A stretch of 54,092 nt of DNA, from positions 1 through 54,092 of the forward strand of contig JAAZFE010000045.1 of assembly GCA_012511885.1 (NCBI GenBank). Reading direction: 5' to 3'. Every line of letters starts with the position of its first letter. Within the stretch, counting starts at the first letter, position 1. Shown here piece after piece: positions 1 to 54,092 of the stretch. The position numbers and the translations under genes are program-made. The notes below the pieces were generated by a model. It was not told the DNA's origin. It did no database searches and was given only the letters and a program-made list of their open reading frames with translations. This stretch comes from Lentisphaerota bacterium (GTDB lineage: Bacteria > Verrucomicrobiota > Kiritimatiellia > CAIQIC01 > Lenti-01).

Positions 1-10
1 CGTTCTTCTT

Positions 11-85
11 GGGTTATGCGATGGTATTTCATTGTTTCCTTCCTTGTGATAGGCGAAGGAATCAAACTAGCGCATAACCCTTTTT
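11..85 (+). terminator. Long-loop hairpin followed by T5; possible terminator of a gene upstream of the window
   Basis: GGGTTATGCG (11-20) pairs with CGCATAACCC (71-80). Inner arms TTCCTTC (36-42) and GAAGGAA (55-61). TTTTT at 81-85. Confidence 0.3.
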
Positions 86-127
86 AGAGAAACCTCCTGT
101 TGCAATAGCCTCTGGAACGCGCGCACC

Positions 128-205
128 AAAAACCTCGAAAATCACCGATTTTTGAGCAAAATCACGTCCAAAACGCGTAAAATCAGCCCAAAACGACGAT
201 TTTTT
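128..205. promoter_or_regulatory. Phased A/T-tract block (predicted intrinsically curved DNA) upstream of eno
   Basis: A4-5 or T5-6 runs start at 128,138,149,158,170,179,190,200. Spacing is 9-12 bp (mean about 10.3), in otherwise GC-rich DNA. Confidence 0.45.
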
Positions 206-325
206 CAGGAATTCCCGCCAAAACGCCCCGGCGCCGCCCCGCGCACCAGTCAGGCGCCGACGCCGCTCCGCGCCGCGTTGATCCGTGAAAATGGGTTGTA
301 CTTTGCCCCCGGCCATGTACGATAG

Positions 326-1651
<1,326 letters not shown>

Positions 1652-1681
1652 TGATAACCGCCCGGCCAACGGCCGGCGCCG

Positions 1682-1719
1682 ACACCCGCCGCGGACTCGT
1701 CCCCGGCGGGTGTTTTTTT
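1682..1719 (+). terminator. Rho-independent terminator after eno
   Basis: ACACCCGCCG (1682-1691) pairs with CGGCGGGTGT (1704-1713), followed directly by a T-run to 1719. Confidence 0.8.
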
Positions 1720-1777
1720 GTCCCGCCCCGCCAACAATATACTTCCCCCCGGGGTGGTTTCCGGCTACCCTCGATGC

Positions 1778-2536
1778 ATGAAAAAGCGTGCTCAAGAAAA
1801 CCCCGGGGCTTACAACGTCTCGCTGTCGCGCATCAAGGACCTCCCGGGCCACCGCCGCCCGCGCGAGATGGCCCTCGAGGTCGGCGTCGAAAACGTCCCC
1901 GATGAAGTCCTCCTGGCCATCCTGCTGCGCACCGGAACCTCCGGACGCAGCGTCATTGATGTCGCCCGCGCCCTGCTCGACCGCTTCAAAGGCTCCCTCA
2001 GCGAACTCGCCCAAGCCAGCCAGACCGAGCTGGCCGAACTCGAAATCCCCGGCTTCGGCCCCGTTAAGCAAATCGAGCTGCGCGCCGCCCTCGAACTCGG
2101 CCGCCGCGCGATGCGCGAACCGTCCGCCCGCCTGCCCCTCATGCGGGAGCCGGTCCACGTGCGCGATCTCCTCGAAACCAAAACCGTCCGCCTCAACCAG
2201 GAATGCGTCTGGATGCTCCCGCTCGACCAGAAATACCGGCTCCTGCGCGCGCCGGTCGAAATCACCAAGGGCATCCTCAACGCCAGCCTCTCCCACCCGC
2301 GCGAAATCTACCGCGAGGCCATCCGCCTCTCCGCCGCCGCCGTCATCATCGTCCACAACCACCCCTCCGGCGACCCCACCCCCTCCGCCGAAGACATCGC
2401 CACCACCCGCCAACTGGTCGAAACCGGGCGCATCATCGGCATCCAGCTCCTCGACCACGTCATCATCGGCGGCGGCCGCCCCTCCCCCGCCCCCTATGTC
2501 AGCCTGCGCGAATCAGGCCTGGTCGCTTTCGAGTAG
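1778..2536 (+). CDS. radC: RadC-family JAB/MPN domain protein
   Basis: IKDLPGHRRPRE...LLAILLRTG N-terminal HhH region and JAMM motif HNHPSGDPTPSAED. The ATG at 1778 (MKKRAQ) is chosen over the upstream 1718 start. Confidence 0.9.
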   Translation: MKKRAQENPGAYNVSLSRIKDLPGHRRPREMALEVGVENVPDEVLLAILLRTGTSGRSVIDVARALLDRFKGSLSELAQASQTELAELEIPGFGPVKQIELRAALELGRRAMREPSARLPLMREPVHVRDLLETKTVRLNQECVWMLPLDQKYRLLRAPVEITKGILNASLSHPREIYREAIRLSAAAVIIVHNHPSGDPTPSAEDIATTRQLVETGRIIGIQLLDHVIIGGGRPSPAPYVSLRESGLVAFE

Positions 2537-2603
2537 CGGCATTGACAAACCCCGCGGCGTACTTTTCTATACCCTTGGAATGGCCCTCGTTGGCCGAATC
2601 GTT

Positions 2604-3113
2604 ATGAAACGTCATCCGCATCAACATAGAACCGCCAAGCTCTGGTTGAGACTGCTCGCGGCCGGCCTCTGCTGGCTGGCAACCGCCGGCGGCGCCCCGG
2701 CCCAGCAGCTCAGCGTCGTGGCCGACGCCATCTTTCAGCCGGCGCTGGCCGAGCTGGTGCCCGCCTTCAGCGAACGCACCGGCGCCGATATCCGCCTCTC
2801 CCTCGGACCCTCCACCATCCTGCTCGATGCCATCTTCAGCGGCACCGAGGCCGACGTGTTCATCCCCGAGGGCGAGCGCCACATGCGCCAGGCCCTCGAA
2901 AAAAATCTGGTGGATGCCACCCTGCGGCGCGTCATCGTCGCCCTGCCCAATCCCGAACCGGCCGCCGAAGGCGAAAACATCGAGCCGCGCTATGCCTCCG
3001 CCGTGGTCATGGCCAACTCCACCCAGCGCGTCCAGGCCATGGCCTTCCTCGAGTTCCTGACCTCCGAGACCGCCCGCGCCACCTTCGCGCGCCACGGTTT
3101 TCTGCTGCCCTGA
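2604..3113 (+). CDS. Short periplasmic ModA-like (molybdate/anion substrate-binding) protein, apparently truncated relative to canonical ModA
   Basis: This is the last ~170 codons of ORF 1788..3113. It has a signal-like N-terminus MKRHPHQHRTAKLWLRLLAAGLCWLATAGG, then ModA-like LSVVADAIFQPALAEL..F...TG and a C-terminal AMAFLEFLTSETARATFARHGF. An alternative start lies at 2580. Confidence 0.55.
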   Translation: MKRHPHQHRTAKLWLRLLAAGLCWLATAGGAPAQQLSVVADAIFQPALAELVPAFSERTGADIRLSLGPSTILLDAIFSGTEADVFIPEGERHMRQALEKNLVDATLRRVIVALPNPEPAAEGENIEPRYASAVVMANSTQRVQAMAFLEFLTSETARATFARHGFLLP

Positions 3114-3126
3114 CCCGGGCAACCCA

Positions 3127-4617
3127 TCACCGGTTCCAGATCCCCCGCGCTTCCTCGAACCGCCCCTGCTGTTCGAGGCAGACCGCCAGATTGTGCCGGG
3201 CCTTGGCGTTTTCCGGCGCGATCTCCACGGCCTCGCGCAAAAGCCGCTCGCTGGCCTCCCACGCCCCCGCCTTCCCCTCGAGAATGCCCCAGTTGATCCG
3301 GCCGCTCACCTGATGCGGATTCGCCTCGACCGCCCGCGCGTACCACTGCCGGGCGGCGGCCGCATCGCCGGCCTCCTCGCTCGCCAGCCCCAGCCAAACC
3401 GCCGCCGTGGCGCTCTGCGGATTGCGCTGCCAGGCCTTGGTCCATAGCCGCTCGCCGCCGGACCACTCGGCTTTTCCCGCCAGCACCAGCGCCGCGCAAA
3501 CCGCCGCCAGCCCCGCCAGCGCCCACCGCCGCCCCGGACGCGGCAAACGCGACACCCCCCACGCCACTGCCAGCGCCAGCCCCGGCGCCTGCGGATAAAG
3601 ATAGCGGTCGGCCACCGGATGCAGCAGCGGCAGCACGTTCGCCACCGGCAAAAAGAGAATCACCACCCACGCCAAACCCAGCGCCAGCCATGGCCGTGCG
3701 CGGCGTCCCCCCCACGCCGCCCCCACCCATCCCATTCCAAAAAGCAGGCCCGCCCAAAAACGCCACGATCCCGCCGACACCACCGGTGCGAACCGCGGCG
3801 TGACATTCAGCGGCCAGGGCCAAAGCAAACGACCCGCGCTCCGCGCCCCGAGCGTCGGCGCCGACCAAATCGTCTCCGGAAAACGCAGCGACTCCCCGTT
3901 CCACGCCCCCCCCACCGCTTGCAGCTCCGTCGGCAAAACCAGCCAAAGCGCGAAAAAACCGGCCGCCAAAACCCCGCATGCCGCCACCAGCGCGAACCGG
4001 CGGCCGCTCTCCCGGGGAAACGCCTCCGGCCAAAGCCCCATCAACACCGCCAGCAGCAGCGGCAGCACCAGCGCGGTCTCCTTGGCCAGCAACGCCAGCG
4101 CGCCCAATGCCAGCCCCCCCGCCAGCCCCAACACGAAACGCTCCCGCGCCCGGGCAAAGGCATGCAATCCGGCCAGCATCAGCAGCAGGCAGAGCACATC
4201 CGCCCGAAACCCCGGCGCGTGCACCGCCTCGACCCCCGCCGGGTGCAGCGCGAACAGCAGCCCCGCCGCCAGCGCCAGCCAGTCGTCCGCCCCCAGGCGT
4301 CGCAACAGCCCCACCCACAATCCCGCGCAGCCCAAATGCAACAGCAGACTCGTCACCCGCCAGCCCGCCGGCCGCAATCCGTACAGCGCGCGATCCGCAA
4401 AATACGTCGCCAGCACCGCCGGCCGCCGACCGTTCACCACCGACGGATCGTTCAGCGTCCGCCCCGTCACCACCTGCGTCCAGTTGGCGGAATCGGCCAG
4501 GTAATCGTTCTCGGCAATCATGCCGATGTCGTCATACAGAAACGGAAACTGCAGCCCCATCAGCCAGGGCGCGGCGACCACAGCCGCGAAGGCCAAACCC
4601 CTGCCCAACCGTTTCAT
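3127..4617 (-). CDS. Polytopic membrane protein with C-terminal TPR repeats; TMTC/PMT-like (GT-C type) putative glycosyltransferase
   Basis: 496-aa ORF with many hydrophobic segments. Acidic FLYDD motif sits just after the first TM. The C-terminal ~120 aa are TPR-like (WLGLASEEAGDAAAARQWYARAVEANP...). Confidence 0.8.
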   Translation of the reverse strand: MKRLGRGLAFAAVVAAPWLMGLQFPFLYDDIGMIAENDYLADSANWTQVVTGRTLNDPSVVNGRRPAVLATYFADRALYGLRPAGWRVTSLLLHLGCAGLWVGLLRRLGADDWLALAAGLLFALHPAGVEAVHAPGFRADVLCLLLMLAGLHAFARARERFVLGLAGGLALGALALLAKETALVLPLLLAVLMGLWPEAFPRESGRRFALVAACGVLAAGFFALWLVLPTELQAVGGAWNGESLRFPETIWSAPTLGARSAGRLLWPWPLNVTPRFAPVVSAGSWRFWAGLLFGMGWVGAAWGGRRARPWLALGLAWVVILFLPVANVLPLLHPVADRYLYPQAPGLALAVAWGVSRLPRPGRRWALAGLAAVCAALVLAGKAEWSGGERLWTKAWQRNPQSATAAVWLGLASEEAGDAAAARQWYARAVEANPHQVSGRINWGILEGKAGAWEASERLLREAVEIAPENAKARHNLAVCLEQQGRFEEARGIWNR

Positions 4618-4629
4618 CCGCCCCCTCTA

Positions 4630-4847
4630 ACCTGGATTATGCACGCGACAAGTCCGGCCCGGATGCGAGGCGTGCGGGGTGAAGCTGTATGGACAACCTG
4701 CGAACCCCGCAGAACAAAGCAGACGGGTTGGAATCGTCGCGCCTTGGGTCAACATGGATAAAAACCGAATTTTCATGATTATTTCCGCATCATGCTGCCC
4801 TGCAGCAAATAAAAATACTTTCATCCATGTTGATGAATAATCCAGGC
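4630..4847 (+). mobile_element. MITE-like element, copy 1 (218 bp, TA-flanked, 11-bp terminal inverted repeats)
   Basis: TA(4628-4629)-ACCTGGATTAT...ATAATCCAGGC-TA(4848-4849). Alignable along its length to copies at 23027, 23892 and 53825. Confidence 0.85.
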
Positions 4848-6958
4848 TAATCCTCCGCGCCGGAGTCCGCCGGCCAGCCCTCCGGCGGAGTCCAGATCCA
4901 CAACTGGAACACCTTTTCGTTGTCCTGAACCGCGAAACGGTTGCCGCGCCTGCTGTGGATCACCGTGGGATAGGCATAACGAATGGGCTCCATGAGCGGC
5001 ACCGCGCCGGGCATGGCAAAAGGATAAATCCCGCGGCCGTGCTCCGTGCTGGTCAGCCACAGCGCCCGGCGGCTGTTCCGCTCTTGCGCGCGGCGCACCA
5101 CCCGGAGAATGTCGCGCTGCGTCCCCGCGTTCCGGCTCTTCCAGAGCAGCTCCCCGTTCAGCACATCGTGCCCCTCCGCCAGCATCAGCGGCGTCCCCCA
5201 CAGCGCGGCATCCGCCACCACGAGATCGCCCGGCTCAAGCCGCGAGGCCACCGCGGCCAGCGTGGCCGTCAACCCGCGGTAATCCCCCACCCGCGCGGCC
5301 GCCCGGCTCAAACCGAACGACTGCCCCGCCGCCGGCGCCAACACCAGCAGAACCAGCCACCACCGCCCGCCCCCCCGCGCCCGGACAAGCTGCACGAGCC
5401 CCAGCACGGCGGCCGCCTGACCCAGCGCCAGCAGCGGCACCCAGAACACCACAATCCGCCGCAGCGCCCAGGGATAAACCGCCGCGATGCGCGGGTTCCA
5501 GAACAGGCTCAGGCAAACCATCCCCAATCCCAGCACCGCAATCCTGGCAGGCTTCATGGACGGGTCGGGCTTCCAGAAAAGCCAGGCCAGCCCCAGCCCC
5601 GCCCAGACCACCGTCAGTGGCCCCTGAAACGGAATGACCCGGCACAAATAGCTCAGCGACCGCCCCACCAGCGGGCACGCGGACACCGCCCGGAACAGGG
5701 CGGGCCGAAAAGCCGTCACCACGCTGGCCAGCCCCATCAACGCCAGAAGCAAACTCACCGCCGCGGCCGCCAGCAAAATCCACCGCACGCTCCGCGCGCG
5801 CCACTCCGCCGGCAGCGGCTGCCGGATAAAGGCCCAGCTCAGCGCCGCGCCGCCCACCACAATCATCATGATGACCCGCAGGGCCTGATCCTTGTCCTCC
5901 AGCCGCGTCACCGTGACCCCCGCGAAACTCAAATTCCAGGCGATAGCCAGCCCGATCGCCGCAAAGCACCAGCCGATTCTCTCCCGGCGGCCCGGCGCTC
6001 CCGCCCCCCCCTCCACGAAGGCCGCCACCACCAGGATGATGGTGGCCAGCGCCGCGACATTCAGGTGATTGATCGTGGCCGCGAACAGCGCCGCCATCGC
6101 GCCCAGCGGCATCCGGGCCCCGCGCCCGGCGGCCTGCGCGTAGAGCAGCGCGCCGCCCAGCAAAAGAAGCTGATAGAGCATTTCCGAGGTGGGCAGGCTT
6201 TGGTGATACCACCACAGCGGCGCCAGCAGCCAGCAGGCCAGCACCAGCCAGCGCCGCCACCCGCCCATCGCGATGCCATCGCCCAGCGCCAGCAGCGGGA
6301 TCAGCCCCCACAAGGCCAGAATGGCCGGCAGGCGCACCAGCAAACCCACCCCCCCCATGCGCAGAAACCACGCGCCGCAAAGCGACGTCAGATGGAAAAA
6401 GTACACCGGCAGCGATCCGTCCTCCGTCCGCACGGGCACGCCGGGCAGAATCTCCCGATAACGATCCTCCGCCGTCGAAAGCAGCACGCGCTCTTCCTCG
6501 GTCATGTCCGCATAGATCGAATCCACGCGCGCCTGCAGCCCGCCCTGCCGCGCCACGGCCACCGCGTTGTTCTGATAAATCCCCGGGTCCCACCCCCCCG
6601 CCAGCCACTCGGAGCGCGGCGGACTGCACAGCGGAATCGCCGTCAGCGCCCACACCAAAACCAGCGCCTGAGCCGCGCGCCCCGCAAGCGGCCGCCAGTC
6701 GGCTTCTCGTTTGAACGCCCACAACACCCCCCCCAGCACCACCAGGGCCCAGAGCGCCCAGTCCGCCGCCGGCGACCACGCCTCCAGCGACGCCAGCGCC
6801 ACCACCGCCAGGAGATTCAGCAGCACGCCCAGCGCCAGAACCCGCCCCATCCGCGCCAGCCACCCCCCGCCCCCCCCCGCCCAGACGCCGCCGGCCAGCG
6901 CCACCCGCGCCGTCAGCAAAAAACTGCCCGCGATCAGCTCCATGAGGGGATCCGCCAT
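4847..6958 (-). CDS. Large polytopic integral membrane protein (703 aa), possible GT-C-type glycosyltransferase
   Basis: Long ORF with more than 12 hydrophobic segments and a soluble C-terminal ~150 aa. It lies directly downstream of a Dpm1/GtrB-like GT2. No specific family recognised. Confidence 0.75.
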   Translation of the reverse strand: MADPLMELIAGSFLLTARVALAGGVWAGGGGGWLARMGRVLALGVLLNLLAVVALASLEAWSPAADWALWALVVLGGVLWAFKREADWRPLAGRAAQALVLVWALTAIPLCSPPRSEWLAGGWDPGIYQNNAVAVARQGGLQARVDSIYADMTEEERVLLSTAEDRYREILPGVPVRTEDGSLPVYFFHLTSLCGAWFLRMGGVGLLVRLPAILALWGLIPLLALGDGIAMGGWRRWLVLACWLLAPLWWYHQSLPTSEMLYQLLLLGGALLYAQAAGRGARMPLGAMAALFAATINHLNVAALATIILVVAAFVEGGAGAPGRRERIGWCFAAIGLAIAWNLSFAGVTVTRLEDKDQALRVIMMIVVGGAALSWAFIRQPLPAEWRARSVRWILLAAAAVSLLLALMGLASVVTAFRPALFRAVSACPLVGRSLSYLCRVIPFQGPLTVVWAGLGLAWLFWKPDPSMKPARIAVLGLGMVCLSLFWNPRIAAVYPWALRRIVVFWVPLLALGQAAAVLGLVQLVRARGGGRWWLVLLVLAPAAGQSFGLSRAAARVGDYRGLTATLAAVASRLEPGDLVVADAALWGTPLMLAEGHDVLNGELLWKSRNAGTQRDILRVVRRAQERNSRRALWLTSTEHGRGIYPFAMPGAVPLMEPIRYAYPTVIHSRRGNRFAVQDNEKVFQLWIWTPPEGWPADSGAED

Positions 6959-6967
6959 CCTCCCCGG

Positions 6968-7981
6968 TTACTGCGGGGAATCGCCCGGAGTATCGGCCGA
7001 CTGCTCTTTCGCGCGGGCCTGCTGATGACTCTCCAGTTCCAGGCAGCGCACCCGGTACAGGGTCTCATCGGCCGAGGCCCGGATGCGGTCCAGCATCTCC
7101 GCCATGATCCCCGCCAGAAACATCGCCATCCCCGCCCCCAAAAAGGCCGCCCCCGCGAACCCGGACCACTTGTGCGGCGAAAAACCGCCGGTGCGGATTT
7201 TGACGGACATCAGGAACAGCATGAACCCCAGCCCCACCACCCCCAGCGCCGCCGCGATCTTCGAGAAAAACTTCAGCGGCCGGTAGTCCCGATAGGTTTT
7301 GAGAATGATCGCCGCCGTGCGCCAGCCGTAATGGAAAAGATTGCTGGCCACCCGGCTCTTGCCGTGCTCGCGCACTCCGCGCACCACCACCGGAACCTCC
7401 TCGATGGACATCTCGGCAAAGGCCAGCGTCAGGAACACCTCATGCGTATAAGTGAAATCGCCCAGCAGGTTCAGCCGCAAATAGGCGTTCTTGGAATAGG
7501 CCCGGAAGCCGCAGGAGACATCCTTGAAATTCAGGTGGGTGATCGAGCTGACCCATCGCGCCATGAAATCGTTGCCCCAGCGCTTGGCCCACGGCATCTC
7601 CGGCACCAGTTCCGGATTCAAAAAACGCGACGCCGTGACAAATTCCGCCCGCCCCTCGAGAATCGGCGCGACCAGCTTGGGAATGTCATCCGGATTGAAC
7701 TGCCCGTCGGCATCCATGGTCACGACAATGTCCGCGCCCAGCTCCGTCGCCTTGGCCAGCCCGGTGCGGAAGGCCGCCCCCACCCCCCGGTTTTTCACAT
7801 GCGAGACCACAATGGCCCCCGCCTCCCGCGCCAGCTCCGCCGTGCGGTCCGACGAACCGTCATCCACCACCACCACCCGGATGGACGCCACCCCCGGCAG
7901 CTCCCCCGGCAGCGCCGCGAGCACGCGGCCAATGGATTTCTCCTCGTTAAGCGCCGGAATTTGAATGATCAGCTGTTTCAT
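6968..7981 (-). CDS. Family 2 glycosyltransferase, polyprenyl-phosphate sugar synthase-like (Dpm1/GtrB-type, C-terminal TM segments)
   Basis: MKQLIIQIPALNEEKSIG...VVVDDGSSDRT...TMDADGQ motifs, with two C-terminal hydrophobic helices. ATG at 7981. Confidence 0.9.
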   Translation of the reverse strand: MKQLIIQIPALNEEKSIGRVLAALPGELPGVASIRVVVVDDGSSDRTAELAREAGAIVVSHVKNRGVGAAFRTGLAKATELGADIVVTMDADGQFNPDDIPKLVAPILEGRAEFVTASRFLNPELVPEMPWAKRWGNDFMARWVSSITHLNFKDVSCGFRAYSKNAYLRLNLLGDFTYTHEVFLTLAFAEMSIEEVPVVVRGVREHGKSRVASNLFHYGWRTAAIILKTYRDYRPLKFFSKIAAALGVVGLGFMLFLMSVKIRTGGFSPHKWSGFAGAAFLGAGMAMFLAGIMAEMLDRIRASADETLYRVRCLELESHQQARAKEQSADTPGDSPQ

Positions 7982-8057
7982 GGCCTCGTCCCGTTCGCGT
8001 TGTCTGCTTCCATGCAACCTTGTAATACAAACAATTGCCTCAAGCAATCCCCGTGTT

Positions 8058-10730
8058 TCAGGGGAGGGTCACCTGGATGTCCAGCGGCGCCGTCACCCCT
8101 GCCTCAAAAAGGGTGTTGGTCACGCTCCGCCCGTTCACCTCGAACACAAGCTCCTGGCCCGCCCCGCCCCCCCCCGCGGCAATGGAAAGTTGCGTTCCCT
8201 CCGCGTAGCGCCCCTTGTAAACACCGGCCTCCGGCCGGCCGTCAATCATCAGCGCCGGCAGCCCCCCGGCCGGGCGGACCGTCACTTCATGGAGGCTCTC
8301 CACTCGCAGCATGTCCGCCACCTTTCCGTACAGCAGTTCGGTCCGCTGGCGGAGATAGTCCTCGATGGTGGTGTAGTAGGCGACCTGCTTGGCCTTGAAT
8401 TCGTCCAGGGTCTGCTTGGTGGTGGCATCATCCTTTTGATTCAGCATGCCCTCCCACTCCAGATCCAGATAGGGCATGGCCCGGTCGCGATAAAAACGAA
8501 TCCGCCCGACCCAGCGCTCCACCGGGAAAACATGATTCAGATGCCGCTGCAACTCGGGGGCATAGACGGCCTGCACATACTCCTTGGAATGCAGCAGCGC
8601 CGCCACCGCGTTGCGCCGGTGCCCCGCCGGCGAGAACAGCAGCCGCTCGGGCGACATGTAAAACGAGCCGTCCAGATCCCAGGCCACCATGGTCCACTTG
8701 CGCGCCGGGTTTTTATAGTCCAACACAAACCACCCCTGCCCGCTGTCGCCCAGCCCCAGATAATGCAGCCCCGCGGCATACCGCGCGAGATAGGTCAAAT
8801 CCACAAATTCGGCCACTTGAGGCACCGTCACCGAGGATGTCGGCATCTCCTCGAGTTGGCCCCAGGTCCGGTTGAATTCATCCATTGTCCCCCACTTAAG
8901 CGGCGTGAGGGTCTTCTCCTTGACCACGTCCAGATCCAAGTGCCCGAACGTCTGCTCCAGATATTCCGGAGCATTGATGTCGTCCATGAGGTTGTAAAGA
9001 CCGTAGGGCCTCCCGTTCACATACATCATGGCGTGGCGGCGCCGGGGGGTCTGCACCCCGGCCGCCTCCATCACTTCGAACCCGATCGCGTTCTGCAAAT
9101 AGCCGCTGGACTGGGCCACGATGGAGGATGTTTTTTGCGGCCCCGGCGTGTCAAAAAACGGCTCCGGCCAGAACCGGCTTTCGTAACGGTTGCGGAACTT
9201 GAAACGGAAGTTTTGCTTGATCTGGAAGTTGCGCGTGGAGCGGCCCTGAATCCGCATGCCCGCCTTGCATGCCGCGGTGGGACACGCGGGATCAATGATC
9301 GTGATATGGCAGGGCTTCTCGGTCAGGACGCCCCGCAGGGTTTTGTTGGGCAGCAGGCCGAATTCCCCGCCGTCCAGATCGTCCTGCTCCATGATGACCG
9401 ACATGACCGGTAGCGGCCCAAGCTCCTCCAGCCAATAGGTGCGGTCCGTCGTGGCGCTCGGCCGGGCGCCGTCGCGGAACGATCGCGCCCGCACAAACGT
9501 GTTGCCGGTCAGCGCCAGCGGCCCGGCATAGGCCGCGCTCTTCCGGGTGGGCAGGCTGCCGTCGAGCGTGTAGCGCACGGTGTCGTTCGCGTCCGCGGGA
9601 GTCATAACGACCATCTGCCCCGCGGCCGCCCGCCCGCCCGGCAGACTCAGCTCCGGAGGCCGCGCGACCCCGGCCAGCGGCGTGTCCGCATCCGCGACCG
9701 CAAACATCCCCTTCCCCGCCGCGGTCCGCCGGTAGCTTTGCCCCGGCTGCAGCTCGGGAGTGGTCACATAGTCCAGCGGAACGCGCTGCGGCGTGAACAG
9801 GCCCACGAACTCGCCCGCCCGCCGAATCTTGAAGTTGAGATGGGCGTCCTGCTCGCCGCCGCCAAGCAGTTCGCCGCGCTTCATGACCACCACCCTGGCA
9901 ATGCGCACGGAACCCGCCAGCAGGCCGAATTCCAACTGCTGCGGACCGGCCTCCATCGGCCAATAGGCGTCCGTCCGCTCCGGATTGCGGATCTGGCAGA
10001 GGACGTATTCGGCCGATGGCTCCCGCTCCAGGATCACCGCCTGTCCGTTCACCAGGCAGGCCACCCGGCTGGTATGCGCCCCGACACCCCGCAACTCCAG
10101 CCAGAGCGCGACATCCTCCGGCTGCTCGAAGGTCAACGGGAAAACCAGCTTGCGGTTCGCGCTCAGCTTGTCCACGGACTCAAACCCAGCGCTGCTTTCG
10201 CACACCCGGCTCGCGATCAGCGGCATCTGCTCGCGGCCCATCGTCCAGAAGTTGGAACGGATCCCGTCCCGGGGCGTCAGGCTCGTCAAAGAATCCAGCG
10301 TGTCGCGCCCGTTGGCCCACAGCACCATGCTCGTTTTGGGCGGCAGCGTTATCGCCGGGAACACCCACTTGCGCGGCCGATGGGCCTTGTCGGTCAGGCT
10401 GCAACCATCCAGATTGAACGACCTCCCGGACTGGTTGTAAATCTCGATATAGTCATAGGCGTTGCCGCGGCAATCCACGGGGCCCGCCGGATTCGCCGTG
10501 CCCACCGCGGAAATGATCACGCTCGAAGTGATCGGGATGGCATTGGCGCTGCGCGCCGCGGCCATCGTGCGGTAGCTCCCGGCGCGGTTGACAATGCGGC
10601 CGCGCTTGGGGCGCAAGCGCAGGGCCGGCCCCCGCTCGCCCGACAGGAAAACCGCCGCGGCCAAAAACGCGCCCATCAGCACGGCCAGGCCGGCAAGGCG
10701 GCCAACCAACTTGGCGGATGACTTCGTCAA
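8058..10730 (-). CDS. CotH-family atypical kinase protein with N-terminal lamin-tail-like domain and a chitobiase/Fn3-like middle domain
   Basis: LTD-like YDYIEIYNQSGRSFNLDGCSLTD. CotH-like MRIQGRSTRNFQIKQNFRFKF and WDLDGSF. The proposed TTG start at 10730 overlaps the upstream TGA (TTGA) and gives a signal-anchor N-terminus. The longest ORF start is 10814. Confidence 0.85.
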   Translation of the reverse strand: MTKSSAKLVGRLAGLAVLMGAFLAAAVFLSGERGPALRLRPKRGRIVNRAGSYRTMAAARSANAIPITSSVIISAVGTANPAGPVDCRGNAYDYIEIYNQSGRSFNLDGCSLTDKAHRPRKWVFPAITLPPKTSMVLWANGRDTLDSLTSLTPRDGIRSNFWTMGREQMPLIASRVCESSAGFESVDKLSANRKLVFPLTFEQPEDVALWLELRGVGAHTSRVACLVNGQAVILEREPSAEYVLCQIRNPERTDAYWPMEAGPQQLEFGLLAGSVRIARVVVMKRGELLGGGEQDAHLNFKIRRAGEFVGLFTPQRVPLDYVTTPELQPGQSYRRTAAGKGMFAVADADTPLAGVARPPELSLPGGRAAAGQMVVMTPADANDTVRYTLDGSLPTRKSAAYAGPLALTGNTFVRARSFRDGARPSATTDRTYWLEELGPLPVMSVIMEQDDLDGGEFGLLPNKTLRGVLTEKPCHITIIDPACPTAACKAGMRIQGRSTRNFQIKQNFRFKFRNRYESRFWPEPFFDTPGPQKTSSIVAQSSGYLQNAIGFEVMEAAGVQTPRRRHAMMYVNGRPYGLYNLMDDINAPEYLEQTFGHLDLDVVKEKTLTPLKWGTMDEFNRTWGQLEEMPTSSVTVPQVAEFVDLTYLARYAAGLHYLGLGDSGQGWFVLDYKNPARKWTMVAWDLDGSFYMSPERLLFSPAGHRRNAVAALLHSKEYVQAVYAPELQRHLNHVFPVERWVGRIRFYRDRAMPYLDLEWEGMLNQKDDATTKQTLDEFKAKQVAYYTTIEDYLRQRTELLYGKVADMLRVESLHEVTVRPAGGLPALMIDGRPEAGVYKGRYAEGTQLSIAAGGGGAGQELVFEVNGRSVTNTLFEAGVTAPLDIQVTLP

Positions 10731-11422
10731 TGGGCCTCGGCGGGGCGGGAAAAGAAAACGTTGATCTTGTTGAGCGGGATGTCCGCGTGGAGATCCTTTT
10801 GCACTTCGCTCCACGCGCCCGACGCCAAATGCTTGAACACATACTGGATGCTCGTGGTGCCCGCCGACGAGGCAATGCTTTCCACCCGCAGACCGCGGAA
10901 ATGCCCCGCCAGACGCCGGTCCAGTTCGGCGCCGTGCTCACGGTAGGCCTCCTCGGCCAGGTTGACCATCAGCACGCCCTCGCGCCGCTTCAAGAGCAGG
11001 CCGCGCACCCGCGTCCAGTTGCGCAGCGCCAGCACCACAAAGGACGCCAGATACAGCAGCGCGATGAACAGGAAATTGAAGGTGGCAATCCCGATGGAAC
11101 CCGCGATCAGCAGCATCAAAAAACCGATCTCCTCCGGCTCCTTGATCGGCGTGCGAAAGCGCACAATGGACAGCGACCCCAGCAGCCCCAGCGAGAGCGG
11201 CAGCGACAACTGCACGCAGATGAACAGCAGCGTGATGGACGGCCCGATCAGCACGAACCCACGGTGGATCTGCGAGCCCGTGGCCTTGTTATCATAAAAA
11301 ATCACATACATCAGCTCCACGATCCACGCCGCCGCGATGGACAAAACCAGGCACAGCAGAAACCCCCGCAAATCCAACGTGAATCCCGCGCCGTCCGTAA
11401 TGTTCAACAATAGTTCTTTCAT
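10727..11422 (-). CDS. DUF4956-family membrane protein
   Basis: MKELLLNITDG... with LSLGLLGSLSIVRFRTPIKEPEEIGF, typical of DUF4956. ATG at 11422. Confidence 0.85.
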   Translation of the reverse strand: MKELLLNITDGAGFTLDLRGFLLCLVLSIAAAWIVELMYVIFYDNKATGSQIHRGFVLIGPSITLLFICVQLSLPLSLGLLGSLSIVRFRTPIKEPEEIGFLMLLIAGSIGIATFNFLFIALLYLASFVVLALRNWTRVRGLLLKRREGVLMVNLAEEAYREHGAELDRRLAGHFRGLRVESIASSAGTTSIQYVFKHLASGAWSEVQKDLHADIPLNKINVFFSRPAEAH

Positions 11423-11438
11423 GCGTTGTCCTCCGCGC

Positions 11439-12134
11439 TCATTCCAGCCGCATGCATTCGGCATACTTCGAAAAGGCGCTCTTTTTTATCACATACCGGT
11501 TCAAAACGTGGAGCGGCGGCGGCAACACGCGGGCCGCGAATCCCTTGACCTCCAGCACACTGTAGCGCGCCGTGCCCGGGCGGTTGCCCCGCGGGCGCTC
11601 GCTGCTCCAGTTGGACAAGCAGATCTCCGAGTCCAGCGCGATCCGATAACCCGTGGCCATGTCCACAAAACGGCTGCGCAAATAGCTGATCACGCAAACC
11701 GGCGCGAACGCAACCAGATCGGGCACGGCCGGCGGCGCCAGCCAGTCGGTCAGACACAGGTCCCGGACCGCCGCGGCGGGTTCCCGGTGCAGCGCCGCGA
11801 CATCCAGCGCCATGGGCACGCGGGTCTTCCACGACCGGGCGCCCTCCTTGCTTTTGACCTCGAGGTAGGCCTTGTCCGAAAACTCCTTTTCCAGCTCGTC
11901 GGTGTACCAGCGCAGGCGAACCTTCTGCTTCAGGTATTCGCCCTGCTCCGACTGGCGCAGGGCGTTCATCCGCAGGGAATCGTAGTAGAGGCTGTGCACC
12001 CGGTTCTCGCCGTAGGCGGGATCCGGCGCGCACAGATGATTCAGCCAGGCCAAGGCCTGGGCCGTATAAATCTTCGGCAGGACAAACTTGGCCTCGTGCC
12101 GGGCCGGCGCGGCCGGATGACTCAAAGCGCTCAT
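11439..12134 (-). CDS. VTC-domain (polyphosphate polymerase-like, CYTH/triphosphate-tunnel superfamily) protein
   Basis: HEAKFVLP...RVHSLYYDS...KVRLRWY...YLEVKSK pattern of alternating basic/acidic beta strands. The ATG overlaps the upstream gene stop (ATGA at 12131-12134). Confidence 0.85.
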   Translation of the reverse strand: MSALSHPAAPARHEAKFVLPKIYTAQALAWLNHLCAPDPAYGENRVHSLYYDSLRMNALRQSEQGEYLKQKVRLRWYTDELEKEFSDKAYLEVKSKEGARSWKTRVPMALDVAALHREPAAAVRDLCLTDWLAPPAVPDLVAFAPVCVISYLRSRFVDMATGYRIALDSEICLSNWSSERPRGNRPGTARYSVLEVKGFAARVLPPPLHVLNRYVIKKSAFSKYAECMRLE

Positions 12135-13315
12135 CCGGCAAGCAACCGCTCATAGATGCCCCGCAGGCGCTGGGCGATGGCCTCCGGCGTGTGTTCCGCC
12201 GCCACCAGCAGCCCCGCCCGGCCCATCTGCTGCGCCAGCGGAAAATCCTGCAGCAGCCGCGCGAGCTTGCCGGCCAGGTCCTCGAAGTTGAACGGCTCGA
12301 AGAACAGGCCGTTTCGCTCGTCAAAAACAATGTCCAAAGGGCCGCCCACGCGACTGGCCACCACCGCCGTGCCGCAGGCCATGGCCTCGAGCAGAACCAC
12401 CCCGAGGCTCTCGACCCACACGCGGTCGTCAAAGCGCGATGGCAGGGCAAACACCGCTGCCCGGGCATACTCCTCCATCAGGGCCGCCTGCACTTTGGGC
12501 CCGGGAAACTCCGCGGGAACATCCAGCTCCGCGGCCAGAGCCTGCCAGGCATCCCGCTCCGGCCCCTCCCCCACAAACACCAGCTTGAAGTCGAGACCGC
12601 GCTGCTTGAGCAGCCCGCCCGCGCGGATCAAAAGATCGCCGCCCTTCCAGGCAATCATGCGGCCCACAAACAGGATGCGCCCGGGCTCCTTGGGCGGCAG
12701 CGACGGGGGCACATCCCAGGCCAGCGGCATCGGCACAATCTCGGAACGCATGCCGCCATAAAGCTCGTCCAGCCGGCCGCGCGTGAACGACGAATTGCAC
12801 AAATGAATGTCCGCCCGCCGCAAAACCGGCCCGAAAAGGCGTCGCAGAAGAGGGAAGCGCCGCGCCAGCGACAGCTCCGTCTGGTGATAATGATACACAA
12901 TCCGCGCGCCGCGGAACGGCAGCGCGATCAACCCCATCGGCACCGGCCAATGGACATGCACAACGTCATATTTCTGCGCCCGCAGTTTGCGCGCTTTGAG
13001 CCATCCCCCCAGCAAAAACAGAGGCGCCTGGGCATAGCGCAGGGGCTGGCGGCGCATCTTTTCATAGATGGCCACCTCGTGCGCCAGATTCTCGATCCTC
13101 TTCGGGGAATAGCGGAAACGCCACACCGGCAGATCCCCGTAATGGCCGTCGCCGAGGCCGTGCAGGGCCGAAGTCAGCACATGCACATCCATCCCCGCGC
13201 GGCGCTGGGCCTGCACCAGGCGCGTCAACCAGGGGGTCACGGTCGAGGTTTCGTCGGTCGCGAACGACGTGGCAATGTGCAGGACCTTCAACCGGCGCTC
13301 TTCTCCATCAGTCAT
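12131..13315 (-). CDS. Family 1 (GT4-like, GT-B fold) glycosyltransferase
   Basis: LKVLHIATSF...; C-terminal ESLGVVLLEAMACGTAVVASRVGG motif. Confidence 0.9.
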   Translation of the reverse strand: MTDGEERRLKVLHIATSFATDETSTVTPWLTRLVQAQRRAGMDVHVLTSALHGLGDGHYGDLPVWRFRYSPKRIENLAHEVAIYEKMRRQPLRYAQAPLFLLGGWLKARKLRAQKYDVVHVHWPVPMGLIALPFRGARIVYHYHQTELSLARRFPLLRRLFGPVLRRADIHLCNSSFTRGRLDELYGGMRSEIVPMPLAWDVPPSLPPKEPGRILFVGRMIAWKGGDLLIRAGGLLKQRGLDFKLVFVGEGPERDAWQALAAELDVPAEFPGPKVQAALMEEYARAAVFALPSRFDDRVWVESLGVVLLEAMACGTAVVASRVGGPLDIVFDERNGLFFEPFNFEDLAGKLARLLQDFPLAQQMGRAGLLVAAEHTPEAIAQRLRGIYERLLAG

Positions 13316-13458
13316 GGCCGGGAGGCTATCATCCCCGCGCCCCCCGGGTCAATGATCCGCCCCCCCAGGCGGCACTCCTGCGGTGGTCCGCCCGTCCCGA
13401 CGGTGGTTCGGGCCATATCGCGCTTTACTCACCCAGGCCGGTTTGCCAATCTGAACGC

Positions 13459-14175
13459 ATGAAGAAAATTGCTTTGGTAACGGGCGGCGGCAGCGGAATC
13501 GGACAGGCTCTGGCTCAACGGCTGGCCGCGGAAGGCCACTTTGTTTTCCTCGCCGGGCGCAACGCGCAAAAACTGGAAACCACCTGCGCGTTGATCGGGC
13601 AGGCCGGCGGCCGGGCCGAGGCGCTCACCGCGGACCTCGCCGACGAAGCGAGCATCCGCCAACTGGCCGCCCAAATCAAGGCGCGGACACCAACCCTGGA
13701 TGTGCTGGTCCACAGCGCCGGCTGCTTCCGGATGGGAACGCTGGAGTCGGCGCACATCGCCGACTTGGACGACCTCTATCAGGTCAACCTGCGCGCGCCT
13801 TATCTGCTCACCCAGCTGCTGTACGCCCTCCTGCTCAAGGCGGCGGGGCAGATCGTGTTCATCAATTCGACCGCCATCCTGAATCCCGGCGCGAACTGGG
13901 GCGCCTATGCCGCCACCAAAGCCGCCCTGCGGGCCATGGCCGACAGCCTGCGCGCGGAAATCAACCCGCGCGGCGTGCGTGTTCTCACCGTCATTCCCGG
14001 ACGAACCGACACCCCCATGCAGGAGCAGGTCCACCAGCTGGAAAACCGCCCCTATCAAGCCGACCGCCTCATGCGCCCCGACGATGTCGCGCTCATGACC
14101 ATGCAGGCCCTGAACCTGCCCCCAAGCGCGGAAGTCACTGAAATCGTCGTCCGCCCTGCCCAAAAACTGAGCTAG
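13459..14175 (+). CDS. Short-chain dehydrogenase/reductase (classical SDR)
   Basis: TGGGSGIG cofactor motif, NSTA, and YAATKAAL catalytic YxxxK. Confidence 0.92.
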   Translation: MKKIALVTGGGSGIGQALAQRLAAEGHFVFLAGRNAQKLETTCALIGQAGGRAEALTADLADEASIRQLAAQIKARTPTLDVLVHSAGCFRMGTLESAHIADLDDLYQVNLRAPYLLTQLLYALLLKAAGQIVFINSTAILNPGANWGAYAATKAALRAMADSLRAEINPRGVRVLTVIPGRTDTPMQEQVHQLENRPYQADRLMRPDDVALMTMQALNLPPSAEVTEIVVRPAQKLS

Positions 14176-14195
14176 TCTGGATAATTCATGCAGGC
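14175..14195 (+). repeat. 21-bp remnant carrying both termini of the MITE-like element, TA-flanked
   Basis: TA-GTCTGGAT|AATTCATGCAGGC-TA, compared with element ends GCCTGGATTAT...ATAATTCAGGC. The left TA is part of the SDR TAG stop. Confidence 0.35.
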
Positions 14196-14214
14196 TAGCC
14201 AGCAGGCCGCCTGC

Positions 14215-14955
14215 TCAGCGTTTCCGCTCCCAAAGGCGTTCGCCGCCCACCCGCCTGACATAGCGCGCCACCTTGTCGTAGAGCTTCCAAGCGCCGTCCA
14301 GCAGCATCTCCGTTTGCGACACATAAAGCGCCGCCGCCTCCTGCCGCGCCCGCACATCTTCCGGGGATAGCGGAATCATCCGCGCACGCCAGCGCCAAGG
14401 GGGCCAGACCACCCTGCGCACCGCCAAAAAACGGGTCGCATAGGGGAAATCCTCGTAATAGAGCAGGTCCGGCCCAAACACCTTCTCCGCCGCCCGCCGA
14501 ACCAGCCAGTGGTCCACATGCCCGCCCACCCCGAGAGGCGCCACCACCCGCCCGGCCGGCGGCAGGTCCCGCAGAACCTGCTCCCAAACTGTCGTGCCGG
14601 CCTCCTCCGGATGCGGCGGCCCCAAAACATCTTGCAGTCGAGGATACAGCGGGGTGCCGTCCGTCCGCCACCGATACATGGCATCCGGCTTCTTCCCGTG
14701 CAGAAAGTCCGCGCCCAGCCGGGCACACGCCCGGCGGTCTTCCTCGCGGCGCGGCTCGCATGAGTTGCCCAGCTTCCACGCCGCGTGCATCTCCCGCGCC
14801 AAAGGGGTAAGCTCCCCCTCGCAGTCGCCGGCCATCAGGGTGGCCACCAGAACGCGCTCCCCCCGGCGGGTGGCCGCCGCGATCTGCCCGCCGCAAGACA
14901 AAACCACATCATCCAGATGCGGCGACAGATATAGGGCATGATACGGTTCGGACAT
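14215..14955 (-). CDS. PIG-L/LmbE-family N-acetylglucosaminyl deacetylase
   Basis: From the ATG at 14955: MSEPYHALYLSPHLDDVVLSCGG (PIG-L signature), later HVDH. The upstream part of ORF 14215..15150 is repeat DNA. Confidence 0.85.
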   Translation of the reverse strand: MSEPYHALYLSPHLDDVVLSCGGQIAAATRRGERVLVATLMAGDCEGELTPLAREMHAAWKLGNSCEPRREEDRRACARLGADFLHGKKPDAMYRWRTDGTPLYPRLQDVLGPPHPEEAGTTVWEQVLRDLPPAGRVVAPLGVGGHVDHWLVRRAAEKVFGPDLLYYEDFPYATRFLAVRRVVWPPWRWRARMIPLSPEDVRARQEAAALYVSQTEMLLDGAWKLYDKVARYVRRVGGERLWERKR

Positions 14956-14978
14956 GGCGCTTGGAGCTCCCCCGAAAC

Positions 14979-15080
14979 TTTCCACGCCATGAAAAAAATA
15001 GCAACCGGTTTTCCACGCCATGGAAACTTTTTTGCAGACTCTTCCACGCCATGGAAAATAGTTTTCCACGCCGTGGAAAA
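14979..15080. promoter_or_regulatory. Array of four palindromic TTCCACG-N-C(A/G)TGGAA motifs (candidate operator or promoter-associated sites)
   Basis: Motif centres at 14987, 15018, 15049 and 15071 (spacing 31, 31, 22 bp). The copy at 15062-15080 is a perfect 19-bp palindrome TTTTCCACGCCGTGGAAAA. Confidence 0.55.
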
Positions 15081-15089
15081 ATACGCCCG

Positions 15090-15240
15090 AAAAAACACCC
15101 CAAAAGCACCCATTCCGTCCCTCCCCCCAAAAACCCAAAAAATACCCCAAAAATCGTCAAAAACACCGATTTTCACCCGTTTTTGACCCGTTTTTGACCC
15201 AAAAACACCCTTTTTTGACCCGTTTTGCCCGAAAACTTTT
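15090..15240. promoter_or_regulatory. Phased A/T-tract block (predicted curved DNA) in divergent intergenic region
   Basis: A or T runs start at 15090,15102,15129,15137,15149,15159,15170,15180,15191,15201,15211,15223,15232, mostly 9-12 bp apart. Confidence 0.5.
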
Positions 15241-15255
15241 CCACGGCGTGGAAAA
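15237..15255. promoter_or_regulatory. Fifth palindromic motif copy (perfect 19-bp palindrome TTTTCCACGGCGTGGAAAA)
   Basis: Exact inverted symmetry around G15246. It lies ~55-75 bp upstream of the candidate start codons of the GT gene on the + strand. Confidence 0.55.
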
Positions 15256-15267
15256 TCCGGAGCCCAC

Positions 15268-15295
15268 GTCAACTTCCACCTGTCAACTTCCACCT
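15268..15295 (+). repeat. Tandem direct repeat 2 x GTCAACTTCCACCT
   Basis: Two identical adjacent 14-mers. Each contains the TTCCAC half-site of the nearby palindrome. Confidence 0.6.
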
Positions 15296-15307
15296 TGTCT
15301 CGCCGCC

Positions 15308-16534
15308 ATGTGCGTGGTTGACTCCGCACGCATGGCCCCGGCACATTTTTGGCCCCGACAATATAGGCAGTTTGCCTCCCTGACCCGCCGCATTGTACGA
15401 CGGCTGCGCGGGGTCAATCAGCGCTGCGTCACCCTGCCCCCTCTCGAATCCCCCCCCCAGCGCGGACGAGTGCTGCTTTCCTATATTCTGGATGGCGTTC
15501 TGGTCTCCCGCGAAGAGGATTTACCCCACTCCCATGTCAATTTTTGGGAGACCTGGGCCATGGCGCGGGCCTTCCGCGAAGAAAGCTATACGGTGGATGT
15601 CATCCATTGGACCCGCCGCGCCCCCCTCCCCCGCACCGACTACGACATTTTCGTGGACGTCCGCCGCAATTTCGATCGTCACGCGGCGCAGTTGCCGGCC
15701 ACCTGCCTGAAAATCGCCCACATGGACACCGCCCACTGGCGCGTGCACAACGGCAACCAGTTGCGGCGGCTCGATGATCTGCGCCGGCGTCGGGGCATTG
15801 CCCTGGCCCCCTTCAAGATGGTGGAAGAAAACAACGCCGCCGAAAACGCGGACCTCATCACCGTCCTTGGTAACCAGTTCACCATGGACACCTTTGCCTA
15901 TGCCCAAAAGCCCATCCGGCGCGTCCGGCTGTCTAATGCCTTTGACTATCCCTATCCCGCCGAACGTGACATTGCTACCGCGTGTCGCAACTTCCTGTGG
16001 TTCGGCAGCGAGGGCTTCATCCACAAGGGCCTGGATTTGGTTCTCGAGGCCTTCGCGGGCCTGCCGGCGCACCGCCTGACCGTCTGCGGCCCCATCGAGC
16101 GGGAACCCGCCTTCCGCAAGGCCTTCGCCGACCTGCTGTATCAGACCCCCAACATCCGCACCTTGGGCTGGGTGGATGTCGCTGGCGCGGATTTCCTCGA
16201 TCTGGCCCGGCAGCATATCGCCATGGTCTATCCCTCCTGCTCCGAGGGCGGCGGAGGGTGCGTCATCACGGCCATGCACGCCGGACTCCTTCCCGTCGTC
16301 ACCCGCGAGGCCAGCGTGGATGTCTCGCCGGACTGCGGCGTTCTGCTCCCCGATGCCTCTGTGGAGGCGCTCCGCGCCGCTGTCCTCGAGCTCTCCTCGG
16401 CCCCTCCCGGCCGCCTCGACACCATGGCGCGCGCTGCTTGGACCTGGGCGCGCGAACACCACTCCCGTGAACGCTTTCAACGCGAATACCGCGACCTTGT
16501 CAACTCTCTGGCCGACCAACCAAGGAAAGACTGA
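15308..16534 (+). CDS. Family 1 (GT-B fold) glycosyltransferase
   Basis: C-terminal FLWFGSEGFIHKGLDL...YPSCSEGGGGCVITAMHAGLLPV. Start is at ATG 15308 or 15332. The upstream part of ORF 15194.. is repeat DNA. Confidence 0.8.
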   Translation: MCVVDSARMAPAHFWPRQYRQFASLTRRIVRRLRGVNQRCVTLPPLESPPQRGRVLLSYILDGVLVSREEDLPHSHVNFWETWAMARAFREESYTVDVIHWTRRAPLPRTDYDIFVDVRRNFDRHAAQLPATCLKIAHMDTAHWRVHNGNQLRRLDDLRRRRGIALAPFKMVEENNAAENADLITVLGNQFTMDTFAYAQKPIRRVRLSNAFDYPYPAERDIATACRNFLWFGSEGFIHKGLDLVLEAFAGLPAHRLTVCGPIEREPAFRKAFADLLYQTPNIRTLGWVDVAGADFLDLARQHIAMVYPSCSEGGGGCVITAMHAGLLPVVTREASVDVSPDCGVLLPDASVEALRAAVLELSSAPPGRLDTMARAAWTWAREHHSRERFQREYRDLVNSLADQPRKD

Positions 16535-16537
16535 CTC

Positions 16538-17491
16538 ATGACCTCCACCCCCTCCTCCAACCCGCGCGTCTGGGCCGTTGTCCTGGGTTACAACCACCCC
16601 GAGTTGACGGTGGATTGCCTGCAAAGCCTGGCCAAGGCGACTTATCAGCCTCTGACCGTCCTTTATGTGGACAACGGCAGCGAGTCCGCCAACTGCCAGA
16701 AGGTTATGGATACCGTTTCCGACTGCAGCGTGCTGCGCCTGGACCCGAACGCCGGCGCCGCGGGCGGACTCAATGCCGGCATCCGCTACGCCTTCGAGCA
16801 GGGCGCCGACCATGTCGTCATTCTCAACAACGACACCACGGTGCATCCCACTTTCATCGACCACCTCGTGCAGGCCGCCATCGAGCACCCCAAAGCCGGC
16901 ATGTTCGTCCCCAAAATCTATTATTACGACCACCCCGACACCATCTGGTCCGCCGGCTCCGTATTCCGCCGCTTCCCTCCCGTGGTCTATATGCGCAAAA
17001 CCCGGCGCCCCGACGATGGCCGCTTCGACGAACCACAAGACCTGAATTACGCCACCTTCTGCATCATCATGTTCAGCCGCGCCATGATCGAGCAGGTCGG
17101 CCTGCTCGATACCGACTACCATTTTCTCTACGAAGACTACGACCTGTGCATCCGCTCGCGCGAGGCGGGCTTCGGCATCCGCTACGTGCCCGCCGCCCGG
17201 GTCTGGCACAAGGTATCCATGACCACCGGTGCGGGCACCCCCAACCCCAAATTCTGGCGAACCTACGGGCGCAGCGAATCCATCTTCCGCCGTAAATTTC
17301 GCCGCTACCGCTGGCTGACCGGCTGGACCCACGCCATCTATATCGTGGCGCGCTTCGTGGCCGAGGGCAACTGGTACGGCTTCAAACCCTACATTCAGGG
17401 CTGGCGGCAGGGCGCGCGCGATCCGCTCCACCCCCCGCCCCGCGTGCAGGATCCGCCGCCGGCGCCGCGGCAAATTCTCCGAAATCCTTGA
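16538..17491 (+). CDS. Family 2 glycosyltransferase (rhamnosyl/galactosyl-transferase-like)
   Basis: VWAVVLGYNHPELTVDCLQSL...YVDNGS...ILNNDT...YEDYDLC motifs. Confidence 0.9.
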   Translation: MTSTPSSNPRVWAVVLGYNHPELTVDCLQSLAKATYQPLTVLYVDNGSESANCQKVMDTVSDCSVLRLDPNAGAAGGLNAGIRYAFEQGADHVVILNNDTTVHPTFIDHLVQAAIEHPKAGMFVPKIYYYDHPDTIWSAGSVFRRFPPVVYMRKTRRPDDGRFDEPQDLNYATFCIIMFSRAMIEQVGLLDTDYHFLYEDYDLCIRSREAGFGIRYVPAARVWHKVSMTTGAGTPNPKFWRTYGRSESIFRRKFRRYRWLTGWTHAIYIVARFVAEGNWYGFKPYIQGWRQGARDPLHPPPRVQDPPPAPRQILRNP

Positions 17492-17560
17492 ACCGCAACT
17501 CCGTCACCGCAGATTGGATGCTTGACCCGCGGCCCCCGGCCAGATAGAAATCGGAAACTT

Positions 17561-18154
17561 ATGACCACTCTACGCGCTTCCTTCCTCCGTTTGACCATGG
17601 GCTTGATGGGCTTTTTGATCATGATGGCCGCGGCCGGATGCGAATACGATGCATTCTCCACCTCCGAGAATTACGACGAGGCCATCGATCTCGCCGCCCT
17701 GAATCCCGAGGAACCCAAGCCCGAGCCGGAGCGCAAACCGCAAACAGCCGCGCCCCAACCGAAACCACCCGAGTCCGCGACCCCTTCCAAACCGAAGCCA
17801 AATCCCGGGCTGGTCAAAGGGCCGGAATATAACGCACCCGCAGGCTACATCGAGGTGCCGAGCCTCTTTATCGAGGTGGGCATTCACAGCCTGCGGCTCG
17901 GCAAATGCTCCACGGACAATGGGCAACTCAAACAATTTCCCAACAACCCCTACCGCTTTTCCATTCCCAAACCCGACCATCCAGCATGGGATTGGCTCAG
18001 GAACGCCAGCTACAACGACTTTGGAGGCAAATGCCTTTTGGATGACGGCACCTGGTACGCAGTTTATGTGAGAGATTGGCGCGAGAAATACTCCATGCCC
18101 GTGGCGACGCGCGGGCCAGCGTATTATTATTTTGAACCAACCAAGTGGAAATAA
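17561..18154 (+). CDS. Putative lipoprotein with Pro/Lys-rich linker, unknown function
   Basis: MTTLRASFLRLTMGLMGFLIMMAAAGC lipobox-like signal, then a PEEPKPEPERKPQTAAPQPKPPESATPSKPKPNPG linker and a ~110-aa globular C-terminus. Confidence 0.6.
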   Translation: MTTLRASFLRLTMGLMGFLIMMAAAGCEYDAFSTSENYDEAIDLAALNPEEPKPEPERKPQTAAPQPKPPESATPSKPKPNPGLVKGPEYNAPAGYIEVPSLFIEVGIHSLRLGKCSTDNGQLKQFPNNPYRFSIPKPDHPAWDWLRNASYNDFGGKCLLDDGTWYAVYVRDWREKYSMPVATRGPAYYYFEPTKWK

Positions 18155-18402
18155 TAGACGTGCCAAGACATCCAAAAAGCGATAGCTTCGACAACAAGGT
18201 CCGATTTGTTTGCGGAGCACATTGCAATCTTGACGTCAGAAAACATATGGGAAGCCACCCGATGCCGATGGACACCCGGGAGCCGGTACACCGGTGCCCG
18301 GAACATGTGCACGCGAACCAGTCCAACTGACTGGCGACGCTCGGAACATATCCCGCTCCAGCCGACATCTGGATGGACTTGGCGCAGACAGGAGTGCGAA
18401 GA

Positions 18403-19179
18403 ATGAAGGCAGTCATTTTGGCAGGCGGCTACGGAACTCGCTTGAGCGAAGAAACTGTCCTGAAGCCCAAGCCCATGGTCGAGATCGGCGGCATGCCCAT
18501 CCTCTGGCACATCATGAAAATTTATTCCGCCTTCGGCATCAACGACTTCATCATCTGCTGCGGCTACAAGGGCTACGTCATCAAGGAATATTTCGCCAAC
18601 TACTTCCTGCATCATTCCGATGTCACCTTTGACCTCAAGAACAACCAAACGGTTGTTCACCAGCACAGTTCGGAGCCCTGGAAAGTCACCCTGGTGGACA
18701 CCGGCGAGGGTAGCGGCACCGGCGGCCGCCTCAAGCGCGTCGGCCCCTACCTCGGCGGCGAAGCCTTCTGCTTCACCTATGGCGACGGCCTCAGCGACAT
18801 CAACATCACCGACCTGGTCGCCTTCCACCGCAAGAACCGGGTTCTGGCCACCATGACCGCCGTCAAGCCCCCCGCGCGCTACGGCACGTTCAGCTTCGAG
18901 GAAGGCCGCGACACCATCGCCAACTTCCGCGAAAAAGCTCCGGACGAAACCTCGTGGATCAACGGTGGCTTCTTCGTGCTCGAACCCAACGTACTGGACT
19001 TCATCCCCGATGACGCCACGTTCTGGGAGGCCGCCCCCATGCAGCATTTGGCCCGCGACGGCCAGCTCGCCGCCTACCGCCACACCGGCTTCTGGCAGTG
19101 CATGGACCACCTGAAAGACAAAATCGAACTGGAACAAATGTGGAACACAGAGCGCGCGCCCTGGAAAATATGGGACTAA
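18403..19179 (+). CDS. rfbF: Glucose-1-phosphate cytidylyltransferase
   Basis: [36 protein letters not shown] is highly characteristic. GGAG lies 8 nt upstream of ATG 18403. Confidence 0.93.
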
Positions 19180-19183
19180 GGCC

Positions 19184-20413
19184 ATGCCCGTTTGCCGATT
19201 CTGCGGAACCAGCCTGACGCGGGCCTTCGTGGACTTGGGCGTCTCGCCCATCGCCAACGATTATCTCGCGCCCGACGCCCTCGACCGCATGGAGCCTTTC
19301 TATCCGTTGCACGCCCGCGTGTGCGAAAAATGCCTCCTGGTCCAGCTCCCGCCCGTTCAGGCGCCCGACCGCCTCTTCACCGACGAATACGCCTATTTTT
19401 CATCCTTCTCCGACTCCTGGCTCGATCACGCGCGGCGCTACACCGGGGCCATAATGGAGCGCTTCGGCCTCGGCCCGGACCACCGGGTGGTGGAAATCGC
19501 CAGCAACGACGGCTATCTTCTCCAATACTTCCACGCCGCCGGCATTCCCGTCCTGGGCATCGAACCCGCCCGCAACTGCGCCGAAGCCGCCATCGCCAAG
19601 GGCATCCCCACCGAAATCCTCTTCTTCGGCGCTGAAACCGCTCGCGCCCTGGCCCCCGACCACTCCGCCGATCTGATGGCGGCCAACAACGTGCTGGCCC
19701 ACGTGCCCGACATCAACGACTTCGTCGAAGGCTTCCGCATCCTGCTCAAGCCAACTGGCGTGGCCACCTTCGAATTCCCCCACCTGCTCAACCTGATTCA
19801 GCGCGGCGAGTTCGACACCATCTATCACGAGCACTACTCCTACCTCTCGCTGCATGCGACCCGCCAGATTTTCGCCGCGCACGGCTTGACCATCTTCGAT
19901 GTCGAAGAGCTGCCCAGCCATGGCGGTTCCCTCCGCCTCTATGTGCGCCATGCGGCAAACGACCGGCTGCCCGTAGAACCTGGCGTCGCCGCGGTGCAGG
20001 CCAAAGAGGAAGCCGCCGGCCTCACCGGCCTCGCCGGCTACGCCGGCTTCGAGCCCCGCGTGCAAAAAATCAAACGCGACCTGCTCAAGTTCCTGATCGC
20101 CGCCAGGGAAGAGGGCAAAACCGTTGCCGGCTACGGCGCCCCGGCCAAAGGCAACACCCTGCTCAACTATTGCGGTGTCCGCACCGACCTGCTCGCGTTC
20201 ACCGTGGACCGCAGCCCCCACAAGCAGGGCAAATATTTGCCCGGCACCCGCATCCCCATCTTCGCTCCGGAACACATCTTCGAGCGCCGCCCCGACTATG
20301 TCCTCATCCTGCCGTGGAACCTGCAAACGGAAATCATGGAGCAAATGAAGAACATCCGCTCCTGGGGCGGACAATTCGTGGTGCCCATTCCCGAGCTGCG
20401 CGTGCTGCCGTGA
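19184..20413 (+). CDS. NDP-hexose C-methyltransferase-type SAM-dependent methyltransferase (Zn-ribbon N-terminus)
   Basis: CRFCGTSL...CEKCLLVQL zinc-ribbon, VVEIASNDG SAM motif, and a C-terminal domain as in sugar C3-methyltransferases (TylCIII-like). Confidence 0.85.
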   Translation: MPVCRFCGTSLTRAFVDLGVSPIANDYLAPDALDRMEPFYPLHARVCEKCLLVQLPPVQAPDRLFTDEYAYFSSFSDSWLDHARRYTGAIMERFGLGPDHRVVEIASNDGYLLQYFHAAGIPVLGIEPARNCAEAAIAKGIPTEILFFGAETARALAPDHSADLMAANNVLAHVPDINDFVEGFRILLKPTGVATFEFPHLLNLIQRGEFDTIYHEHYSYLSLHATRQIFAAHGLTIFDVEELPSHGGSLRLYVRHAANDRLPVEPGVAAVQAKEEAAGLTGLAGYAGFEPRVQKIKRDLLKFLIAAREEGKTVAGYGAPAKGNTLLNYCGVRTDLLAFTVDRSPHKQGKYLPGTRIPIFAPEHIFERRPDYVLILPWNLQTEIMEQMKNIRSWGGQFVVPIPELRVLP

Positions 20414-20949
20414 ACCTGATCCCCCTCAAGATTCCCGGCGCGTACCGCATCGAATTGGAGCCGCTCGAAGATGAACGCGGCCTCTTCGCCCGTACATTCT
20501 GCCTGGAAACCCTGCGCCGGCACGGCATCGAGTTTCCTGTGATCCAATGCAGCCTCTCCACGAACCGCGCCACCCACACCCTGCGCGGCATGCATGTCCA
20601 GATCTCCCCGTGCCCCGAGAAAAAAATCGTGCGCTGCACCGCTGGCCGCGTCTGGGACTGCATCCTCGACCTGCGGCCCGGCTCCCCCGCCTTCAAACAG
20701 TGGATCGGCGTCGAGCTCTCCGCCGCCAACCGGACCGCCCTGCTTATCCCCGAACAGTGCGCTCACGGGTTTCTTACCCTCGAACCCGATAGCGAAGTCT
20801 TTTATATGATGTCCGACCCCTTCGCCCCGGAATATGCCCGCGGTGTGCGCTGGAATGATCCCGCCTTTGCCATTGACTGGCCCGACCTCCCGCGCGTCCT
20901 TTCCGAAAAGGATCAACAATGGCCCGATTTTACGGGAGAGCTGCTGTGA
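20410..20949 (+). CDS. dTDP-4-dehydrorhamnose 3,5-epimerase-family (cupin) sugar epimerase
   Basis: IPGAYRIELEPLEDERGLFARTF...LRGMHVQ...KIVRCTAGRVWDCILDLR...HGF. The GTG start at 20410 overlaps the upstream TGA (GTGA). Confidence 0.85.
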   Translation: MNLIPLKIPGAYRIELEPLEDERGLFARTFCLETLRRHGIEFPVIQCSLSTNRATHTLRGMHVQISPCPEKKIVRCTAGRVWDCILDLRPGSPAFKQWIGVELSAANRTALLIPEQCAHGFLTLEPDSEVFYMMSDPFAPEYARGVRWNDPAFAIDWPDLPRVLSEKDQQWPDFTGELL

Positions 20950-22271
20950 CCCGCTCCACCCTGCGCGACCTGCTCAATGCTTTCGCCGCCCCCCGTCAGG
21001 GCGCCCGGATGATGAACCTCATCCGCGACCTCTATCCCATCTGCCGCAGCATCACCGGCGACGGCAACCGCCAGACCATCACCCGGCTCTGCATGGAACT
21101 CGATTTGCAAATCCATGAAGTCCCCAGCGGCACCCCCGTCCTCGACTGGAGCGTTCCCGACGAGTGGAACATCCGCGATGCTTGGATCAAAGACCCCCAG
21201 GGCCGCAAAATTGTTGATTTCCAGAAGCACAACCTGCATGTCCTCGGCTACAGCCAGCCGGTTCACTACACGCTGCCCCTCGAAGAACTCGAGCCGCACC
21301 TGCACAGCCTGCCCGAACACCCCGATTGGATTCCCTACCGCACCTCCTATTACAACCCCGCCTGGGGGTTCTGCCTGCCTGACACCCAGCGCCGCGCCCT
21401 CCCCCCCGGCAACTACGAAGTCATGATTGATGCCGACCTCGCGCCCGGCCATCTGACCTATGCCGAGCTGGTCCTGCCCGGCGCCATTCCCGAGGAATGC
21501 CTGATCTCCGTCCACATCTGCCACCCTTCGCTGGCCAACGACAACCTGGCCGGGATCGCCGTGGCCGCCGCCCTTGCCTCCCTCCTGGGCAAGGCCAAGC
21601 TGCGCCACACGTTCCGTTTCGTATTCATCCCCGGCACCATTGGCTCCATTACCTGGCTCGCCCGCAACCGGGAACGTGTGGATCGCATTCGCCATGGGCT
21701 GGTCCTCTCCTGCATGGGCGACTCGGGCGCGCTCACCTACAAAAAGAGCCGCCAGGACCGGGCCCCCATTGATCAGGCCGTCACCCATGTCCTGCAACAC
21801 AGCGGCGCCGCCCATCATATCCAGGATTTCTCGCCCTACGGCTACGACGAACGCCAATACGGCTCGCCCGGCTTCAACCTGCCCGTCGGCCTGCTGACCC
21901 GCTCCCCCCATGGCACCTACTCCGAATATCATACCTCCGCCGACGACCTCGATCTGGTGCGCCCCGAGGCCCTCGCCGACTCCCTGCGCCGCCTCCTCGA
22001 AATCGTCGAAGTCGTCGAAGGCAACGCCACGTTCGTCAATCAATTTCCCTACGGCGAGCCCCAACTTGGCCGCCGCGGGCTTTACGACGGCCTCGGCGGC
22101 GCCAGCGACCGCAACGAACAGCAACTCGCCATGCTCTGGGTGCTCAATCAATCCGATGGCCACCACTCCCTGTTGGACATCGCCGATCGTGCCGGCATGC
22201 CCTTCCACCGGATTGCCTGGGCCGCGCAAAAACTGGCAAATTCTCACGTGATTAAACCTCTGGAGGAGTAA
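20946..22271 (+). CDS. DUF4910/aminopeptidase-like domain protein (M28-like fold with C-terminal winged-helix), common in polysaccharide loci
   Basis: LYPICRSITGDGNRQT...EVPSGTPVLDWSVPDEWNI...HICHPSLANDNLAG. The GTG at 20946 overlaps the upstream TGA. An alternative ATG lies at 21009. Confidence 0.8.
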   Translation: MTRSTLRDLLNAFAAPRQGARMMNLIRDLYPICRSITGDGNRQTITRLCMELDLQIHEVPSGTPVLDWSVPDEWNIRDAWIKDPQGRKIVDFQKHNLHVLGYSQPVHYTLPLEELEPHLHSLPEHPDWIPYRTSYYNPAWGFCLPDTQRRALPPGNYEVMIDADLAPGHLTYAELVLPGAIPEECLISVHICHPSLANDNLAGIAVAAALASLLGKAKLRHTFRFVFIPGTIGSITWLARNRERVDRIRHGLVLSCMGDSGALTYKKSRQDRAPIDQAVTHVLQHSGAAHHIQDFSPYGYDERQYGSPGFNLPVGLLTRSPHGTYSEYHTSADDLDLVRPEALADSLRRLLEIVEVVEGNATFVNQFPYGEPQLGRRGLYDGLGGASDRNEQQLAMLWVLNQSDGHHSLLDIADRAGMPFHRIAWAAQKLANSHVIKPLEE

Positions 22272-22274
22272 TCC

Positions 22275-23027
22275 ATGAAACCACCCACCACCCGGCTCCT
22301 TTTGTGCGTCATCGCGCTGATCGCGGCCACGGGCGCCAACACCCGGGCCGAACGGCGGGAATACTCGCTCTTCGGCTACGAACCCGCTTTCGAAATCAAC
22401 GACCGCCTCGAAATTGGCGCCCGTATCTACCGATTTTCCATCCGAGACGATCGGCGGACCGGCCCCAACGGCCCGAGGAACTCCAATCCCCGTGTCAACT
22501 ACATTGGCAGTTTGTGGGGGCTCGACGAGATCCAGGACTATATTCCTCGCCTCTATGTACAGTATGCCTTCACCCCCTACTTTGGTGCCGGGGTCTCCTA
22601 CGACCGGCTCGCCGCCAAAACCCTGGACACCCCAGTAAAAGAGAAAAACTGGAAACCGGGCGATGGGGATATCCAGATCCGCGGGCCAATGCTCTATTTA
22701 TTTGCCCGTTATCCCAACATGACCCGGTTCACCCCGTTCGGCGAGCTGGGCTGGATCTACTACTACGCCGACTTCAAAGTGATGGACGAGTGGGCCTCGC
22801 TCGGCCCCTATCACCGGTTTTCCGTGGACAACACCCACGCCTATTTCCTGGGCCTGGGTCTCAACACCGCCCTGACCGACCGCTGGCACGTGAACGCCTA
22901 CTGGCGGCGCACCTTTGAGGCCGACGTGGATGTCCGGGTCTATTTTCGAAAAGAACGTCTCAGCCGCAAAGGAACTTTCCCCATGGATTCCGATGTGTTC
23001 GGCCTGGGCGTATCCTATCTGTTCTAG
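22275..23027 (+). CDS. Outer-membrane beta-barrel protein (small, about 8-10 strands)
   Basis: Signal peptide MKPPTTRLLLCVIALIAATGA, alternating aromatic/hydrophobic strands, and a C-terminal GLGVSYLF beta-signal. GGAGG lies 8 nt upstream. Confidence 0.75.
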   Translation: MKPPTTRLLLCVIALIAATGANTRAERREYSLFGYEPAFEINDRLEIGARIYRFSIRDDRRTGPNGPRNSNPRVNYIGSLWGLDEIQDYIPRLYVQYAFTPYFGAGVSYDRLAAKTLDTPVKEKNWKPGDGDIQIRGPMLYLFARYPNMTRFTPFGELGWIYYYADFKVMDEWASLGPYHRFSVDNTHAYFLGLGLNTALTDRWHVNAYWRRTFEADVDVRVYFRKERLSRKGTFPMDSDVFGLGVSYLF

Positions 23028-23245
23028 CCTGAATTATGCACGCGACAAGTCCAGTTCAGATGCGAGGCGGGCGGGGCGAAGCTGTATTGGCATACAGCGA
23101 ACCCCGCCGAACAAAGCAGATGGACTGGAATCGTCGCGCCCTTGGTCAATATGGATGAAAAATGATTTTTTTATGTTTATTTCCGCATCATGTTGCCCTG
23201 CAACAAATAACAATGTTTTCATCCATGTTGATGAATAATTCAGGC
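23027..23245 (+). mobile_element. MITE-like element, copy 2 (219 bp)
   Basis: TA(23025-23026)-GCCTGAATTAT...ATAATTCAGGC-TA(23246-23247). The first base completes the TAG stop of the upstream gene. Confidence 0.88.
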
Positions 23246-23268
23246 TAGATGAATCGAGGATAGCTCTC

Positions 23269-23892
23269 ATGTGGTTGCTGCGATGGATGGGCGCCGGAAT
23301 GGCCTGGGGACAAAAGGCCCGCAATCTGTGCGTGCAGCATTATGTAGCCGCCCGCCTCGGCCAAAAAGGACGCGGCCTCTCCATCGGCGAAGGCGTCAAA
23401 CTCCTCGGCCCCCGCCATATTCGCGTCGGCAACGATGTGACCATGGCTCCCTTCGTCATCTTGCGTGCCATGACCGCCTACCCCTGGACGCAACCGCCCC
23501 AAACCTTCTCCCCGGAAATCGTCATCGGGGACAACTGCTTCATCAACCGCTTTTCAGAAATCTCCTGCGTCCGACGGGTGGTGATCGGCGCGAACACCAT
23601 GATCGCCCAAAACTGCCTGATCGCCGACCACAACCACGGCTATGAGGACCCTCAATTAAGCGTCCGCGCCCAACCCCTGACTGCTGAGGGCGAAGTGCAC
23701 ATCGGCGCGGACTCGTGGATCGGCGCCAACTGCACCATTGCCGGCAATGTCCGCGTTGGCAGGCACTGCGTCATCGCCGCCCACTCTGTGGTCATCCATG
23801 ACATCCCAGACTATTCCGTGGCCGCCGGCTCGCCCGCCAAAATCATTCGGCAATACGATCCGGCCGACGGCGTCTGGCGGAAAATGGTGTAG
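23269..23892 (+). CDS. Left-handed beta-helix (hexapeptide repeat) sugar O-acetyltransferase
   Basis: Repeated [LIV]G hexapeptides: IGANTMIAQNCLIADHNHG...IGADSWIGANCTIAGNVRVGRHCVIAAHSVV. Confidence 0.88.
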   Translation: MWLLRWMGAGMAWGQKARNLCVQHYVAARLGQKGRGLSIGEGVKLLGPRHIRVGNDVTMAPFVILRAMTAYPWTQPPQTFSPEIVIGDNCFINRFSEISCVRRVVIGANTMIAQNCLIADHNHGYEDPQLSVRAQPLTAEGEVHIGADSWIGANCTIAGNVRVGRHCVIAAHSVVIHDIPDYSVAAGSPAKIIRQYDPADGVWRKMV

Positions 23893-24110
23893 CCTGGATT
23901 ATGCACGCGACAAGTCTAGTTCAGATGCGAGGCGGGCGGGGTGAAGCTGGTTTGGCAACCAGCGAACTCCGCAGAACAAAGCAGATGGACTGGAATCGTC
24001 GCGCCTTGGGTCAACATGGATGAAAAATGAATCTTTTGCACTCATTTCCGCATCAAGATGCCCTGCAGCAAATAACATTATTTTCATCCATGTTGATGAA
24101 TAACCCAGGC
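23892..24110 (+). mobile_element. MITE-like element, copy 3 (219 bp)
   Basis: TA(23890-23891)-GCCTGGATTAT...ATAACCCAGGC-TA(24111-24112). The next gene's ATG follows 7 nt after the element end. Confidence 0.88.
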
Positions 24111-24117
24111 TAGCTCC

Positions 24118-25236
24118 ATGTCCGGCGTTCTGGTCACCACCTTCTATCCCATCCAAAACGCGGCCACCGGCGGCAAACGCCGGGTGGACGCACTGATCCA
24201 GGCCCTGCAACCTGATGTATTTCTGCTGCAACCCGCCCCGGCCCACCCCGACTTCCCCGGCCGGGGTTATCCTCTCGACCTCGGCCGCCGCAGAATCGGG
24301 ATCAACTGGGGCATGTTCAACCTCTACTGTCCGCGCAACCGCCGCGCGGCCCGGCAAACGGCCCTCGAGCAAAAACCCGCGGTCCTGGTGAACACGTCCA
24401 TCTGGTGCCACCACGTTTACGCGGGCCTGGGCATCCCCCGCGTCCTTGACGCTCAAAATGTGGACGGCCGGGCCATTGCCGAACGATATGGCCGGCATCA
24501 CCCGTTCACATACCGGGTGCGCACGGTCGAACGGCGCGTGGTCCATGAAAGCGACTTGGTGTTCTGCTGCTCCGAACTCGACGCCGAACACTTTGCCGCC
24601 GACTATGCCCTGCCCGCCACCAAACTGCGCGTGGCGCCTAATGGTATCTGGCTGGCCGAACCTGGGGCGGAAGACCCCGCGGCCCAAGAAATGGCCCGGC
24701 AGCTGGCGGGCAAACATATCCTGTTTTTCATGGGCAAACTCGACTATGCCCCCAACATCGAAGCCCTGGCCTTTTTGACTAACCACCTGCTTCCCGAACT
24801 CGAATGCCGGCGACCCGGAAAATTTGCCTGCGTGATCACCGGCGGGCCAAGCCTGCCCGACGGCATCTTCCATCCCCATCTTCACTATGCCGGTCAGGTC
24901 CCGGATGTCGGCCCGTGGATGGCCATGGCCGATATCTGCCTCGCGCCGATTTTCAGCGGCTCGGGCACGCGCCTCAAAATTCTGGAATATTTCGCGGCCG
25001 GCAAAACGGTGGTGGCCACAGCCAAGGCCGCGGAAGGCATCGCGGCCGGACATGACCGCGAACTGGTCTTGGCGGGAAAAAACGATGTCGCCTCTGCGGT
25101 GCTGCAGTTGGCAGATGATCCGGACCGCGCGAAAGTTCTGGCCGAGCGCGGACGGCAGCTCGCCGAAGACGCCTACTCCTGGGAGCGCACCGCCGCCATC
25201 TGGCGCGAAGGCCTGGTCCCCTTCCTCGCCAAGTGA
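24118..25236 (+). CDS. Family 1 (GT4-like) glycosyltransferase
   Basis: C-terminal GKLDYAPN...APIFSGSGTRLKILEYFAAGKTVVAT is typical of the GT-B nucleotide-sugar-binding half. Confidence 0.88.
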   Translation: MSGVLVTTFYPIQNAATGGKRRVDALIQALQPDVFLLQPAPAHPDFPGRGYPLDLGRRRIGINWGMFNLYCPRNRRAARQTALEQKPAVLVNTSIWCHHVYAGLGIPRVLDAQNVDGRAIAERYGRHHPFTYRVRTVERRVVHESDLVFCCSELDAEHFAADYALPATKLRVAPNGIWLAEPGAEDPAAQEMARQLAGKHILFFMGKLDYAPNIEALAFLTNHLLPELECRRPGKFACVITGGPSLPDGIFHPHLHYAGQVPDVGPWMAMADICLAPIFSGSGTRLKILEYFAAGKTVVATAKAAEGIAAGHDRELVLAGKNDVASAVLQLADDPDRAKVLAERGRQLAEDAYSWERTAAIWREGLVPFLAK

Positions 25237-25357
25237 TCGTTATTCTTTGGATCCCGCGGGCCTGAGCGGCGCGATTTCACCCGGCACAAAAATGCGGGCG
25301 CCCATCAGCGCCGACCCCGTGACCGCCCCCCCTCAGCAACTGGCGAGGCTATGTTGC

Positions 25358-25427
25358 AAATTATCCGCATCATGGCTCACTAGAACAGGATATGACTTTT
25401 TTATCCATGTTGATGAATTATTCAGGT
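25358..25427 (+). repeat. Truncated, diverged right-end fragment of the MITE-like element (copy 4)
   Basis: AATTATCCGCATCATGG...TTTTTATCCATGTTGATGAATTATTCAGGT followed by TA. It matches only the right ~70 bp of the full copies. Confidence 0.6.
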
Positions 25428-25465
25428 TAATCGAAGATGCACCCTCTATTGTTTCAGGTGGGCCT

Positions 25466-27004
25466 TCATGCGTCTTGACCACCTCGCGCTATGGGTTGCC
25501 ACAACATCCGGACGAGCCCCTGCCGCTCCTCGGAAGCCAATCCGCAGAGCCAGGTGCTGGCGGCTGTCCAAGTCACCGTCCAGGCCGCCGATACGATCCA
25601 GGCGCCGGTGCCAGTCCAGACATGCCGACCGGCCAGCGACCCGGCCACTGCCAGAACCAGTACACCCATGGCCGGCAACAGAATTTGGCGGGAATAGGCT
25701 CGCACCAAAATCTGAGCTTTTCCGCAAAAATACAGGATTCGCCAGCCCAAGACGGCCAGATTGATGGCCGTCCGCAGCGCCAGCACCCAAGCGGGGTTTA
25801 CACCCAGACGCAGTACCGCATAGGCTAGCGGTAGATTGCTCAACAGCAGCAGGCTGACCACAATCTGGTAGGTCCGGATGTTCCCGAAGGCGTGCGCGGA
25901 CATCCACAGCGGCCCGGCCAAAGCATCCACCAAGGCGGAAACCATGATCAACTGCAAAAAGACAGGCGCATAGGGTGGCACGGTCCCGAGCCATGCCTGC
26001 AAAATTGGTTGGGCGTTGAGGATGATCGGCAACGCGATCACCAGCATCAGGTAGAAGGAGAATTTCGACGCCCGGTACACCAGCGGGAGGAAATGCGACC
26101 GGTCCTCCCGGGCGCATAACTGGATGATCTGCGGATTGAAGGCCGTTTGAAAATTGGCAACCAATTGGTATACGGCTGCGTTGACCTGGCTGGCAATGCC
26201 CATCGCCGCATTTACGGCAACGCCGCAAAACAGGTTGATCAGCAGGTTGATACCTTGCGCGTTGCCCACATTGGCCAAACTGCCCAAAAGACTCCAACCG
26301 GAGAAACCCAGGATGGCCCGCATCAAGGGGGCATCCCGCACCGGACGGTACCGTGTGGTTTCAAACTGCCACCGACAGTAGGCGTAATACGCCACCCCGA
26401 TGACAACGGCAACCGCGAAAACCAGCAGAGCATATAGCTTCAAGGGATCTCCGAGGCCGAGAAGCAGCACATAGGCCACGCCCAACCGCAATCCCGCCTC
26501 GGCCAAGCTGATGTAGGCAAAGAAGGACATGCGCTCGTAGGCAAGAATAGTCGCGTTATAGGGCACCCGCACAATCCCGGCAATTGTGGCCAAAACAGAC
26601 AATTGATAGACCCAGTTCGCTGCCTCCAGGCGACCGTCCGGAATCACCATCTTGGCATTCAAAAACCACAAGCCGACCGTTTCCGCGAGCAGAGCAACCA
26701 GGAAGGCCACCCCGAAATGCGCGGAAAGGCTTACGCTGAAAACGCACGCCATCCGTTCGCGGTTGTCGCGGCCCAGTTCGTAGTTCAAAAAGCGCTGGGT
26801 AGCGCTCAACATTGCCACGTTCACGAAGGTGAACAACACCACCAAGCCGCCAACTACATTGTAGATGCCGTAATCCTCCACCCCAAGCGCGTTCAGCACG
26901 ATGCGCGACGTATACAGCGTCACCAGCATCGTAAGTCCCGTGCGGAAATAGAGAAGGAGCGTGTTGCGCGCGATCCGACGGTTGTTCTCGGACAGCGCGC
27001 TCAT
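25466..27004 (-). CDS. MOP-superfamily polysaccharide flippase (Wzx-like)
   Basis: From the ATG at 27004: MSALSENNRRIARNTLLLYFRTGLTMLVTLYTSRIVLNALGVEDYGIYN, ~12-14 hydrophobic segments, and a typical Wzx N-terminal pattern. Confidence 0.85.
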   Translation of the reverse strand: MSALSENNRRIARNTLLLYFRTGLTMLVTLYTSRIVLNALGVEDYGIYNVVGGLVVLFTFVNVAMLSATQRFLNYELGRDNRERMACVFSVSLSAHFGVAFLVALLAETVGLWFLNAKMVIPDGRLEAANWVYQLSVLATIAGIVRVPYNATILAYERMSFFAYISLAEAGLRLGVAYVLLLGLGDPLKLYALLVFAVAVVIGVAYYAYCRWQFETTRYRPVRDAPLMRAILGFSGWSLLGSLANVGNAQGINLLINLFCGVAVNAAMGIASQVNAAVYQLVANFQTAFNPQIIQLCAREDRSHFLPLVYRASKFSFYLMLVIALPIILNAQPILQAWLGTVPPYAPVFLQLIMVSALVDALAGPLWMSAHAFGNIRTYQIVVSLLLLSNLPLAYAVLRLGVNPAWVLALRTAINLAVLGWRILYFCGKAQILVRAYSRQILLPAMGVLVLAVAGSLAGRHVWTGTGAWIVSAAWTVTWTAASTWLCGLASEERQGLVRMLWQPIARGGQDA

Positions 27005-27375
27005 CGGCTCGAAATAACTTCCAGATGTCCGACCCAGCCCTTGGGGGGACGGACGGCGGGGAAAGGTGGGGAGAAAGCGGGGATGGCGGGGGCGGTATGG
27101 CAGACGCGCCAGCGCATGTCGTCGCAAACGTGGCGCAAAAGCGGGATTTTGGCACGATCGCCCCCGACCATCGCCGCGCCTACAAAGTCGCCAATCGCGG
27201 GATTGTGCGCGGCAAATACCGGGTTTGGCGCGGTGCCAGGCTGAATCCCCCCCCGGAATTCAGGAAAGGTCTGGTCCGGGGCATAGGGCCCCGCGGAGAG
27301 TGGAGGGTCGGCCGACACGCCCGGCAAACGCACCAGACCCCACTCGGATAATGTTACGGTGTCAACCATGGGCAT
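27001..27375 (-). CDS. Hypothetical protein (124 aa), apparently translationally coupled to the flippase
   Basis: Its TGA stop overlaps the flippase ATG (ATGA at 27001-27004). No recognisable domain. GC-rich codon usage is similar to neighbouring genes. Confidence 0.4.
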   Translation of the reverse strand: MPMVDTVTLSEWGLVRLPGVSADPPLSAGPYAPDQTFPEFRGGIQPGTAPNPVFAAHNPAIGDFVGAAMVGGDRAKIPLLRHVCDDMRWRVCHTAPAIPAFSPPFPAVRPPKGWVGHLEVISSR

Positions 27376-27469
27376 TTCTGTCTCGGCAAAAGCGGGTTTT
27401 GCGAGCCGATATCACTAACAACCATCGTAGAACAATCCGGACGGAATAACAAGCCCGACAGCCCGTTGT

Positions 27470-28231
27470 GAACCGCCGGGTTGAGGATCAACTACAAGCG
27501 CCAGCCGCGGGGGCCAGGTTTCGGCCACGGCGCGGCAGAACTGGATGGGCCTGTTTCGAGAAGATGGGACGAACGCACTTCACCCGAAATGTTGCGGTCG
27601 CAGTTGCGGCACGAAACGCAAACTTACGAAGAGGCAGGAACAAGTCATTCAACTTCAGCCTGCGGACAAGGATCCGGTGCAGCTCAAACGGCCTTTTATG
27701 CTGTGGTCGCGGTTCTCCGCAGGACAGCGGTATGGCCCCAAAAACTCGCGTCAACGTGATCTCCGCCTTTAGCAATCGCGGTGATCTTCGATTCATATGT
27801 CCTACAAGGGTGGCATGAAGGCCTCGACCTTCACGCGATTCTTGAGCCGATTGATCCGCAGGGCAGCGCAGAAGATCTTCTTGATCGTGGACAATTTGCG
27901 AATCCAGCGGAGCGTGGGTGAGCGCAAATGGGTGGCCGGACGGGCGGATCGAATAGAGTTATTCTACTTTCCTCCCTATTCTCCGGAATTCAATCCTGAT
28001 GAAAATCTCAACCCGGCCATAAAAGCGCAGTTGAAAAACCGTCCCTGGGGCTTCGACCGCAAGGCCATGCATTCCGCAGGCCATGCATTCCGCATGGAGG
28101 CAGCAGCGGAACCTGGACGTACTATTCTTTCTCCTCTCACGATGCAGCCGGATTTGAATGATCTCGAATTGGATCAGCTGGAAGGGGATTCCCTATCAAA
28201 TGGCCTTATTGAATATTGCTTATGTAGGTAG
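27470..28231 (+). pseudogene. IS630/Tc1-mariner-family DDE transposase, frameshifted and N-terminally truncated
   Basis: Pieces lie in three frames: KLTKRQEQVIQLQ..DPVQLKRPFMLWSR; NVISAFSNRGDLRFI; then KASTFTRFLSRLIRRAAQKIFLIVDNLRIQRS...IELFYFPPYSPEFNPDENLN (DDE core). No intact ORF. Confidence 0.8.
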
Positions 28232-28335
28232 TGGACGTGGCTGTTTCCTCCCCCATAGCCTTGTGCCATCGGAAGCAAAGCTGCCCCCCACCACGCAAGG
28301 GGGCGGGGCCTTCCCGAATCATAACCGCAACCTAC

Positions 28336-29280
28336 TTATGCGAAACTCAACAATTGAAACGGGCACGTTGCCAGCAGGGGCTCCAGATTGATCCGTGCCG
28401 GCGTCCAAAGCGATCGGCGTGCCCAAATCTCTTCTGGCGAAGTCAATGACGTCACACAGAATGGCTCCATTCCCTCTTTGCCAATGGATGCGTAAAAATC
28501 GTCGAATTTGAATCTCCACCATCCGGGACTGGGGGGCTCAAATTCCACCCAAATTGCAGGAATTTGATAAGCTTCCGCAACAATCAATCCGTGCAACGAG
28601 GAAGACACGATCATATCGCAACTGGTAATGTCATCAATGACGTCACGCCAATCCCCATACCCGTTCACTGCAATCTTTCTTGCCTCTGACCAGGCGGCTA
28701 TTCGTTTCAAGGCAGGAGCGTTGCGCTCGTGGTCGGCATAATTCGGAATCACTCCGATTCGAGCACGGGACCGGGGTGCTGGGGTGTAAAAGCGAGGTAA
28801 AAGCAGTGCCGGATCACCGTAGACGGCGGGACATTCGATTCCACGGTCCAATAACCATTGCCGGGTCAATGGCCCTCGCACCGCCAGGATTTTCCGTGGC
28901 TTGGAAATTAAGTCCCAACCGGGCTCGTTGTTGATCAATCCGGCGCCCCAAACCACCGTTGTCTCCAAGGGGAAAAAGGTGAGCGTACTCCCGATACACA
29001 GATAGTTCTCCAGCCCCATCTGACGAAAAAGCCATGTGTTGGGACATCGCAGCACGTGTTTTCCCGTGGCTGCCTCGAAAAAGTATAAGTTAATATCGTC
29101 GCCCCAATTCCGCCGTTTCCGTGTCCCAAACGTCCACATTAAGATGGACTTGGATGTCCGGAATCGATTCATCCAAAGGCACGCCAACCCTCGAGGCAAA
29201 CCGCGCACCTCGAATTCCACATGATGTCCCGCTCTCCAGACTGCGCGCCCCCATGGCCTTTTCTGCATCCACTGTTTCAT
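28336..29280 (-). CDS. Polysaccharide pyruvyl transferase family protein
   Basis: NWGDDINLYFF...CIGSTL...LAVRGPLTRQWLLDRGIECPAVYGDPALLLP...IVSSSLHGLIVAEAYQIPAIWV. The start is placed at ATG 29280 to avoid overlap; the longest ORF extends to 29301. Confidence 0.85.
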   Translation of the reverse strand: MKQWMQKRPWGRAVWRAGHHVEFEVRGLPRGLACLWMNRFRTSKSILMWTFGTRKRRNWGDDINLYFFEAATGKHVLRCPNTWLFRQMGLENYLCIGSTLTFFPLETTVVWGAGLINNEPGWDLISKPRKILAVRGPLTRQWLLDRGIECPAVYGDPALLLPRFYTPAPRSRARIGVIPNYADHERNAPALKRIAAWSEARKIAVNGYGDWRDVIDDITSCDMIVSSSLHGLIVAEAYQIPAIWVEFEPPSPGWWRFKFDDFYASIGKEGMEPFCVTSLTSPEEIWARRSLWTPARINLEPLLATCPFQLLSFA

Positions 29281-29285
29281 GTGTT

Positions 29286-29906
29286 TCAAAAAGGCATGCA
29301 TATGCCCCCTGCTTCAAGCGCAAATGGCTTCTGCAACATCCGGACGATTCCCGCCACCAGGAACAGCCAGCCCGTCCAGTTCCAAAGCACATAGGTCAGC
29401 GAAGCCGCCGCCCAGGCGCCGGCCGCGACGATGCCAACGAACCATAGATCGTTCTGTTGTAGTTGGATGGTCCGCACCAGCATCAATTTCGCGCGGCCCA
29501 GCGAATAATAGATGCGGTAGGACAGCCAGGAGGTCAGCCCCAGCGCCAGCCTCACCAGAATCATGCGCAGCAAACCATGCTGCCGGCCCGGCATCATTCC
29601 CGGCAGCCGCCGCAACAGGAATTTCAACCCGCCCAGCGAAGACAAAATCGCGATGAATGTGAGCGTCGTGGTGGCCAGGGTCAGGCGGCCATACAGGTCC
29701 TTCGGCAAATACTGGGTCAACAGCCGCATCCGCAGCGGATTCAGCAAAAAATACAATCCCATGTAGCCGAACGATGGCAGGACAAAGAGCAACAGACGGC
29801 CAAAAGGGCGGCCGCCCGATTGGATTGGATGCGGTTCATTCATTCTGTGCAGCAAGCGTTGATTGGCCCAAAACCTAGCATTCCGCCTCTTTGGAAACGA
29901 GTCCAA
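29286..29906 (-). CDS. Membrane protein resembling only the N-terminal ~5 TM segments of a MOP/Wzx flippase (possibly a truncated gene)
   Basis: LLLFVLPSFGYMGLYFLLNPLRMRLLTQYLPKDLYGRLTLATTTLTFIAILSSLGGLKFLLRRLP resembles flippase N-termini, but the ORF is 206 aa versus ~450-510 aa for full-length proteins. Confidence 0.5.
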   Translation of the reverse strand: MDSFPKRRNARFWANQRLLHRMNEPHPIQSGGRPFGRLLLFVLPSFGYMGLYFLLNPLRMRLLTQYLPKDLYGRLTLATTTLTFIAILSSLGGLKFLLRRLPGMMPGRQHGLLRMILVRLALGLTSWLSYRIYYSLGRAKLMLVRTIQLQQNDLWFVGIVAAGAWAAASLTYVLWNWTGWLFLVAGIVRMLQKPFALEAGGICMPF

Positions 29907-29964
29907 ACCCCATCCAAATGCTTGAAACCTCCCAAAGCATCCAATACAGTGGCCGCGTGATCCT

Positions 29965-32379
29965 GTGAGCAGCCCTGACCCATATCCTTCGTCAAACGCC
30001 CCCTCGCCGGAACGGCCAGCCCGGCGCGCCCATCTTCCATGGCTGCTCCCCTTGCTGCTGACCGCCGCTTTCCTGATCCATGTGTGGCGTCACTATGAAA
30101 TCCGCGCCTTCTCCGACCCCCTCAACTGGCTGCGCTTCGCCCGCGATTTTGCAACGCAAATCCACACCACCAAATACGCCCTCGGTTTCGCCCTGTTCCT
30201 CAGAGGCGCACTGGCCCTGACGGGGCCCTATTGCATTTTTCTGATCAATCTGCCCATTTTGCTGGGCACCTACCTTCTGGCGGCGGCGCTGGTTCAACGC
30301 TCGTTCACGCCCCGGGAACGCGTGCCGCACTGGCAGGTGGCCAGCCTGACCCTGACACTGTTCTTCCTCTTTGACCGCTGGCTGATCGTGTACCTGATGA
30401 ACCCCTATCGCGACCCGCTTTCGTTCCTGCTCTCGCTGGCGGCCGCGCTCTTCCTGGTCGTCCACGCTCAAACCGGCGGTGCGCGGCCCGCGCGGGCCGC
30501 CCTGGCCGGTCTGCTGCTCGGCCTGTCCTGTTCCGTCCGCGAAACCTCCGTCCTGTTCCTGCCACCGTTTGCCCTCTATGCCTTTTGGTCGTGGCGGGCC
30601 GACAGACGCATCCATTTCTGGCGTGACGGCATCTTTTTTTCGATCGGCCTGCTCGCGGGCATCGCGCCCCTGATGTGGCAGGGCTGGCTCCGCGCCGGCC
30701 AGCCCCTCCTGCCTGCCCAATCCACGGTGGACAACAAGCTCGTCCCCGGCATGCACTTCACCCGGCAGTGCTTCCAAGCCACGGGCAAGGATGCCTGGCT
30801 CTATCTGAAACGCGTGGCCCCCCCCGGTGTGTTCATCGTGCTCTGGGCGGCTGTCGCAGGCCTTTGGCGGCGCAACCGCGTTGTTGCGGGCCTGCTGATC
30901 CCCGCCGCGCTTATCCATGCCGTGTTTTACTGCTTCTACTGGACCTTTGTGGCCCGCTACTTCTACTCGGCCGTCACCTTTGCCGTGCCGGCGGCCGCGT
31001 GGGGCCTGCTGACCGCGTTGCGCTGGTGCGAAACCCGTCTGCCTTCCCGCCACGGCGGCAAAATCGCCAGCGCGGCCATCGGCGCCCTGGTTCTGCTGAC
31101 CGCCCTCCCCATGCTCATCGCCCGTCCGGCGGCCCCCCGCTTTCAAATCCCCCAGGCGCGGAAGTTCGCCCGGGATTTCGGCGCTCATTTGCCGAAAGGC
31201 GGCACGGTGTTCGCCCGCCGCAACCTGTGCGAAATGCTCGAATGGTTCATCCCCGCCAACTCCTTCCCGGCCATGGCGCTCATCCCCGGCGATGTCCCCG
31301 CGGAACCGGCCCTGCAAGAGGCCCTGGCGCCTTATTTGGAAAGCTCCGCCCCCCTCCACCTCGTGGCCATGCATACCCCCCCCGCGTGGGAATTGGATGC
31401 CGCCATGCTTCAGCGACTGACTGGCCTCGACGAAATCCGCTCCTTTTCCTCGCACGCCTACAACCTCTATCGCATGACCGGAGTCAACCGCTTCCAGCTC
31501 TTCGCCGTCCGGCGTTATCAACCCGATCCCCCCATCTTGCCCGGCATGCGTGAAGCCCGCGCCAACTGGGCCCGCTATGATTTTGCCATCAATGCCGTTC
31601 CCAACGCAGCGGAGCTCCTCTCGGGCGACACCGCCCCCCCCACCGCGGCGCGCCTCGCGCCGGGCGTTTTGAGCTCCGCCCGGGCCTCCCTGCCCGGCCC
31701 GGTGGCCGCCGGAGAAACCCTGCATGTGGAAATCCGTCTGCGCAGCATCCAACAGGAACGGGGCGTCAGGGACATCACCGCCACGCTGGGCGCCTCCTCC
31801 CGGCAGCTTCGACTCCGGCAGAACCGGCTGTGGCAGACCTTCACACTTTCAGCCGAAGGACTGCGGGAAAACCCCGAACTCGAGCTGAGCGCCGCCGCGC
31901 CGTTCGAGTTTCACCGCGTGGATTGGAGCCTGCCTCAGCCGACGGATCACCTGGTAATTGATGTCGGCTCCGATGGCGACTTTGCCCATCTTCTCGACGG
32001 CTGGCATGGGCGCGAAACCGCCCCCGGCAACGCGACCGTTCGCTGGAGCGGGCCGTCAGCCGCCGTATCGTGGCTCTGCGCCGGCCCGGGCCAACCCGGA
32101 CAACTCGTGCTGCGCCATTACGCGGCCAGCCGCCCCCCGCTGGATGCCGCGCCCCGGCTGTGGTGCAACGATCTCGAATTGCGGCCCGCTGTCGCCCCCG
32201 ACGGCGATACCGGCTACGAGATCATCACCGCCACCATCCCGCCCGATTGCCTCCGGCCCCGCAACATCATTCGCTTCGAGATCCCCGGCTGGCAGCCCGG
32301 GGCTCATGACCCGCGCCAACTCGGCCTCTACGTGGATTGGATCGAACTCTCTGCGGGTCCGCCCTCGGACGGGAATTAG
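29965..32379 (+). CDS. Large polytopic membrane protein (804 aa) with ~330-aa extracytoplasmic C-terminal domain; GT-C-like by inference
   Basis: GTG start. About 11-13 hydrophobic segments in the first ~430 aa. The C-terminus ends with DPRQLGLYVDWIEL, a pattern seen at the end of many bacterial PMT/ArnT-like proteins. Confidence 0.8.
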   Translation: MSSPDPYPSSNAPSPERPARRAHLPWLLPLLLTAAFLIHVWRHYEIRAFSDPLNWLRFARDFATQIHTTKYALGFALFLRGALALTGPYCIFLINLPILLGTYLLAAALVQRSFTPRERVPHWQVASLTLTLFFLFDRWLIVYLMNPYRDPLSFLLSLAAALFLVVHAQTGGARPARAALAGLLLGLSCSVRETSVLFLPPFALYAFWSWRADRRIHFWRDGIFFSIGLLAGIAPLMWQGWLRAGQPLLPAQSTVDNKLVPGMHFTRQCFQATGKDAWLYLKRVAPPGVFIVLWAAVAGLWRRNRVVAGLLIPAALIHAVFYCFYWTFVARYFYSAVTFAVPAAAWGLLTALRWCETRLPSRHGGKIASAAIGALVLLTALPMLIARPAAPRFQIPQARKFARDFGAHLPKGGTVFARRNLCEMLEWFIPANSFPAMALIPGDVPAEPALQEALAPYLESSAPLHLVAMHTPPAWELDAAMLQRLTGLDEIRSFSSHAYNLYRMTGVNRFQLFAVRRYQPDPPILPGMREARANWARYDFAINAVPNAAELLSGDTAPPTAARLAPGVLSSARASLPGPVAAGETLHVEIRLRSIQQERGVRDITATLGASSRQLRLRQNRLWQTFTLSAEGLRENPELELSAAAPFEFHRVDWSLPQPTDHLVIDVGSDGDFAHLLDGWHGRETAPGNATVRWSGPSAAVSWLCAGPGQPGQLVLRHYAASRPPLDAAPRLWCNDLELRPAVAPDGDTGYEIITATIPPDCLRPRNIIRFEIPGWQPGAHDPRQLGLYVDWIELSAGPPSDGN

Positions 32380-33434
32380 TCTCCCAAATCGGCCTCAGCC
32401 TCCGGCCGTACATCCACTACGTTGTAGAGATACCGATCCAGCACATTCCAAATGTGTTGTTGGCTCGAAGATGAATTCTCCGGCACGTAGCCCTCATCCA
32501 CAATCTTGTTCGCGATAAGATAGTGGAAAAGAATCTCGGAGATTTGCCGGTGGGCGATCTCGTTGGGATGCGCATCCACGTGCGGAATCACCTGCAACCG
32601 CATCGGCACCTGCCCGCGAAAATGCTCCAGAAAATCAAGATGCGCGACCCCAATCTCTTGAAAGGTTGCGGCAAGCTGCTCGTGCACCCAGTCGAAGGGA
32701 TAGTTGTCCACGTCGGAGAACAGTGGGAAAACAAGCGGCAGGAAAAAGATGTCCCGCTCCTTGCAGAAGTCATTGAACCGGGCCAACGCGCGCTCGAGCA
32801 ATATCCAACCGCTGTGCTCCTTGTTGTAGAGCCGGCGATAATAAAGCAAATACCCCCCGTACGCCCGGCGATCCGCCCGCTTTTGATACATAAACGACCC
32901 GGCGCGCGTGTGCTTGAGAATGGCCCCCAGCCAGGGTGGCGGCGGCTTGGGCAACGTATCCCGACGCCATGTCTTGATAAGCGTCTTCTTGTGCAGGTTT
33001 TCAGCATCGTTGAGACAAACCCCGAGAATCAGGATGTCCGGGCGCCACTCCTCGATGGCCGGCAAATGGCGGACCTCCACATCCGGATTGTCCCCCCCCT
33101 TGGCCCACACCCGCACCTCCACCGGACGCTGGTTCTCGTTCAGATTCATGAGCGCCTCCAGGCGCTGGCTGTAGGTGTCATAAAACTGGCAGCCCGTCCC
33201 ATGGGTGATGGAATCCCCGACCACCGCGATGCGCAAGGCGTCCGCATGACCCCGCGCCCAAGGGCGCAATCTCGTCTCGGCCGGATAATAAAACGCGGGC
33301 GACCGGTCGCGGATGCGGCGCGACGCGGGGTCCGGCAAAATCCGCAACGCGATTTCCAGCGCGCCGAACGCCAGAATCAGGGCCAAGATCACCAAGGCAA
33401 CCCTGGCCAACCAACGTTTCAATGCGCGCTTCAT
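32376..33434 (-). CDS. SGNH/GDSL-family hydrolase (acyl-esterase/O-acetyl-transfer type), membrane-anchored
   Basis: From the ATG at 33434: MKRALKRWLARVALVILALILAF signal anchor, then the block I motif VVGDSITHGTG, and later GVCLND and DAHP. Confidence 0.85.
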   Translation of the reverse strand: MKRALKRWLARVALVILALILAFGALEIALRILPDPASRRIRDRSPAFYYPAETRLRPWARGHADALRIAVVGDSITHGTGCQFYDTYSQRLEALMNLNENQRPVEVRVWAKGGDNPDVEVRHLPAIEEWRPDILILGVCLNDAENLHKKTLIKTWRRDTLPKPPPPWLGAILKHTRAGSFMYQKRADRRAYGGYLLYYRRLYNKEHSGWILLERALARFNDFCKERDIFFLPLVFPLFSDVDNYPFDWVHEQLAATFQEIGVAHLDFLEHFRGQVPMRLQVIPHVDAHPNEIAHRQISEILFHYLIANKIVDEGYVPENSSSSQQHIWNVLDRYLYNVVDVRPEAEADLGD

Positions 33435-33576
33435 GGATATCCTTTCAATCAGAGGTGAGGCGCACTTATACCACACCCGCCCGCATGGGGAAACCTTTTC
33501 GACACGTCCGCCTCCTCCCTCTCTCCCCGACCTCGCAGACGGGGCATTTCGCGCCCCGCTCTTTTGAAATAGGGTA

Positions 33577-33606
33577 TTGACGCGACGGGGTGGACAGGAG
33601 TAGGTT
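33577..33606 (+). promoter_or_regulatory. Candidate sigma70-type promoter of the nusA operon
   Basis: TTGACG (33577-33582), an 18-nt spacer, then TAGGTT (33601-33606). It lies upstream of the leader hairpin and nusA. Confidence 0.3.
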
Positions 33607-33639
33607 GTCCATCGTCCGTACAACTCTGTCTGTGTTGCA

Positions 33640-33664
33640 AGAGTGGGTGATCCCCACTCTTTTG
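33640..33664 (+). terminator. Leader terminator/attenuator-like hairpin upstream of nusA
   Basis: AGAGTGGG-tgatc-CCCACTCT followed by TTTTG, located 55 nt upstream of the nusA ATG. Confidence 0.55.
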
Positions 33665-33718
33665 CGTATCAGCCGGAAAGGATGTGGCTTTTCCCCCGGT
33701 GGGGAGGAGGTTTGAAAG

Positions 33719-34993
33719 ATGAACAACGAATTGCTGGCCGTATTTGAATACATGGAGCGGGAACGCAAGCTGGACCGTGAAACTTTGGCCCAGCTCGTGG
33801 AGTCCGCGCTGCAGGTTGCCGGGCGTAAAAGCATCGGCCGCGTGCGGGATTTGCGTGTCGAACTCAATCGCAAAACCCTCAACATCCGCGCGTTTGCCAC
33901 CTTGGAAGTCGTGGACTTCGTCCGCAACCGCCAGGAAGAGATCTCGCTCACCGAAGCCCAGATCAAATATCCCGGCAAAAATTACCAAATCGGCGACTTG
34001 ATCGAAATCGAGGTCACCCCGCGCAATTTCGGGCGCATCGCGGCCCAAACCGCCAAACAGGCCATCATCCAAAAACTGCGCATGGCCGAAAAAGACAAGG
34101 TCTATTCGATCTACAAGAACCATATCGGAGATATTGTCACCGGCACGGTGCGTCGCTTCGAACGCAGCGATGTCGTGGTGGATCTGGGCGATGCCGAAGG
34201 CGTTATGCCCGCCCGCGAACGCGTCCCCAACGAGGACTATCAAATGGGCGACCGCATCCGCTTTCTCCTGCTCAGCCTCGAAAGCCCCACCCAGGACACC
34301 CAACTGATCCTGACCCGCTCCAATCCCGAATTCATTCGCAAGTTTTTTGAACTCGAGGTGTCCGAGATCGCCGACCGCACCGTCGAAATCAAGGGCATCG
34401 CCCGCGAAGCCGGCTATCGCACCAAGATCGCCGTGCACTCCAACGACGACAAAGTGGATCCCGTCGGCGCTTGCGTGGGCCTGCGCGGCCAGCGCGTCAA
34501 AAATATCGTGCGCGAGCTCTCCGGCGAAAAAATTGACATCGTCAAATGGAGCCCCGACATCAAAACGTTCGTGACCAACGCGCTGGCTCCGGCCAAGCCC
34601 GTGCGCCTCGAAGTGGATGAGCTCGACAACACCGTCAAGGTCATCGTCGAGGCCGACCAGCTCTCGCTGGCCATCGGCAAAAAAGGCCAAAACGCCCGGC
34701 TGACCGCCAAATTGACCGGGTGGAAAATTGATATTCAGAAGGATGAGGCCGACATCACCTTCGAAGAACGCATCGCCTTGGCCACCGCCAAACTGGCCGC
34801 GGTGGAAGATATCGGCCAGGAACTTGCCGCCAGCCTGGTGGCTTCCGGCTTCCTCTCCCTCGAGGGAATTCTGGCCGCGGACCTGGTCGATCTGGTGGAT
34901 GTGGAAGGATTCGACGCTGAAATCGCGGAGCAAGTGCGCGCCGCGGCCGAAGCCGCCTTCGAAGAACAAAATGGAAAGGCGACCGAGGAATGA
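33719..34993 (+). CDS. nusA: Transcription termination/antitermination factor NusA
   Basis: MNNELLAVFEYMERERKLDRE..., S1 domain GDIVTGTVRRFE, KH domains (ACVGLRGQRVKNIVREL; LAIGKKGQNARL). GGAGGAGG Shine-Dalgarno sequence. Confidence 0.97.
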   Translation: MNNELLAVFEYMERERKLDRETLAQLVESALQVAGRKSIGRVRDLRVELNRKTLNIRAFATLEVVDFVRNRQEEISLTEAQIKYPGKNYQIGDLIEIEVTPRNFGRIAAQTAKQAIIQKLRMAEKDKVYSIYKNHIGDIVTGTVRRFERSDVVVDLGDAEGVMPARERVPNEDYQMGDRIRFLLLSLESPTQDTQLILTRSNPEFIRKFFELEVSEIADRTVEIKGIAREAGYRTKIAVHSNDDKVDPVGACVGLRGQRVKNIVRELSGEKIDIVKWSPDIKTFVTNALAPAKPVRLEVDELDNTVKVIVEADQLSLAIGKKGQNARLTAKLTGWKIDIQKDEADITFEERIALATAKLAAVEDIGQELAASLVASGFLSLEGILAADLVDLVDVEGFDAEIAEQVRAAAEAAFEEQNGKATEE

Positions 34994-37110
34994 GAATTTG
35001 TGACTTAGCCAAAGAATTAATGACTACCGGCAAGGAGCTGCTCGCGCTCCTGCAGGCGCGCGGCTGCACCGCGCGCAGCACCCAGGCCAACCTCACGCCG
35101 GAACTCGAGCAGTACCTGCGTGACGAAATCCAACGGATTTACTACGGCGACGCAAGCGCCGACGAGCAACCGGTCGGGACTGAGCCCGTCGCAACCGAGG
35201 AACCGGAAGTTCCGCCAGCGGAAACCGACGCTGCGGACGAACCCCAAGCCACGCCCGCCGAGTCATCCGCCCCTGCTGAACCGGAGGCTGATTCTGTATC
35301 GGCCGATGAACCCCCTTCGGCAGACGAGGGCCCGCGCACGCTGGCCATTAAGGGTCATGTGGTGGTCAAGGATTTCGCCGACATGCTCGACGTTAAACCC
35401 AATATCCTGATCACCGCGCTGATGGGACTCAACGTGTTTGCGTCCATCAACATGAAAATCGAATTCAAGGTGGCCCAAAAAGTGGCCGAAAAGTTTGGCG
35501 TGTCCTTGGAACATGAGAAGAAGGCCCCGCCGCCGCAACCCAAGCCCCAACCCAAACCGGACACCTCTGCGCCGGACTCCAAGGATGACCTGCAAGTCCG
35601 GCCGCCGGTGGTGACCTTCATGGGGCATGTGGACCATGGCAAAACCTCGCTCCTGGACTATATCCGCAAGGCCCACGTGGCGGCCGGTGAATCCGGCGGC
35701 ATCACCCAATCCATTGGCGCCTACCAGGTGGATTATGATGGCCGAACCATCACGTTTCTGGACACTCCCGGCCATGAAGCCTTCACCGCCATGCGCGCGC
35801 GCGGCGCCAATCTGACGGATATCGCCATCATCGTGATCGCGGCCGATGACGGCATCATGCCGCAGACCAAGGAAGCCATCCAACACGCCCAGGCCGCCAA
35901 GGTCGCCATGGTCATCGCGATCAACAAGTGCGACGTGCGCTCCGCCAACCCCGATCGGGTCAAACGCCAGCTCCAGCAAATGGAGCTCACCCCCGAGGAA
36001 TGGGGCGGCGATCTGCTCACCTGCCAGGTGAGCGCCACCACGGGCGATGGCATCAACCAGTTGCTGGAACTCATCCTGCTCCAGGCCGAAATGCTCGAGC
36101 TCAAGGCCAATCCCCGCCGCAAAGCCAGCGGTTTTGTCATCGAGTCCCAACTCGAGGCCGGCCGCGGCCCCACCGCCAACATTCTGGTGGCCAACGGCAC
36201 GTTGCAGCTCAACGACGCCATCGTCTCCGAATGCTCCTGGGGACGAGTCAAAGCCATGATCAATGACCAGGGCGCAAGCGTCCGTACGGCCGGGCCTTCG
36301 GCAACGGTCAAAGTTCTCGGCCTGACCAGCGTCCCCGATCCCGGCTCCGAGTTCCACGTCTATAAAAACGACCGCGAGGCCCGCCAGGTGGCGGATGAAC
36401 GCGCCGCCGCCAAGCGCCTCAAGGAACTCCAGGGCGAAGCCAGCGACCGGACCATGACCATCGAAGAACTGCTCCAAGAAACATCTGGCAGCGACAAACG
36501 CACCCTGAAGGTTATTCTCAAAACCGATGTGCTCGGTTCGCTCGAAGCCATCCAAAACTCCCTCGAAGCCATTCAAAGCGACAAGGTCGGCCTGGAAATC
36601 ATTTCCTCCGCTGTCGGCAACATCACCTCAAATGATGTCGCCCTGGCATCCGCCTCCAAAGCCTTGATCCTCGGTTTCCATGTCGGCAAGGAGGGCGGCG
36701 CCAATGCGGACGCCAAGCGCGAAGGTGTCGAAATCCGCCTCCATTCCGTCATCTTCGAGATGATCGATGACGTCAAGAATCTGATGACCGGCCTCCTCGA
36801 CCCCATCGTCAAGCAGCACATCAATGGCCAGGCCGCAATCCGGCAGATTTTCGACATGGGCAAGCGCGGCAAGGTGGCCGGCTGCATGTGCCTCAAGGGG
36901 CGCATCACCCTCAAGGGCCATGCCCGCCTCAAGCGCAACGACGACATCATCTATGAAGGCAAGATCGCTTCTCTGCGCCGCTTCCAAAACGAGGTGTCCG
37001 AAGTCCGTGAAGGCCAGGAATGCGGGATTGTTCTCGACCGCTTCACCCAAATCGAAGAAGGCGACATCATCGAGTCCTACGAGATCGAAAAAGTTGCCCA
37101 AACCCTGTAG
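34990..37110 (+). CDS. infB: Translation initiation factor IF-2
   Basis: N-terminal MRICDLAKEL; G domain VVTFMGHVDHGKTSLLD, DTPGHEAF, NKCD. The ATG overlaps the nusA TGA (ATGA). Confidence 0.97.
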   Translation: MRICDLAKELMTTGKELLALLQARGCTARSTQANLTPELEQYLRDEIQRIYYGDASADEQPVGTEPVATEEPEVPPAETDAADEPQATPAESSAPAEPEADSVSADEPPSADEGPRTLAIKGHVVVKDFADMLDVKPNILITALMGLNVFASINMKIEFKVAQKVAEKFGVSLEHEKKAPPPQPKPQPKPDTSAPDSKDDLQVRPPVVTFMGHVDHGKTSLLDYIRKAHVAAGESGGITQSIGAYQVDYDGRTITFLDTPGHEAFTAMRARGANLTDIAIIVIAADDGIMPQTKEAIQHAQAAKVAMVIAINKCDVRSANPDRVKRQLQQMELTPEEWGGDLLTCQVSATTGDGINQLLELILLQAEMLELKANPRRKASGFVIESQLEAGRGPTANILVANGTLQLNDAIVSECSWGRVKAMINDQGASVRTAGPSATVKVLGLTSVPDPGSEFHVYKNDREARQVADERAAAKRLKELQGEASDRTMTIEELLQETSGSDKRTLKVILKTDVLGSLEAIQNSLEAIQSDKVGLEIISSAVGNITSNDVALASASKALILGFHVGKEGGANADAKREGVEIRLHSVIFEMIDDVKNLMTGLLDPIVKQHINGQAAIRQIFDMGKRGKVAGCMCLKGRITLKGHARLKRNDDIIYEGKIASLRRFQNEVSEVREGQECGIVLDRFTQIEEGDIIESYEIEKVAQTL

Positions 37111-37140
37111 GAAGCTCCCTGTCGGAGCTGGAGGCCGGCC

Positions 37141-37551
37141 ATGAAAACCGACCGCATCACACGCGTCAACGAGCTGATCCGCCGCGAACTGGGCACCCAG
37201 CTCTATCGCGTCATCAATCAACCGGATTTCGATTCGGCGGCCGTCACCTTTACGCAGGCCAAGACGTCCGCCGACCTGCGTTCATGCCGCGTGCTGGTCT
37301 CTATCCGCGCCGAACCGGACCGGCAGGAACACATGCTGGGGGTTCTGCGCAGACATCGCGCCGAGTTCCAGCAAGCTGTCAGCCGCCACGTCGTTCTCCG
37401 CTATACCCCCCACCTGCACTTCGTGCTCGATCACTCCGTCGCGGAGGGCGACCACGTCCTGCAACTGCTCAACCGGCTCGAGGCCGAAGGCGACTTCAAT
37501 TCCGACCTTTCCGACGGCCATGACGGCGACAACGAATCCTCTTCGCCGTAG
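37141..37551 (+). CDS. rbfA: Ribosome-binding factor A
   Basis: RITRVNELIRRELGTQL...VTFTQAKTSADLRSCRVLVS...LRYTPHLHFVLD. Confidence 0.93.
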   Translation: MKTDRITRVNELIRRELGTQLYRVINQPDFDSAAVTFTQAKTSADLRSCRVLVSIRAEPDRQEHMLGVLRRHRAEFQQAVSRHVVLRYTPHLHFVLDHSVAEGDHVLQLLNRLEAEGDFNSDLSDGHDGDNESSSP

Positions 37552-37557
37552 TTAACG

Positions 37558-38286
37558 ATGGCCAGCCAGCCTTCATCTCTTCTGGGCCCCCTCGATGGCC
37601 TCCTGCTCGTGGACAAGCCCTCCGGCCCCACCTCGCATGACATTGTGGCCCGCATCCGCCGCCAGTTTCGCATCCCCAAGGTCGGCCACGGCGGCACCCT
37701 GGACCCCATGGCTACGGGACTGCTCATCATTCTTCTGGGCCGGGGCACCAAAGTATCCGAGCGCATCATGGGTTTGGACAAAACTTACGAAGGCGTTTTC
37801 CGCCTCGGCATCGAAACCGGCTCGCAGGACGCCGAAGGCGAGGTCATCGCGGAGTGCGATCCCTCCGCCGTCACCCGCGACCAGGTTGCGGCCCAAATGA
37901 GCGCGCGCCTGGGCGACCAGATGCAGACTCCGCCCATGGTTTCCGCGGTCAAAGTGAATGGCGTTCCCCTCTACAAACTCGCCCGTAAAGGCCAAACCGT
38001 CACGCGCAACCCCAAGCTCATTCATGTGTACCGGTTTGACCTGCTGGATTTCACCTCGCCCGATGTGCGTTTTGTGCTCGAATGCACCAAAGGCACCTAT
38101 GTGCGCACATTGGCCCATGATATCGGCCAGGCTCTCGAAGTGGGCGCTCACCTCACTCAACTGCGCCGCACCCACATTGGCCGCTTCAGCGTGGCCGATG
38201 CCATCCCCTTCGATGCTTTGCTCGAGCGCGAGAGCTTGGAAGACCACGTGTTGCCGTTGGCTTCCGCCCTGTCGCTGCTTGTCTGA
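37558..38286 (+). CDS. truB: tRNA pseudouridine-55 synthase
   Basis: DGLLLVDKPSGPTSHDIVARIRR....KVGHGGTLDPMATGLLIILLG, with the catalytic Asp motif. Confidence 0.95.
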   Translation: MASQPSSLLGPLDGLLLVDKPSGPTSHDIVARIRRQFRIPKVGHGGTLDPMATGLLIILLGRGTKVSERIMGLDKTYEGVFRLGIETGSQDAEGEVIAECDPSAVTRDQVAAQMSARLGDQMQTPPMVSAVKVNGVPLYKLARKGQTVTRNPKLIHVYRFDLLDFTSPDVRFVLECTKGTYVRTLAHDIGQALEVGAHLTQLRRTHIGRFSVADAIPFDALLERESLEDHVLPLASALSLLV

Positions 38287-38335
38287 GCAAAGCGGCAAAC
38301 CGTCTTGACTGTGCCCCCCCCCGCGCGTTTTGGGC

Positions 38336-40588
38336 TTATGGCGCGGGTGGCTTTTCCACCAAACGAACGCTCAGGCCGACCACGCGGAAATGATTGGGCC
38401 AGTCCGGCGGAACATTCAATGTCAGGTCAACAACCGCCGCCTCTTCGCCGCTTGAAAACAACAGGGGGATCTCCTGCCAAAAGCGTTGCCGCTCGATGGA
38501 ATTCGTCAAGACCAGGTCATCGGCCCCGCTCTGCTGATACCTGAATTCCACAAGCTGTTTCCGGGGATGCCGCGGTTCCAACAAAATCGCCAGGGAAGGC
38601 GTCTTGGTAGTCAGGCCCCTTGGCGCGGGCAGACGAAATCGGGCCGCGTCAAAAAAGGTGGCCGCCCACTTCTCACCGGGAGCGATGCCGGTCGGACGCT
38701 CCAACCACTTCAAAATGGAGGGACGCCGCCCCACTTCCAACACAAAATATGATGCCGCCTGCGGCGAGTCGGGCCGGACCACCAGCCGGGCGGGCAGCAG
38801 ACTCGAAGATTCCACCCGCACCCGCCCCCCCTGTTGCACCCGCCCTCCGTCCACCGCAAAGGGAATCAAGCCATTCCCCGCGCCAACCGGATATTCCGCA
38901 ACCGCTGCGCCCCCCTCATCCACGATCTTCACAATCCGCCCGGCCATCTCATCCGACTCCTGAAAGTCCAGCCACAGCAAGCCGCGGATAATATCCGCGG
39001 GAGCGAAGGCCTCTTCAACCTGCTTTCGGCTCCAAGGTTGCACCCGGCACCAGCGGTACTCCCCTGTCCCCAGACCAATCAGAGCGGGAGCTCCATTCTC
39101 ATGAACGAGTTCCTCCACGTCCGCGTATCTCATGATGCCCAGTTCCAGAGTGACGGGCGCCGCGACCAGTTTGGCGCGGATCACCGCGTCTTCATTCGCC
39201 GGCTTTAAAAACAGGCATGACTGCGGCGGCTCCCCGAGCCTTGGCGCCGACAACGAAGTCCGGGGCTCGATGCCAAAATAAACCAGCAAAACCTCATTGA
39301 GCAACCGGCTCCGCGCGTCGGTCAGCACTTTTTCTCCCGATTCCAGCCGGCGATGCAACTCCGTGCGAAAGATCTTCAATTGAGCGGGCGACACCGCCCC
39401 CGGCGGCAGGCGATGAATCTTTACGCCGCAATACCCCAGCAGAAGCAGTGCCACCACCGGCACCACCAACTCCTCCAGCCGGCGATGCACCCTCCCCGCC
39501 AACCAGCCCGCCGCCAGCACGATCCGCCACAGCCCCAGCCCCGCCAATGGCAGAAAAAACAATCCGATCGATAGCGCGTAGCGCGGGTAGAACGCAAAGG
39601 TGGCATACAGGGCCACCACACTCAGCACGGACACAACCAGCATCAAAGCCGCCGGCCGGTTCCTCCGCGCCAGCCAGAGCAGCCCAACCGCACTGCACAA
39701 GCTGCCCCAAAAACCCAGCCAATGGATCAGCCACCGGAAATAGGTGGAGAGCAGCCCCCACCAAGCATCCAGGGTCTGCCCGGCGGTCATGCTCTGCCAG
39801 CCGGAAAATTGCCGGCTCGCCAAAATGCCCGTCCCCGCAAAAACCATCCCCAGTGCCAGCAGCGCCACCAGCAAAGGGCTCAGCAGAACCAGGACATCTC
39901 CCCCCCGGCTCCGCAAGGACCGGCCCGGTTGAAACACCACAAAGACCACCGCGCCGGAGAGGGCCAGGATGGCCGGCTCGCGCACTGCCGCGGCCAGCAC
40001 ATAACTGCAACCCGCCCACAGCAACAGGACGTAGTGCCCGCGCCCGGTGCCGGGATAAGCCCAAATCGTCGCGCATATGCCCGAAACCAGGAACAAAAAT
40101 GAAAACGTCTCCCGAAAAGGATACAAAATAAAATTCACATTTTCCGAAAACCCGAAGAGCAGCGCCGCGCTCGATGCCAGGAGAGTCAGCAGACCGCCGC
40201 GATAGTCGCCGGATATGCGCCAACTCCAGGCGGACAGCCCCACCAGGACCCCCCACGCGTAGAACGGACCAAGAAAATAGGTCCATTCGGCCCCGCACCA
40301 GCGAATCACCAGCGCCAGCGCCATAGGATGCAGGGGCGCCCACTGCAAGGCGGCCTGCAGACGGGCTGTCCAGGTGGTTGCCGCCAAAAAATCGAGCGCA
40401 GCCTCATAATAATGCAGGATGTCCGCGATGCCCGTCGCCACCGTATGCCGGCGGCTGTAAGCCCCCCATACAATCACTCCCGCCAGCGCGACCAGCAGTC
40501 CGATTTGACCCACCAGCGATGTCCCCCATCCCCAACGCCATGTCCCCCGCTGCGCCGAACCATCCCGGCTATTCTGCCTGGCCGCCAT
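38336..40588 (-). CDS. Large polytopic membrane protein (750 aa) with ~330-aa C-terminal extracytoplasmic domain; GT-C-like by inference
   Basis: About 12 hydrophobic segments. Shares YPFRETFSF...AAVREPAILA blocks with the 29965..32379 protein. Last gene of a GT2-DUF2304 operon. Confidence 0.8.
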   Translation of the reverse strand: MAARQNSRDGSAQRGTWRWGWGTSLVGQIGLLVALAGVIVWGAYSRRHTVATGIADILHYYEAALDFLAATTWTARLQAALQWAPLHPMALALVIRWCGAEWTYFLGPFYAWGVLVGLSAWSWRISGDYRGGLLTLLASSAALLFGFSENVNFILYPFRETFSFLFLVSGICATIWAYPGTGRGHYVLLLWAGCSYVLAAAVREPAILALSGAVVFVVFQPGRSLRSRGGDVLVLLSPLLVALLALGMVFAGTGILASRQFSGWQSMTAGQTLDAWWGLLSTYFRWLIHWLGFWGSLCSAVGLLWLARRNRPAALMLVVSVLSVVALYATFAFYPRYALSIGLFFLPLAGLGLWRIVLAAGWLAGRVHRRLEELVVPVVALLLLGYCGVKIHRLPPGAVSPAQLKIFRTELHRRLESGEKVLTDARSRLLNEVLLVYFGIEPRTSLSAPRLGEPPQSCLFLKPANEDAVIRAKLVAAPVTLELGIMRYADVEELVHENGAPALIGLGTGEYRWCRVQPWSRKQVEEAFAPADIIRGLLWLDFQESDEMAGRIVKIVDEGGAAVAEYPVGAGNGLIPFAVDGGRVQQGGRVRVESSSLLPARLVVRPDSPQAASYFVLEVGRRPSILKWLERPTGIAPGEKWAATFFDAARFRLPAPRGLTTKTPSLAILLEPRHPRKQLVEFRYQQSGADDLVLTNSIERQRFWQEIPLLFSSGEEAAVVDLTLNVPPDWPNHFRVVGLSVRLVEKPPAP

Positions 40589-41129
40589 CCTTGTCCTTTG
40601 AGCGTTTCTGTTCCACGCGCCGCAGACGTTCCTCGGTCAAGGCCAGTTCCCGGGCTACTTGGGCCAGTTTGCCTTGAGTCAAACTCAGCGCGACCGAGAA
40701 ATGAAAGAGCATGAGCAGAATGAAGACAAAAATAACCACCAGCACGGCCATCCCGTAACTGATGCCCGTCAGCGATTCAAGCGCGGTTGCCAAATCCGGG
40801 AACAAACAACCGGCCAGCAAGAGCACCCCCGTCACCAGCCACAAAAACGCGTACTGTTCCTGCATGCGGGAGATGCGGATGGCCTCCAGAGTCACCGTCA
40901 GCACAATAAAACTCAGCAGCGCCACAATCAGCCGGATGCGCAACTCGACGGAGTCCGGACCGAATACTTCGATAATCGTCGGCCGGAAACCGGCATACAC
41001 CATCGTCACGCCAATCGCCGCCCAAAACAGCGCCTTGAATCGCTGAGTTTTATGGCGGAAAAAAGATCTGACGCTGAAGGCCAAAATCAGGGCGCCCACA
41101 AAAGCGGAAACCATTTGGGGTGTGGTCAT
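40569..41129 (-). CDS. DUF2304-family small membrane protein
   Basis: Four hydrophobic helices plus a C-terminal amphipathic coiled tail (LAQVARELALTEERLRRVEQ). The ATG overlaps the GT2 stop (ATGA at 41126-41129). Confidence 0.8.
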   Translation of the reverse strand: MTTPQMVSAFVGALILAFSVRSFFRHKTQRFKALFWAAIGVTMVYAGFRPTIIEVFGPDSVELRIRLIVALLSFIVLTVTLEAIRISRMQEQYAFLWLVTGVLLLAGCLFPDLATALESLTGISYGMAVLVVIFVFILLMLFHFSVALSLTQGKLAQVARELALTEERLRRVEQKRSKDKDGGQAE

Positions 41130-41872
41130 GTCCCGGTCTCCACGCGGCGGCGCTCAAAACGCCGGTCCACAGCCCGGCAGCGATCCACGAACAGGGCCAC
41201 GCAAACCCGGAGCATATAGTACAGGGTTCCCCAGCGACGGATGGACGACTTGCCGGCCTGACGCTCGCGAAACACTGCCGGCACTTCCACAAAGCGGTAG
41301 CCCTGCCGGCTCAGCAAAGCCAGGGTCTCCGGCTCCGGATATTCAGCCGGATACCGGTGCGCGAAGTAAGTCATGGTCGGGCGGTTCACCATCTGAAAGC
41401 CTGATGTCGGATCCGTGATTTGTTGGCGGCACGCGTAACTCAAAAACGTGGCCAGACCCGCGATGCCAACCTGCCGCGCGGCTGAACTGGTATAGCCCCC
41501 TTTGCCCAAAAAGCGCGATCCCACCACCAGGTCCGCATCACCTTGTGCCATCCGTTCAACCAGAGCATAACCCTCGGACGGCGGATGCTGCCCGTCGCCA
41601 TCCAGCCGGATGGCGTAATCATATCCCTGCTCCAAGGCATAACGGAACCCCGCCTGCATCGCCCCCCCCACCCCCAACCGGCAGGGCAAATTCAAATAAG
41701 CGCACCCCGCGCCTTCAAGAACCTGAGCGGTGCCATCTCCGGAACAATCGTTGATCACGCAAACCGGCACGCCCGGCAGATGCTCGGCCACCTCCTTCAA
41801 CAGCGGGCCGATGCTGGCCTCCTCGTTGTAGGCCGGAATCAAAACAATGGTATTGGGGAGCATGGCCGCCAT
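41126..41872 (-). CDS. Family 2 glycosyltransferase (soluble Dpm1-like catalytic domain)
   Basis: IVLIPAYNEEASIGPLL...VINDCSGDGT...IRLDGDGQHPP. Confidence 0.9.
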   Translation of the reverse strand: MAAMLPNTIVLIPAYNEEASIGPLLKEVAEHLPGVPVCVINDCSGDGTAQVLEGAGCAYLNLPCRLGVGGAMQAGFRYALEQGYDYAIRLDGDGQHPPSEGYALVERMAQGDADLVVGSRFLGKGGYTSSAARQVGIAGLATFLSYACRQQITDPTSGFQMVNRPTMTYFAHRYPAEYPEPETLALLSRQGYRFVEVPAVFRERQAGKSSIRRWGTLYYMLRVCVALFVDRCRAVDRRFERRRVETGT

Positions 41873-42147
41873 CGGAATATGCCATGAGACTGCAACAACA
41901 CCCCTAACGAGTCAAGCATTGGGGGAAGTAGGGCATGGAATCTGAGACACAAAAATTGAATGTTGTGCATGAGCATAAATAGTTGGCTTCCTTGGGTTGT
42001 AAGGATTGGAGGGGCCCCTAAATCTTTATCCTCTCCACCTCGTTTCCCAAAGCGCACTTCTCACGCTGTACAGGAGAGATTCGAACAGGCCAACTCCTAC
42101 CACTCTATTCTATCGCATCGGCAATCAGTTCCCCTTGCCGCTATCCT

Positions 42148-44811
42148 TTATTTTTTTACCAGCCTGCCTGAAACGTTTACGACATCGCTTGTGGCAACCT
42201 GCCGATTTGAACCATGAACAACCAAAGGAAGTGGCAGGCTTGGCGCTTCCGGGAGGCCGTTGTTCCATATCATCAGGGCGTTAAGCGCGCCCTGTCTCCA
42301 CGGAATGAATAAGTCTCGATCCAATGTCAGCTGATCCCAAGCCGGATCCAATTCAACCCATATATCAGGGGATTGTGTCTCGATATGCAGCACGAGCACT
42401 TCGCCAAAGTGTGGATACATGTCCGGCTCCAAGTATATCAGGCCTCTGAAACCAACCTCATCCGTTGCCCTCATCTCTTCCGCTATCTCTATTCGATAGG
42501 ATAACGGCGATAAGGTTAATCCATTGACCCCCATTGTAGCATACCGTTGCCTGACTGATGTCACCGGTACGAAGGAATTGCGCATTGTCGTCTTGGGAAA
42601 CAAGGCAATGTCTCCGTGGGCGAGGCGTGTGAATGTAAATGGCTTAAGGCTATATATGCCGCGACGCCCCAATTGTCGATAATATGGATCTGGTATGTAC
42701 ACGGACGCCGCCGATTGTCCAAGGGTCGATAAATCAAAAAAATTGTTCAACCGTTCCAGCGCAGGGTCGATAATGCCTAGCCGTCGTTCCGGCCTGGCGG
42801 TCCATACTGTATAGGTCGAACGCTTAAAGACCCGAGCCAAAGGTGCCGTCCCATTCGCCACGGAATAAACAAAGTGCCCCAAAAGAAGTATCGCACAGCT
42901 GGCCGGCACAATGATTCCCAACTCCCTCCGACAACGCGCAGCATCCCGCCCTAAAACTCCAATCCCAGCGCCAAACAGAAGGGATACCAGCAACTGAGCG
43001 GGCATTACATTTCGCCAGTCGTAGGCCGCCCGATGGAGCCAAACAACAACCAGCACCGCAGCGCCAATTGCTATAACCCAGAGCCGTTTGTCACGTGTCC
43101 CTCCCCAGAGGAGGCAGCCCCCCAGAAGAATTGCAGATATGAGATTCTGGCTTGCCCGCCCGGTACCATATGTCCGCCTCGCGGGAATGCCGTGATAATT
43201 TCCAATATAGCGATTCCCCGCCTCTTTAGGGCCTATTTTGTTCAAATGAGGATAACCCGCAGATATTGTGAAACTGTGCAGTCTTGGATCCCGGTCGGCT
43301 ATTCCTGTGCGATCCAGAATGAATTGATGGGCGTAGAATGGCGCAACCAGGAACAATCCGCACACCAAGCCAATTCCTGTAATTCGTCTAATACTTCCAG
43401 GGACACATCTCGTCCGGGCTAGACTGCTCGAAAATCCAAATAATATCGCTCCCGCGATCAAGCCCTGGGCTTTTGTGAAAAACATGGCATAAAAACCCAA
43501 ACTTATCGGCACAGCTTCCAGATGGATGCCCCTCCCGCATGACCAACCGAGCGATCCTCGACTTGCCAACAAGGCGCCAACGGCACTGATCATCGCGAGC
43601 AGCGGCCATTCGACATATCCGGAAAGCATTCCTCCAGTAAACAGATCGCCTGCGAAAAGGAATAGGAGCCCATAACCCCAGGCATAACCCAATGCATTCA
43701 ACCATCGGATCAAACCAAGAGCAGCCACGACCGGATACATCCACATGGTGGCTTGGAGTAATATCTGGAAAGAAGAGTAGCTCTTCGTCCACTCGTCCGT
43801 GATTTTGTAAAACACGGAGTGGATACTAGGGAGTAGTTGCGGATAGCTACCCATCAAATAGGTGCCTATCGCATGTCGCTCCGCCATGTCGCATGCCCAT
43901 TTGTCCCAGGAAACAACGGCATCCCACCATAGGAACGGTTGCCCGGCCACCTGTGCAGAACGACTCATAATCAGAACCCCCACGACTGCAATCGAAAGCA
44001 GTTCGGGTATTTTAGCTCTCCCACACCAGGCAGTATAACGTCCCCACAAACCCGGGACGCCATAACGCGGAAAAGAATAGATTCCGCCAGCCAGCACGAT
44101 TAACAGCCAAAGGATCAGTATGGTTTTGGTATATGCCCCACACATGTACAAGGTGAAGATGACCAACGACGTGATCGCGCCACTGCTCAACCACACCATT
44201 AAGATATGATCCAGAAGATGCTTGGATGAAAACCCAAGCAACCTGTGCAGGCATAGTCCTGGCGCAATGAACACGGCTGCAGCCAAAAGGAGAAAACCAA
44301 TCAGCTCCCACCTCCCATTGACGGCTGTGCTCCACCATTGGAATCCGGCGCCAAGCAGTAATCCGCTCAGCAGAACAGGCAGAGCGTAAACAACGATTTG
44401 GGAAAATACTTTCCTTATAAATAATCTCTGCCTTGGGCAGAAGGCCAATATTAGCACTGCCAGCATTGAGACCCCCATGGCCACACGCATCTGGAACAAG
44501 TGCTGTTTGAGGGCCCGAAATCTTTTCCCCTCTTCCGATCTGTGCAGGATCTGGCGCGTCCATTCAATATCCCATTTCCCAGAGAGAAGATGTTGAACGT
44601 GGTTGTGAAGCCCCCCGGCATCCGCCTCCCGCCCCAATTCTGTGCGATAGGCATCCTCCACCAATACTCGATAGGCATCCTCGGCGACAGTGTCCTGCCC
44701 TCGTATTGATTCTCCGAATACGCCTTGATCCAAAGTCAAGAACACTGCAAATAACAAAAATAAATATTTTATTTTATGGCAGGATAATGCTCTCAACCAT
44801 TTGGTTGTCAC
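42148..44811 (-). CDS. Very large polytopic membrane protein with N-terminal DUF4214-like domain; unknown function (A/T-richer gene)
   Basis: DUF4214-like AYRVLVEDAYRTELGREADAGGLHNHVQHLLSG, then more than 14 hydrophobic segments and a ~230-aa C-terminal soluble domain. The proposed GTG start at 44811 overlaps the upstream TGA (GTGA). The longest ORF starts at 44871. Confidence 0.75.
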   Translation of the reverse strand: MTTKWLRALSCHKIKYLFLLFAVFLTLDQGVFGESIRGQDTVAEDAYRVLVEDAYRTELGREADAGGLHNHVQHLLSGKWDIEWTRQILHRSEEGKRFRALKQHLFQMRVAMGVSMLAVLILAFCPRQRLFIRKVFSQIVVYALPVLLSGLLLGAGFQWWSTAVNGRWELIGFLLLAAAVFIAPGLCLHRLLGFSSKHLLDHILMVWLSSGAITSLVIFTLYMCGAYTKTILILWLLIVLAGGIYSFPRYGVPGLWGRYTAWCGRAKIPELLSIAVVGVLIMSRSAQVAGQPFLWWDAVVSWDKWACDMAERHAIGTYLMGSYPQLLPSIHSVFYKITDEWTKSYSSFQILLQATMWMYPVVAALGLIRWLNALGYAWGYGLLFLFAGDLFTGGMLSGYVEWPLLAMISAVGALLASRGSLGWSCGRGIHLEAVPISLGFYAMFFTKAQGLIAGAILFGFSSSLARTRCVPGSIRRITGIGLVCGLFLVAPFYAHQFILDRTGIADRDPRLHSFTISAGYPHLNKIGPKEAGNRYIGNYHGIPARRTYGTGRASQNLISAILLGGCLLWGGTRDKRLWVIAIGAAVLVVVWLHRAAYDWRNVMPAQLLVSLLFGAGIGVLGRDAARCRRELGIIVPASCAILLLGHFVYSVANGTAPLARVFKRSTYTVWTARPERRLGIIDPALERLNNFFDLSTLGQSAASVYIPDPYYRQLGRRGIYSLKPFTFTRLAHGDIALFPKTTMRNSFVPVTSVRQRYATMGVNGLTLSPLSYRIEIAEEMRATDEVGFRGLIYLEPDMYPHFGEVLVLHIETQSPDIWVELDPAWDQLTLDRDLFIPWRQGALNALMIWNNGLPEAPSLPLPLVVHGSNRQVATSDVVNVSGRLVKK

Positions 44812-45944
44812 GGCATGCACCCAGCGACTTTCACTAATACCTGCCATAAGCCGGCTGCGCTGGCCTCCCACGTAAAACTGGCGGCACGGGTCTTGGCCAT
44901 ACGTACCAGACGCGTCCGATCCTCACGGGGCAGTTGAATCGCCTCCCGCATGGCCGCGGCGAATGCTGCTTCATCGCGGCCGTCCGCATAGCGCACCGCG
45001 TCCCCGCCCACTTCCGAAATGGCGCCCTCCCGCGTGGTCAGCACCGGCACCCCCGCCGCCATCGCTTCCAGCACCGGCAGTCCGAACCCCTCATACAGCG
45101 ATGGGAAAACAAACCAGTCAGCCCCCTGATAAAGCGGACGCATACTCTGACAAGGCAATTCCCGCAGACGCACCACATCTCCCCGGGGGATCCCTTCCAG
45201 CGCGGCTTTCACCTCGGCTTCTCCCCGCCGCGGCTTGCCCACCAGCACCAGCCGATGCGGAAACTCCCCCGTCAACCGGCCGAAAGCCCGAATCAGCAAC
45301 GCGAGGTTTTTGTGCGGATAGCTGTGCGCCACGCATAGCAGATAAGGCCGCCCCCGCACCTCCCCGGGCGGCGGTCCCGCCGCCTCCCCGAACGCCGGAT
45401 CCACCCCCGGATAAGTCACCGCAATCTTGGACGGTGCAATCCCGATAAAACTTGCGATTTCCGACTTCGAAAACTCGGAAATGGCCACCACCGTCCGGCT
45501 CCGCCACGCCGCCAGCGGATACAACACATCCATCGTGCGTGCCGCCAGCCAGGATACGTCCTCGGGAAAGCGTTTGTACTGCATGTCCAGCAAAGTGGCC
45601 ACCTGCGGACAGGCACAAACGGCCGGCGCCGTATATCCCGGCGACCACAGCACATCCACGCACGCCCGCTTGACCAACCAGGGCAACCGCAACTGCTCGA
45701 CCACAATCCGGGAGTAACGGTTGGTCGCGGCCACTCGCAATTCGATCACCTCCGCCCCGGGAAATTCAGCGCGCAATTTCTCCGCGTTCTCCAAGTTGGC
45801 GAACAACACCAGCTCCGGTACGTCGTCCCGGCGTGTCAGCGCTCGCAAAGTCTCCAGCAAATAGGTTTCCGACCCCCCCACTTCGCCAGGCAGATAAAAC
45901 AGAGTGTTGACTCCCAGACGCACGGCATCAAGGCCTTCGGACAA
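44808..45944 (-). CDS. Family 1 (GT4-like) glycosyltransferase
   Basis: GVNTLFYLPGEVGGSETY...; C-terminal FPSLYEGFGLPVLEAMAAGVPVLT. Start is TTG at 45944 or GTG at 45923. Confidence 0.9.
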   Translation of the reverse strand: MSEGLDAVRLGVNTLFYLPGEVGGSETYLLETLRALTRRDDVPELVLFANLENAEKLRAEFPGAEVIELRVAATNRYSRIVVEQLRLPWLVKRACVDVLWSPGYTAPAVCACPQVATLLDMQYKRFPEDVSWLAARTMDVLYPLAAWRSRTVVAISEFSKSEIASFIGIAPSKIAVTYPGVDPAFGEAAGPPPGEVRGRPYLLCVAHSYPHKNLALLIRAFGRLTGEFPHRLVLVGKPRRGEAEVKAALEGIPRGDVVRLRELPCQSMRPLYQGADWFVFPSLYEGFGLPVLEAMAAGVPVLTTREGAISEVGGDAVRYADGRDEAAFAAAMREAIQLPREDRTRLVRMAKTRAASFTWEASAAGLWQVLVKVAGCMP

Positions 45945-46068
45945 CCCCGGTTGAAAGGATACAGCTCATTACCGTCGTCTATACCAAAGGACCTCGCTCA
46001 TCGCCACGTTCATTTTTTCACATTTGAATTGCCCGATTCGCCGCGGAATGGCTAGGGTTTGTTACGCA

Positions 46069-47004
46069 ATGGCCACCGATTTGAAATCTTCGCCCTCCGC
46101 CAGCGTTGTCGTGGTCATTCCCCACCTGAACCGCTTGGCCGACACCGCGGAATGCTGCCGGTCCCTCGCCACGCAAACCCTCCCGCCCGACTTGGTGGTG
46201 GTGGTGGACAACGCCTCAACCGCCCATACTGCGGAGGAATTGGCTGCGGCTTGCCCCCGGGCTGAAGTTCTCCGCCTGGAGCGCAATCTGGGTTTCGCCG
46301 GCGGTGTCAACGCGGGCATCCGCAAGGCCTTGTCCACACGAGAATTCGACTATATCTGGGTACTCAACAACGACACCTTCTGCCCTCCCGAAACCTTGCG
46401 GCAGCTTGTCGCCGCAGCCGTTGCCAACCCGCGGGCCGGCCTGACAGCCTGCCCGCTCCTGGAAAAAGGCAAGGCCATCCCCCCGGGAAAAAATCTGCTG
46501 ATGCCCTGGGCCGTGCCCAGGCCGGCCAAGGCGGATCAAACCCCCAATTATCTGTCCGGCGCCAGCTTGTTGATACGGCGCAAGCTGCTCGACGACATCG
46601 GCCTCTTCGACGAAGGCTTTTTCTTTTTTTTCGAAGACGCCGACCTGAGCCGTCGCGCGCTCGACAACGGCTGGCAACTCGTCGTAGTACCCGACACCTG
46701 CATTGAACACTACGGTTCATCCACCATCCGTCGCATGAGCGAACTCCAGGCCCGCACCTACCGCGCCGGCCACGTGCGCTATCTTCGCAAACACACCCGC
46801 TGGCCCCGAATGCGCGCCCTCCCCCCCTTCCTGTTTCGTGCCGTCGCTAACCTGCTCCAACTACGCTTGAGCGCTCTGTGCGGATCGTATCGCGGCTGGC
46901 GCGATGGCTGGCGGACCTCCCTCTTGCCAAGCGGGACCAACCCCGGCATGGTGAAGCTCAACGCAGATGAAACGCGCTCATCCAACCCGGCAAGACCCTC
47001 CTGA
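46069..47004 (+). CDS. Family 2 glycosyltransferase
   Basis: VVVVIPHLNRLADTAECCRSL...VVVDNAST...VLNNDT...FEDADLS. ATG at 46069; alternatives at 46048 and 46024. Confidence 0.88.
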   Translation: MATDLKSSPSASVVVVIPHLNRLADTAECCRSLATQTLPPDLVVVVDNASTAHTAEELAAACPRAEVLRLERNLGFAGGVNAGIRKALSTREFDYIWVLNNDTFCPPETLRQLVAAAVANPRAGLTACPLLEKGKAIPPGKNLLMPWAVPRPAKADQTPNYLSGASLLIRRKLLDDIGLFDEGFFFFFEDADLSRRALDNGWQLVVVPDTCIEHYGSSTIRRMSELQARTYRAGHVRYLRKHTRWPRMRALPPFLFRAVANLLQLRLSALCGSYRGWRDGWRTSLLPSGTNPGMVKLNADETRSSNPARPS

Positions 47005-48938
47005 TGGCTCCTCCTGACCAGCCTAGACGCCTTGGCGTTTTTCTGTTCTACGATCCCGACGGCATCGTGGACGACTACATCCCTCATCTCCTCCGGGACA
47101 TGCGCGCCAATCTCACCGATCTCGTCATCATGGCGAACGGCAAGCTGTCCGATCCAGGCCGACGCAAACTGGAGGAATTTTCCCGCGAAATCCATGTCCG
47201 CCCCAATCAAGGCTTTGATGTCGGCGCCTGGCGGGAGGCTCTGGTCCAACATGTCGGCCGTGAACGCCTCAAGGAGTACGACGAGCTGGTACTGTTCAAC
47301 GACTCTTTCTTCGGCCCCCTGTATCCCTTTGCCGATATTTTCAACGAGATGGCCGGGCGTGGCCGCGACTTCTGGGGACTGACCGTCCACGGCGAGACCC
47401 GGGGCACCGGCCTCTCCCCCTACGGCCATCGCCCGCGCTATCTGCAAACCTATTTCCTGGTTTTCGGCTCCCGCCTGCTCGCCGATCCGCGATTTTTCGA
47501 GTTCTGGGAAAATCAGCCCGTTTATCAGCACTTCGGCGAACTGGCCGACCGCTTTGCCGGGGTGCTCACCCGCCATTTTGCTGACCTCGGCTACACTTGG
47601 GGCGCTTTCGCCGACACCACCGATTTGGAAAGCGACCCGCAACGCAACTTCGATCACCACACATTCAACATCTATGAGCTGATCGCCCATCGCCGCTATC
47701 CCGTCATCAAGCGCCGCTCCTTTCAGGTCTCGAAAGAAACCTATCTGCGTTTCGGTAGCGGGACGGACCTGAGCAACGCGCTGGATTATATCCGCGCCCA
47801 CTACGACTACGATCTGAACCTGATGTTCGCCCACCTGCTGCGGCGCTTCGACCCCGGCACGCTCAAAGACAACCTCAACCTGAACTTCATCCTGCCAGCC
47901 AATTCACCCACGACCCCCGCACCGTCGCCCCAACGCAAGGCCCTTCTCGTCGCGCACCTGTTCTATCCCGACCTCTTCGCCTATAGCCTCAGCCATTTGC
48001 GCCACATTCCCCCGAAAGTCGATCTGCTGATCACCACCGACACTGCCGCCAAGCAACAGGAACTCGAACGTATGCTCGCCGCTGAACCCGCGCGGCCGGG
48101 AACCGTGCTGCACGTCGAGTCCCGAGGCCGGGACTGGGGCGCGCTGCTCGTCGGCTGCAAATACCAGCTGGAAGGCTACGACTACCTCGGGTTCATCCAC
48201 GACAAGAAATCCCTCCAGAAAGAGTATGTCACCGTCGGCGCCTCGTTCCGCGACATGCTCTGGCACAACCTGCTCGCCAGTCCGGGCTACATCCGCGACA
48301 TCATCGCCACCTTCGAAGCCAACCCCTGGCTGGGCCTCCTGGTGCCCCCCCCGCCCCTGCACGGCACCTATTTCAAATCCGGCCTCGACCGCTGGACTAT
48401 TTGCTTCGATGAAACCGTGCGGCTGGCACAAAAACTGGACCTCCGGGCCCGCCCGAATAAACAGCACCAGCCCATCGCCGTTGGTTCCGTGTTCTGGTGC
48501 CGCACCGATGCCCTGCAACCTCTATTCGCGGTCAACTGGGACTACTCGGATTTCCCGCCCGAACCCCTGCCCAACGATGGTTCCCTCAACCATGCCCTGG
48601 AGCGCATCCTCCCCTTGGTGGCCCAGTCGCAGGGCTATCTGACCGGCTGGGTGCTCACCGACCGCTACGCCTCCACCGAAATCGCCAACCTCCACTACAT
48701 GGTGGCCGCCACACGCGATGCCCTGAAAGGAACCCCCGGGCTCCATTTCGCCACCTTCGCCACCTTCCGCCAGTCGCTCACCACCCTGCGCCGTGTTCTC
48801 CGGCTGCCCGGCCTCTATGGCACTCTGAATTTTTTTCGCAACATGATCGATGCCGCCGCCCGGTTCAGCCCGAATTTTGTGCGTCGCTGGCGAACCCGCC
48901 AGCTCCTGCGCCGGGCTGCCTCCCAGGAGCGGCCATGA
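47004..48938 (+). CDS. Rhamnan synthesis protein F (RgpF)-family glycosyltransferase, two-domain
   Basis: LGVFLFYDPDGIVDDYIPHLL...NQGFDVGAW in the N-terminal half, and a second related module (LLVAHLFYPDLF...SRGRDWGAL) in the C-terminal half. The ATG overlaps the upstream TGA. Confidence 0.85.
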   Translation: MAPPDQPRRLGVFLFYDPDGIVDDYIPHLLRDMRANLTDLVIMANGKLSDPGRRKLEEFSREIHVRPNQGFDVGAWREALVQHVGRERLKEYDELVLFNDSFFGPLYPFADIFNEMAGRGRDFWGLTVHGETRGTGLSPYGHRPRYLQTYFLVFGSRLLADPRFFEFWENQPVYQHFGELADRFAGVLTRHFADLGYTWGAFADTTDLESDPQRNFDHHTFNIYELIAHRRYPVIKRRSFQVSKETYLRFGSGTDLSNALDYIRAHYDYDLNLMFAHLLRRFDPGTLKDNLNLNFILPANSPTTPAPSPQRKALLVAHLFYPDLFAYSLSHLRHIPPKVDLLITTDTAAKQQELERMLAAEPARPGTVLHVESRGRDWGALLVGCKYQLEGYDYLGFIHDKKSLQKEYVTVGASFRDMLWHNLLASPGYIRDIIATFEANPWLGLLVPPPPLHGTYFKSGLDRWTICFDETVRLAQKLDLRARPNKQHQPIAVGSVFWCRTDALQPLFAVNWDYSDFPPEPLPNDGSLNHALERILPLVAQSQGYLTGWVLTDRYASTEIANLHYMVAATRDALKGTPGLHFATFATFRQSLTTLRRVLRLPGLYGTLNFFRNMIDAAARFSPNFVRRWRTRQLLRRAASQERP

Positions 48939-50728
48939 CTCCCGCCGCTCCCGCCCATGCGCCGCTATTCGGCGTCAGCCAGCCGGATCAACTGCGCTTC
49001 TCACGCCAAGAACGTCGCCTGCTCAAGATAGTCCAGCGCCACAACGAACGGGAATTCAACCAGATCGCCCTGCAGAAAAATTCGCGCGAACTGGCCCTCG
49101 AACTCTGTTTCGAACGCCATAATTGCATCCACTGGCTGCCCATCGGCACAACCGAAACCGTCTTGGAAATCGGCGCGGGCGTGGGCGCACTCACTGGCGG
49201 CTGGGCCAACCAAGCCGCCCAAGTAGTGGCCGTGGAACTCGCGCCTCAGCGGGCCTGCATCAATGCCATCCGGCACCGCAACCGCGACAACGTCGAAATC
49301 CACGCGGGCCCCTTTCCCGACACCGTCTCCCGTTTGGCCGCCCGACAGTTCAACATCATCGCCCTCATCGGCACCCTGCCCATGGCTGAACAGTATGTCG
49401 GCCCCGGAGAAAATCCCGCTCAACGCCTGCTCGCCAGCTTGCGCAACCTGCTGACAGATGACGGACGCGTGATCATCGCCCTCCCCAATCGGTTCGGCCT
49501 GAAATATTGGGCGGGAAGCGCTGAAAACACTGCGGACCGTCCCTTCACCCATTTGAAAGGCCTACCTGACTCTGCAGGCGGCCGACCCTTCTCCAAAACG
49601 GACCTCGAACAGGTGGCCCGAGCCAGCGGCTTCGCCAGCGCGACCTTCTTCTACCCCTATCCCGACTACCGCTTCACCAGCGTCATCTACTCCCACGACC
49701 GCCTCCCCACGCGGAGCGAACTGTGCTTCAACCAATTACCTTGGGACGCCCAAACCATGGCGCTCTTTCATCCCGGCAAAGTTTTCGATGAGCTGATCCG
49801 CCACAACATGTTCCCCATGTTTTCCAATTCATACCTGATCGTGCTCCAGAAAAACATTCCGTCTGCTCCGGCACCGGAAGACCACCGGATCATCTACTCG
49901 AAACTATCCACCAAACGCCGCCGACCCTACCAGATTCGCACCGACATCCTGATGGATGGCCGTGGCGACCGTGTCATTCGCAAGCGCGCCTACTCCCCCG
50001 CCACTCAAGCGCATGTTGAGAATCTGATCCGATACCACGACGCCCTCGCTCAGCTCTATGCCGGCACCAAACTGGTTCCCAATCGTGGTCACCTCCGCCA
50101 AGGTGCCGCCGAACTCGAATACATCCTGGGACCATCTCTGGCAGATCAAGCGCTCGAACAGCTCCAACAAGGACAATGCGCTGCCTTCATGGAGCTGATG
50201 GCAGACTTTTTCCACACGGTCCGCTCCCTGGCCACCGAAGACTTTCACCCCACCGACCCGTTCCACCAAGTCTTCGGCAAACCGCGCCTGCCCGCCGGCC
50301 TGAAATCGGCGCCCATCAGCAACATCGATTTGATCCTGCCCAACATCATCGTCCACGACAATCGCTGGCATGTCATCGATTACGAATGGACGTTTGCTTT
50401 CCCCGTCCCCGTGGACTTTATTCTCTTCCGAACCCTGCACTATCTGTTCGCCCACAACCGCGAGACAGACGCGCTTCTCGAAACCCGGGACGACCTGTAT
50501 CGAATGGCCGATATCGTCGGCAACCTCCGCTCCTACCTGAAAATGGAGCTGGCGCTGCAAAACTACATTGTGGCGCCCGGCACATTCGTGCAGGACTTGG
50601 CGCCGGGCAACCTGTTCGTTCCCCGAAAAAGCCGCTTTGCGCTGGAAACCCTCCTCATACGGTGGCTCCCCCGCAGCGTGTCGGAGCAGCTGGCTCATTT
50701 CAAGCAATTGTGGACCGGCCGCGCCTGA
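48935..50728 (+). CDS. Bifunctional-looking SAM methyltransferase plus kinase-like (APH/ChoK-type) protein, WbdD-like
   Basis: The N-terminal half has VLEIGAGVGALTG (SAM motif I). The C-terminal half has NIDLILPNIIV...HVIDYEW, resembling the HxDxxxxN...D kinase loops. The ATG at 48935 overlaps the RgpF TGA (ATGA). Confidence 0.8.
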   Translation: MTPAAPAHAPLFGVSQPDQLRFSRQERRLLKIVQRHNEREFNQIALQKNSRELALELCFERHNCIHWLPIGTTETVLEIGAGVGALTGGWANQAAQVVAVELAPQRACINAIRHRNRDNVEIHAGPFPDTVSRLAARQFNIIALIGTLPMAEQYVGPGENPAQRLLASLRNLLTDDGRVIIALPNRFGLKYWAGSAENTADRPFTHLKGLPDSAGGRPFSKTDLEQVARASGFASATFFYPYPDYRFTSVIYSHDRLPTRSELCFNQLPWDAQTMALFHPGKVFDELIRHNMFPMFSNSYLIVLQKNIPSAPAPEDHRIIYSKLSTKRRRPYQIRTDILMDGRGDRVIRKRAYSPATQAHVENLIRYHDALAQLYAGTKLVPNRGHLRQGAAELEYILGPSLADQALEQLQQGQCAAFMELMADFFHTVRSLATEDFHPTDPFHQVFGKPRLPAGLKSAPISNIDLILPNIIVHDNRWHVIDYEWTFAFPVPVDFILFRTLHYLFAHNRETDALLETRDDLYRMADIVGNLRSYLKMELALQNYIVAPGTFVQDLAPGNLFVPRKSRFALETLLIRWLPRSVSEQLAHFKQLWTGRA

Positions 50729-50747
50729 GTCGACGGGCCCCCGCGCT

Positions 50748-51683
50748 TTAATCCGTCTCCGTTGACGTGTCCACATCCCGCCCGCGAAACAAACTCCCCA
50801 CCAAGGCGCGGAGCATCAATGCCAGCGGTCGGCACGGCACATGGCGCGGCCCTTGCCAGATGGCACGCAGACCCAATCCCCACGCCTGCCGGTATTGCTC
50901 CGCCGCATAATGCTGCTCCACCGCCCGCCACATGGCTTGGCTGGCGCCCCGACGGGCATTGCGCCGCAGCTGACGTGACTCGCGCGCCGAAAACAGATCG
51001 TCGTGCTTGGCCAGAATTTTCTCGGCCAACTCCACCTGGCGAAATTGCGCCCGCCCCAAGCCGCTGATGCTGCCACCGTGCACGCGGACATGCATCAGGC
51101 CGCCGGGCAGACGCTCACCGCGATACCCCATTTTCGCCAGCGTTAAATAAAAGTCGTAATCGCCCTGTCCATCGTTGAAGTTCGCGTCAAACCCGGCCTC
51201 GCGAGCCGCGCCGCGGCGAATCAGCGAACTCATCACCACATAATTACCCCGCTTCAGACGCGCCAAGCTGAAGTCAGGAAACTCCCGGACATCGTTCATT
51301 TCACCAAACCGGGTAATGTCGGGATAAACAAACGCCAACGTCGGGTCGTTGCGTTGGCTCGCCACCATGGCCAGAGCCTTCTCCAAAAAATCGGGCTCGA
51401 TCCAGTCGTCCGCATCGAGGTTCAAAAACCACTCGCCCCTCAGTTCGGCCAGCATCGCCTGCCGGATGGCGTACACGCCCTGGTGCTCAAAGCGGCGATA
51501 AGTCACCGCGTTGCCGTAACGCGCGACAATCTCTGCCGTGTTGTCGGTGCTGCCGTCGTCAGCCACCACGATCTCCAGCGGCTTCACGGTCTGCGCCAGC
51601 GCGCTGTCAATGGCCTGCGGCAGAAAGCGCGCGTAGTTAAACGTCGGGATCAATATCGAAACCGTGGGCAAATCAGGGTTCAT
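50748..51683 (-). CDS. Family 2 glycosyltransferase
   Basis: VSILIPTFNYARFLPQAIDSAL...VVADDGSTDNT...NLDADDW. Confidence 0.9.
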   Translation of the reverse strand: MNPDLPTVSILIPTFNYARFLPQAIDSALAQTVKPLEIVVADDGSTDNTAEIVARYGNAVTYRRFEHQGVYAIRQAMLAELRGEWFLNLDADDWIEPDFLEKALAMVASQRNDPTLAFVYPDITRFGEMNDVREFPDFSLARLKRGNYVVMSSLIRRGAAREAGFDANFNDGQGDYDFYLTLAKMGYRGERLPGGLMHVRVHGGSISGLGRAQFRQVELAEKILAKHDDLFSARESRQLRRNARRGASQAMWRAVEQHYAAEQYRQAWGLGLRAIWQGPRHVPCRPLALMLRALVGSLFRGRDVDTSTETD

Positions 51684-53775
51684 CTTCAGTGCTCATGATA
51701 GCCGGAATGTCAGGGACAATCCGATAAAAATAATTCGCGCCAACACGCCCGAGCGGCACAGCCCATGGTTCGCGCAACTTGCTGCCGGCCCACAACAGAT
51801 AGCGCACCTCCAGCCTGTCCAAGTCGGCCCGGCACAGCTTCCAGGTGAACTGATCCCGGCCCTCAAGCTCAGCCCAGCTCTTGTCGCCAGCCACCACATC
51901 CACCGAAATGTGCGCGTAGCGATTCCACGCCGTTTCAAAAGTGCGGTCGGGATCAATCGTCAGCCATAGCGCGGGCTGGGGGATTGAATGGATGCCATTC
52001 ACGCACGACAAGCCATTGGCCACCAGCAGTTGGGCCCGCGACTTCTCGTTGCACAGCCAACGGCCTTCGCCCGATCCCTGCTGAATCTCCTTGGCATAGC
52101 TGGCCACCTGCTTGTGCAGCAGAGGACTCGCACCGACGCAGAGGGGATGGACCCAGGCCCCCGTCAGCAGCCCACACACCAGATAACCGCCCAGAAACAA
52201 GCCTCGATGAGTCCGCAGCAACCCGAGCCCCATGGCCCCAAACACGCCCGCCCCCAGCCCCAGCATGGCCACAGTCGGCAGCAACCGGTGGCCGCCGAAG
52301 AAGCCGCGCCATTCCGGATAGAGGCAAAAAACCAGCAGCTGACCGCCCCAACTCAGCGCCAACCAAACCCCCACTCCGGGCCAGCCCACACGCCACCCCC
52401 GCTGCTCGCAATAGGCGAATGTCTTGAAGGCCAAAAGCAGAAACATCAGCCCCATGACCAGCGCCACCCGACTGGGCCCCACGATCACCGCGCCCACCCA
52501 CCGGGCCAGCGCACCCGACCAAGGCCACAACACGCTGAGAGTCAGCAAGACCGCATAGCCCGCCAAACCCCAGCTCAACCAAGGCAACCGGCCCCTTCGC
52601 CGCCACCCCATCTGCGCCCACACCACCACCCCGGCAGCCAACGGCGCGGCATACATGCTCACCAGACAAGGATTCAAATACTCCATGCCCCGAAACGAGG
52701 TGAACAAACACACCAGCGGATACCAAAAATATATCCATAACCCCGCCACATTTCCCGTCGTGGGCAGCCGATGCCCCGGATAGACCGACTGACCCAAAAC
52801 CTCGAGCGTCTCCCGGTGCACGTTGAGAAAATACAGCAGGTTGGCTCCCCACAACCCCAGCATCACCCCCAACACAATCAGGGCGTGACGGCCATGCCCC
52901 CCCTGCCGCCAAGCCCGCCGCGTCATCTCCCCCGCCAGCAAAAGCCATAAGCCGCCCAATAGAAACTGCCACGGCGGATAAAACGAGTAGGAATAGGAAC
53001 ACAACGCCGCCAGGAATCCGACGCCCCACAGCCATTGCAGAATCGGACGGCGCTCCGCAAACAGCCGATACAGACACACCAAACCCATGAAAAAATAAAG
53101 CACCATATACGGCACGGAAGTATCCCACCACTGCGTCGGCGCCCCCCAGCAAATGGCCAGCGCGCCCACCACCGACAACGCCCGAGCACCACTTGTCCAG
53201 ATCAGAAAAAATTCCAAAGCAAACAGGAAGATCCCCAGATAACGAATCCACCAGTTCCAGGCCAGCCCCCGCTCCGCGCCAAACAAAAAATAGCCCCAAT
53301 TGTGCGCCTGCCCCACCACCGTCCAATCCCACACCGGGCAGGATGGCACCATCAAAAACATGTCCATCCCGCTGCCCAACCGCTCGTTGATGCGCGGAAA
53401 ATAATCCGGATGCGCACATTGAGCGAAAACCGTGGGCGTGGACACCCGCCACTCGTCGCTACGAATCGCGCGCCACGAACCGATTTCAACAAAGCGATAC
53501 TCCTCCGTCACATCCGGCATCAGATGATCCCAGGCCCCCAGTGATGACCCATGCAACTTCCCGCCCACCAGCGCCGCAAACAATACGAGCCCCCATAACC
53601 AGCGCCACCGGAACAGCCCGTCGCCCCAACGCGACAGTCGGGCAGCGACCACCTGCCACCGGGTCACGTCGCCATCCTCCCGCCCACCACCTTTCCGGCG
53701 CCTCGCGCCACCCTTTTCATGGGAGGCAACGGCCCCGAGGCAACAGGTCGGTTGTTCAACATCGCTCGACTCCAT
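51673..53775 (-). CDS. Large polytopic membrane protein (~700 aa), GT-C-like by inference
   Basis: First extracytoplasmic loop carries WRAIRSDEWRVSTP (acidic motif), followed by more than 12 hydrophobic segments and a ~130-aa C-terminal domain. ATG at 53775; the longest ORF (GTG) starts at 53820 and abuts the repeat element. Confidence 0.78.
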   Translation of the reverse strand: MESSDVEQPTCCLGAVASHEKGGARRRKGGGREDGDVTRWQVVAARLSRWGDGLFRWRWLWGLVLFAALVGGKLHGSSLGAWDHLMPDVTEEYRFVEIGSWRAIRSDEWRVSTPTVFAQCAHPDYFPRINERLGSGMDMFLMVPSCPVWDWTVVGQAHNWGYFLFGAERGLAWNWWIRYLGIFLFALEFFLIWTSGARALSVVGALAICWGAPTQWWDTSVPYMVLYFFMGLVCLYRLFAERRPILQWLWGVGFLAALCSYSYSFYPPWQFLLGGLWLLLAGEMTRRAWRQGGHGRHALIVLGVMLGLWGANLLYFLNVHRETLEVLGQSVYPGHRLPTTGNVAGLWIYFWYPLVCLFTSFRGMEYLNPCLVSMYAAPLAAGVVVWAQMGWRRRGRLPWLSWGLAGYAVLLTLSVLWPWSGALARWVGAVIVGPSRVALVMGLMFLLLAFKTFAYCEQRGWRVGWPGVGVWLALSWGGQLLVFCLYPEWRGFFGGHRLLPTVAMLGLGAGVFGAMGLGLLRTHRGLFLGGYLVCGLLTGAWVHPLCVGASPLLHKQVASYAKEIQQGSGEGRWLCNEKSRAQLLVANGLSCVNGIHSIPQPALWLTIDPDRTFETAWNRYAHISVDVVAGDKSWAELEGRDQFTWKLCRADLDRLEVRYLLWAGSKLREPWAVPLGRVGANYFYRIVPDIPAIMSTEDEP

Positions 53776-53824
53776 CAGTTCGCTCACAACCCGCACCAGA
53801 CTTGCGGATTTCGGAACCACTCTA

Positions 53825-53971
53825 ACCTGAATTATGCACGCGACAAGTCCAGTTCAGATGCGAGGCGGGCGGGGTGAAGCTGTATTGGCATACTGCGAAC
53901 CCCGCAGAACAAAGCAGATGGACTGGAATCGTCGCGCCCTTGGTCAATATGAATGAAAAATGATTTTTTTA
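53825..53971 (+). mobile_element. MITE-like element, copy 5, left ~147 bp only
   Basis: TA(53823-53824)-ACCTGAATTATGCACGCGACAAGTCC... is colinear with copy 2 up to ...ATGATTTTTTTA, then switches to unrelated A/T-rich sequence. Confidence 0.8.
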
Positions 53972-54027
53972 CACTACCATCCCATAGGGATGTCATTTTG
54001 AGCTGGGGAAGCGGATAAAAAAGAGTG

Positions 54028-54087
54028 TTGGTCTTGATTTTGTGTGCCTGTAGCCTACAGGTATTATGAAAAAAAACTCAAGACCAA
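54028..54087. repeat. Nested inverted repeats in A/T-rich DNA at the window edge
   Basis: TTGGTCTTGA (54028-54037) pairs with TCAAGACCAA (54078-54087). Inner palindrome CCTGTAG-C-CTACAGG at 54047-54061. Confidence 0.5.
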
Positions 54088-54092
54088 GACCA

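Follow-up and report, generated by a model that had tools for sequence, protein, structure and literature searches.

The question raised by this locus is what kind of repeat is scattered through the 54,092-nt stretch of DNA that was analysed (hereafter the window), and what moved it there. The window is a contig from an anaerobic-digester metagenome, and the same locus recurs in several samples; SRR34068994, ERR2683225, SRR3166066 and ERZ18327520 are other samples in which this strain is carried. Its host is an uncultured Kiritimatiellae bacterium with a genome of 61.5% G+C, and the enolase encoded in the window is 84-87% identical to the enolases of Kiritimatiellae and 'Verrucomicrobia' MAGs. 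An original prediction, made from the letters of the window, had described the repeats as MITE-like units of about 219 bp, bounded by terminal inverted repeats (TIRs), flanked by TA and mobilised in trans by an IS630-type enzyme.

All of the pieces listed in that prediction were recovered in the window (Table 1), each on the + strand: three full copies, one left and one right part, and a two-ended remnant. None has coding capacity, and so none encodes a transposase, as had been proposed. The three full copies align end to end, with identity dropping sharply at the flanks, but at a pairwise identity of 85-88% the earlier description of the units as near-identical was overstated. The element proper reads 5'-CCTGGATWATKCA...TGAATWATYCAGG-3' and is 216-217 bp long, running from CCTG to CAGG; the boundaries drawn earlier were one base too wide on each side, and the two-ended remnant, given before as 21 bp (14175-14195), is 19 bp. 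The left-end and right-end motifs each occur four times on the + strand of the window, where the chance expectation is 0. The right-end fragment has lost the left portion of the element. The copy at the far end of the window, previously classed as left-end-only, does possess its left part, but is really a copy interrupted after position ~147 by another exact repeat.

Table 1. Coordinates of MITE copies and associated features in the window, and of shorter family variants at other loci (L numbers).
Feature	Coordinates	Strand	Details
MITE copy 1	4627..4850	+	Element 4631-4846; TSD CTAA (4627-4630) and CTAA (4847-4850)
MITE copy 2	23024..23248	+	Element 23028-23244; TSD CTAG (23024-23027) and CTAG (23245-23248)
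MITE copy 3	23889..24113	+	Element 23893-24109; GTAG (23889-23892) / CTAG (24110-24113), 3/4 matching
MITE copy 4	53822..53971	+	TSD CTAA (53822-53825); element positions 1 to ~147 (53826-53971), then interrupted
Sequence inside copy 4	53972..54092	+	Different, exactly repeated sequence (CACTACCATCCC...), as indicated by contig ends; hairpin and possible ORF start ATGAAAAAAAACTCAAGACCA...
Right-end MITE fragment	25360..25430	+	Model positions 151-217 (25360-25426), ending ...GAATTATTCAGG, then TTAA (25427-25430)
Two-ended MITE remnant, 19 bp	14172..14198	+	TCTGGATAATTCATGCAGG (14176-14194); CTAG (14172-14175) / CTAG (14195-14198)
Decayed IS630-family element	27401..28231	+	DDE_3 fragment 27797-28231 (Pfam, E = 1.8e-20)
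Shorter family variants (~136-199 bp)	L011:430-593, L033:2238-2402, L025:7225-7423, L025:11734-11911, L010:2715-2884, L012:6583-6718		

Beyond the window, the left-end 22-mer matched 28 loci, which are mutually non-overlapping and non-redundant, and BLAST and nhmmer searches placed ~45 further copies at these loci, giving ~50 copies and fragments with those of the window included; every copy outside the window was drawn from a single metagenome assembly (LSQX01, digester samples of PRJNA283612). The dispersed copies lie beside unrelated housekeeping genes. Full copies keep tightly to a length of 212-218 bp across loci, and no ORF is conserved across 32 aligned copies. Identity to copy 2 ranges from 70 to 92%, and copies differ from one another by 8-25%, a divergence which may indicate an old family that is no longer active. 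The shorter variants retain both ends and the left hairpin of the fold described below, while the right hairpin is missing wholly or in part; since most of them are nevertheless flanked by a perfect 4-bp target-site duplication (TSD), the right arm is evidently dispensable for mobility or persistence.

An exact scan for the 22-mer across 185,579 GTDB species representative genomes gave no match, nor did a scan of viral contigs for the element and for the sequence that follows copy 4, or a blastn comparison of the element with plasmids and phages. No family member was detected by nhmmer in any of 80 loci from relatives, the whole window had no match in Rfam at the gathering score (copies 2 and 3 returned only noise at E values up to 1), and the literature search found no paper naming both Kiritimatiellae and MITEs. 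The family matches none of the collections or papers searched, and is previously undescribed. In the MAG nearest to the host (L036, enolase 87% identical), synteny with the window extends up to a TPR gene and stops exactly at the position of copy 1, the neighbour of which is replaced by a tmRNA-like gene; a tmRNA/tRNA-like 3' end (TGGTGGAGGCGGCGGGAGTCGAACCCGC, minus strand) is found at L036:14560-14700, where copy 1 would be, and this MAG therefore supplied no orthologous empty site. The position of this breakpoint suggests a rearrangement hotspot.

The length of the TSD is the main clue to the family of a transposase, and here it excludes the neighbouring IS630 element. The flanking direct repeat is not the 2-bp TA proposed originally, but 4 bp of the form NTAN, mostly YTAR, which is perfect in 27 of 38 two-ended copies and matches at three of four positions in 5 more. 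In copies that have TA at each flank, the base before the TA agrees across the two sides in 26/29 (P = 4e-7) and the base after it in 25/29 (P = 6e-9), and tetramers without a central TA (CAAC, CCAA, TCAA) are also duplicated in full. The tetramer varies by copy and is the same on both sides, the 27 perfect TSDs representing 13 different tetramers. Once all two-ended copies are lined up, the variable outermost base formerly assigned to the TIR falls within the flank, as part of the 4-bp duplication. The TIRs themselves are 10-13 bp, and their stem (helix 1) comprises 12 pairs (97.4% paired). A co-variation reported between the ends of copies 1 and 2 (G:C and A:T at TIR position 5) is real for these two copies but does not hold across 32 copies, where the counts are GC 18, GU 8, AC 5 and AU 1; the true co-variation of the TIR is at position 8 (UA 24, AU 6), a compensatory swap.

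An insertion can be reconstructed at L027, where an outer copy is split at GTAG by an inner copy flanked by GTAG on either side. The outer halves correspond to model positions 1-99 and 97-217 (nhmmer), and removal of the insert together with one TSD restores the consensus, so that this nested insertion is a paralogous empty site. At L010, tandem copies have one CTAG in common, and a copy also lies within a tiny two-ended relic. The target reconstructed from the family is t-Y-T-A-R-a. YTAR was used at 14 of 25 perfect-TSD sites and NTAN or something near it at the rest, although YTAR (1.55/kb) is twelve times rarer than NTAN (18.4/kb). The same sites have T at the second position in 23/25 and A at the third in 24/25, which bears out the TA-centred target of the original prediction. 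In its size, its want of an ORF, its TIRs, its TSD and its dispersal in many copies, the repeat family is a genuine MITE, that is, a non-autonomous, TIR-bounded mobile element as first proposed, and to this extent it is ordinary biology. Insertion would proceed by a 4-bp staggered cut at N-TA-N, with t-YTAR-a preferred, the cut becoming the 4-bp direct repeat, and mobilisation would have to be in trans, by a DDE-type transposase that was not found in the window or at the other loci.

The choice of target has a consequence for the genes alongside. All copies are intergenic, and ~13 gene ends adjoin the element at distance 0, in contact through the stop codon, since TAA or TAG forms part of the TSD, the duplication of which regenerates the stop. 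As YTAR holds TAA/TAG and is rare in a genome of 61.5% G+C, copies often land exactly on the stop codons between genes, and as the stop is regenerated, such insertions would be harmless. In the window, copy 1 lies between two minus-strand genes and its right TSD provides the stop codon of one of them (4847-6958, minus strand), the left CTAG of copy 2 holds the TAG stop of an OMP gene (22275-23027), and the left GTAG of copy 3 holds the stop of a hexapeptide-transferase gene (23269-23892), which is bracketed by copies 2 and 3 inside an operon. Where genes converge on the element, as at L030 and at the 19-bp remnant in the window, each keeps its stop codon from one copy of the TSD. By targeting YTAR in a GC-rich genome, the element slots onto stop codons and regenerates them, and can in this way spread silently inside operons.

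The neighbouring genes are varied, among them genes for malic enzyme, an RseP-type protease, DsbD, a TonB receptor, aminotransferases and glycosyltransferases. The window and L009/L020 had raised the suspicion that copies are enriched in polysaccharide gene clusters, but this was rejected, as the flanking genes elsewhere are varied housekeeping genes. A scan of copies 2 and 3 for promoters and terminators found none inside the elements. The start codon of a GT4 gene (24118) lies 8 nt past copy 3, and the only Shine-Dalgarno-like AGG upstream of this start comes from the terminal CCAGG of that copy.

The copies also share a conserved fold-back. Their folds are much more stable than those of shuffled sequence (z = -5.9 to -9.5), and the consensus of 32 copies contains 55 pairs in 7 helices, with 97.8% of cells paired, laid out as a TIR stem that encloses a long, branched left hairpin and a right hairpin of 13 pairs. 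Compensatory double changes occur at 9 pairs across the 32 copies, for example CCGGCCCGG/CGGGTTGG against CCAGTTCAG/TGGACTGG, and CTGTAT/ATACAG against CTGGTT/AACCAG, these variants being a few blocks recombined among copies, so that the number of independent events is small. The covariation score was reached in none of 500 shuffles, and slid controls were only 28-39% paired. The two strands are not quite equivalent: G.U cells outnumber A.C cells in the alignment by 71 to 21, and the fold of the top strand is a little more stable than that of the bottom strand (-49.2 versus -45.2 kcal/mol, DNA parameters), a difference found in 29 of 30 copies.

The single orientation of the copies in the window, noted originally, stands, and is the local expression of a polarity relative to GC skew that runs through the genome. 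The + strand of the window has a skew of -0.05 to -0.21 in every 5-kb bin, and 36 of the 37 called genes, on both gene strands, have a negative GC3 skew, with most values between -0.12 and -0.54; this is an exceptionally strong asymmetry of the replication type, noted for the window and loci L007-L034. Over all loci, 65% of coding bases are on the G-rich strand, which identifies this as the leading strand. With elements masked and copies counted where |skew| was >= 0.05, the orientation of 41 copies was concordant with the local skew and that of 4 discordant (P = 9e-9); by locus, 21 agreed with the skew, 2 opposed it and 1 was mixed (P = 7e-5). In ~90% of copies it is the C-rich strand, which would be the lagging strand, that reads 5'-CCTGGATTATGCAC. 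Orientation relative to flanking genes is a weaker association (17 antisense, 5 sense), with four of the five sense copies still following the skew; copy 1 is antisense to its operon, and copies 2 and 3 have the same direction as theirs. Because orientation tracks skew better than gene direction, replication rather than transcription is the primary correlate, and this argues against a function at the RNA level as the main reason for the fold.

Orientation biases specific to particular families of insertion sequences are known, and binding to the sliding clamp has been found for transposases of nine families, IS5a and IS1380 among them, yet when genomes were surveyed, little bias relative to replication was seen for IS630, IS701, IS1380 and most IS5 groups (PMC3971601). 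A bias of ~90% in an element with TIRs and a TSD is therefore unusual, the more so in combination with a fold supported by covariation, and a step that couples insertion to the replication fork is without direct precedent in IS1380, IS701 and most IS5 groups. We infer such a coupling, for instance via the sliding clamp or lagging-strand ends, as the source of the polarity. Taken as a whole, the explanation considered probable is that of a MITE mobilised in trans by an enzyme other than IS630, inserted through a 4-bp stagger at N-TA-N, maintaining its fold by compensatory change, and polar because its insertion is coupled to replication. If the polarity is reproduced in a closed genome, the family would provide a natural system for studying how transposases sense the polarity of the fork.

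The main alternative to the fork-coupling step is selection after insertion. In this case the same MITE would insert at random and copies in the other orientation would be purged, whether through hairpin extrusion or SbcCD-type cleavage on the lagging-strand template or through a polar motif inside the element. In its favour, the bottom strand, which would be the one exposed on that template, has the lower stability, and the age suggested by identities of 70-92% would have left time for purifying selection. Against it, the gap in stability is small (~4 of ~47 kcal/mol) and both strands fold strongly. Nor are the discordant copies all degenerate, two of the four being full copies (L021:11977-12201 and L021:4882-5098). 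Selection is considered a possible but improbable source of the polarity.

A more specific version of the coupling is regarded as rather unlikely, namely that transposition with TIRs and a 4-bp TSD is mechanically tied to the replication fork, with the folded single strand, exposed on one template strand, serving as the substrate or targeting signal that fixes orientation. Should it prove true, it would join duplications of the DDE type with a strand polarity like that of IS200/IS605 or Tn7-TnsE, features that have so far been seen separately, and would provide a concrete case for the long-standing proposal that MITEs are amplified via replication hairpins.

Strand polarity and hairpins also bring to mind single-strand transposition by HUH/Y1 enzymes, of the kind carried out by IS200/IS605 and their PATEs or by REP/RAYT systems; such an enzyme would recognise hairpins formed on the template of the lagging strand, which would account for both the polarity and the conserved folds. 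These systems resemble the MITE in their strong replication orientation bias and in their hairpins, which are essential to them, and of all families IS200 has the clearest bias of orientation (PMC3971601). The compensatory changes that conserve the hairpins, the slightly more stable top strand and the excess of G.U over A.C cells could all be read in the same sense. However, elements of this type have no TIRs and no target duplication, and insert beside a fixed tetranucleotide, whereas the MITE has true inverted ends and the marks of a staggered cut, with its perfect TSDs spread over many different tetramers; no Y1 or RAYT gene was seen. A single-strand element is judged very unlikely.

Equally improbable is a structured RNA or cis-regulatory intergenic module selected by the host, such as an mRNA stabiliser, a processing site or a small RNA. 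The very stable fold, its compensatory changes, the strict length maintained despite 8-25% divergence and the presence of copies at gene junctions inside operons are what such a module would look like. Against it, orientation follows replication and not transcription, with antisense copies in the majority, neither an Rfam match nor a promoter or terminator signature was found, the TSDs and the nested and tandem insertions demonstrate mobility, and the family is absent from the loci of relatives and, by the 22-mer scan, from the GTDB species representatives.

With the mobile element preferred, there remains the enzyme that would move it. The ends of IS5-group elements normally begin with GG (ISfinder tables), those of IS5 itself being GGAAGGTGCGAATAAG, the signature of the IS1380 family is 5'-CC...GG-3' ends with a 4-5-bp duplication, and piggyBac combines CC...GG ends with duplication of the TA-centred tetranucleotide TTAA. 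The TSD of the MITE points to an IS5-group enzyme, in which the duplication is likewise 4 bp long and has the motif 5'-YTAR-3' (PMC5009759), but the MITE ends start with CC instead of GG, and no IS5-type transposase was found nearby. Its termini together with a duplication of 4-5 bp would point to an enzyme like those of IS1380 and piggyBac, IS1380 transposases being treated as prokaryotic relatives of piggyBac (PMC10140906). The ends of ISEcp1, of the IS1380 family, were read from pC15-1a as CCTAGATTCTACGT and CCTAAATTCCACGT, and its IRL (CCTAGATTCTACGT) is identical to the MITE left end (CCTGGATTATGCAC) at 9 of 14 positions; ISEcp1, however, makes 5-bp duplications and the MITE 4-bp ones. 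The binding of IS1380 transposase peptides to the beta sliding clamp may be counted as a further likeness, while IS1380 was without orientation bias in the surveyed genomes (PMC3971601), in contrast to the ~90% polarity of the MITE.

Searches for a partner gave no candidate. No autonomous element with CCTGGATWAT ends was present in the window or in ~280 kb of other loci, there were no pairs of TIR motifs 1-3 kb apart that might enclose a transposase, and tblastn of the ISEcp1 transposase against the window and the other loci found neither a match nor any IS1380-like coding sequence. ORFs present in multiple copies at the loci were considered as the partner transposase and turned out to be DegT aminotransferases. 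IS701, which makes a TSD of exactly 4 bp, was discarded, as its end consensus (---YACT-) is unlike the MITE ends (PMC2266710). Neither IS5 nor IS1380 fits the MITE on every count, and from ends and duplication together we infer an enzyme that would be IS5-like or IS1380/piggyBac-like, and not IS630.

The IS630 family remains to be considered, since the decayed transposase that the original prediction placed at 27470-28231 is indeed in the window, where it is confirmed by a Pfam DDE_3 domain (Table 1). The element is split into two ORFs, and at the left it can be aligned with the TIR of its relatives, which is of the TTAATCCGAC type. An IS630 copy sharing the ends of the MITE, which would have tied the two together, was not what the comparison revealed: the nearest near-complete relative (L117/L118, 75% amino acid identity) measures 1119 bp and has TIRs of 30 nt (TTATTAATCCGACAACTAAATACTTGCACA), its ends (TTATTAATCCGAC..., TTATTAATCCGACAAC type) are unrelated to the CCTGGATTATGCAC of the MITE, and it is with these TIRs that the left end of the remnant aligns. 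Among 5.8 billion proteins, only fragments of this IS630 lineage were found at useful identity. The remnant ORF is also the only called ORF of the window with a near-zero, slightly positive GC skew, and the sole exception to negative GC3 skew, which suggests a comparatively recent foreign arrival.

The IS630/Tc1-mariner family is defined by duplication of a 2-bp TA, so that a 4-bp TSD means the MITE was not driven by an enzyme of this family, and the remnant in the window is not its partner. That the repeat is a MITE which duplicates TA and was mobilised in trans by a transposase such as this remnant is hardly credible, for although the target has a TA core, IS630 itself prefers CTAG and a DDE_3 fragment of the family lies within the window, the duplication extends to the positions flanking the TA and to tetramers without it, the TIRs of the lineage are of another type, the lineage survives only as fragments in the protein collection, and the remnant lacks the skew of its host. 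Correia elements (CREE) of Neisseria, RUP of pneumococcus and ERIC/MITEEc1 duplicate TA only. They are otherwise close parallels to the MITE, as elements of 100-250 bp with TIRs and no ORF that are intergenic, multicopy and strongly folded back, with a TA-centred target, but the MITE differs from them in duplicating 4 bp and in having ends unrelated to the resident IS630 lineage. To our knowledge, no replication polarity has been reported for any of the three.

The interruption of copy 4 concerns a different mobile sequence. Homology to the MITE family ends at 53971, and the contigs assembled with k=127 (the window and L001) end 126 bases, and that with k=141 (L005) 140 bases, after ~53967. 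A contig that reaches an exact repeat would be expected to end in this way, k-1 bases past its edge, and k=31 unitigs halt 30 bases into the conserved left end of the MITE. All assemblies of the window locus break at copy 4, and the MITE repeats, together with the insertion nested in this copy, are break points of every short-read assembly of the host organism. The sequence after copy 4 has no similarity to the other loci, and it was rejected as the parent IS of the MITE, being unrelated in sequence, with contig ends that reveal a separate exact repeat. It is read as a second mobile element, an IS that was active recently and has inserted into the MITE.

Some features of this insert and of nearby repeats may be recorded. 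The insert (53972-54092, continuing in L005:1-14, minus view) starts near TTACACTACCATCC, loosely like the IS701 consensus ---YACT-; within it are a nested hairpin (GTTGGTCTTGA...TCAAGACCAAC) and what may be the start of an ORF, MKKNSRPRPTRRS. At L025, a 266-bp direct repeat (2676-2941 and 3963-4221, 97-98% identical) carries a diverged, MITE-like left end (GCCTGAATCATTCCCGCGACAAG...), and its two copies bracket an ORF of 290 aa that has a Fic motif (HPFMEGNGRSTR) and lies immediately upstream of a metF-like gene; the arrangement looks like a cassette insertion or a duplication seeded at an old copy of the element. Lastly, an AT-rich palindromic motif (TTCTCACATATTATAATAAGTGAGAA-like) adjoins MITE fragments at two unrelated loci (L010:6480-6615 and L032:10915-10960), and may represent another small repeat family or an operator.

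Follow-up and report, generated by a model that had tools for sequence, protein, structure and literature searches.

The window analysed here, a stretch of 54,092 nucleotides of a Lentisphaerota bacterium (contig JAAZFE010000045.1), contains adjacent genes for a VTC-domain protein, a DUF4956 membrane protein and a CotH-family protein, a trio which recurs as a conserved set across at least nine bacterial phyla and is not a local accident. The trio of the window is a non-pel, PVC-type variant, with LTD and CBM-like modules, of a triad that has already been described. We propose, with a probability of roughly 0.4, that it constitutes a self-contained envelope-phosphorylation module within a surface-glycan operon, in which polyphosphate would be made, passed across the inner membrane and used by CotH.

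The gene run and its glycan locus

The three-gene run is confirmed in the window. Both the listing of open reading frames and the public gene calls (identical contigs, identical starts) place the genes on the minus strand as an earlier note on this DNA had them: VTC at 11439-12134 (231 aa), DUF4956 at 10727-11422 (231 aa) and CotH at 8058-10730 (890 aa from a TTG codon); the longest open reading frames of DUF4956 and CotH extend to 11464 and 10814, respectively. All three genes display the pattern GC1>GC2<<GC3 that is typical of real genes in this genome. The tight packing reported in the same note is equally evident from direct reading of the junctions. The stop of the preceding GT4 gene and the start of VTC form an ATGA overlap at 12131-12134; the TGA of VTC is followed by a spacer of 16 nt, gcgcGGAGGAcaacgc (11423..11438, minus strand), with a GGAGGA Shine-Dalgarno sequence before the DUF4956 ATG at 11422; and the TGA of DUF4956 (10727-10729) overlaps the TTG of CotH (10728-10730) in a TTGA.

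The run proceeds in the order GT4, VTC, DUF4956, CotH, lipid-phosphate-sugar GT2 and polytopic membrane protein. Its first gene, encoding a GT4 glycosyltransferase (12131..13315, minus strand; Pfam Glycos_transf_1, E 8e-35, and Glyco_transf_4), faces a divergent SDR gene upstream (13459-14175, plus strand), so that the transcription unit can begin at GT4. The GT2 enzyme (6968..7981, minus strand; 337 aa from the ATG at 7981 of the public gene call; Pfam Glycos_transf_2, E 5e-26) has hydrophobic segments at residues 182-200, 238-264 and 274-297 in a TM scan and appears to resemble polyprenyl-phosphate sugar synthases, its best NCBIfam matches, all sub-threshold, being AglJ, PpgS and a dolichyl-P hexose transferase. 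The 703-aa membrane protein encoded 9 nt further on (4847..6958, minus strand) has about nine hydrophobic segments and no match in Pfam, NCBIfam or PDB searches; possibly it is a periplasmic, GT-C-like transferase using the lipid-linked sugar. The last gene in the same orientation encodes a TPR-repeat protein (3127..4617, minus strand; Pfam TPR families) after a gap of 229 nt, and this gene order is repeated on an independent contig (L087). Genes for PIG-L, C-methyltransferase, pyruvyl transferase, RgpF and MatE/Wzx-like flippase proteins accompany GT4 and GT2 in the locus, in agreement with the glycan setting recognised in the earlier note, while profile searches found no pel genes in the window. 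The trio has a glycan context also in loci L083, L090 and L091 and in pel loci.

The three proteins

Profile searches place each of the three proteins above the curated cut-off of its Pfam family, in accord with the domain assignments of the earlier note: a VTC protein of the Vtc4 tunnel type, a DUF4956 protein, and a CotH protein with lamin-tail-like and chitobiase-C-like domains. The VTC protein matches PF09359 with E 4e-21 and 76 bits (cut-off 23), and the profile of its family matches the catalytic domain of yeast Vtc4 (3g3q) with E 9e-10; the best PDB matches are all Vtc4, Vtc2 being weaker. The motifs RLRWY, LEVK and FSK align with yeast Vtc4 in the profile alignment, such that R73, R75 and E195 correspond to R264, R266 and E426, the residues of the triple mutation used for inactivating yeast VTC. 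They are invariant in 72 of 72 homologues, as are E14, K16, K71, E92, K94, K103, R153, R155, D168, K197, S222 and K223. An N-terminal signal sequence was looked for and not found, hydropathy revealed no marked hydrophobic segment (a single window, 131-150, attains the 1.6 threshold), and the Pfam search returned no SPX regulator. As judged from these alignments and profiles, the protein is shown to be a soluble version of the Vtc4 triphosphate-tunnel domain that stands alone and keeps all of the catalytic residues, and it is predicted to function as a cytoplasmic polyphosphate polymerase.

The DUF4956 protein (PF16316: E 8e-11, 42.4 bits, cut-off 30.6) belongs to a family of at least 6,883 homologue clusters, with homologues 40-66% identical. 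Its AlphaFold model (pLDDT 81) combines five predicted helices (18-43, 52-70, 74-90, 96-113 and 117-143) with a C-terminal ACT/MgtC-like alpha/beta domain of beta-alpha-beta-beta-alpha-beta topology at 149-224. The loop R88-F-R90-T-P-x-K94-E-P-E97-E98 is invariant, its motif being kept in 71 of 71 sequences, and so is a polar helix, Q-x-S-x-P-L-S-L-G-L-L-G; the charged loop and the ACT-like domain are predicted to lie on the cytoplasmic side. The closest Foldseek match is the C-terminal domain of MgtC (2lqj, E 1.5e-3), and ACT domains were also retrieved. Proteins of the MgtC/SapB type likewise join an N-terminal helical membrane domain to a C-terminal ACT-like domain, but the structural match is weak and covers the soluble domain only, and none of 47 DUF4956 family members has a Pfam MgtC match. 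No similarity between the membrane domain of DUF4956 and Vtc1 was detected.

The CotH protein matches PF08757 with E 3e-15 and 57 bits (cut-off 23.8), as well as LTD (PF00932), CHB_HEX_C_1 (PF13290) and Fn3_assoc (PF13287), and its AlphaFold model has a pLDDT of 80.7 and a pTM of 0.73. Along the minus strand, it begins with a hydrophobic helix at residues 6-33 (10632..10715; 6-30 in the model), a signal anchor or signal peptide, which is followed by a basic linker of low confidence (33-66) and a lamin-tail domain at 69-143 (10302..10526; LTD, E 2e-9), the profile of which matches lamin A/C tail structures. Next comes a beta-sandwich at about 190-300 (9831..10163; all-beta, pLDDT 77-88) that has no Pfam call and is probably the part resembling CBM6, CBM35 and CBM36 modules, which Foldseek matched with E 1e-4 to 1e-3 when queried with the whole protein. 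A chitobiase/hexosaminidase C-terminal-like domain occupies residues 364-428 (9447..9641; CHB_HEX_C_1, E 9e-14; Fn3_assoc, E 2e-11), with profile matches to its counterparts in 8ayr and 6q63; the kinase domain spans 493-798 (8337..9254; profile versus 5jd9, E 1.4e-15), and a C-terminal beta-sandwich 813-888 (8067..8294; model strands with pLDDT about 90, no Pfam call).

Alignment with B. subtilis CotH identifies the catalytic residues as D662 (codon 8745-8747) and D685 (codon 8676-8678), conserved in 67 and 68 of 69 partner CotHs, respectively; their spacing of 23 residues is that of D228 and D251 in B. subtilis, mutants of which are inactive. The model superposes on B. cereus CotH 5jd9 with E 1e-12 and a TM score of 0.73 on the target, indicating the same fold as the Bacillus structures (5jd9/5jda) at 14% identity in the structural alignment. 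The 5jd9 chain, however, has 359 residues and matches the kinase domain only, whereas the window protein is N-terminally anchored, carries four additional beta-sandwich modules and is encoded in a glycan operon of a probably non-sporulating organism. Bacillus CotH acts in the cytoplasm of the mother cell, where it uses ATP on CotB and CotG. The models thus show the window protein as a predicted membrane-anchored kinase fold of Bacillus CotH type, with both catalytic aspartates and modules of carbohydrate-binding type.

Conservation and known counterparts

The 81 loci reached from VTC span at least nine phyla; DUF4956 lies directly downstream in 79 of them, and a CotH gene is nearby in 72. Starting from DUF4956, VTC is present in 73 of 74 testable metagenome loci. 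DUF4956 is thus shown to be a near-obligate neighbour of VTC. The adjacency of the three families in 72 of 81 loci found via VTC alone is more than chance would give. Among the nine loci lacking CotH, five stop at a contig edge, three are from Dehalococcoidia with room for the gene, and one lacks DUF4956 too. The three proteins also diverge in step, their pairwise identities correlating with r 0.82-0.86 versus a permutation maximum of 0.13. This neighbourhood survey, set beforehand as a refuting test, found the triad conserved together outside the present genome, and the module occurs in housekeeping contexts as well. VTC-DUF4956 pairs lacking CotH exist, as do secreted CotH proteins with neither VTC nor DUF4956 within 7 kb, and VTC-DUF4956 fusions number zero in 160 loci and zero among the 150 best representatives.

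The same accessory set of cotH, a 'poly-phosphate polymerase' gene and DUF4956 adjoins pel operons of Gram-positive bacteria (Whitfield et al. 2020, PMC7112168), as with SIR_1594-1592 of S. intermedius (mBio 2025, PMC12345266), and C. perfringens NELoc-2 contains VTC, a 'tubulin/FtsZ' gene and CotH (PMC2879425). The earlier note was silent on these descriptions. The pel-linked triads and that of the window share the three families side by side in a surface-polysaccharide locus, a CotH predicted to be secreted with its catalytic residues present, a VTC protein with its catalytic residues present, and a membrane protein combining TM helices with an ACT-like domain. They differ in that the order in the window is VTC, DUF4956, CotH, whereas the numbering of SIR_1594-1592 suggests CotH first; in the host, which is PVC-type and Gram-negative; and in the CotH modules, namely LTD, a CBM-like module and CHB_HEX_C instead of FN3. 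The authors of the S. intermedius study report having looked for the triad beyond pel loci without success (PMC12345266), in contrast with its presence in 72 of 81 loci and at least nine phyla in our survey.

A tentative mechanism and its alternatives

How could these three proteins work together? In the proposed envelope-phosphorylation module, VTC would dock on a DUF4956 oligomer and polymerise polyphosphate from ATP, and the chain would pass through DUF4956 and emerge on the periplasmic side. There the anchored CotH, having no ATP on its side of the membrane, would take the phosphoanhydride chain as phosphoryl or polyphosphoryl donor for modifying a glycan or glycoprotein built by the surrounding locus, a modification that, if true, would add negative charge to the envelope. 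In favour of such a module is its apparent mobility as a unit, given its occurrence in housekeeping contexts; against it, no kinase of the protein-kinase fold is known to use polyphosphate. In bacteria, the VTC-DUF4956 pair would be the analogue of the synthase-translocase that eukaryotes have in the VTC complex (Vtc4 tunnel plus Vtc1/3/4 transmembrane channel; PDB 3g3q, 7ytj and 8i6v), but would employ another membrane subunit; in yeast, the synthesis of polyphosphate by this complex is coupled to its translocation across the membrane. The catalytic tunnels are homologous, with equivalents of R264, R266, E426, S457 and K458 in the window protein, and in both systems the partner of the catalytic domain is invariably a small protein that spans the membrane several times. 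The bacterial VTC, in contrast, has neither SPX nor a fused Vtc1-type domain of three TM helices, its partner is a separate, unrelated-looking protein with five helices and an ACT-like domain, and the product would go to the periplasm, not the vacuole, synthesis and translocation both being putative. The animal kinases Fam20B (xylose), POMK (mannose) and Fam20C, atypical in fold, act in the secretory pathway, beyond the cytosol, on glycans or secreted proteins (PMC5865150, PMC5142810, PMC7948968); they offer a working analogy only, at the level of the general kinase fold, and their lumenal ATP is brought in by transporters.

Several observations weaken this mechanism. In the one genetic study, on S. 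intermedius, deletion of VTC gave no aggregation phenotype, that of DUF4956 raised Pel and that of CotH lowered it (PMC12345266), a pattern at odds with a strictly linear pathway. The phenotypes of pel-linked triad knockouts are only mild. The occurrence of secreted CotHs apart from the pair, of pairs lacking CotH and of no fusions also counts against it, as does the ambiguous charge bias around the CotH anchor in the window. The literature yielded no biochemical work on a VTC protein of bacteria, on DUF4956 or on a secreted CotH and, as the earlier note had stated, no paper establishing a function for the triad.

The role in export is weakened also by the resemblance of DUF4956 to MgtC, a regulator, and ACT domains rather than to Vtc1, which favours another, rather unlikely reading: polyphosphate stays intracellular, as the S. 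intermedius authors considered possible in tying the three proteins to phosphate metabolism (PMC12345266). DUF4956 would then be an MgtC-like tether or sensor that recruits VTC to the membrane and binds a metabolite with its ACT-like domain; local polyphosphate or ATP/phosphate status would regulate glycan synthesis or export, and CotH would be linked to it, with a donor from elsewhere, or be mainly a glycan-binding surface protein. The opposite shifts of Pel in the DUF4956 and CotH deletions indeed look regulatory. Yet this leaves unexplained why about 90% of loci have an exported, aspartate-intact kinase as their third member and why the pair is frequently coupled to it translationally, and the polar helix and charged loop of DUF4956 may resemble a conduit or docking site more than a tether.

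It is distinctly improbable that the VTC protein is another triphosphate-tunnel enzyme (a tri- or polyphosphatase, a nucleotide cyclase or a maker of short oligophosphates or phospho-donors), so that the module would handle a small phospho-compound instead of long-chain polyphosphate. The CYTH/TTM superfamily does include triphosphatases and cyclases (PMC9582702, PMC3440374), bacterial VTC proteins have no assay in the literature, and the SPX regulator is missing; but the sequence is of Vtc4 type, with the polymerisation residues kept, FSK included, and the ranking of PDB matches points the same way.

Still less probable is a cytoplasmic CotH domain (helix N-out, C-in) that uses ATP, as in the Bacillus mother cell, on cytoplasmic or membrane targets such as, perhaps, the VTC/DUF4956 pair or the glycan machinery. 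The helix of the window protein is flanked by more basic charge after (+4) than before (+3), and a solved CotH binds adenine nucleotide (5jda, Mg2+/AMP). Against this, the hydrophobic N-terminal helix present in 63 of 72 partner CotHs has the opposite, N-in bias in 62 of 67 (N-flank charge +2.8 versus -0.1 for the C-flank), more distant relatives carry cleavable signal peptides, a lipobox or a T9SS tail, a streptococcal homologue has been reported in the secretome, and modules of the LTD, CHB_HEX_C and CBM-like kinds typically belong to exported proteins.

A fortuitous adjacency of three functionally unrelated genes, for which nothing speaks but the general gene density of a crowded glycan locus, deserves virtually no credit and is refuted by the neighbourhood surveys, the three families being neighbours, with co-varying divergence, across at least nine phyla, non-glycan settings included.

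Gene run and surrounding glycan locus

The three minus-strand genes announced in the earlier note are recovered as open reading frames at 11439-12134 (VTC, 231 aa), 10727-11422 (DUF4956, 231 aa) and 8058-10730 (CotH, 890 aa from a TTG start), and in all of them GC varies over the three codon positions as it does in real genes of this sequence (60-69% GC), which is not the case in the overlapping plus-strand frames. Identical contigs from anaerobic-digester metagenomes carry gene calls at exactly the same coordinates for the trio. The domains attributed to the products, namely VTC, DUF4956, CotH and lamin-tail, all lie above the curated Pfam thresholds, and the chitobiase-C-like domain corresponds to CHB_HEX_C_1; NCBIfam has a model for none of the three proteins. 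The junctions read as had been described: ATGA where the glycosyltransferase gene upstream (GT4, 12131-13315, minus strand) overlaps the VTC gene, a 16-nt spacer with the SD sequence GGAGGA ahead of the DUF4956 ATG, and TTGA where DUF4956 overlaps CotH. The starts at 11422 and 10730 agree with the length of homologues, with the aligned M1, with the SD sequence and with public gene calls, and the longer ones (ATG 11464 for DUF4956, GTG 10814 for CotH) were rejected. In the terminator scan of the run, matches were weak and every one lay inside called genes. With its codon overlaps, its single strand and no intergenic terminator, the VTC-DUF4956-CotH run is predicted to form a translationally coupled operon. 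Since the gene upstream of GT4 is divergent, the unit can start at 13315; the run continues past CotH with genes for a GT2 enzyme (6968-7981), a 703-aa polytopic membrane protein (4847-6958) and a TPR protein (3127-4617).

The closest relatives of the VTC protein are just 41-48% identical and come from metagenome-assembled genomes of Kiritimatiellia and Verrucomicrobia, and an outer-membrane beta-barrel protein is also encoded in the window; from these two facts it is reasonable to infer a PVC-type, diderm and non-sporulating host. Domain searches of the window proteins bear out the claimed glycan-locus setting, since surface-glycan genes dominate: several GT4 and GT2 enzymes, a PIG-L deacetylase, a nucleotidyl-transferase, a sugar C-methyltransferase, a hexapeptide acyltransferase, a polysaccharide pyruvyl transferase (28336-29301), a MatE/Wzx-like flippase and the rhamnan-synthesis protein RgpF (47004-48938). 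Their sole interruption is nusA-infB-truB, which splits the window into two glycan regions. The pyruvyl transferase represents another route to negative charge. Four large ORFs of 703-907 aa in or beside these regions (4847-6958, 29965-32379, 38336-40588 and 42148-44871) are without a significant hit in Pfam or NCBIfam; of their products, those of 703 aa and 804 aa are polytopic or weakly DUF6541/LA_3751-like, for which reason they may be unclassified GT-C-type transferases. A GT-C family was specifically sought for the 703-aa membrane protein, with no match in Pfam, NCBIfam or the PDB.

The intergenic region between the divergent PIG-L and GT4 genes contains, at 14973-15255, a near-perfect palindrome, TTTTCCACG(C/G)C(G/A)TGGAAAA, in five copies (spacings 31, 31, 22 and 175 nt). 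Searched for as a motif, it gave 9 strand-matches at these 5 sites versus 0.06 expected, and none elsewhere in the window. A/C-rich direct repeats occupy 15158-15230 of the same region, and a tandem GTCAACTTCCACCT x2 lies close by at 15268-15295. The palindromes resemble a series of operators at which a dimeric regulator of the glycan locus would bind.

Known associations and possible function of the trio

The association of the three families is already known. In streptococci, clostridia and bifidobacteria, Whitfield et al. (2020; PMC7112168) described accessory genes contiguous with pelDEADAFG, namely cotH, a 'poly-phosphate polymerase', DUF4956 and DUF4832, and Lepp et al. (2010; PMC2879425) tabulated the order VTC - 'tubulin/FtsZ' - CotH in NELoc-2 of C. 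perfringens. The three proteins of S. intermedius have been modelled and each gene deleted (mBio 2025, PMC12345266): loss of the DUF4956-type gene increased Pel and loss of CotH decreased it, either loss approximately halved aggregation in artificial sputum medium, and loss of the VTC gene gave no phenotype. The trio of the window differs in its position outside pel, its probably diderm host, its gene order and a CotH of LTD/CBM type. The earlier note considered the function of the triad not to be established, and we found no functional study in open-access papers and preprints on DUF4956, CotH-like kinases, bacterial VTC domains and secreted or glycan kinases, a coverage in which subscription-only work could be missed.

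In functional terms, the trio touches on an open problem: What is the energy source for bacterial phosphorylation outside the cytoplasm, where ATP is absent? It bears likewise on what non-spore CotH 'kinases', of which there are thousands, and bacterial VTC-domain proteins do. The presence in one translationally coupled unit of an exported kinase, a dedicated membrane protein and a likely polyphosphate polymerase leads to a concrete and testable proposal. The best-supported reading is that the module modifies the envelope with phosphate, as favoured by its Vtc4-type tunnel, a DUF4956 protein whose conserved loops are predicted to lie on the cytoplasmic side, a CotH that has its catalytic residues and carbohydrate-binding modules and bears an export signal in most relatives, tight genetic coupling and frequent location among genes for extracytoplasmic glycans. 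VTC would dock on an oligomer of DUF4956 and make polyphosphate from ATP; the chain would be passed outward, after the model of the yeast VTC complex, in which synthesis and translocation of polyphosphate are coupled, and CotH would take it as the donor for a glycan or glycoprotein. To this whole chain, from synthesis through export to transfer by CotH, we would assign a probability of about 0.4; its two ends, an active polymerase in VTC and an active exported kinase in CotH, each appear more probable than the whole. The interpretation of the earlier note is partly supported, in the sense that its factual parts hold, whereas its mechanism is still hypothetical and is opposed by one awkward genetic result.

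More generally, a stand-alone Vtc4-like tunnel and DUF4956 might constitute a bacterial polyphosphate synthase-translocase that carries phosphoanhydride energy over the cytoplasmic membrane and so powers ATP-independent (poly)phosphorylation of surface glycans or proteins by anchored CotH kinases in many phyla, a proposal that must be considered doubtful. If true, it would provide bacteria with a second, PPK-independent route to polyphosphate and a counterpart of the eukaryotic VTC machine. It would also be a novel mechanism by which capsules, S-layer glycoproteins or exopolysaccharides (Pel, for example) acquire charge, and would thereby matter for biofilms and for interaction with the host. 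If wrong, the trio would still be among the more widespread uncharacterised envelope modules (at least 7,000 VTC and at least 6,800 DUF4956 clusters).

DUF4956 is the most conserved of the three proteins (40-66% identity). It matches Pfam PF16316 with 42.4 bits versus a cut-off of 30.6 and belongs to a family of at least 6,883 clusters at 90% identity, in whose alignments the motifs Q71-S-x-P-L-S-L-G-L-L-G and R88-F-R-T-P-x-K-E-P-E-E are invariant. The AlphaFold model (pLDDT 81) has five helices (18-43, 52-70, 74-90, 96-113 and 117-143), after which residues 149-224 form a beta-alpha-beta-beta-alpha-beta domain. From the strongly basic sequence behind the last helix, a cytoplasmic location is expected for the soluble domain; the positive-inside rule predicts the same for the loop R88-F-R-T-P-x-K-E-P-E-E, and the external loops are probably about three residues long. 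The best structural match obtained with Foldseek is a weak one to the ACT-like C-domain of MgtC (2lqj, E 1.5e-3, TM 0.59 on the target), and many generic ferredoxin-like folds score about as high. For the membrane domain the Foldseek search of the PDB gave no analogue, nor was there a Vtc1-like or Vtc-chain match, though the VTC structures 7ytj and 8i6v are in the library. A link by sequence to MgtC/SapB was also sought and none was seen, with 0 of 47 family members matching Pfam MgtC at E<=1.

The main rival explanation holds that polyphosphate stays inside the cell and that DUF4956 is an MgtC-like regulator. It accommodates better both the putatively ACT-like domain and the opposite Pel phenotypes of the S. 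intermedius deletions, but leaves the constant partnership with an exported kinase unexplained, and on balance we consider it unlikely.

VTC and CotH proteins

VTC matches Pfam PF09359 with 76 bits (cut-off 23) over residues 12-229 of 231. A 23-sequence alignment has 21 invariant columns, and its profile matches the catalytic domain of yeast Vtc4 (3g3q, E 9e-10) with RLRWY, LEVK and FSK in register. With an offset of 185 counted along this profile alignment, R73, R75 and E195 correspond to Vtc4 R264, R266 and E426, and S222 and K223 to S457 and K458; all five are invariant in 72 of 72 triad VTCs. The R264/R266/E426 triple mutant of yeast Vtc4 is reported to be catalytically impaired and has been used to inactivate the yeast complex. 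As judged from these alignments, the window VTC has an intact Vtc4-type catalytic tunnel, for which polyphosphate synthesis is predicted. That the domain is something other than a polymerase appears quite improbable with such residues in place, even if its architecture is not the eukaryotic one: The eukaryotic complex has SPX and a fused or partnered Vtc1-type three-helix domain, whereas the window combines a single-domain VTC with DUF4956. Pfam detects no SPX domain in the 231 aa, and the protein has no N-terminal signal sequence, one hydrophobic stretch (aa 131-150) being barely at the scan threshold. The search of the family gave 7,239 clusters (50% identity, E<=1e-10), the best 150 of which are all single-domain proteins of 217-300 aa.

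CotH matches Pfam PF08757 with 57.2 bits versus a cut-off of 23.8, and has in addition a lamin-tail domain, CHB_HEX_C_1 and Fn3_assoc. A single-sequence search of its CotH half against the PDB gave nothing, and hence a profile was needed; that of 16 relatives matches B. cereus CotH (5jd9) at E 1.4e-15, and the AlphaFold model (pLDDT 80.7, pTM 0.73) superposes on the same structure with E 1e-12 and TM 0.73, other parts of it matching the carbohydrate-binding modules CBM6, CBM35 and CBM36. D662 and D685 are invariant in the CotH alignment and conserved in, respectively, 67 and 68 of 69 triad partners. They are 23 residues apart, exactly as D228 and D251 of B. subtilis CotH, the D228Q and D251A forms of which are inactive according to the second-hand account in PMC7821199. 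Alignment and model concur in a CotH-family kinase fold with intact catalytic aspartates, and phosphotransfer is predicted. No sporulating host or nearby cotG/cotB-type substrates, the signs of a spore coat, were found at the locus; whereas Bacillus CotH has a spore-coat setting, the window protein has glycan genes as neighbours, relatives in Kiritimatiellia and Verrucomicrobia metagenome-assembled genomes and an export anchor.

The anchor is an N-terminal hydrophobic helix (aa 6-33), which is present in 63 of 72 partner CotHs. Flanking charges average +2.8 before the helix and -0.1 after it, and in 62 of 67 partners the greater positive charge is on the N-terminal side, the orientation expected for N-in, C-out. 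Classical signal peptides, a lipoprotein box or a T9SS sorting tail occur in more distant relatives, and a streptococcal homologue has been reported in a secretome. In the window protein and its closest relatives (P0177-P0179), a low-confidence linker of very basic composition (aa 33-66, at 10533-10634; RLRPKRGRIVNRAGSYRTMAAAR...) comes after the helix and makes the charge rule alone ambiguous for this clade. A cytoplasmic CotH in the clade would be compatible with that ambiguity, and we give it little credence in view of the orientation of the other partners. The linker itself could be a polyanion-binding tether. Directly after the helix, a G-x-x-[LIVW]-E motif is present in 33 of 67 triad CotHs (10632-10650 in the window; other partners are drawn from loci L006-L080, for example L008, L013, L016, L038 and L069), and the first charged residue is acidic in 52 of 67. 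Conservation here exceeds the generic needs of a signal peptide, and the motif may mark a contact with DUF4956.

Distribution of the trio

Conservation was surveyed from both sides. The VTC-side survey, with one genome per species and one strict peptide pattern, yielded 147 relatives and 80 loci kept, in which all six-frame ORFs were compared with iterative profiles of the three families; with the window added, the counts refer to 81 loci. In 79 of these the gene immediately downstream of VTC, on the same strand, is DUF4956, and a CotH kinase domain lies within 10 kb in 72: downstream on the same strand in 60 loci, divergent upstream in 9 (most of them Chloroflexota) and upstream on the same strand in 3. 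The 9 loci without CotH include 5 at a contig edge, 3 of Dehalococcoidia with room for it and one (L019) that is also without DUF4956. On the DUF4956 side, a metagenome scan gave at least 552 confirmed relatives; among the matches listed, VTC adjoins DUF4956 in 73 of 80 loci; in 6 of the 7 exceptions the sequence upstream is shorter than 500 nt, which leaves 73 of 74 testable loci with VTC. Joint conservation outside this genome, the lack of which would have told against the earlier note, is thus confirmed, and the two surveys establish the VTC-DUF4956 pair as a near-obligate core with CotH as its usual third partner; adjacency by chance is hardly credible with such counts. Pairwise identities of the three proteins co-vary (r 0.82-0.86 vs a permutation maximum of 0.13), which shows that they travel together and does not imply physical contact, because genes sharing genomes correlate anyway. 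No 'Rosetta-stone' fusion of VTC with DUF4956 or of DUF4956 with CotH occurs in 160 loci.

The loci of the VTC-side survey belong to Verrucomicrobiota sensu lato (Kiritimatiellia, Victivallales), Planctomycetota, Acidobacteriota, Spirochaetota, Desulfobacterota, Chloroflexota, Gammaproteobacteria (Arenicella), Bifidobacteriaceae and Auribacterota, to which the literature adds Bacillota; Desulfofustis glycolicus DSM 9705 is a cultured carrier of the triad. The trio is therefore widespread outside pel loci, contrary to the statement of the mBio authors (PMC12345266), who did not find it elsewhere. The window has the same three families adjacent as the pel-associated accessory cluster, but no PelA, PelD, PelE or PelG family is found among its 37 proteins scanned, and its flanking GT4 is merely generically PelF-like. 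A pel locus in disguise is rejected, as no pel families are present among these proteins.

Labelled neighbourhoods differ in content, which shows that the triad moves as a unit: It lies between rpsA and tyrS in one Kiritimatiellia genome, among unrelated genes in further labelled loci, and next to GT87, DUF2142, Wzx and many GT4 genes in other genomes. Pairs of VTC and DUF4956 without CotH (L048, 9926-15549; L173, 5152-11340; L055, L076 and L170), mostly from Dehalococcoidia, adjoin a 1,374-aa discoidin/beta-helix protein, a discoidin protein, a Wzx flippase, a sugar aminotransferase, an AglB/STT3 oligosaccharyltransferase and a MacB-HlyD exporter. Extracytoplasmic glycoconjugate assembly is the recurring theme of these neighbourhoods.

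Some loci have a modified layout. Those of Desulfobulbales contain two tandem DUF4956-like ORFs between VTC and CotH (L042, 9217-10798; L044, 10679-12261; L047, 10679-12295), and in L075 (10679-17173) the order is VTC > CotH > DUF4956 > CotH. An extra 285-aa gene of no known family separates DUF4956 from CotH in L091 (10613-11470). Finally, a long-read contig of Acidobacteriota (L088, 9001-11885) has DUF4956 split into two short ORFs and a CotH of just 343 aa, reflecting either decay of the module or an assembly error.

Follow-up and report, generated by a model that had tools for sequence, protein, structure and literature searches.

Phased intergenic palindromes of Kiritimatiellia, predicted to be sites for a DNA-binding protein

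Many genomes of uncultured Kiritimatiellia contain a family of intergenic repeats, palindromic and phased, that is apparently undescribed; a search of the literature by sequence and by keywords found neither the motif nor such repeats in Kiritimatiellia. The family unit is a 19-bp palindrome, TTTTCCA-YRSYR-TGGAAAA. Its half-sites are nearly invariant, neighbouring copies follow one another in a fixed register, and arrays of copies are kept at orthologous positions in different species. The reading that we favour, and to which we give about even credence, is that the palindromes are the phased binding sites of a conserved, probably dimeric, sequence-specific DNA-binding protein, and that they make up a dispersed family that is like REP/BIME elements but distinct from them. 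The analysis follows an earlier note on a 54,092-nt stretch of DNA (the window), which had drawn attention to five palindromes between two divergent genes and had suggested that these were either an operator array controlling both operons or a lineage-specific, promoter-associated repeat.

Results

Five palindromes in a divergent intergenic region

The motif TTCCAYG-N-CRTGGAA occurs five times within 14978-15255, in the gap that separates the divergent genes for PIG-L and a glycosyltransferase (Table 1). When up to two mismatches were allowed, TTCCACGNCGTGGAA matched the 54-kb window five times, always in this one intergenic region of 352 bp, compared with a mean of 0.25 expected by chance; five matches were reached in none of 100 dinucleotide-preserving shuffles. 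From start to start, the palindromes are 31, 31, 22 and 175 bp apart. Unit 4 is the closest to PIG-L, with 22 nt between the end of the unit and the PIG-L ATG, and unit 5 is 52 nt upstream of the annotated glycosyltransferase ATG (ATG 15332 is a possible alternative start). The operon headed by the glycosyltransferase gene consists of sugar-nucleotide and glycosyltransferase genes. The positions given for the five copies in the earlier note were right to within 1-2 bp, and its assignment of the flanking genes to a PIG-L deacetylase and a GT-B glycosyltransferase was confirmed, with identical gene calls in independent assemblies.

Table 1. Features of the intergenic region and its flanking genes (positions in the window)
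Feature	Position	Strand	Description
PIG-L/LmbE-family deacetylase gene	14215..14955	-	start abutted by the four-unit array
Unit 4	14978..14996	.	degenerate palindrome CTTTCCACGCCATGAAAAA; 2 mismatches in the 15-mer core
Unit 3	15009..15027	.	TTTTCCACGCCATGGAAAC; 31 bp from unit 4
Unit 2	15040..15058	.	TCTTCCACGCCATGGAAAA; 31 bp from unit 3
Unit 1	15062..15080	.	perfect 9-1-9 palindrome TTTTCCACGCCGTGGAAAA; 22 bp from unit 2
A/T-tract zone	15081..15236	.	~11-bp periodicity; includes three copies of GGGTCAAAAAC (minus strand, 15179-15221)
Unit 5	15237..15255	.	perfect palindrome TTTTCCACGGCGTGGAAAA; 175 bp from unit 1
14-bp tandem direct repeat	15268..15295	+	two copies of GTCAACTTCCACCT, just upstream of the glycosyltransferase start
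Group-1 (GT-B) glycosyltransferase gene	15308..16534	+	gene 1 of the divergent polysaccharide operon

The palindrome family breaks short-read assemblies and yields spurious ORFs. In the window's species, several short-read assemblies break at the centre of the unit 1 palindrome, where five of ten contigs end. The periodic peptides that the earlier note had regarded as spurious are indeed present in the ORF translations (FHAVEK, FPRRGK, SMAWK and FHGVEN), and its suggestion that such peptides are annotated as hypothetical proteins was weakly borne out, one JGI hypothetical protein having matched an array-derived ORF.

Other elements of the region are not members of the family. The A/T-tract zone lies outside the dispersed palindromes and is specific to this locus in the window's species, where one assembly (L009) has a 41-bp deletion in it at the strain level. 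A second contig set from the same species (L003) has wholly different sequence upstream of the GGGTCAAAAAC copies, with the breakpoint within the zone. The second GTCAACTTCCACCT copy is part of a glycosyltransferase-proximal block, AGTCAASCACGC...CAAGGYGGAAGTT (15284-15325), that L230, L208 and L209 share with the window whether or not a palindrome array is present; the block is a better candidate than the array for a locus-specific control element. The intergenic region of the window has no match to a sigma-70-type promoter, and Pfam scans revealed no transcription factor or regulator gene in the window, as the earlier note had also concluded.

The half-sites and the register are fixed

We gathered 254 units from the carrier loci listed, accepting up to six mismatches where a unit adjoined a good one; the units in one array share ancestry, and counts over the 254 are not counts of independent observations. 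Invariance is 98-100% in TTTTCCA and TGGAAAA and at positions 3-7 and 13-17. Variation occurs only in the centre (Y8 R9 S10 Y11 R12) and only as transitions, the variable positions being the two CpGs of the perfect form of the unit; methylation of these CpGs, if it occurs, would account for the lack of other changes. The outer stem contains zero compensatory pairs, and doubles at T8-A12, which restore pairing, were observed 15 times where about 30 were expected. Invariant outer half-sites, zero covariation and the depletion of pairing-restoring doubles point clearly to the sequence of the unit, and not merely its ability to pair, as the feature that is conserved. The two-fold symmetry ascribed to the sites in the earlier note holds across the family, the unit being a 9-1-9 palindrome.

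Spacing is also constrained. In the carrier loci listed, start-to-start distances are 22 bp (n=55), 31 bp (n=58), 30 bp (n=13) and 32 bp (n=4); the remaining values are few and are mostly sums of 22-bp and 30-32-bp steps. The 19-bp units are set 3 bp or ~12 bp apart, placing their centres ~2 or 3 helical turns from one another (22 bp is ~2.1 turns and 31 bp ~2.95 turns). The shorter step is not an exact multiple of 10.5 bp. The helical phasing proposed for the window turned out to be general, the 22/31-bp register being found in ~130 neighbouring pairs from ~20 species among the matches listed, and it fits a dimer on one face of the DNA. The spacers themselves are free to differ: 59 of 60 in the 31-bp pairs are distinct, with only A/T-rich ends and a G+C-rich middle in common. 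Arrays contain from one to nine units.

Arrays are concentrated in one group of genomes

A pattern scan with the 17-mer TTTCCACGSCRTGGAAA over one genome per prokaryotic species returned at least 117 stretches. About 75 of these (at least 117) stretches belong to MAGs labelled Kiritimatiellae/Kiritimatiellia or 'Verrucomicrobia', together with one 'Opitutia' and one 'Lentisphaerae', and they mostly contain arrays. The carriers comprise ~19-20 species-level assemblies among the matches listed, several of them with 5-14 separate loci. JAHDSS01, CAZHSS01 and CAYNSH01 are among the carriers; no motif was seen in the lineages of L208 and L211. Outside Kiritimatiellia and 'Verrucomicrobia', each stretch among the matches listed has one isolated site. 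NusA from the window shares 82-88% identity with proteins that, where named, are from Kiritimatiellia MAGs, which places the window's organism in Kiritimatiellia; the samples originate from anaerobic digesters and biogas fermenters.

The motif was absent from a negative control of 503 kb of distant PIG-L loci from metagenomes (relatives at most 46% identical), and in 2.9 million viral contigs (IMG/VR) it was present as 13 singletons only; a phage or mobile-element origin was rejected on this count. Given arrays in the MAGs named above, isolated sites elsewhere and near-absence from control and viral DNA, the palindrome family is, as judged from this occurrence, specific to one lineage within Kiritimatiellia. 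Of the phrase 'lineage-specific promoter-associated repeat', the first part therefore stands; the second does not, with arrays lying between convergent genes and inside operons. The motif had further been thought widespread but uncharacterised, which agrees with its presence in ~19-20 Kiritimatiellia species among the matches listed and with our literature search. In its Kiritimatiellia and 'Verrucomicrobia' carriers the motif is dispersed and, among the matches listed, nearly always in arrays.

Arrays occupy gene boundaries of every kind

A GC3-based ORF heuristic was applied to both flanks of 82 arrays among the matches listed. Where both flanks could be classified, 36 arrays lie between co-oriented (tandem) genes, 6 between convergent and 6 between divergent genes; the remainder are ambiguous or at contig ends. 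About 17 of the arrays are ambiguous in that an ORF runs into them; six of these were inspected and none is clearly inside a gene. Over ~80 array places in ~20 species among the matches listed, no array was verified as inside a gene. Three convergent arrays were confirmed with Pfam, the domain matches extending to the C-termini of the flanking proteins: a chromate transporter and an NtrC-type regulator at L097, a ferritin-like protein and an NAD-binding protein at L070, and a GT1 and a PIG-L-domain protein at L014.

Many arrays extend from 3-20 nt past a stop codon to 10-35 nt ahead of the next start and so take up the gap in full, as between trpG and trpD; operon-internal gaps are among those filled. 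The neighbouring genes encode ABC transporters, aconitase, trpD, dnaE, ferritin, epimerases and hydrolases and have no common function; no recurrent regulator gene was seen next to the arrays in the carrier loci listed. Asymmetric variants of the unit show no strand bias relative to the direction of transcription (43 vs 34), and within an array their orientation is uniform in 31 cases and mixed in 16. The occurrence of arrays in all orientation classes and inside operons, beside unrelated genes, rules out both a promoter-specific element and a one-regulon operator.

Units are kept at orthologous sites while spacers diverge

Each species is represented by a single genome in the collection, and any match between two loci is therefore one between species. 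In nine locus groups, the array is in the same gap between orthologous flanking proteins that are 57-99% identical. Within these gaps the units are kept, often with the same central variant, while the spacers and the surrounding intergenic DNA diverge; the column-identity figures of the array alignments are inflated, since the columns were picked by motif, and the robust part is that units persist at corresponding positions. Insertions and deletions between orthologous arrays add or remove exactly one unit, as in L095 and L099, whose flanks are 98-99% identical and whose arrays differ by exactly one 22-bp unit. The arrays at L055 and L068 have 22- and 31-bp steps in different order. The L020 array has three units and its L102 counterpart six, and the comparison of these two shows the same central change in two adjacent units, suggesting local conversion. 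At L045, a segmental duplication contains an array.

Ten orthologous PIG-L loci were compared, with PIG-L proteins 51-85% identical to each other. Directly upstream of PIG-L, an array is present in four of them (the window, L118, L210 and L230; PIG-L 61-80% identical), and these have in common the layout unit-3-unit-12-unit-12-unit, with the exceptions of a spacer of 4 instead of 3 in L230 and one extra unit in L210. In all four, the PIG-L start codon is 14-31 nt past the array, and the spacers retain residual similarity only. The array is missing at PIG-L in the other six loci (L208, L209, L211, L227, L228 and L229), L209 having a degenerate array at another place, and it is thus dispensable for PIG-L. 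The comparison with relatives that the earlier note recommended therefore has two sides, a layout kept upstream of PIG-L in four species and an array missing from six loci.

Discussion

The patterns described here favour recognition by a protein. Half-sites that are invariant in ~20 species, zero covariation and the retention of units while spacers decay argue for a sequence-specific factor acting in trans. A dimer on double-stranded DNA is favoured by the inversion of TTCCA and TGGAA 10 bp apart, by the pyrimidine-purine centre around C/G, by the register and by the lack of strand bias. We infer from these features that a protein would recognize the units and act on double-stranded DNA, with whatever effect on expression this may have. 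In the mechanism that we propose, each unit would bind one dimer through the invariant 5-7-bp half-sites, which are one helical turn apart, and the centre of the unit would be limited to flexible pyrimidine-purine steps. With the register fixed, adjacent dimers would lie on the same side of the helix and could bind cooperatively or wrap the DNA, in the manner of phased ArgR, NrdR or Lrp sites. Since arrays are found between genes in every arrangement, the protein would act globally or architecturally and would not be a single-operon regulator. Counting against a protein-site reading, no candidate binder was found, there being no transcription factor in the window and no recurrent regulator beside the arrays.

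As putative dimer targets in double-stranded DNA, the sites resemble those of several known regulators. ArgR binds tandem ARG boxes of 18 bp separated by 3 bp, NrdR binds paired boxes ~31-32 bp apart, and Lrp binds sites three turns apart. The likeness lies in sites 15-19 bp long that have two-fold symmetry and half-sites spaced by one turn, in neighbours placed 2-3 turns apart on one face, and in the conservation of spacing without conservation of spacer sequence. In contrast to the Kiritimatiellia arrays, which are also found between convergent genes, inside operons and beside unrelated genes, the sites of ArgR, NrdR and Lrp are confined to the promoters of a defined regulon and have known regulators. 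The IclR box, TGGAAATNATTTCCA, offers a lead only: its half-site, TGGAAA/TTTCCA, is the invariant part of the unit, and the IclR orientation arises at the junction of a 22-bp doublet (TGGAAAA-N3-TTTTCCA), but the spacing is 7-3-7 or 7-5-7 instead of 7-1-7, and no IclR-family gene was seen near the arrays. In the sopC centromere of F, 43-bp units are repeated in tandem and SopB binds a short inverted repeat in each; the similarity is that every unit has a palindrome at a fixed period. Centromeres, however, are single loci beside par genes, whereas the Kiritimatiellia arrays are dispersed and short and have no par genes nearby.

The REP and BIME elements of enterobacteria and pseudomonads are likewise short (20-40 bp for REPs), palindromic, multi-copy and strictly extragenic, are often clustered, frequently follow stop codons and occur in operons; their copy number varies between relatives, and their transcripts can form hairpins. 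E. coli BIMEs are protein-binding sites as well, for IHF and gyrase. The differences lie in the structure and the spread of the units. A REP is imperfect, with a bulge, and its sequence is species-specific, whereas the Kiritimatiellia unit is a near-perfect 9-1-9 palindrome with a sequence common to ~20 species. BIMEs have alternating orientation and linkers drawn from a few conserved motifs, whereas the Kiritimatiellia arrays mostly run one way, with linkers that are all different in sequence and fixed in length. Two REP superfamilies are defined by a GTAG or CGTC tetranucleotide tag (PMC3733652). The Kiritimatiellia units are instead flanked by T- and A-runs, and neither tag is found in their position frequency tables. 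The family is thus nearest in kind to REP/BIME elements, being a short, multi-copy, extragenic palindrome, and nearest in geometry to phased operator arrays, being symmetric and phased over the ~130 pairs listed. It fails the defining tests of both, with neither a GTAG/CGTC tag nor RAYT flanking in the one comparison and no restriction to the promoters of a coherent regulon in the other.

Arrays that lie 3-20 nt past stop codons or fill operon-internal gaps are transcribed, and they could act, as REP elements do, at the level of RNA or single strands, through long hairpins between neighbouring units that stabilise upstream mRNA, cause attenuation or termination of transcription, or are processed by an enzyme such as RNase III. 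We take this to be a serious alternative, although on balance a rather unlikely one. Arrays fold at -50 to -62 kcal/mol (z -4.8 to -7.1 vs shuffles), 22-bp doublets give stems of ~19 bp and are flagged as terminator-like, since the T-run of the next unit comes after the hairpin, and the arrays of convergent genes sit where bidirectional terminators do. A sequence-specific RNA- or ssDNA-binding factor would, moreover, account for the invariance. A single unit, however, is a weak hairpin of -4.5 to -6.9 kcal/mol with an A/U-rich stem, no U-tract and an A-run after it, and it is terminator-like only as a 22-bp doublet; an intrinsic terminator has a G+C-rich hairpin with a U-tract immediately after it, downstream of genes. 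Nothing in the variation of the 254 units speaks of selection for pairing, as covariation is absent and pairing-restoring doubles are depleted; nor is the strand that would give G-U instead of C-A preferred (43 vs 34). RNA loops offer no evident reason for a 22/31 register this strict, and arrays also occur upstream of first genes in divergent regions. A known RNA family is excluded, Rfam having given no match in the window region up to E = 1 and none at the gathering score in nine array-bearing loci.

The copy-number dynamics of the arrays would suit a selfish, non-autonomous repeat of REP or MITE type that has no host function, spread by a transposase or by slippage or gene conversion and tolerated between genes. 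The units are dispersed, intergenic and multi-copy and cause assembly breaks. Close relatives differ by whole units (L095/L099, L020/L102), the orientation of arrays is mostly uniform (31 vs 16 mixed), adjacent units show concerted changes (L020 vs L102), and the L045 segmental duplication includes an array; REP families are, furthermore, known in PVC bacteria (PMC3733652). We nevertheless think such an origin quite unlikely. The units have no GTAG/CGTC tags, terminal repeats or target duplications, and a MITE is excluded, since conservation stops at the 19-mer and the ends of arrays show no duplications. The earlier note had allowed that the motif might belong to a mobile repeat unit with defined ends, of which we found no sign in the form of conserved ends, tags, target duplications or a cognate transposase. 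The spacers are all different, and hence the units were not copied along with their surroundings. When every ORF in 630 kb of carrier loci was compared with E. coli RayT by phmmer, a search limited in sensitivity and sample, one match emerged, a RAYT-like gene with HUH and tyrosine motifs (L103:303-975). This gene has on either side arrays of another palindrome, which is GTAG-tagged and repeats every 42-45 bp, so that the sole RAYT-like gene seen carries a REP other than the 19-bp unit, and mobilisation of the unit as a RAYT-dependent REP was rejected. The 19-mer is also kept in ~20 species, at orthologous sites where flanking proteins are only 57-64% identical, and the PIG-L layout is conserved; neutral selfish copies should decay over such distance, and this deep conservation speaks against a selfish repeat.

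The operator proposed in the earlier note, through which a dimeric DNA-binding protein would control both the PIG-L and the glycosyltransferase operon, had the position of the array between divergent starts in its favour. The four-unit layout kept upstream of PIG-L in four species and the L014 array, which adjoins GT1 and a PIG-L-domain gene, also agree with it. The same arrays, however, flank aconitase, trpD, dnaE, ABC transporters and ferritin, they occur between convergent genes (L097, L070 and L014) and inside operons, six of the ten syntenic PIG-L loci have none, several of those six keep the different glycosyltransferase-proximal block, and no regulator gene was found in the window. An operator dedicated to both operons is thereby set aside, and a locus-specific operator of any kind is very unlikely. 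A DnaA-box cluster, which would lie at a GC-skew switch and usually near dnaA/dnaN, or another replication-origin-type element is hardly conceivable. The half-site TTTTCCACG/TTTTCCACA is similar to the DnaA box TTWTNCACA, its TTTTCCACA variant fitting the relaxed consensus, and the intergenic region in which the sites cluster is AT-richer and has A-tracts. The window, however, shows negative GC skew over its whole length and no change at 15 kb, dnaA and dnaN were not found nearby in the window, in a third of the half-sites T replaces the C of CAC, which DnaA boxes keep, and each genome has many arrays at unrelated places. CRISPR arrays, which have repeats of 23-47 bp, unique spacers of similar length and usually cas genes, are excluded by spacers of 3 or 12 bp and by the absence of cas genes from the Pfam scans of the window.

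Binding of a global factor, as we favour, could still have local consequences. The four-unit array of the window ends ~8 nt upstream of the PIG-L Shine-Dalgarno/ribosome-binding site, so the promoter or leader must overlap the array and occupancy would be expected to influence PIG-L expression. The retention of the four-unit layout 14-31 nt upstream of the start in four species makes a local regulatory effect on PIG-L plausible. The four-unit array together with unit 5, which is 175 bp away over intrinsically bendable DNA, might affect the glycosyltransferase operon too, possibly by looping across the A-tract zone.

Kiritimatiellia break down polysaccharides in digesters, rumen and sediments, where they are abundant; most are uncultured, and we know of nothing published on their gene regulation or chromosome organisation. 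The palindrome family marks gene boundaries in these bacteria, and the persistence of a 19-bp sequence and a 22/31-bp register across ~20 species implies a conserved trans-acting factor that could be retrieved directly with an oligonucleotide. The coexistence of a canonical GTAG-REP/RAYT in the lineage allows a clean comparison with REP/RAYT systems. More speculatively, and we regard this as improbable, the arrays may be a hitherto unrecognised genome-wide system of punctuation in Kiritimatiellia, in which a conserved, oligomerising protein would assemble on the phased 19-bp palindromes where genes and operons meet and would serve there as a protein-based insulator, roadblock or terminator or as a domain organiser, and the PIG-L array would have been co-opted for gene control. 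Such a system, if true, would do at the level of DNA what REP elements or intrinsic terminators do elsewhere.

Palindromic units and assembly breaks

Across 254 units of the carrier loci, variation within the palindromic unit consists solely of C to T or G to A transitions at its two CpG dinucleotides; the base at the centre is always C or G. This confinement to CpG could reflect what a binding protein tolerates, or could be due to cytosine methylation with deamination.

The palindrome repeats fragment assemblies. Several independent short-read assemblies of the window's species (loci L004, L005, L006 and L008) end at position 15071, the centre of the perfect palindrome, which is 116 nt from the PIG-L ATG on its upstream side. 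At least seven arrays of other MAGs are no more than 160 bp away from the start of a contig.

Other repeats near the arrays

The RAYT-like gene of L103, a carrier locus of another MAG, is bordered on either side by arrays of a different, GTAG-tagged palindrome, GCACGCGACAGAGCSGCGTGCTAC, with a period of 42-45 bp; gene and arrays together are a canonical REPtron. This GTAG-tagged REP is absent from the window. The genome of L103 holds both the REPtron and TTCCACG arrays. At a second carrier locus, L045, a shared sequence of about 100 bp follows each of two arrays, a segmental duplication in which an array is included; after the second array, just ahead of the next gene, GGTGGTCAAATTTTG occurs twice in tandem.

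Features of the window and of compared loci
Feature	Location	Remarks
Block CAACTTCCACCTTG...GCGTGGTTGACTCC	window 15284-15325	conserved in syntenic loci
A/T-tract zone	window 15081-15236	periodicity of about 11 bp; GGGTCAAAAAC three times
CotH kinase-like protein with lamin-tail and chitobiase C-terminal domains; DUF4956; VTC-domain protein	window 8058-12134	
RAYT-like HUH/tyrosine transposase gene	L103:~303-975, within 1-1350 (CAZHSS010000132.1)	GTAG-tagged arrays on both sides
Two arrays	L045:3600-4620 (JAFTAH010000131.1)	either side of a gene for a small predicted membrane protein
Different tandem repeat, TTGGATATTGAATA-like	L055:1540-1625 ('Lentisphaerae' MAG)	between array and next start codon

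Surroundings of the window array

On the glycosyltransferase side, the block CAACTTCCACCTTG...GCGTGGTTGACTCC (on the other strand, AGTCAASCACGC...CAAGGYGGAAGTT) is kept in syntenic loci of various species, both with and without palindrome arrays, and its first part is present in the window as a tandem duplicate (15268-15295). Since the annotated glycosyltransferase ATG at 15308 falls inside this conserved block, the true start may be the ATG at 15332.

The CotH kinase-like, DUF4956 and VTC-domain genes form a conserved block adjoining the polysaccharide genes; the window also carries enolase, RadC and a nusA-infB-rbfA-truB operon. GC skew is below zero across the window (1-54092; about -0.05 to -0.28) whichever strand the genes occupy, which is consistent with a location on one replichore arm.

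The A/T-tract zone between units 1 and 5, with its three copies of GGGTCAAAAAC, is present only at the locus of the window's species, and 41 bp of it are deleted in one assembly, L009. A set of contigs represented by L003 changes to unrelated sequence exactly at this zone, which suggests that a variable polysaccharide locus has its boundary here and that this boundary is prone to recombination.

Follow-up and report, generated by a model that had tools for sequence, protein, structure and literature searches.

Organisation and copies of the element

The window, by which the whole analysed stretch of 54,092 nucleotides is meant, carries at 23028-23244, directly downstream of a gene at 22275-23027, a repeat that is a small non-autonomous cut-and-paste DNA transposon (MITE). 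This copy (copy 2) was used as the reference; it is 217 bp long, is bounded by 13-bp terminal inverted repeats (TIRs) and is flanked by a 4-bp NTAN target site duplication (TSD), the left copy of which (CTAG, 23024..23027) also provides, with its TAG, the stop codon of the upstream gene. Along the + strand the left TIR (CCTGAATTATGCA, 23028..23040) is followed by a hairpin of five helices termed domain 1 (23041..23138), a linker that is weakly Shine-Dalgarno-like in some subfamilies (23139..23145), the left subterminal inverted repeat IR2_L (TCAATATGGATGAAAA, 23146..23161), a variable A+T-rich middle that holds a small hairpin and is swapped in other variants (23162..23215, hairpin at 23191-96/23200-05), the right subterminal repeat IR2_R (23216..23231), the right TIR (TGAATAATTCAGG, 23232..23244) and the right TSD copy (CTAG, 23245..23248). 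The irregular hairpin of ~98 nt and the 7-nt linker separate TIR_L from IR2_L on the left side only, and TIR_R adjoins IR2_R directly.

Within the window, three full copies, two partial copies and one 19-bp remnant were located. Copy 1 (4631..4846, + strand, 216 nt, TSD CTAA) lies in a minus-strand operon junction and is thus antisense to host transcription, and copy 3 (23893..24109, + strand, 217 nt, flanks GTAG/CTAG) lies between two + strand genes. The partial copies are a right-end fragment composed of IR2_R and TIR_R and then TTAA (25358..25426, + strand) and copy 5 (53826..53972, + strand), in which the left TIR, hairpin and IR2_L give way to unrelated sequence that fills the rest of the window. 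The remnant (TCTGGATAATTCATGCAGG, 14175..14193, + strand), with CTAG on both sides, is a stub of both element ends. All fetched assemblies break at the site of copy 5.

A further ~50 copies were recovered from anaerobic-digester metagenomes (digesters represented by LSQX01 and PRJNA283612) and one from a Verrucomicrobiota MAG, and the collected loci comprised 35 distinct full copies and 48 hairpin matches. An initial scan of the genome collection with a base pattern of domain 1 gave 0 matches. The TIRs (CCTGGATTAT.CA / TGAATAATCCAGG) are present in every full copy. Perfect 4-bp NTAN duplications, mostly YTAR (CTAG, CTAA, TTAG, CTAT, TTAC and others), were found in 45 of 96 strand-wise entries, a table in which every element is counted on both strands and some spurious TIR pairings are included; most of the other entries differ by one base between the flanks. 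Mobility is further indicated by an element nested within another (TSD GTAG), by tandem copies and by the dispersal of the ~50 copies. The family accordingly shows TIRs, a matching TSD that varies from site to site, small size, many copies and no coding capacity. The preliminary description had set a structured RNA against a MITE; given the TIRs, the 4-bp TSDs and the nested and tandem insertions, this opposition falls away, the hairpin being an integral module of the mobile element.

Two other assignments of the repeat were rejected. Open reading frames of 40 codons (domain 1) and 27 codons (domain 2) are open in most copies but were judged fortuitous, as they display no codon-position periodicity (0.135/0.115/0.14) and no third-position excess, and their peptides are highly variable. 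An IS630 or Tc1-mariner origin, hinted at by TA flanks and by a nearby DDE_3 fragment, is at odds with the 4-bp TSD and the mismatched ends; the DDE_3 pseudogene (27797-28231), the only transposase remnant in the window, has ends unrelated to those of the MITE.

Fold and covariation of the hairpin

Every stem listed in the preliminary description is present and was returned by RNAfold for copy 2. On the + strand, the outer part of domain 1 consists of CGCGAC/GTCGCG (P1, 23041-46/23133-38), a 3x3 loop, TCCAGTTCA/TGGACTGGA (P2, 23050-58/23121-29), a GA/GA loop and TGC/GCA (P3, 23061-63/23116-18), and its apical part of GGCGGGG/CCCCGCC (P4, 23070-76/23102-08), a GAA/GA loop and GCTGTAT-tggc-ATACAGC (P5, 23081-87/23092-98, apical loop 23088-91). 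Domain 1 by itself had a minimum free energy (MFE) of -56.8 kcal/mol (z = -6.9), and the complete element one of -91.2 kcal/mol (z = -8.4). The variants from which covariation had originally been argued were also read as described, namely TCCGGCCCG/CGGGTTGGA in the 9-bp stem and TGCTGC/GCAGCA in the small hairpin of copy 1 and GCTGGTT/AACCAGC in the apical stem of copy 3, and the apical stem noted as imperfect in copy 1 is broken, this copy being a recombinant.

In an alignment of 40 distinct domain-1 sequences, 93.8% of cells were paired and double changes occurred at 8 pairs, compared with 4.0 +/- 0.9 in shuffled controls (0/500 reaching 8) and 1-3 in controls with slid partners. RNAalifold independently recovered the manual fold, together with an additional covarying pair (U-A to C-G at columns 39-63). 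When distant relatives were added (46 distinct sequences), 92.8% of cells were paired and double changes were found at 18 of 33 pairs, against 7.0 +/- 1.4 in shuffles (0/500 reaching 18) and 2-6 in slid controls. The covariation claimed for domain 1 from a few copies therefore holds with tens of them, and, as in bcr1 and Correia-type repeats, an RNA fold is kept through compensatory changes. Independent double changes confined to single lineages were seen at columns 3-101 (C-G to U-A), 16-88 (to C-G) and 14-90 (to U-A), and a pyrimidine-pyrimidine mismatch in the apical stem is conserved in 40 of the 46 sequences.

A sister family (L121/L124) shares this layout; its lower stem is unrelated in sequence yet pairs throughout over ~26 bp, and its P4 pairs are switched from G-C to C-G and from U-A to A-U. 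The loop motifs GAGG... / ...ACAAAGC and the GAA/GA loop are common to this distant family, and the shared apical sequence was partly imposed by the search pattern used to collect relatives. A hairpin in a Solirubrobacteraceae MAG (L115) scored 43 bits with the covariance model; TIRs and the GAGG/ACAAAGC loop motifs are absent from it, and it was not counted as a family member. K-turn, loop E, C/D-box, CsrA-site and IHF-site identities were inspected by eye and set aside on loop geometry (3+2) or on non-conservation across families.

Domain 2 fared differently from domain 1. In copy 2, RNAfold does give the 16-bp stem (23146-61/23216-31) enclosing TGTTGC-cct-GCAACA, its 5' arm being IR2_L and its 3' arm IR2_R. 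However, this stem forms the inner portion of a terminal repeat of ~30 bp, which the hairpin interrupts at the left end but not at the right. The outer stem hardly varies, with uncompensated subfamily mismatches (G.A in 9 and 7 copies, A.C in 16), and covariation is weak. The long stem is thus the subterminal part of the inverted terminal repeat and has a DNA-level explanation, so that of the proposed two-domain covarying fold the first domain stands and the second was overstated.

It has to be considered whether the palindrome arose without function, through neutral amplification, gene conversion and intrastrand template switching, with the apparent covariation passed down from a small number of founders. 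At a mean column identity of 92% the family is young, its mosaic copies indicate frequent recombination, some recombinants having mismatched arms, and many 'compensated' cells trace to few subfamily events, all of which would suit this origin. However, we regard it as highly unlikely, as the sister family retains the fold although its lower stem is unrelated in sequence, several double changes arose independently in single lineages, template switching yields perfect Watson-Crick arms rather than one-strand G.T wobbles and conserved loops, and the slid-partner controls, in which relatedness is preserved, give 2-6 pairs against 18. The domain-1 hairpin is a real, selected and strand-specific structure and part of the transposon, and the earlier view of it as a single-strand structure rather than random filler is borne out.

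Strand asymmetry

Wobble pairs in domain 1 are strongly one-sided, with 71 G-U cells versus 10 A-C cells on the + strand. The mean MFE was -53.3 kcal/mol for the + strand versus -46.2 kcal/mol for the - strand, the + strand folding better in 39 of 40 copies, and it was also favoured in L124, L121 and L115 (by 8.6, 15.6 and 12.2 kcal/mol, respectively). However, the strands of copy 2 alone are about equal (+ -56.8 versus - -59.1 kcal/mol); the + strand constraint originally proposed from the window thus applies family-wide and in distant relatives, and not to copy 2 itself. The asymmetry marks a structure that folds as a single strand. RNA is the more likely form, but sequence by itself does not distinguish it from single-stranded DNA, which tolerates G.T wobbles too.

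Level of selection and host context

Variant pair types common to at least two copies mostly keep pairing (15/22), whereas those private to one copy break it in 13 of 21 cases. Private changes occur at similar density in paired and unpaired columns (0.24 versus 0.26), and substitutions private to one copy are about three times fewer per column in domain 1 than in the middle of the element (0.25 versus 0.80). In some variants of the element the middle has been replaced wholesale; domain 1 is kept in each, and no amplified variant without it was found. Copies point either way with respect to host transcription: of those in co-directional contexts, 7 are sense and 20 antisense. Operon junctions harbour both orientations, and there the upstream gene often uses the duplicated TAG or TAA as its stop codon. 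Neither a sigma-70-type promoter nor an intrinsic terminator was identified in or beside the element, the sole terminator-like site lying outside it. As the element has no promoter or terminator of its own, occurs in both orientations and carries private changes that break pairs about half the time, while shared variants keep pairing, selection operates between transposon lineages and not at individual host loci. The few private substitutions and the lack of variants without domain 1 could likewise be explained by a function of the hairpin within the MITE, which counts against the leader role considered below.

This pattern bears on a host-level RNA module, as has been proposed for REP, Correia, ERIC and bcr-type repeats, in which the inserted hairpin would stabilise, process or regulate the flanking operon mRNAs. 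Correia elements are documented to undergo RNase III processing and to contain IHF sites and promoters. At least 10 copies of the present element, being placed in tight operon junctions, must be transcribed, the hairpin folds very stably, private substitutions in domain 1 are few and, with no terminator in the element, read-through is possible. However, the breaking of pairs by private changes, their equal density in paired and unpaired columns and the persistence of recombinants with broken apical stems, copy 1 among them, run against such a module and make it distinctly unlikely. The mixed and mainly antisense orientation also counts against it, as most copies would yield the weaker minus-strand fold.

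An independent small-RNA gene carried on the MITE, with its own promoter and acting in trans, would agree with the strand-specific structure and with the loop sequences common to the distant family, and a GATTAT read in the left TIR, immediately ahead of the hairpin base, resembles a -10 element. However, a -35 element would fall in variable flanking DNA, the lack of a promoter-like site and of a terminator within the element led to the rejection of a self-contained small-RNA gene or intrinsic terminator, and the apical sequence owes some of its similarity between families to the search pattern. The preliminary description had recognised no named RNA family in the fold, and a cmscan search of the window against Rfam 15 agreed, with 0 matches at the gathering score and only chance-level miRNA and lncRNA matches at E <= 10; the distant copies likewise gave no Rfam match. 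A small-RNA gene acting in trans is consequently extremely improbable.

Selection falling on lineages that remain mobile is also what a DNA-level cis element would show, that is, an extruded or protein-bound hairpin spacer that draws the left terminal and subterminal repeats as near to each other as those on the right or, alternatively, distinguishes the two ends. The hairpin sits exactly between TIR_L and IR2_L, with TIR_R and IR2_R adjacent, the sister family is alike, domain 1 persists in all amplified variants while the middle swaps, and its density of private substitutions is low. In piggyBac, terminal and subterminal repeats are asymmetric, with unequal spacers at the two ends. However, a cruciform needs both strands paired, yet the fixed G.T wobbles mean A.C on the other strand, and the conserved internal loops and Y.Y mismatch disfavour extrusion. 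Cut-and-paste DDE transposition works on double-stranded DNA, and we know of no precedent for a hairpin requirement in it. We consider a DNA-level element rather unlikely.

Search for an autonomous parent and proposed role

Neither the window nor ~1 Mb of retrieved loci yielded an autonomous element with matching ends. BLAST of the sequence following copy 5 against all loci matched its own locus only, and this sequence contains a 13-residue start and no longer open frame. Searches of the fetched loci with the DDE_3 fragment and the ISEcp1 transposase (tblastn) gave no match, nor did the plasmid collection and viral contigs. A protein-database search in which the spurious open reading frame of the element served as a DNA proxy yielded two more MITE copies and nothing else. 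The left TIR and the ISEcp1 IRL agree in 9 of 14 positions. The 4-bp duplication with a YTAR/TTAA-like target would suit both the IS1380/piggyBac and the IS5 groups, and element ends starting with CC would suit IS1380/piggyBac. IS5 ends usually begin with GG or GA, and the CC...GG ends of the MITE do not fit.

The most likely role, to which we nevertheless assign somewhat less than an even chance, would be that of a + strand leader RNA or a cis element derived from an autonomous parent. In such a parent, whose existence the role presupposes, the hairpin would form a structured RNA leader beside the left end, upstream of the transposase start, where it may control or insulate transposase expression, and the MITEs would have inherited it. 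Structured transposase leaders have precedent (PMC4513863, PMC8450116), and the 5'-UTR structures of IS200, IS10 and ISPpu9 would be the models. Where a host operon is transcribed through a copy in + orientation, as with copies 2 and 3, the transcript should form a very stable, non-terminating RNA hairpin. An ATG occurs 12-18 nt past the hairpin in all families, preceded by a weak purine-rich stretch; the Shine-Dalgarno-like signal (mean -3.4 kcal/mol versus -1.7 for the right-end control) was too weak to be counted as evidence. That the loci searched yielded no such parent counts against the leader role.

A more far-reaching version, in which the hairpin would be a functional RNA of a DDE-type (IS5- or IS1380/piggyBac-like) transposon, common to families across phyla and acting as a cofactor or regulator of mobility, is very improbable. 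The transposase or a host protein would here recognise the core GAGG ... CGGGG-YGAA-GCUGUAU / AUACYGC-GAR-CCCCG ... ACAAAGC, and the RNA would be needed for mobility or its control. If so, it would constitute a new class of transposon-associated RNA beyond the IS200/IS605, IS110 and CRISPR-associated cases.

Relation to known systems

The leader role can be compared with IS200, IS10 and ISPpu9, in which an RNA fold at the left end, located ahead of the transposase start codon, keeps expression of the enzyme low (PMC4513863, PMC8450116, PMC5006887). Their structures span 20-70 nt and sequester the ribosome-binding site, whereas the present hairpin spans ~98 nt, comprises five helices and stops 12-18 nt short of the nearest ATG. 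The MITE resembles piggyBac in the unequal spacing of terminal and subterminal repeats at its two ends; unlike for IS1380/piggyBac and IS5 elements, neither transposase family was found in the window or the fetched loci, and ISEcp1 differs in that its 186-nt leader has no comparable hairpin.

Structured MITEs are already known from bcr1 and Correia, and the hairpin-bearing MITE is a new example. The bcr1 repeats of the Bacillus cereus group are MITE-like and ~155 bp long, and two independent stem-loops with compensatory changes are predicted in their RNA; copies often lie within UTRs or operon junctions, and some lose stability (PMC3184786, PMC3446304). Both are dispersed, mobile, non-coding repeats with direct target duplications that are found in operon junctions. 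However, bcr1 is unrelated in sequence, belongs to another host phylum and has a 5-bp duplication, and its transcription has been demonstrated, whereas the present MITE is known from sequence alone and has real covariation in one domain, which splits the terminal repeat one-sidedly. Correia (NEMIS, Neisseria), ERIC and RUP-type MITEs are likewise short and TIR-bounded with TA-containing targets, and are co-transcribed with neighbouring genes as long RNA hairpins (in part PMC3184786). In them the hairpin arises from pairing between the inverted ends of the complete element, in contrast to a local left-half module here, and the Correia TSD is TA rather than 4 bp.

REP and REPIN sequences share with the present hairpin the long imperfect extragenic form, many copies, compensatory changes and single-strand folding logic. 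However, REPINs lack both TIRs and target duplications and have a GTAG or CGTC head (PMC3733652), and this identity was rejected since the hairpin was found only inside TIR/TSD-bounded elements and its base sequence is not conserved between families.

The family adds a well-supported MITE with a selected structure from a little-studied uncultured lineage, probably Verrucomicrobiota of anaerobic digesters, in which the evidence locates selection between transposon lineages and not at host loci. The one-sided hairpin splitting a long terminal repeat, also seen in the sister family, provides a handle for finding the autonomous element and a way to test for the use of structured leaders or cis elements by a DDE transposon. 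In annotation, these repeats can be told from true small-RNA genes with the covariance model, and the MITE repeats account for assembly breaks at these sites in the organism.

Copies of the element and relatives collected

The reference copy of the ~217-bp repeat (copy 2) lies at 23028-23244, begins with CCTGAATTATGCA, ends with TGAATAATTCAGG and is flanked by CTAG at 23024-27 and 23245-48, the TAG of the left flank being the stop codon of the gene at 22275-23027. Further copies are located at 4631-4846 (copy 1) and 23893-24109 (copy 3), together with a right-end fragment at 25358-25426 and the left part of the element at 53826-53972 (copy 5), beyond which divergent sequence runs to the end of the window. 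A 19-bp stub joining both element tips (TCTGGATAATTCATGCAGG, 14175-14193) with CTAG on each side (14171-14197 including flanks) resembles the outcome of an extreme internal deletion or of an abortive excision.

An anaerobic-digester metagenome contig matches the window. A first pattern scan of species-representative genomes returned zero relatives. Scanning of metagenome contigs yielded 84 loci, the true matches being nearly all from a single digester assembly, LSQX01; this LSQX01-dominated set contains 35 distinct full-length copies with 72-93% identity to copy 2, besides partial and rearranged copies. A second genome scan, baited with the apical motif of the hairpin, identified a bona fide copy (L097) in an uncultured Verrucomicrobiota MAG and, in a MAG whose label is 'Proteobacteria bacterium', two copies (L121 and L124) belonging to a distant sister family. 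Two more copies were obtained from a protein-database search using a spurious element ORF as a DNA proxy. These matches make Verrucomicrobiota the probable affiliation of the window's host. The Rfam comparison proposed in the preliminary description was run against Rfam 15 and matched no family, and no match was found in the plasmid collection or the viral contigs.

Target site duplication and transposon class

The 4-bp flanks differ from site to site yet agree left and right (CTAG, CTAA, TTAG, CTAT, TTAC, TTAT, GTAG and others); roughly half of the copies match perfectly and most others are one base off. The duplication is therefore 4 bp, with the consensus NTAN, mostly YTAR. One element, bounded by a GTAG duplication of its own, is nested in another element's hairpin, and tandem copies have a common CTAG. 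The repeat is a mobile MITE. An IS630 origin was rejected, as IS630 duplicates a 2-bp TA and not 4 bp. A remnant of an IS630-family (DDE_3) transposase was noted at 27797-28231 (+ strand; 144 codons, C-terminal catalytic region with YSPEFNPDE); this pseudogene has no recognisable ends and none related to the MITE termini. The 4-bp target and CC...GG ends are compatible with IS1380/piggyBac-like elements; the target taken alone is compatible with the IS5 group too. The terminal inverted repeat is identical to the ISEcp1 IRL at 9 of 14 positions, but ISEcp1, unlike the MITE, has no hairpin of the domain-1 type. A matching transposase was absent from all collected loci.

Fold and covariation of the domain-1 hairpin

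The fold previously described for domain 1 of copy 2 (23041-23138, helices P1-P5) was reproduced exactly, at -56.8 kcal/mol with z = -6.9. Across 40 distinct sequences 93.8% of cells were paired, and two-sided changes were found in 8 pairs, where shuffling gave 4.0 +/- 0.9 (0/500) and sliding the partners 1-3. RNAalifold independently returned the same five helices and an extra pair (columns 39-63) alternating between U-A and C-G. P2, the 9-bp stem, varies more than any other part of the domain, yet pairing is kept in 96-98% of its cells, and in the main family six of its nine pairs occur as two to four different standard pair types. A covariance model was built, with which 48 + strand matches were found; in the resulting 46 distinct rows, an alignment somewhat biased toward structure because it was fitted to the model, 92.8% of cells were paired and double changes occurred in 18 of 33 pairs (shuffles 7.0 +/- 1.4, 0/500; slid partners 2-6), upholding the compensatory changes proposed earlier. 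In P5, 40 of the 46 rows retain a pyrimidine-pyrimidine mismatch. Some copies are mosaics whose arms do not match, among them copy 1, with a broken apical stem. On this comparative evidence, the domain-1 hairpin is a real, selected structure.

The strongest single evidence for a selected fold is the sister family, in which a lower stem of sequence unrelated to the main family pairs continuously over ~26 bp. The AAG/AUC and GA/GA loops are missing there and are therefore not essential. Relative to the main family, U-A is replaced by G-C in P3, and in P4 C-G replaces G-C and A-U replaces U-A. Both families share the upper part (GAGG..., CGGGG-YGAA-GCUGUAU, AUACYGC-GAR-CCCCG and ...ACAAAGC, including the P5 mismatch), part of this sequence having been imposed by the search pattern, which covered neither the flanking motifs nor the P5 interior.

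The + strand bias of G-U pairs noted in the preliminary description holds family-wide, domain 1 containing 71 G-U against 10 A-C cells on that strand. Mean fold energies were -53.3 (+) and -46.2 (-) kcal/mol, the + strand being better in 39 of 40 copies; copy 2 is an exception (-56.8 versus -59.1 kcal/mol). In L124, L121 and a free-standing hairpin, L115, the + strand is likewise favoured, with a margin of 8.6-15.6 kcal/mol. What folds is thus a single, specific strand, as RNA or single-stranded DNA, and a double-stranded cruciform is unlikely.

Domain 2 and the terminal repeat

Of the two-domain fold put forward previously, domain 1 was confirmed and domain 2 proved to be mostly terminal repeat. 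Without hairpin and linker, the left end reads CCTGGATTAT-.CA-TCAACATGGATGAAAA, the inverted complement of the right end; thus the 16-bp stem (23146-61/23216-31) corresponds to the subterminal portion of a terminal repeat of ~30 bp, interrupted by the hairpin on the left side only, an unusual arrangement. The sister family has the same left-end layout in other sequences. A role of the hairpin in DNA, in the assembly of this asymmetric left end, is a lesser possibility, improbable though not negligible. The 16-bp stem is nearly invariant, with a double change in one pair (two copies) and uncompensated subfamily mismatches (G.A in nine and in seven copies, A.C in 16). The small inner hairpin (23191-96/23200-05) shows some compensated changes, and one whole subfamily is without it; in other element variants domain 1 is kept and the middle is wholly swapped.

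An ORF of 27-28 codons (e.g. MKNDFFMFISASCCPATNNNVFIHVDE, 23155-23238, with the same span in other copies) runs from an ATG in the left subterminal repeat to a TAA in the right terminal repeat and is open in ~25 of 35 copies. Two frames, of 40 and 27 codons, stay open in most copies without showing codon periodicity, so that the 27-28-codon ORF is probably fortuitous.

Level of selection and genomic context

Variant pair types present in at least two copies comprised 11 Watson-Crick and 4 G-U pairs versus 7 non-pairs; 13 of the 21 confined to a single copy break pairing. Private substitutions in domain 1 numbered 0.24 per paired and 0.26 per unpaired column, about threefold rarer than in the A+T-rich middle (0.80 per column), a low density for which constraint, gene conversion or noisy alignment of the middle may account. 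The pattern fits selection that acts on an autonomous parent or on lineages that can still spread, single insertions decaying largely neutrally. Neutral maintenance of the hairpin itself is considered very unlikely.

Neither a sigma-70-type promoter nor an intrinsic terminator was found in the element, which from these signals is read through and not a transcription unit; an independent sRNA gene is accordingly given hardly any credence, despite the + strand fold. Genes were called by codon usage with a simple caller; between co-directional ones, 7 copies are in sense and 20 in antisense orientation, counts that are not independent. Tight operon junctions hold both orientations, the duplicated TAG/TAA often being the upstream gene's stop codon, and a module serving host mRNAs, which read-through would allow, is unlikely. 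Insertions very often fall exactly on a stop codon that the duplicated TAG/TAA preserves (23025-23027, 23890-23892, 4847-4850 and many loci). Away from stop codons and intergenic spacers, this G+C-rich genome probably has few YTAR sites, and such scarcity would steer the MITE to operon junctions.

Interpretation and known systems

Correia and ERIC elements are examples of MITEs folding as RNA hairpins. MITEs are generally known to form RNA hairpins (PMC3184786), and dispersed bacterial repeats with RNA folds preserved by compensatory changes are documented, among them bcr1 of the Bacillus cereus group, which shows two stem-loops as well as direct repeats and for which there is evidence of transcription (PMC3184786, PMC3446304). 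The earlier view of a structured RNA rather than a MITE stands for the structure of domain 1, but the hairpin belongs to the MITE itself as a conserved module. Our preferred, though tentative, reading is a + strand RNA element inherited from an autonomous parent, a possible structured leader that in this putative parent would follow the left terminal repeat and precede the start of the transposase gene. An ATG lies 12-18 nt past the hairpin in every family, preceded by a weak Shine-Dalgarno signal. The 5'-UTR structures restraining the transposase of IS200, IS10 and ISPpu9 (PMC4513863, PMC8450116, PMC5006887) would be a functional parallel to the proposed leader.

Additional observations

All assemblies carrying the window's last genes end at copy 5, in which 147 nt of MITE are followed by unrelated A+T-rich sequence (53973-54092, plus 14 nt in L008:1-14) containing an inverted repeat (TGTTGGTCTTGA / TCAAGACCAAGACCAACA) and an ATG with a K/R-rich start (MKKNSRPRPTRRS); because all assemblies stop there, a further repeat is the probable explanation, with the inside of an autonomous element as a possible alternative. 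At least six copies or fragments are clustered within 8 kb at the hotspot L018:1-7953 (LSQX01253078.1), among them a tandem pair with one common CTAG and a variant of 170 nt in which a G+C-rich hairpin forms the middle. Another repeated segment, TCGATGCAGCCTGACGACGGCCAAGCCCAATGC..AGACAAAACGGCT.CAGAAT.GATGAAAA (L069:12064-12138 and L047:5984-6058), is joined in L047 to the MITE's right half and in L069 to a degenerate right end; it may represent a related element whose left module differs. The free-standing ~100-nt hairpin at L115:2882-2983 (-), in a Solirubrobacteraceae MAG, scores 43 bits with the covariance model and has the core CGGGG-UGAA-stem-GAA-CCCCG of the MITE and G-U wobbles on the same strand, without terminal inverted repeats or the other loop motifs; it could be due to chance and the search pattern, or be a remote relative. 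Two long ORFs of the window, 42148-44871 (-) and 28336-29301 (-), were rejected by the codon-usage gene caller and have third-position G+C far below the rest (0.54 for 42148-44871 versus 0.73-0.87 in other long genes); they may be recent acquisitions in the polysaccharide cluster.
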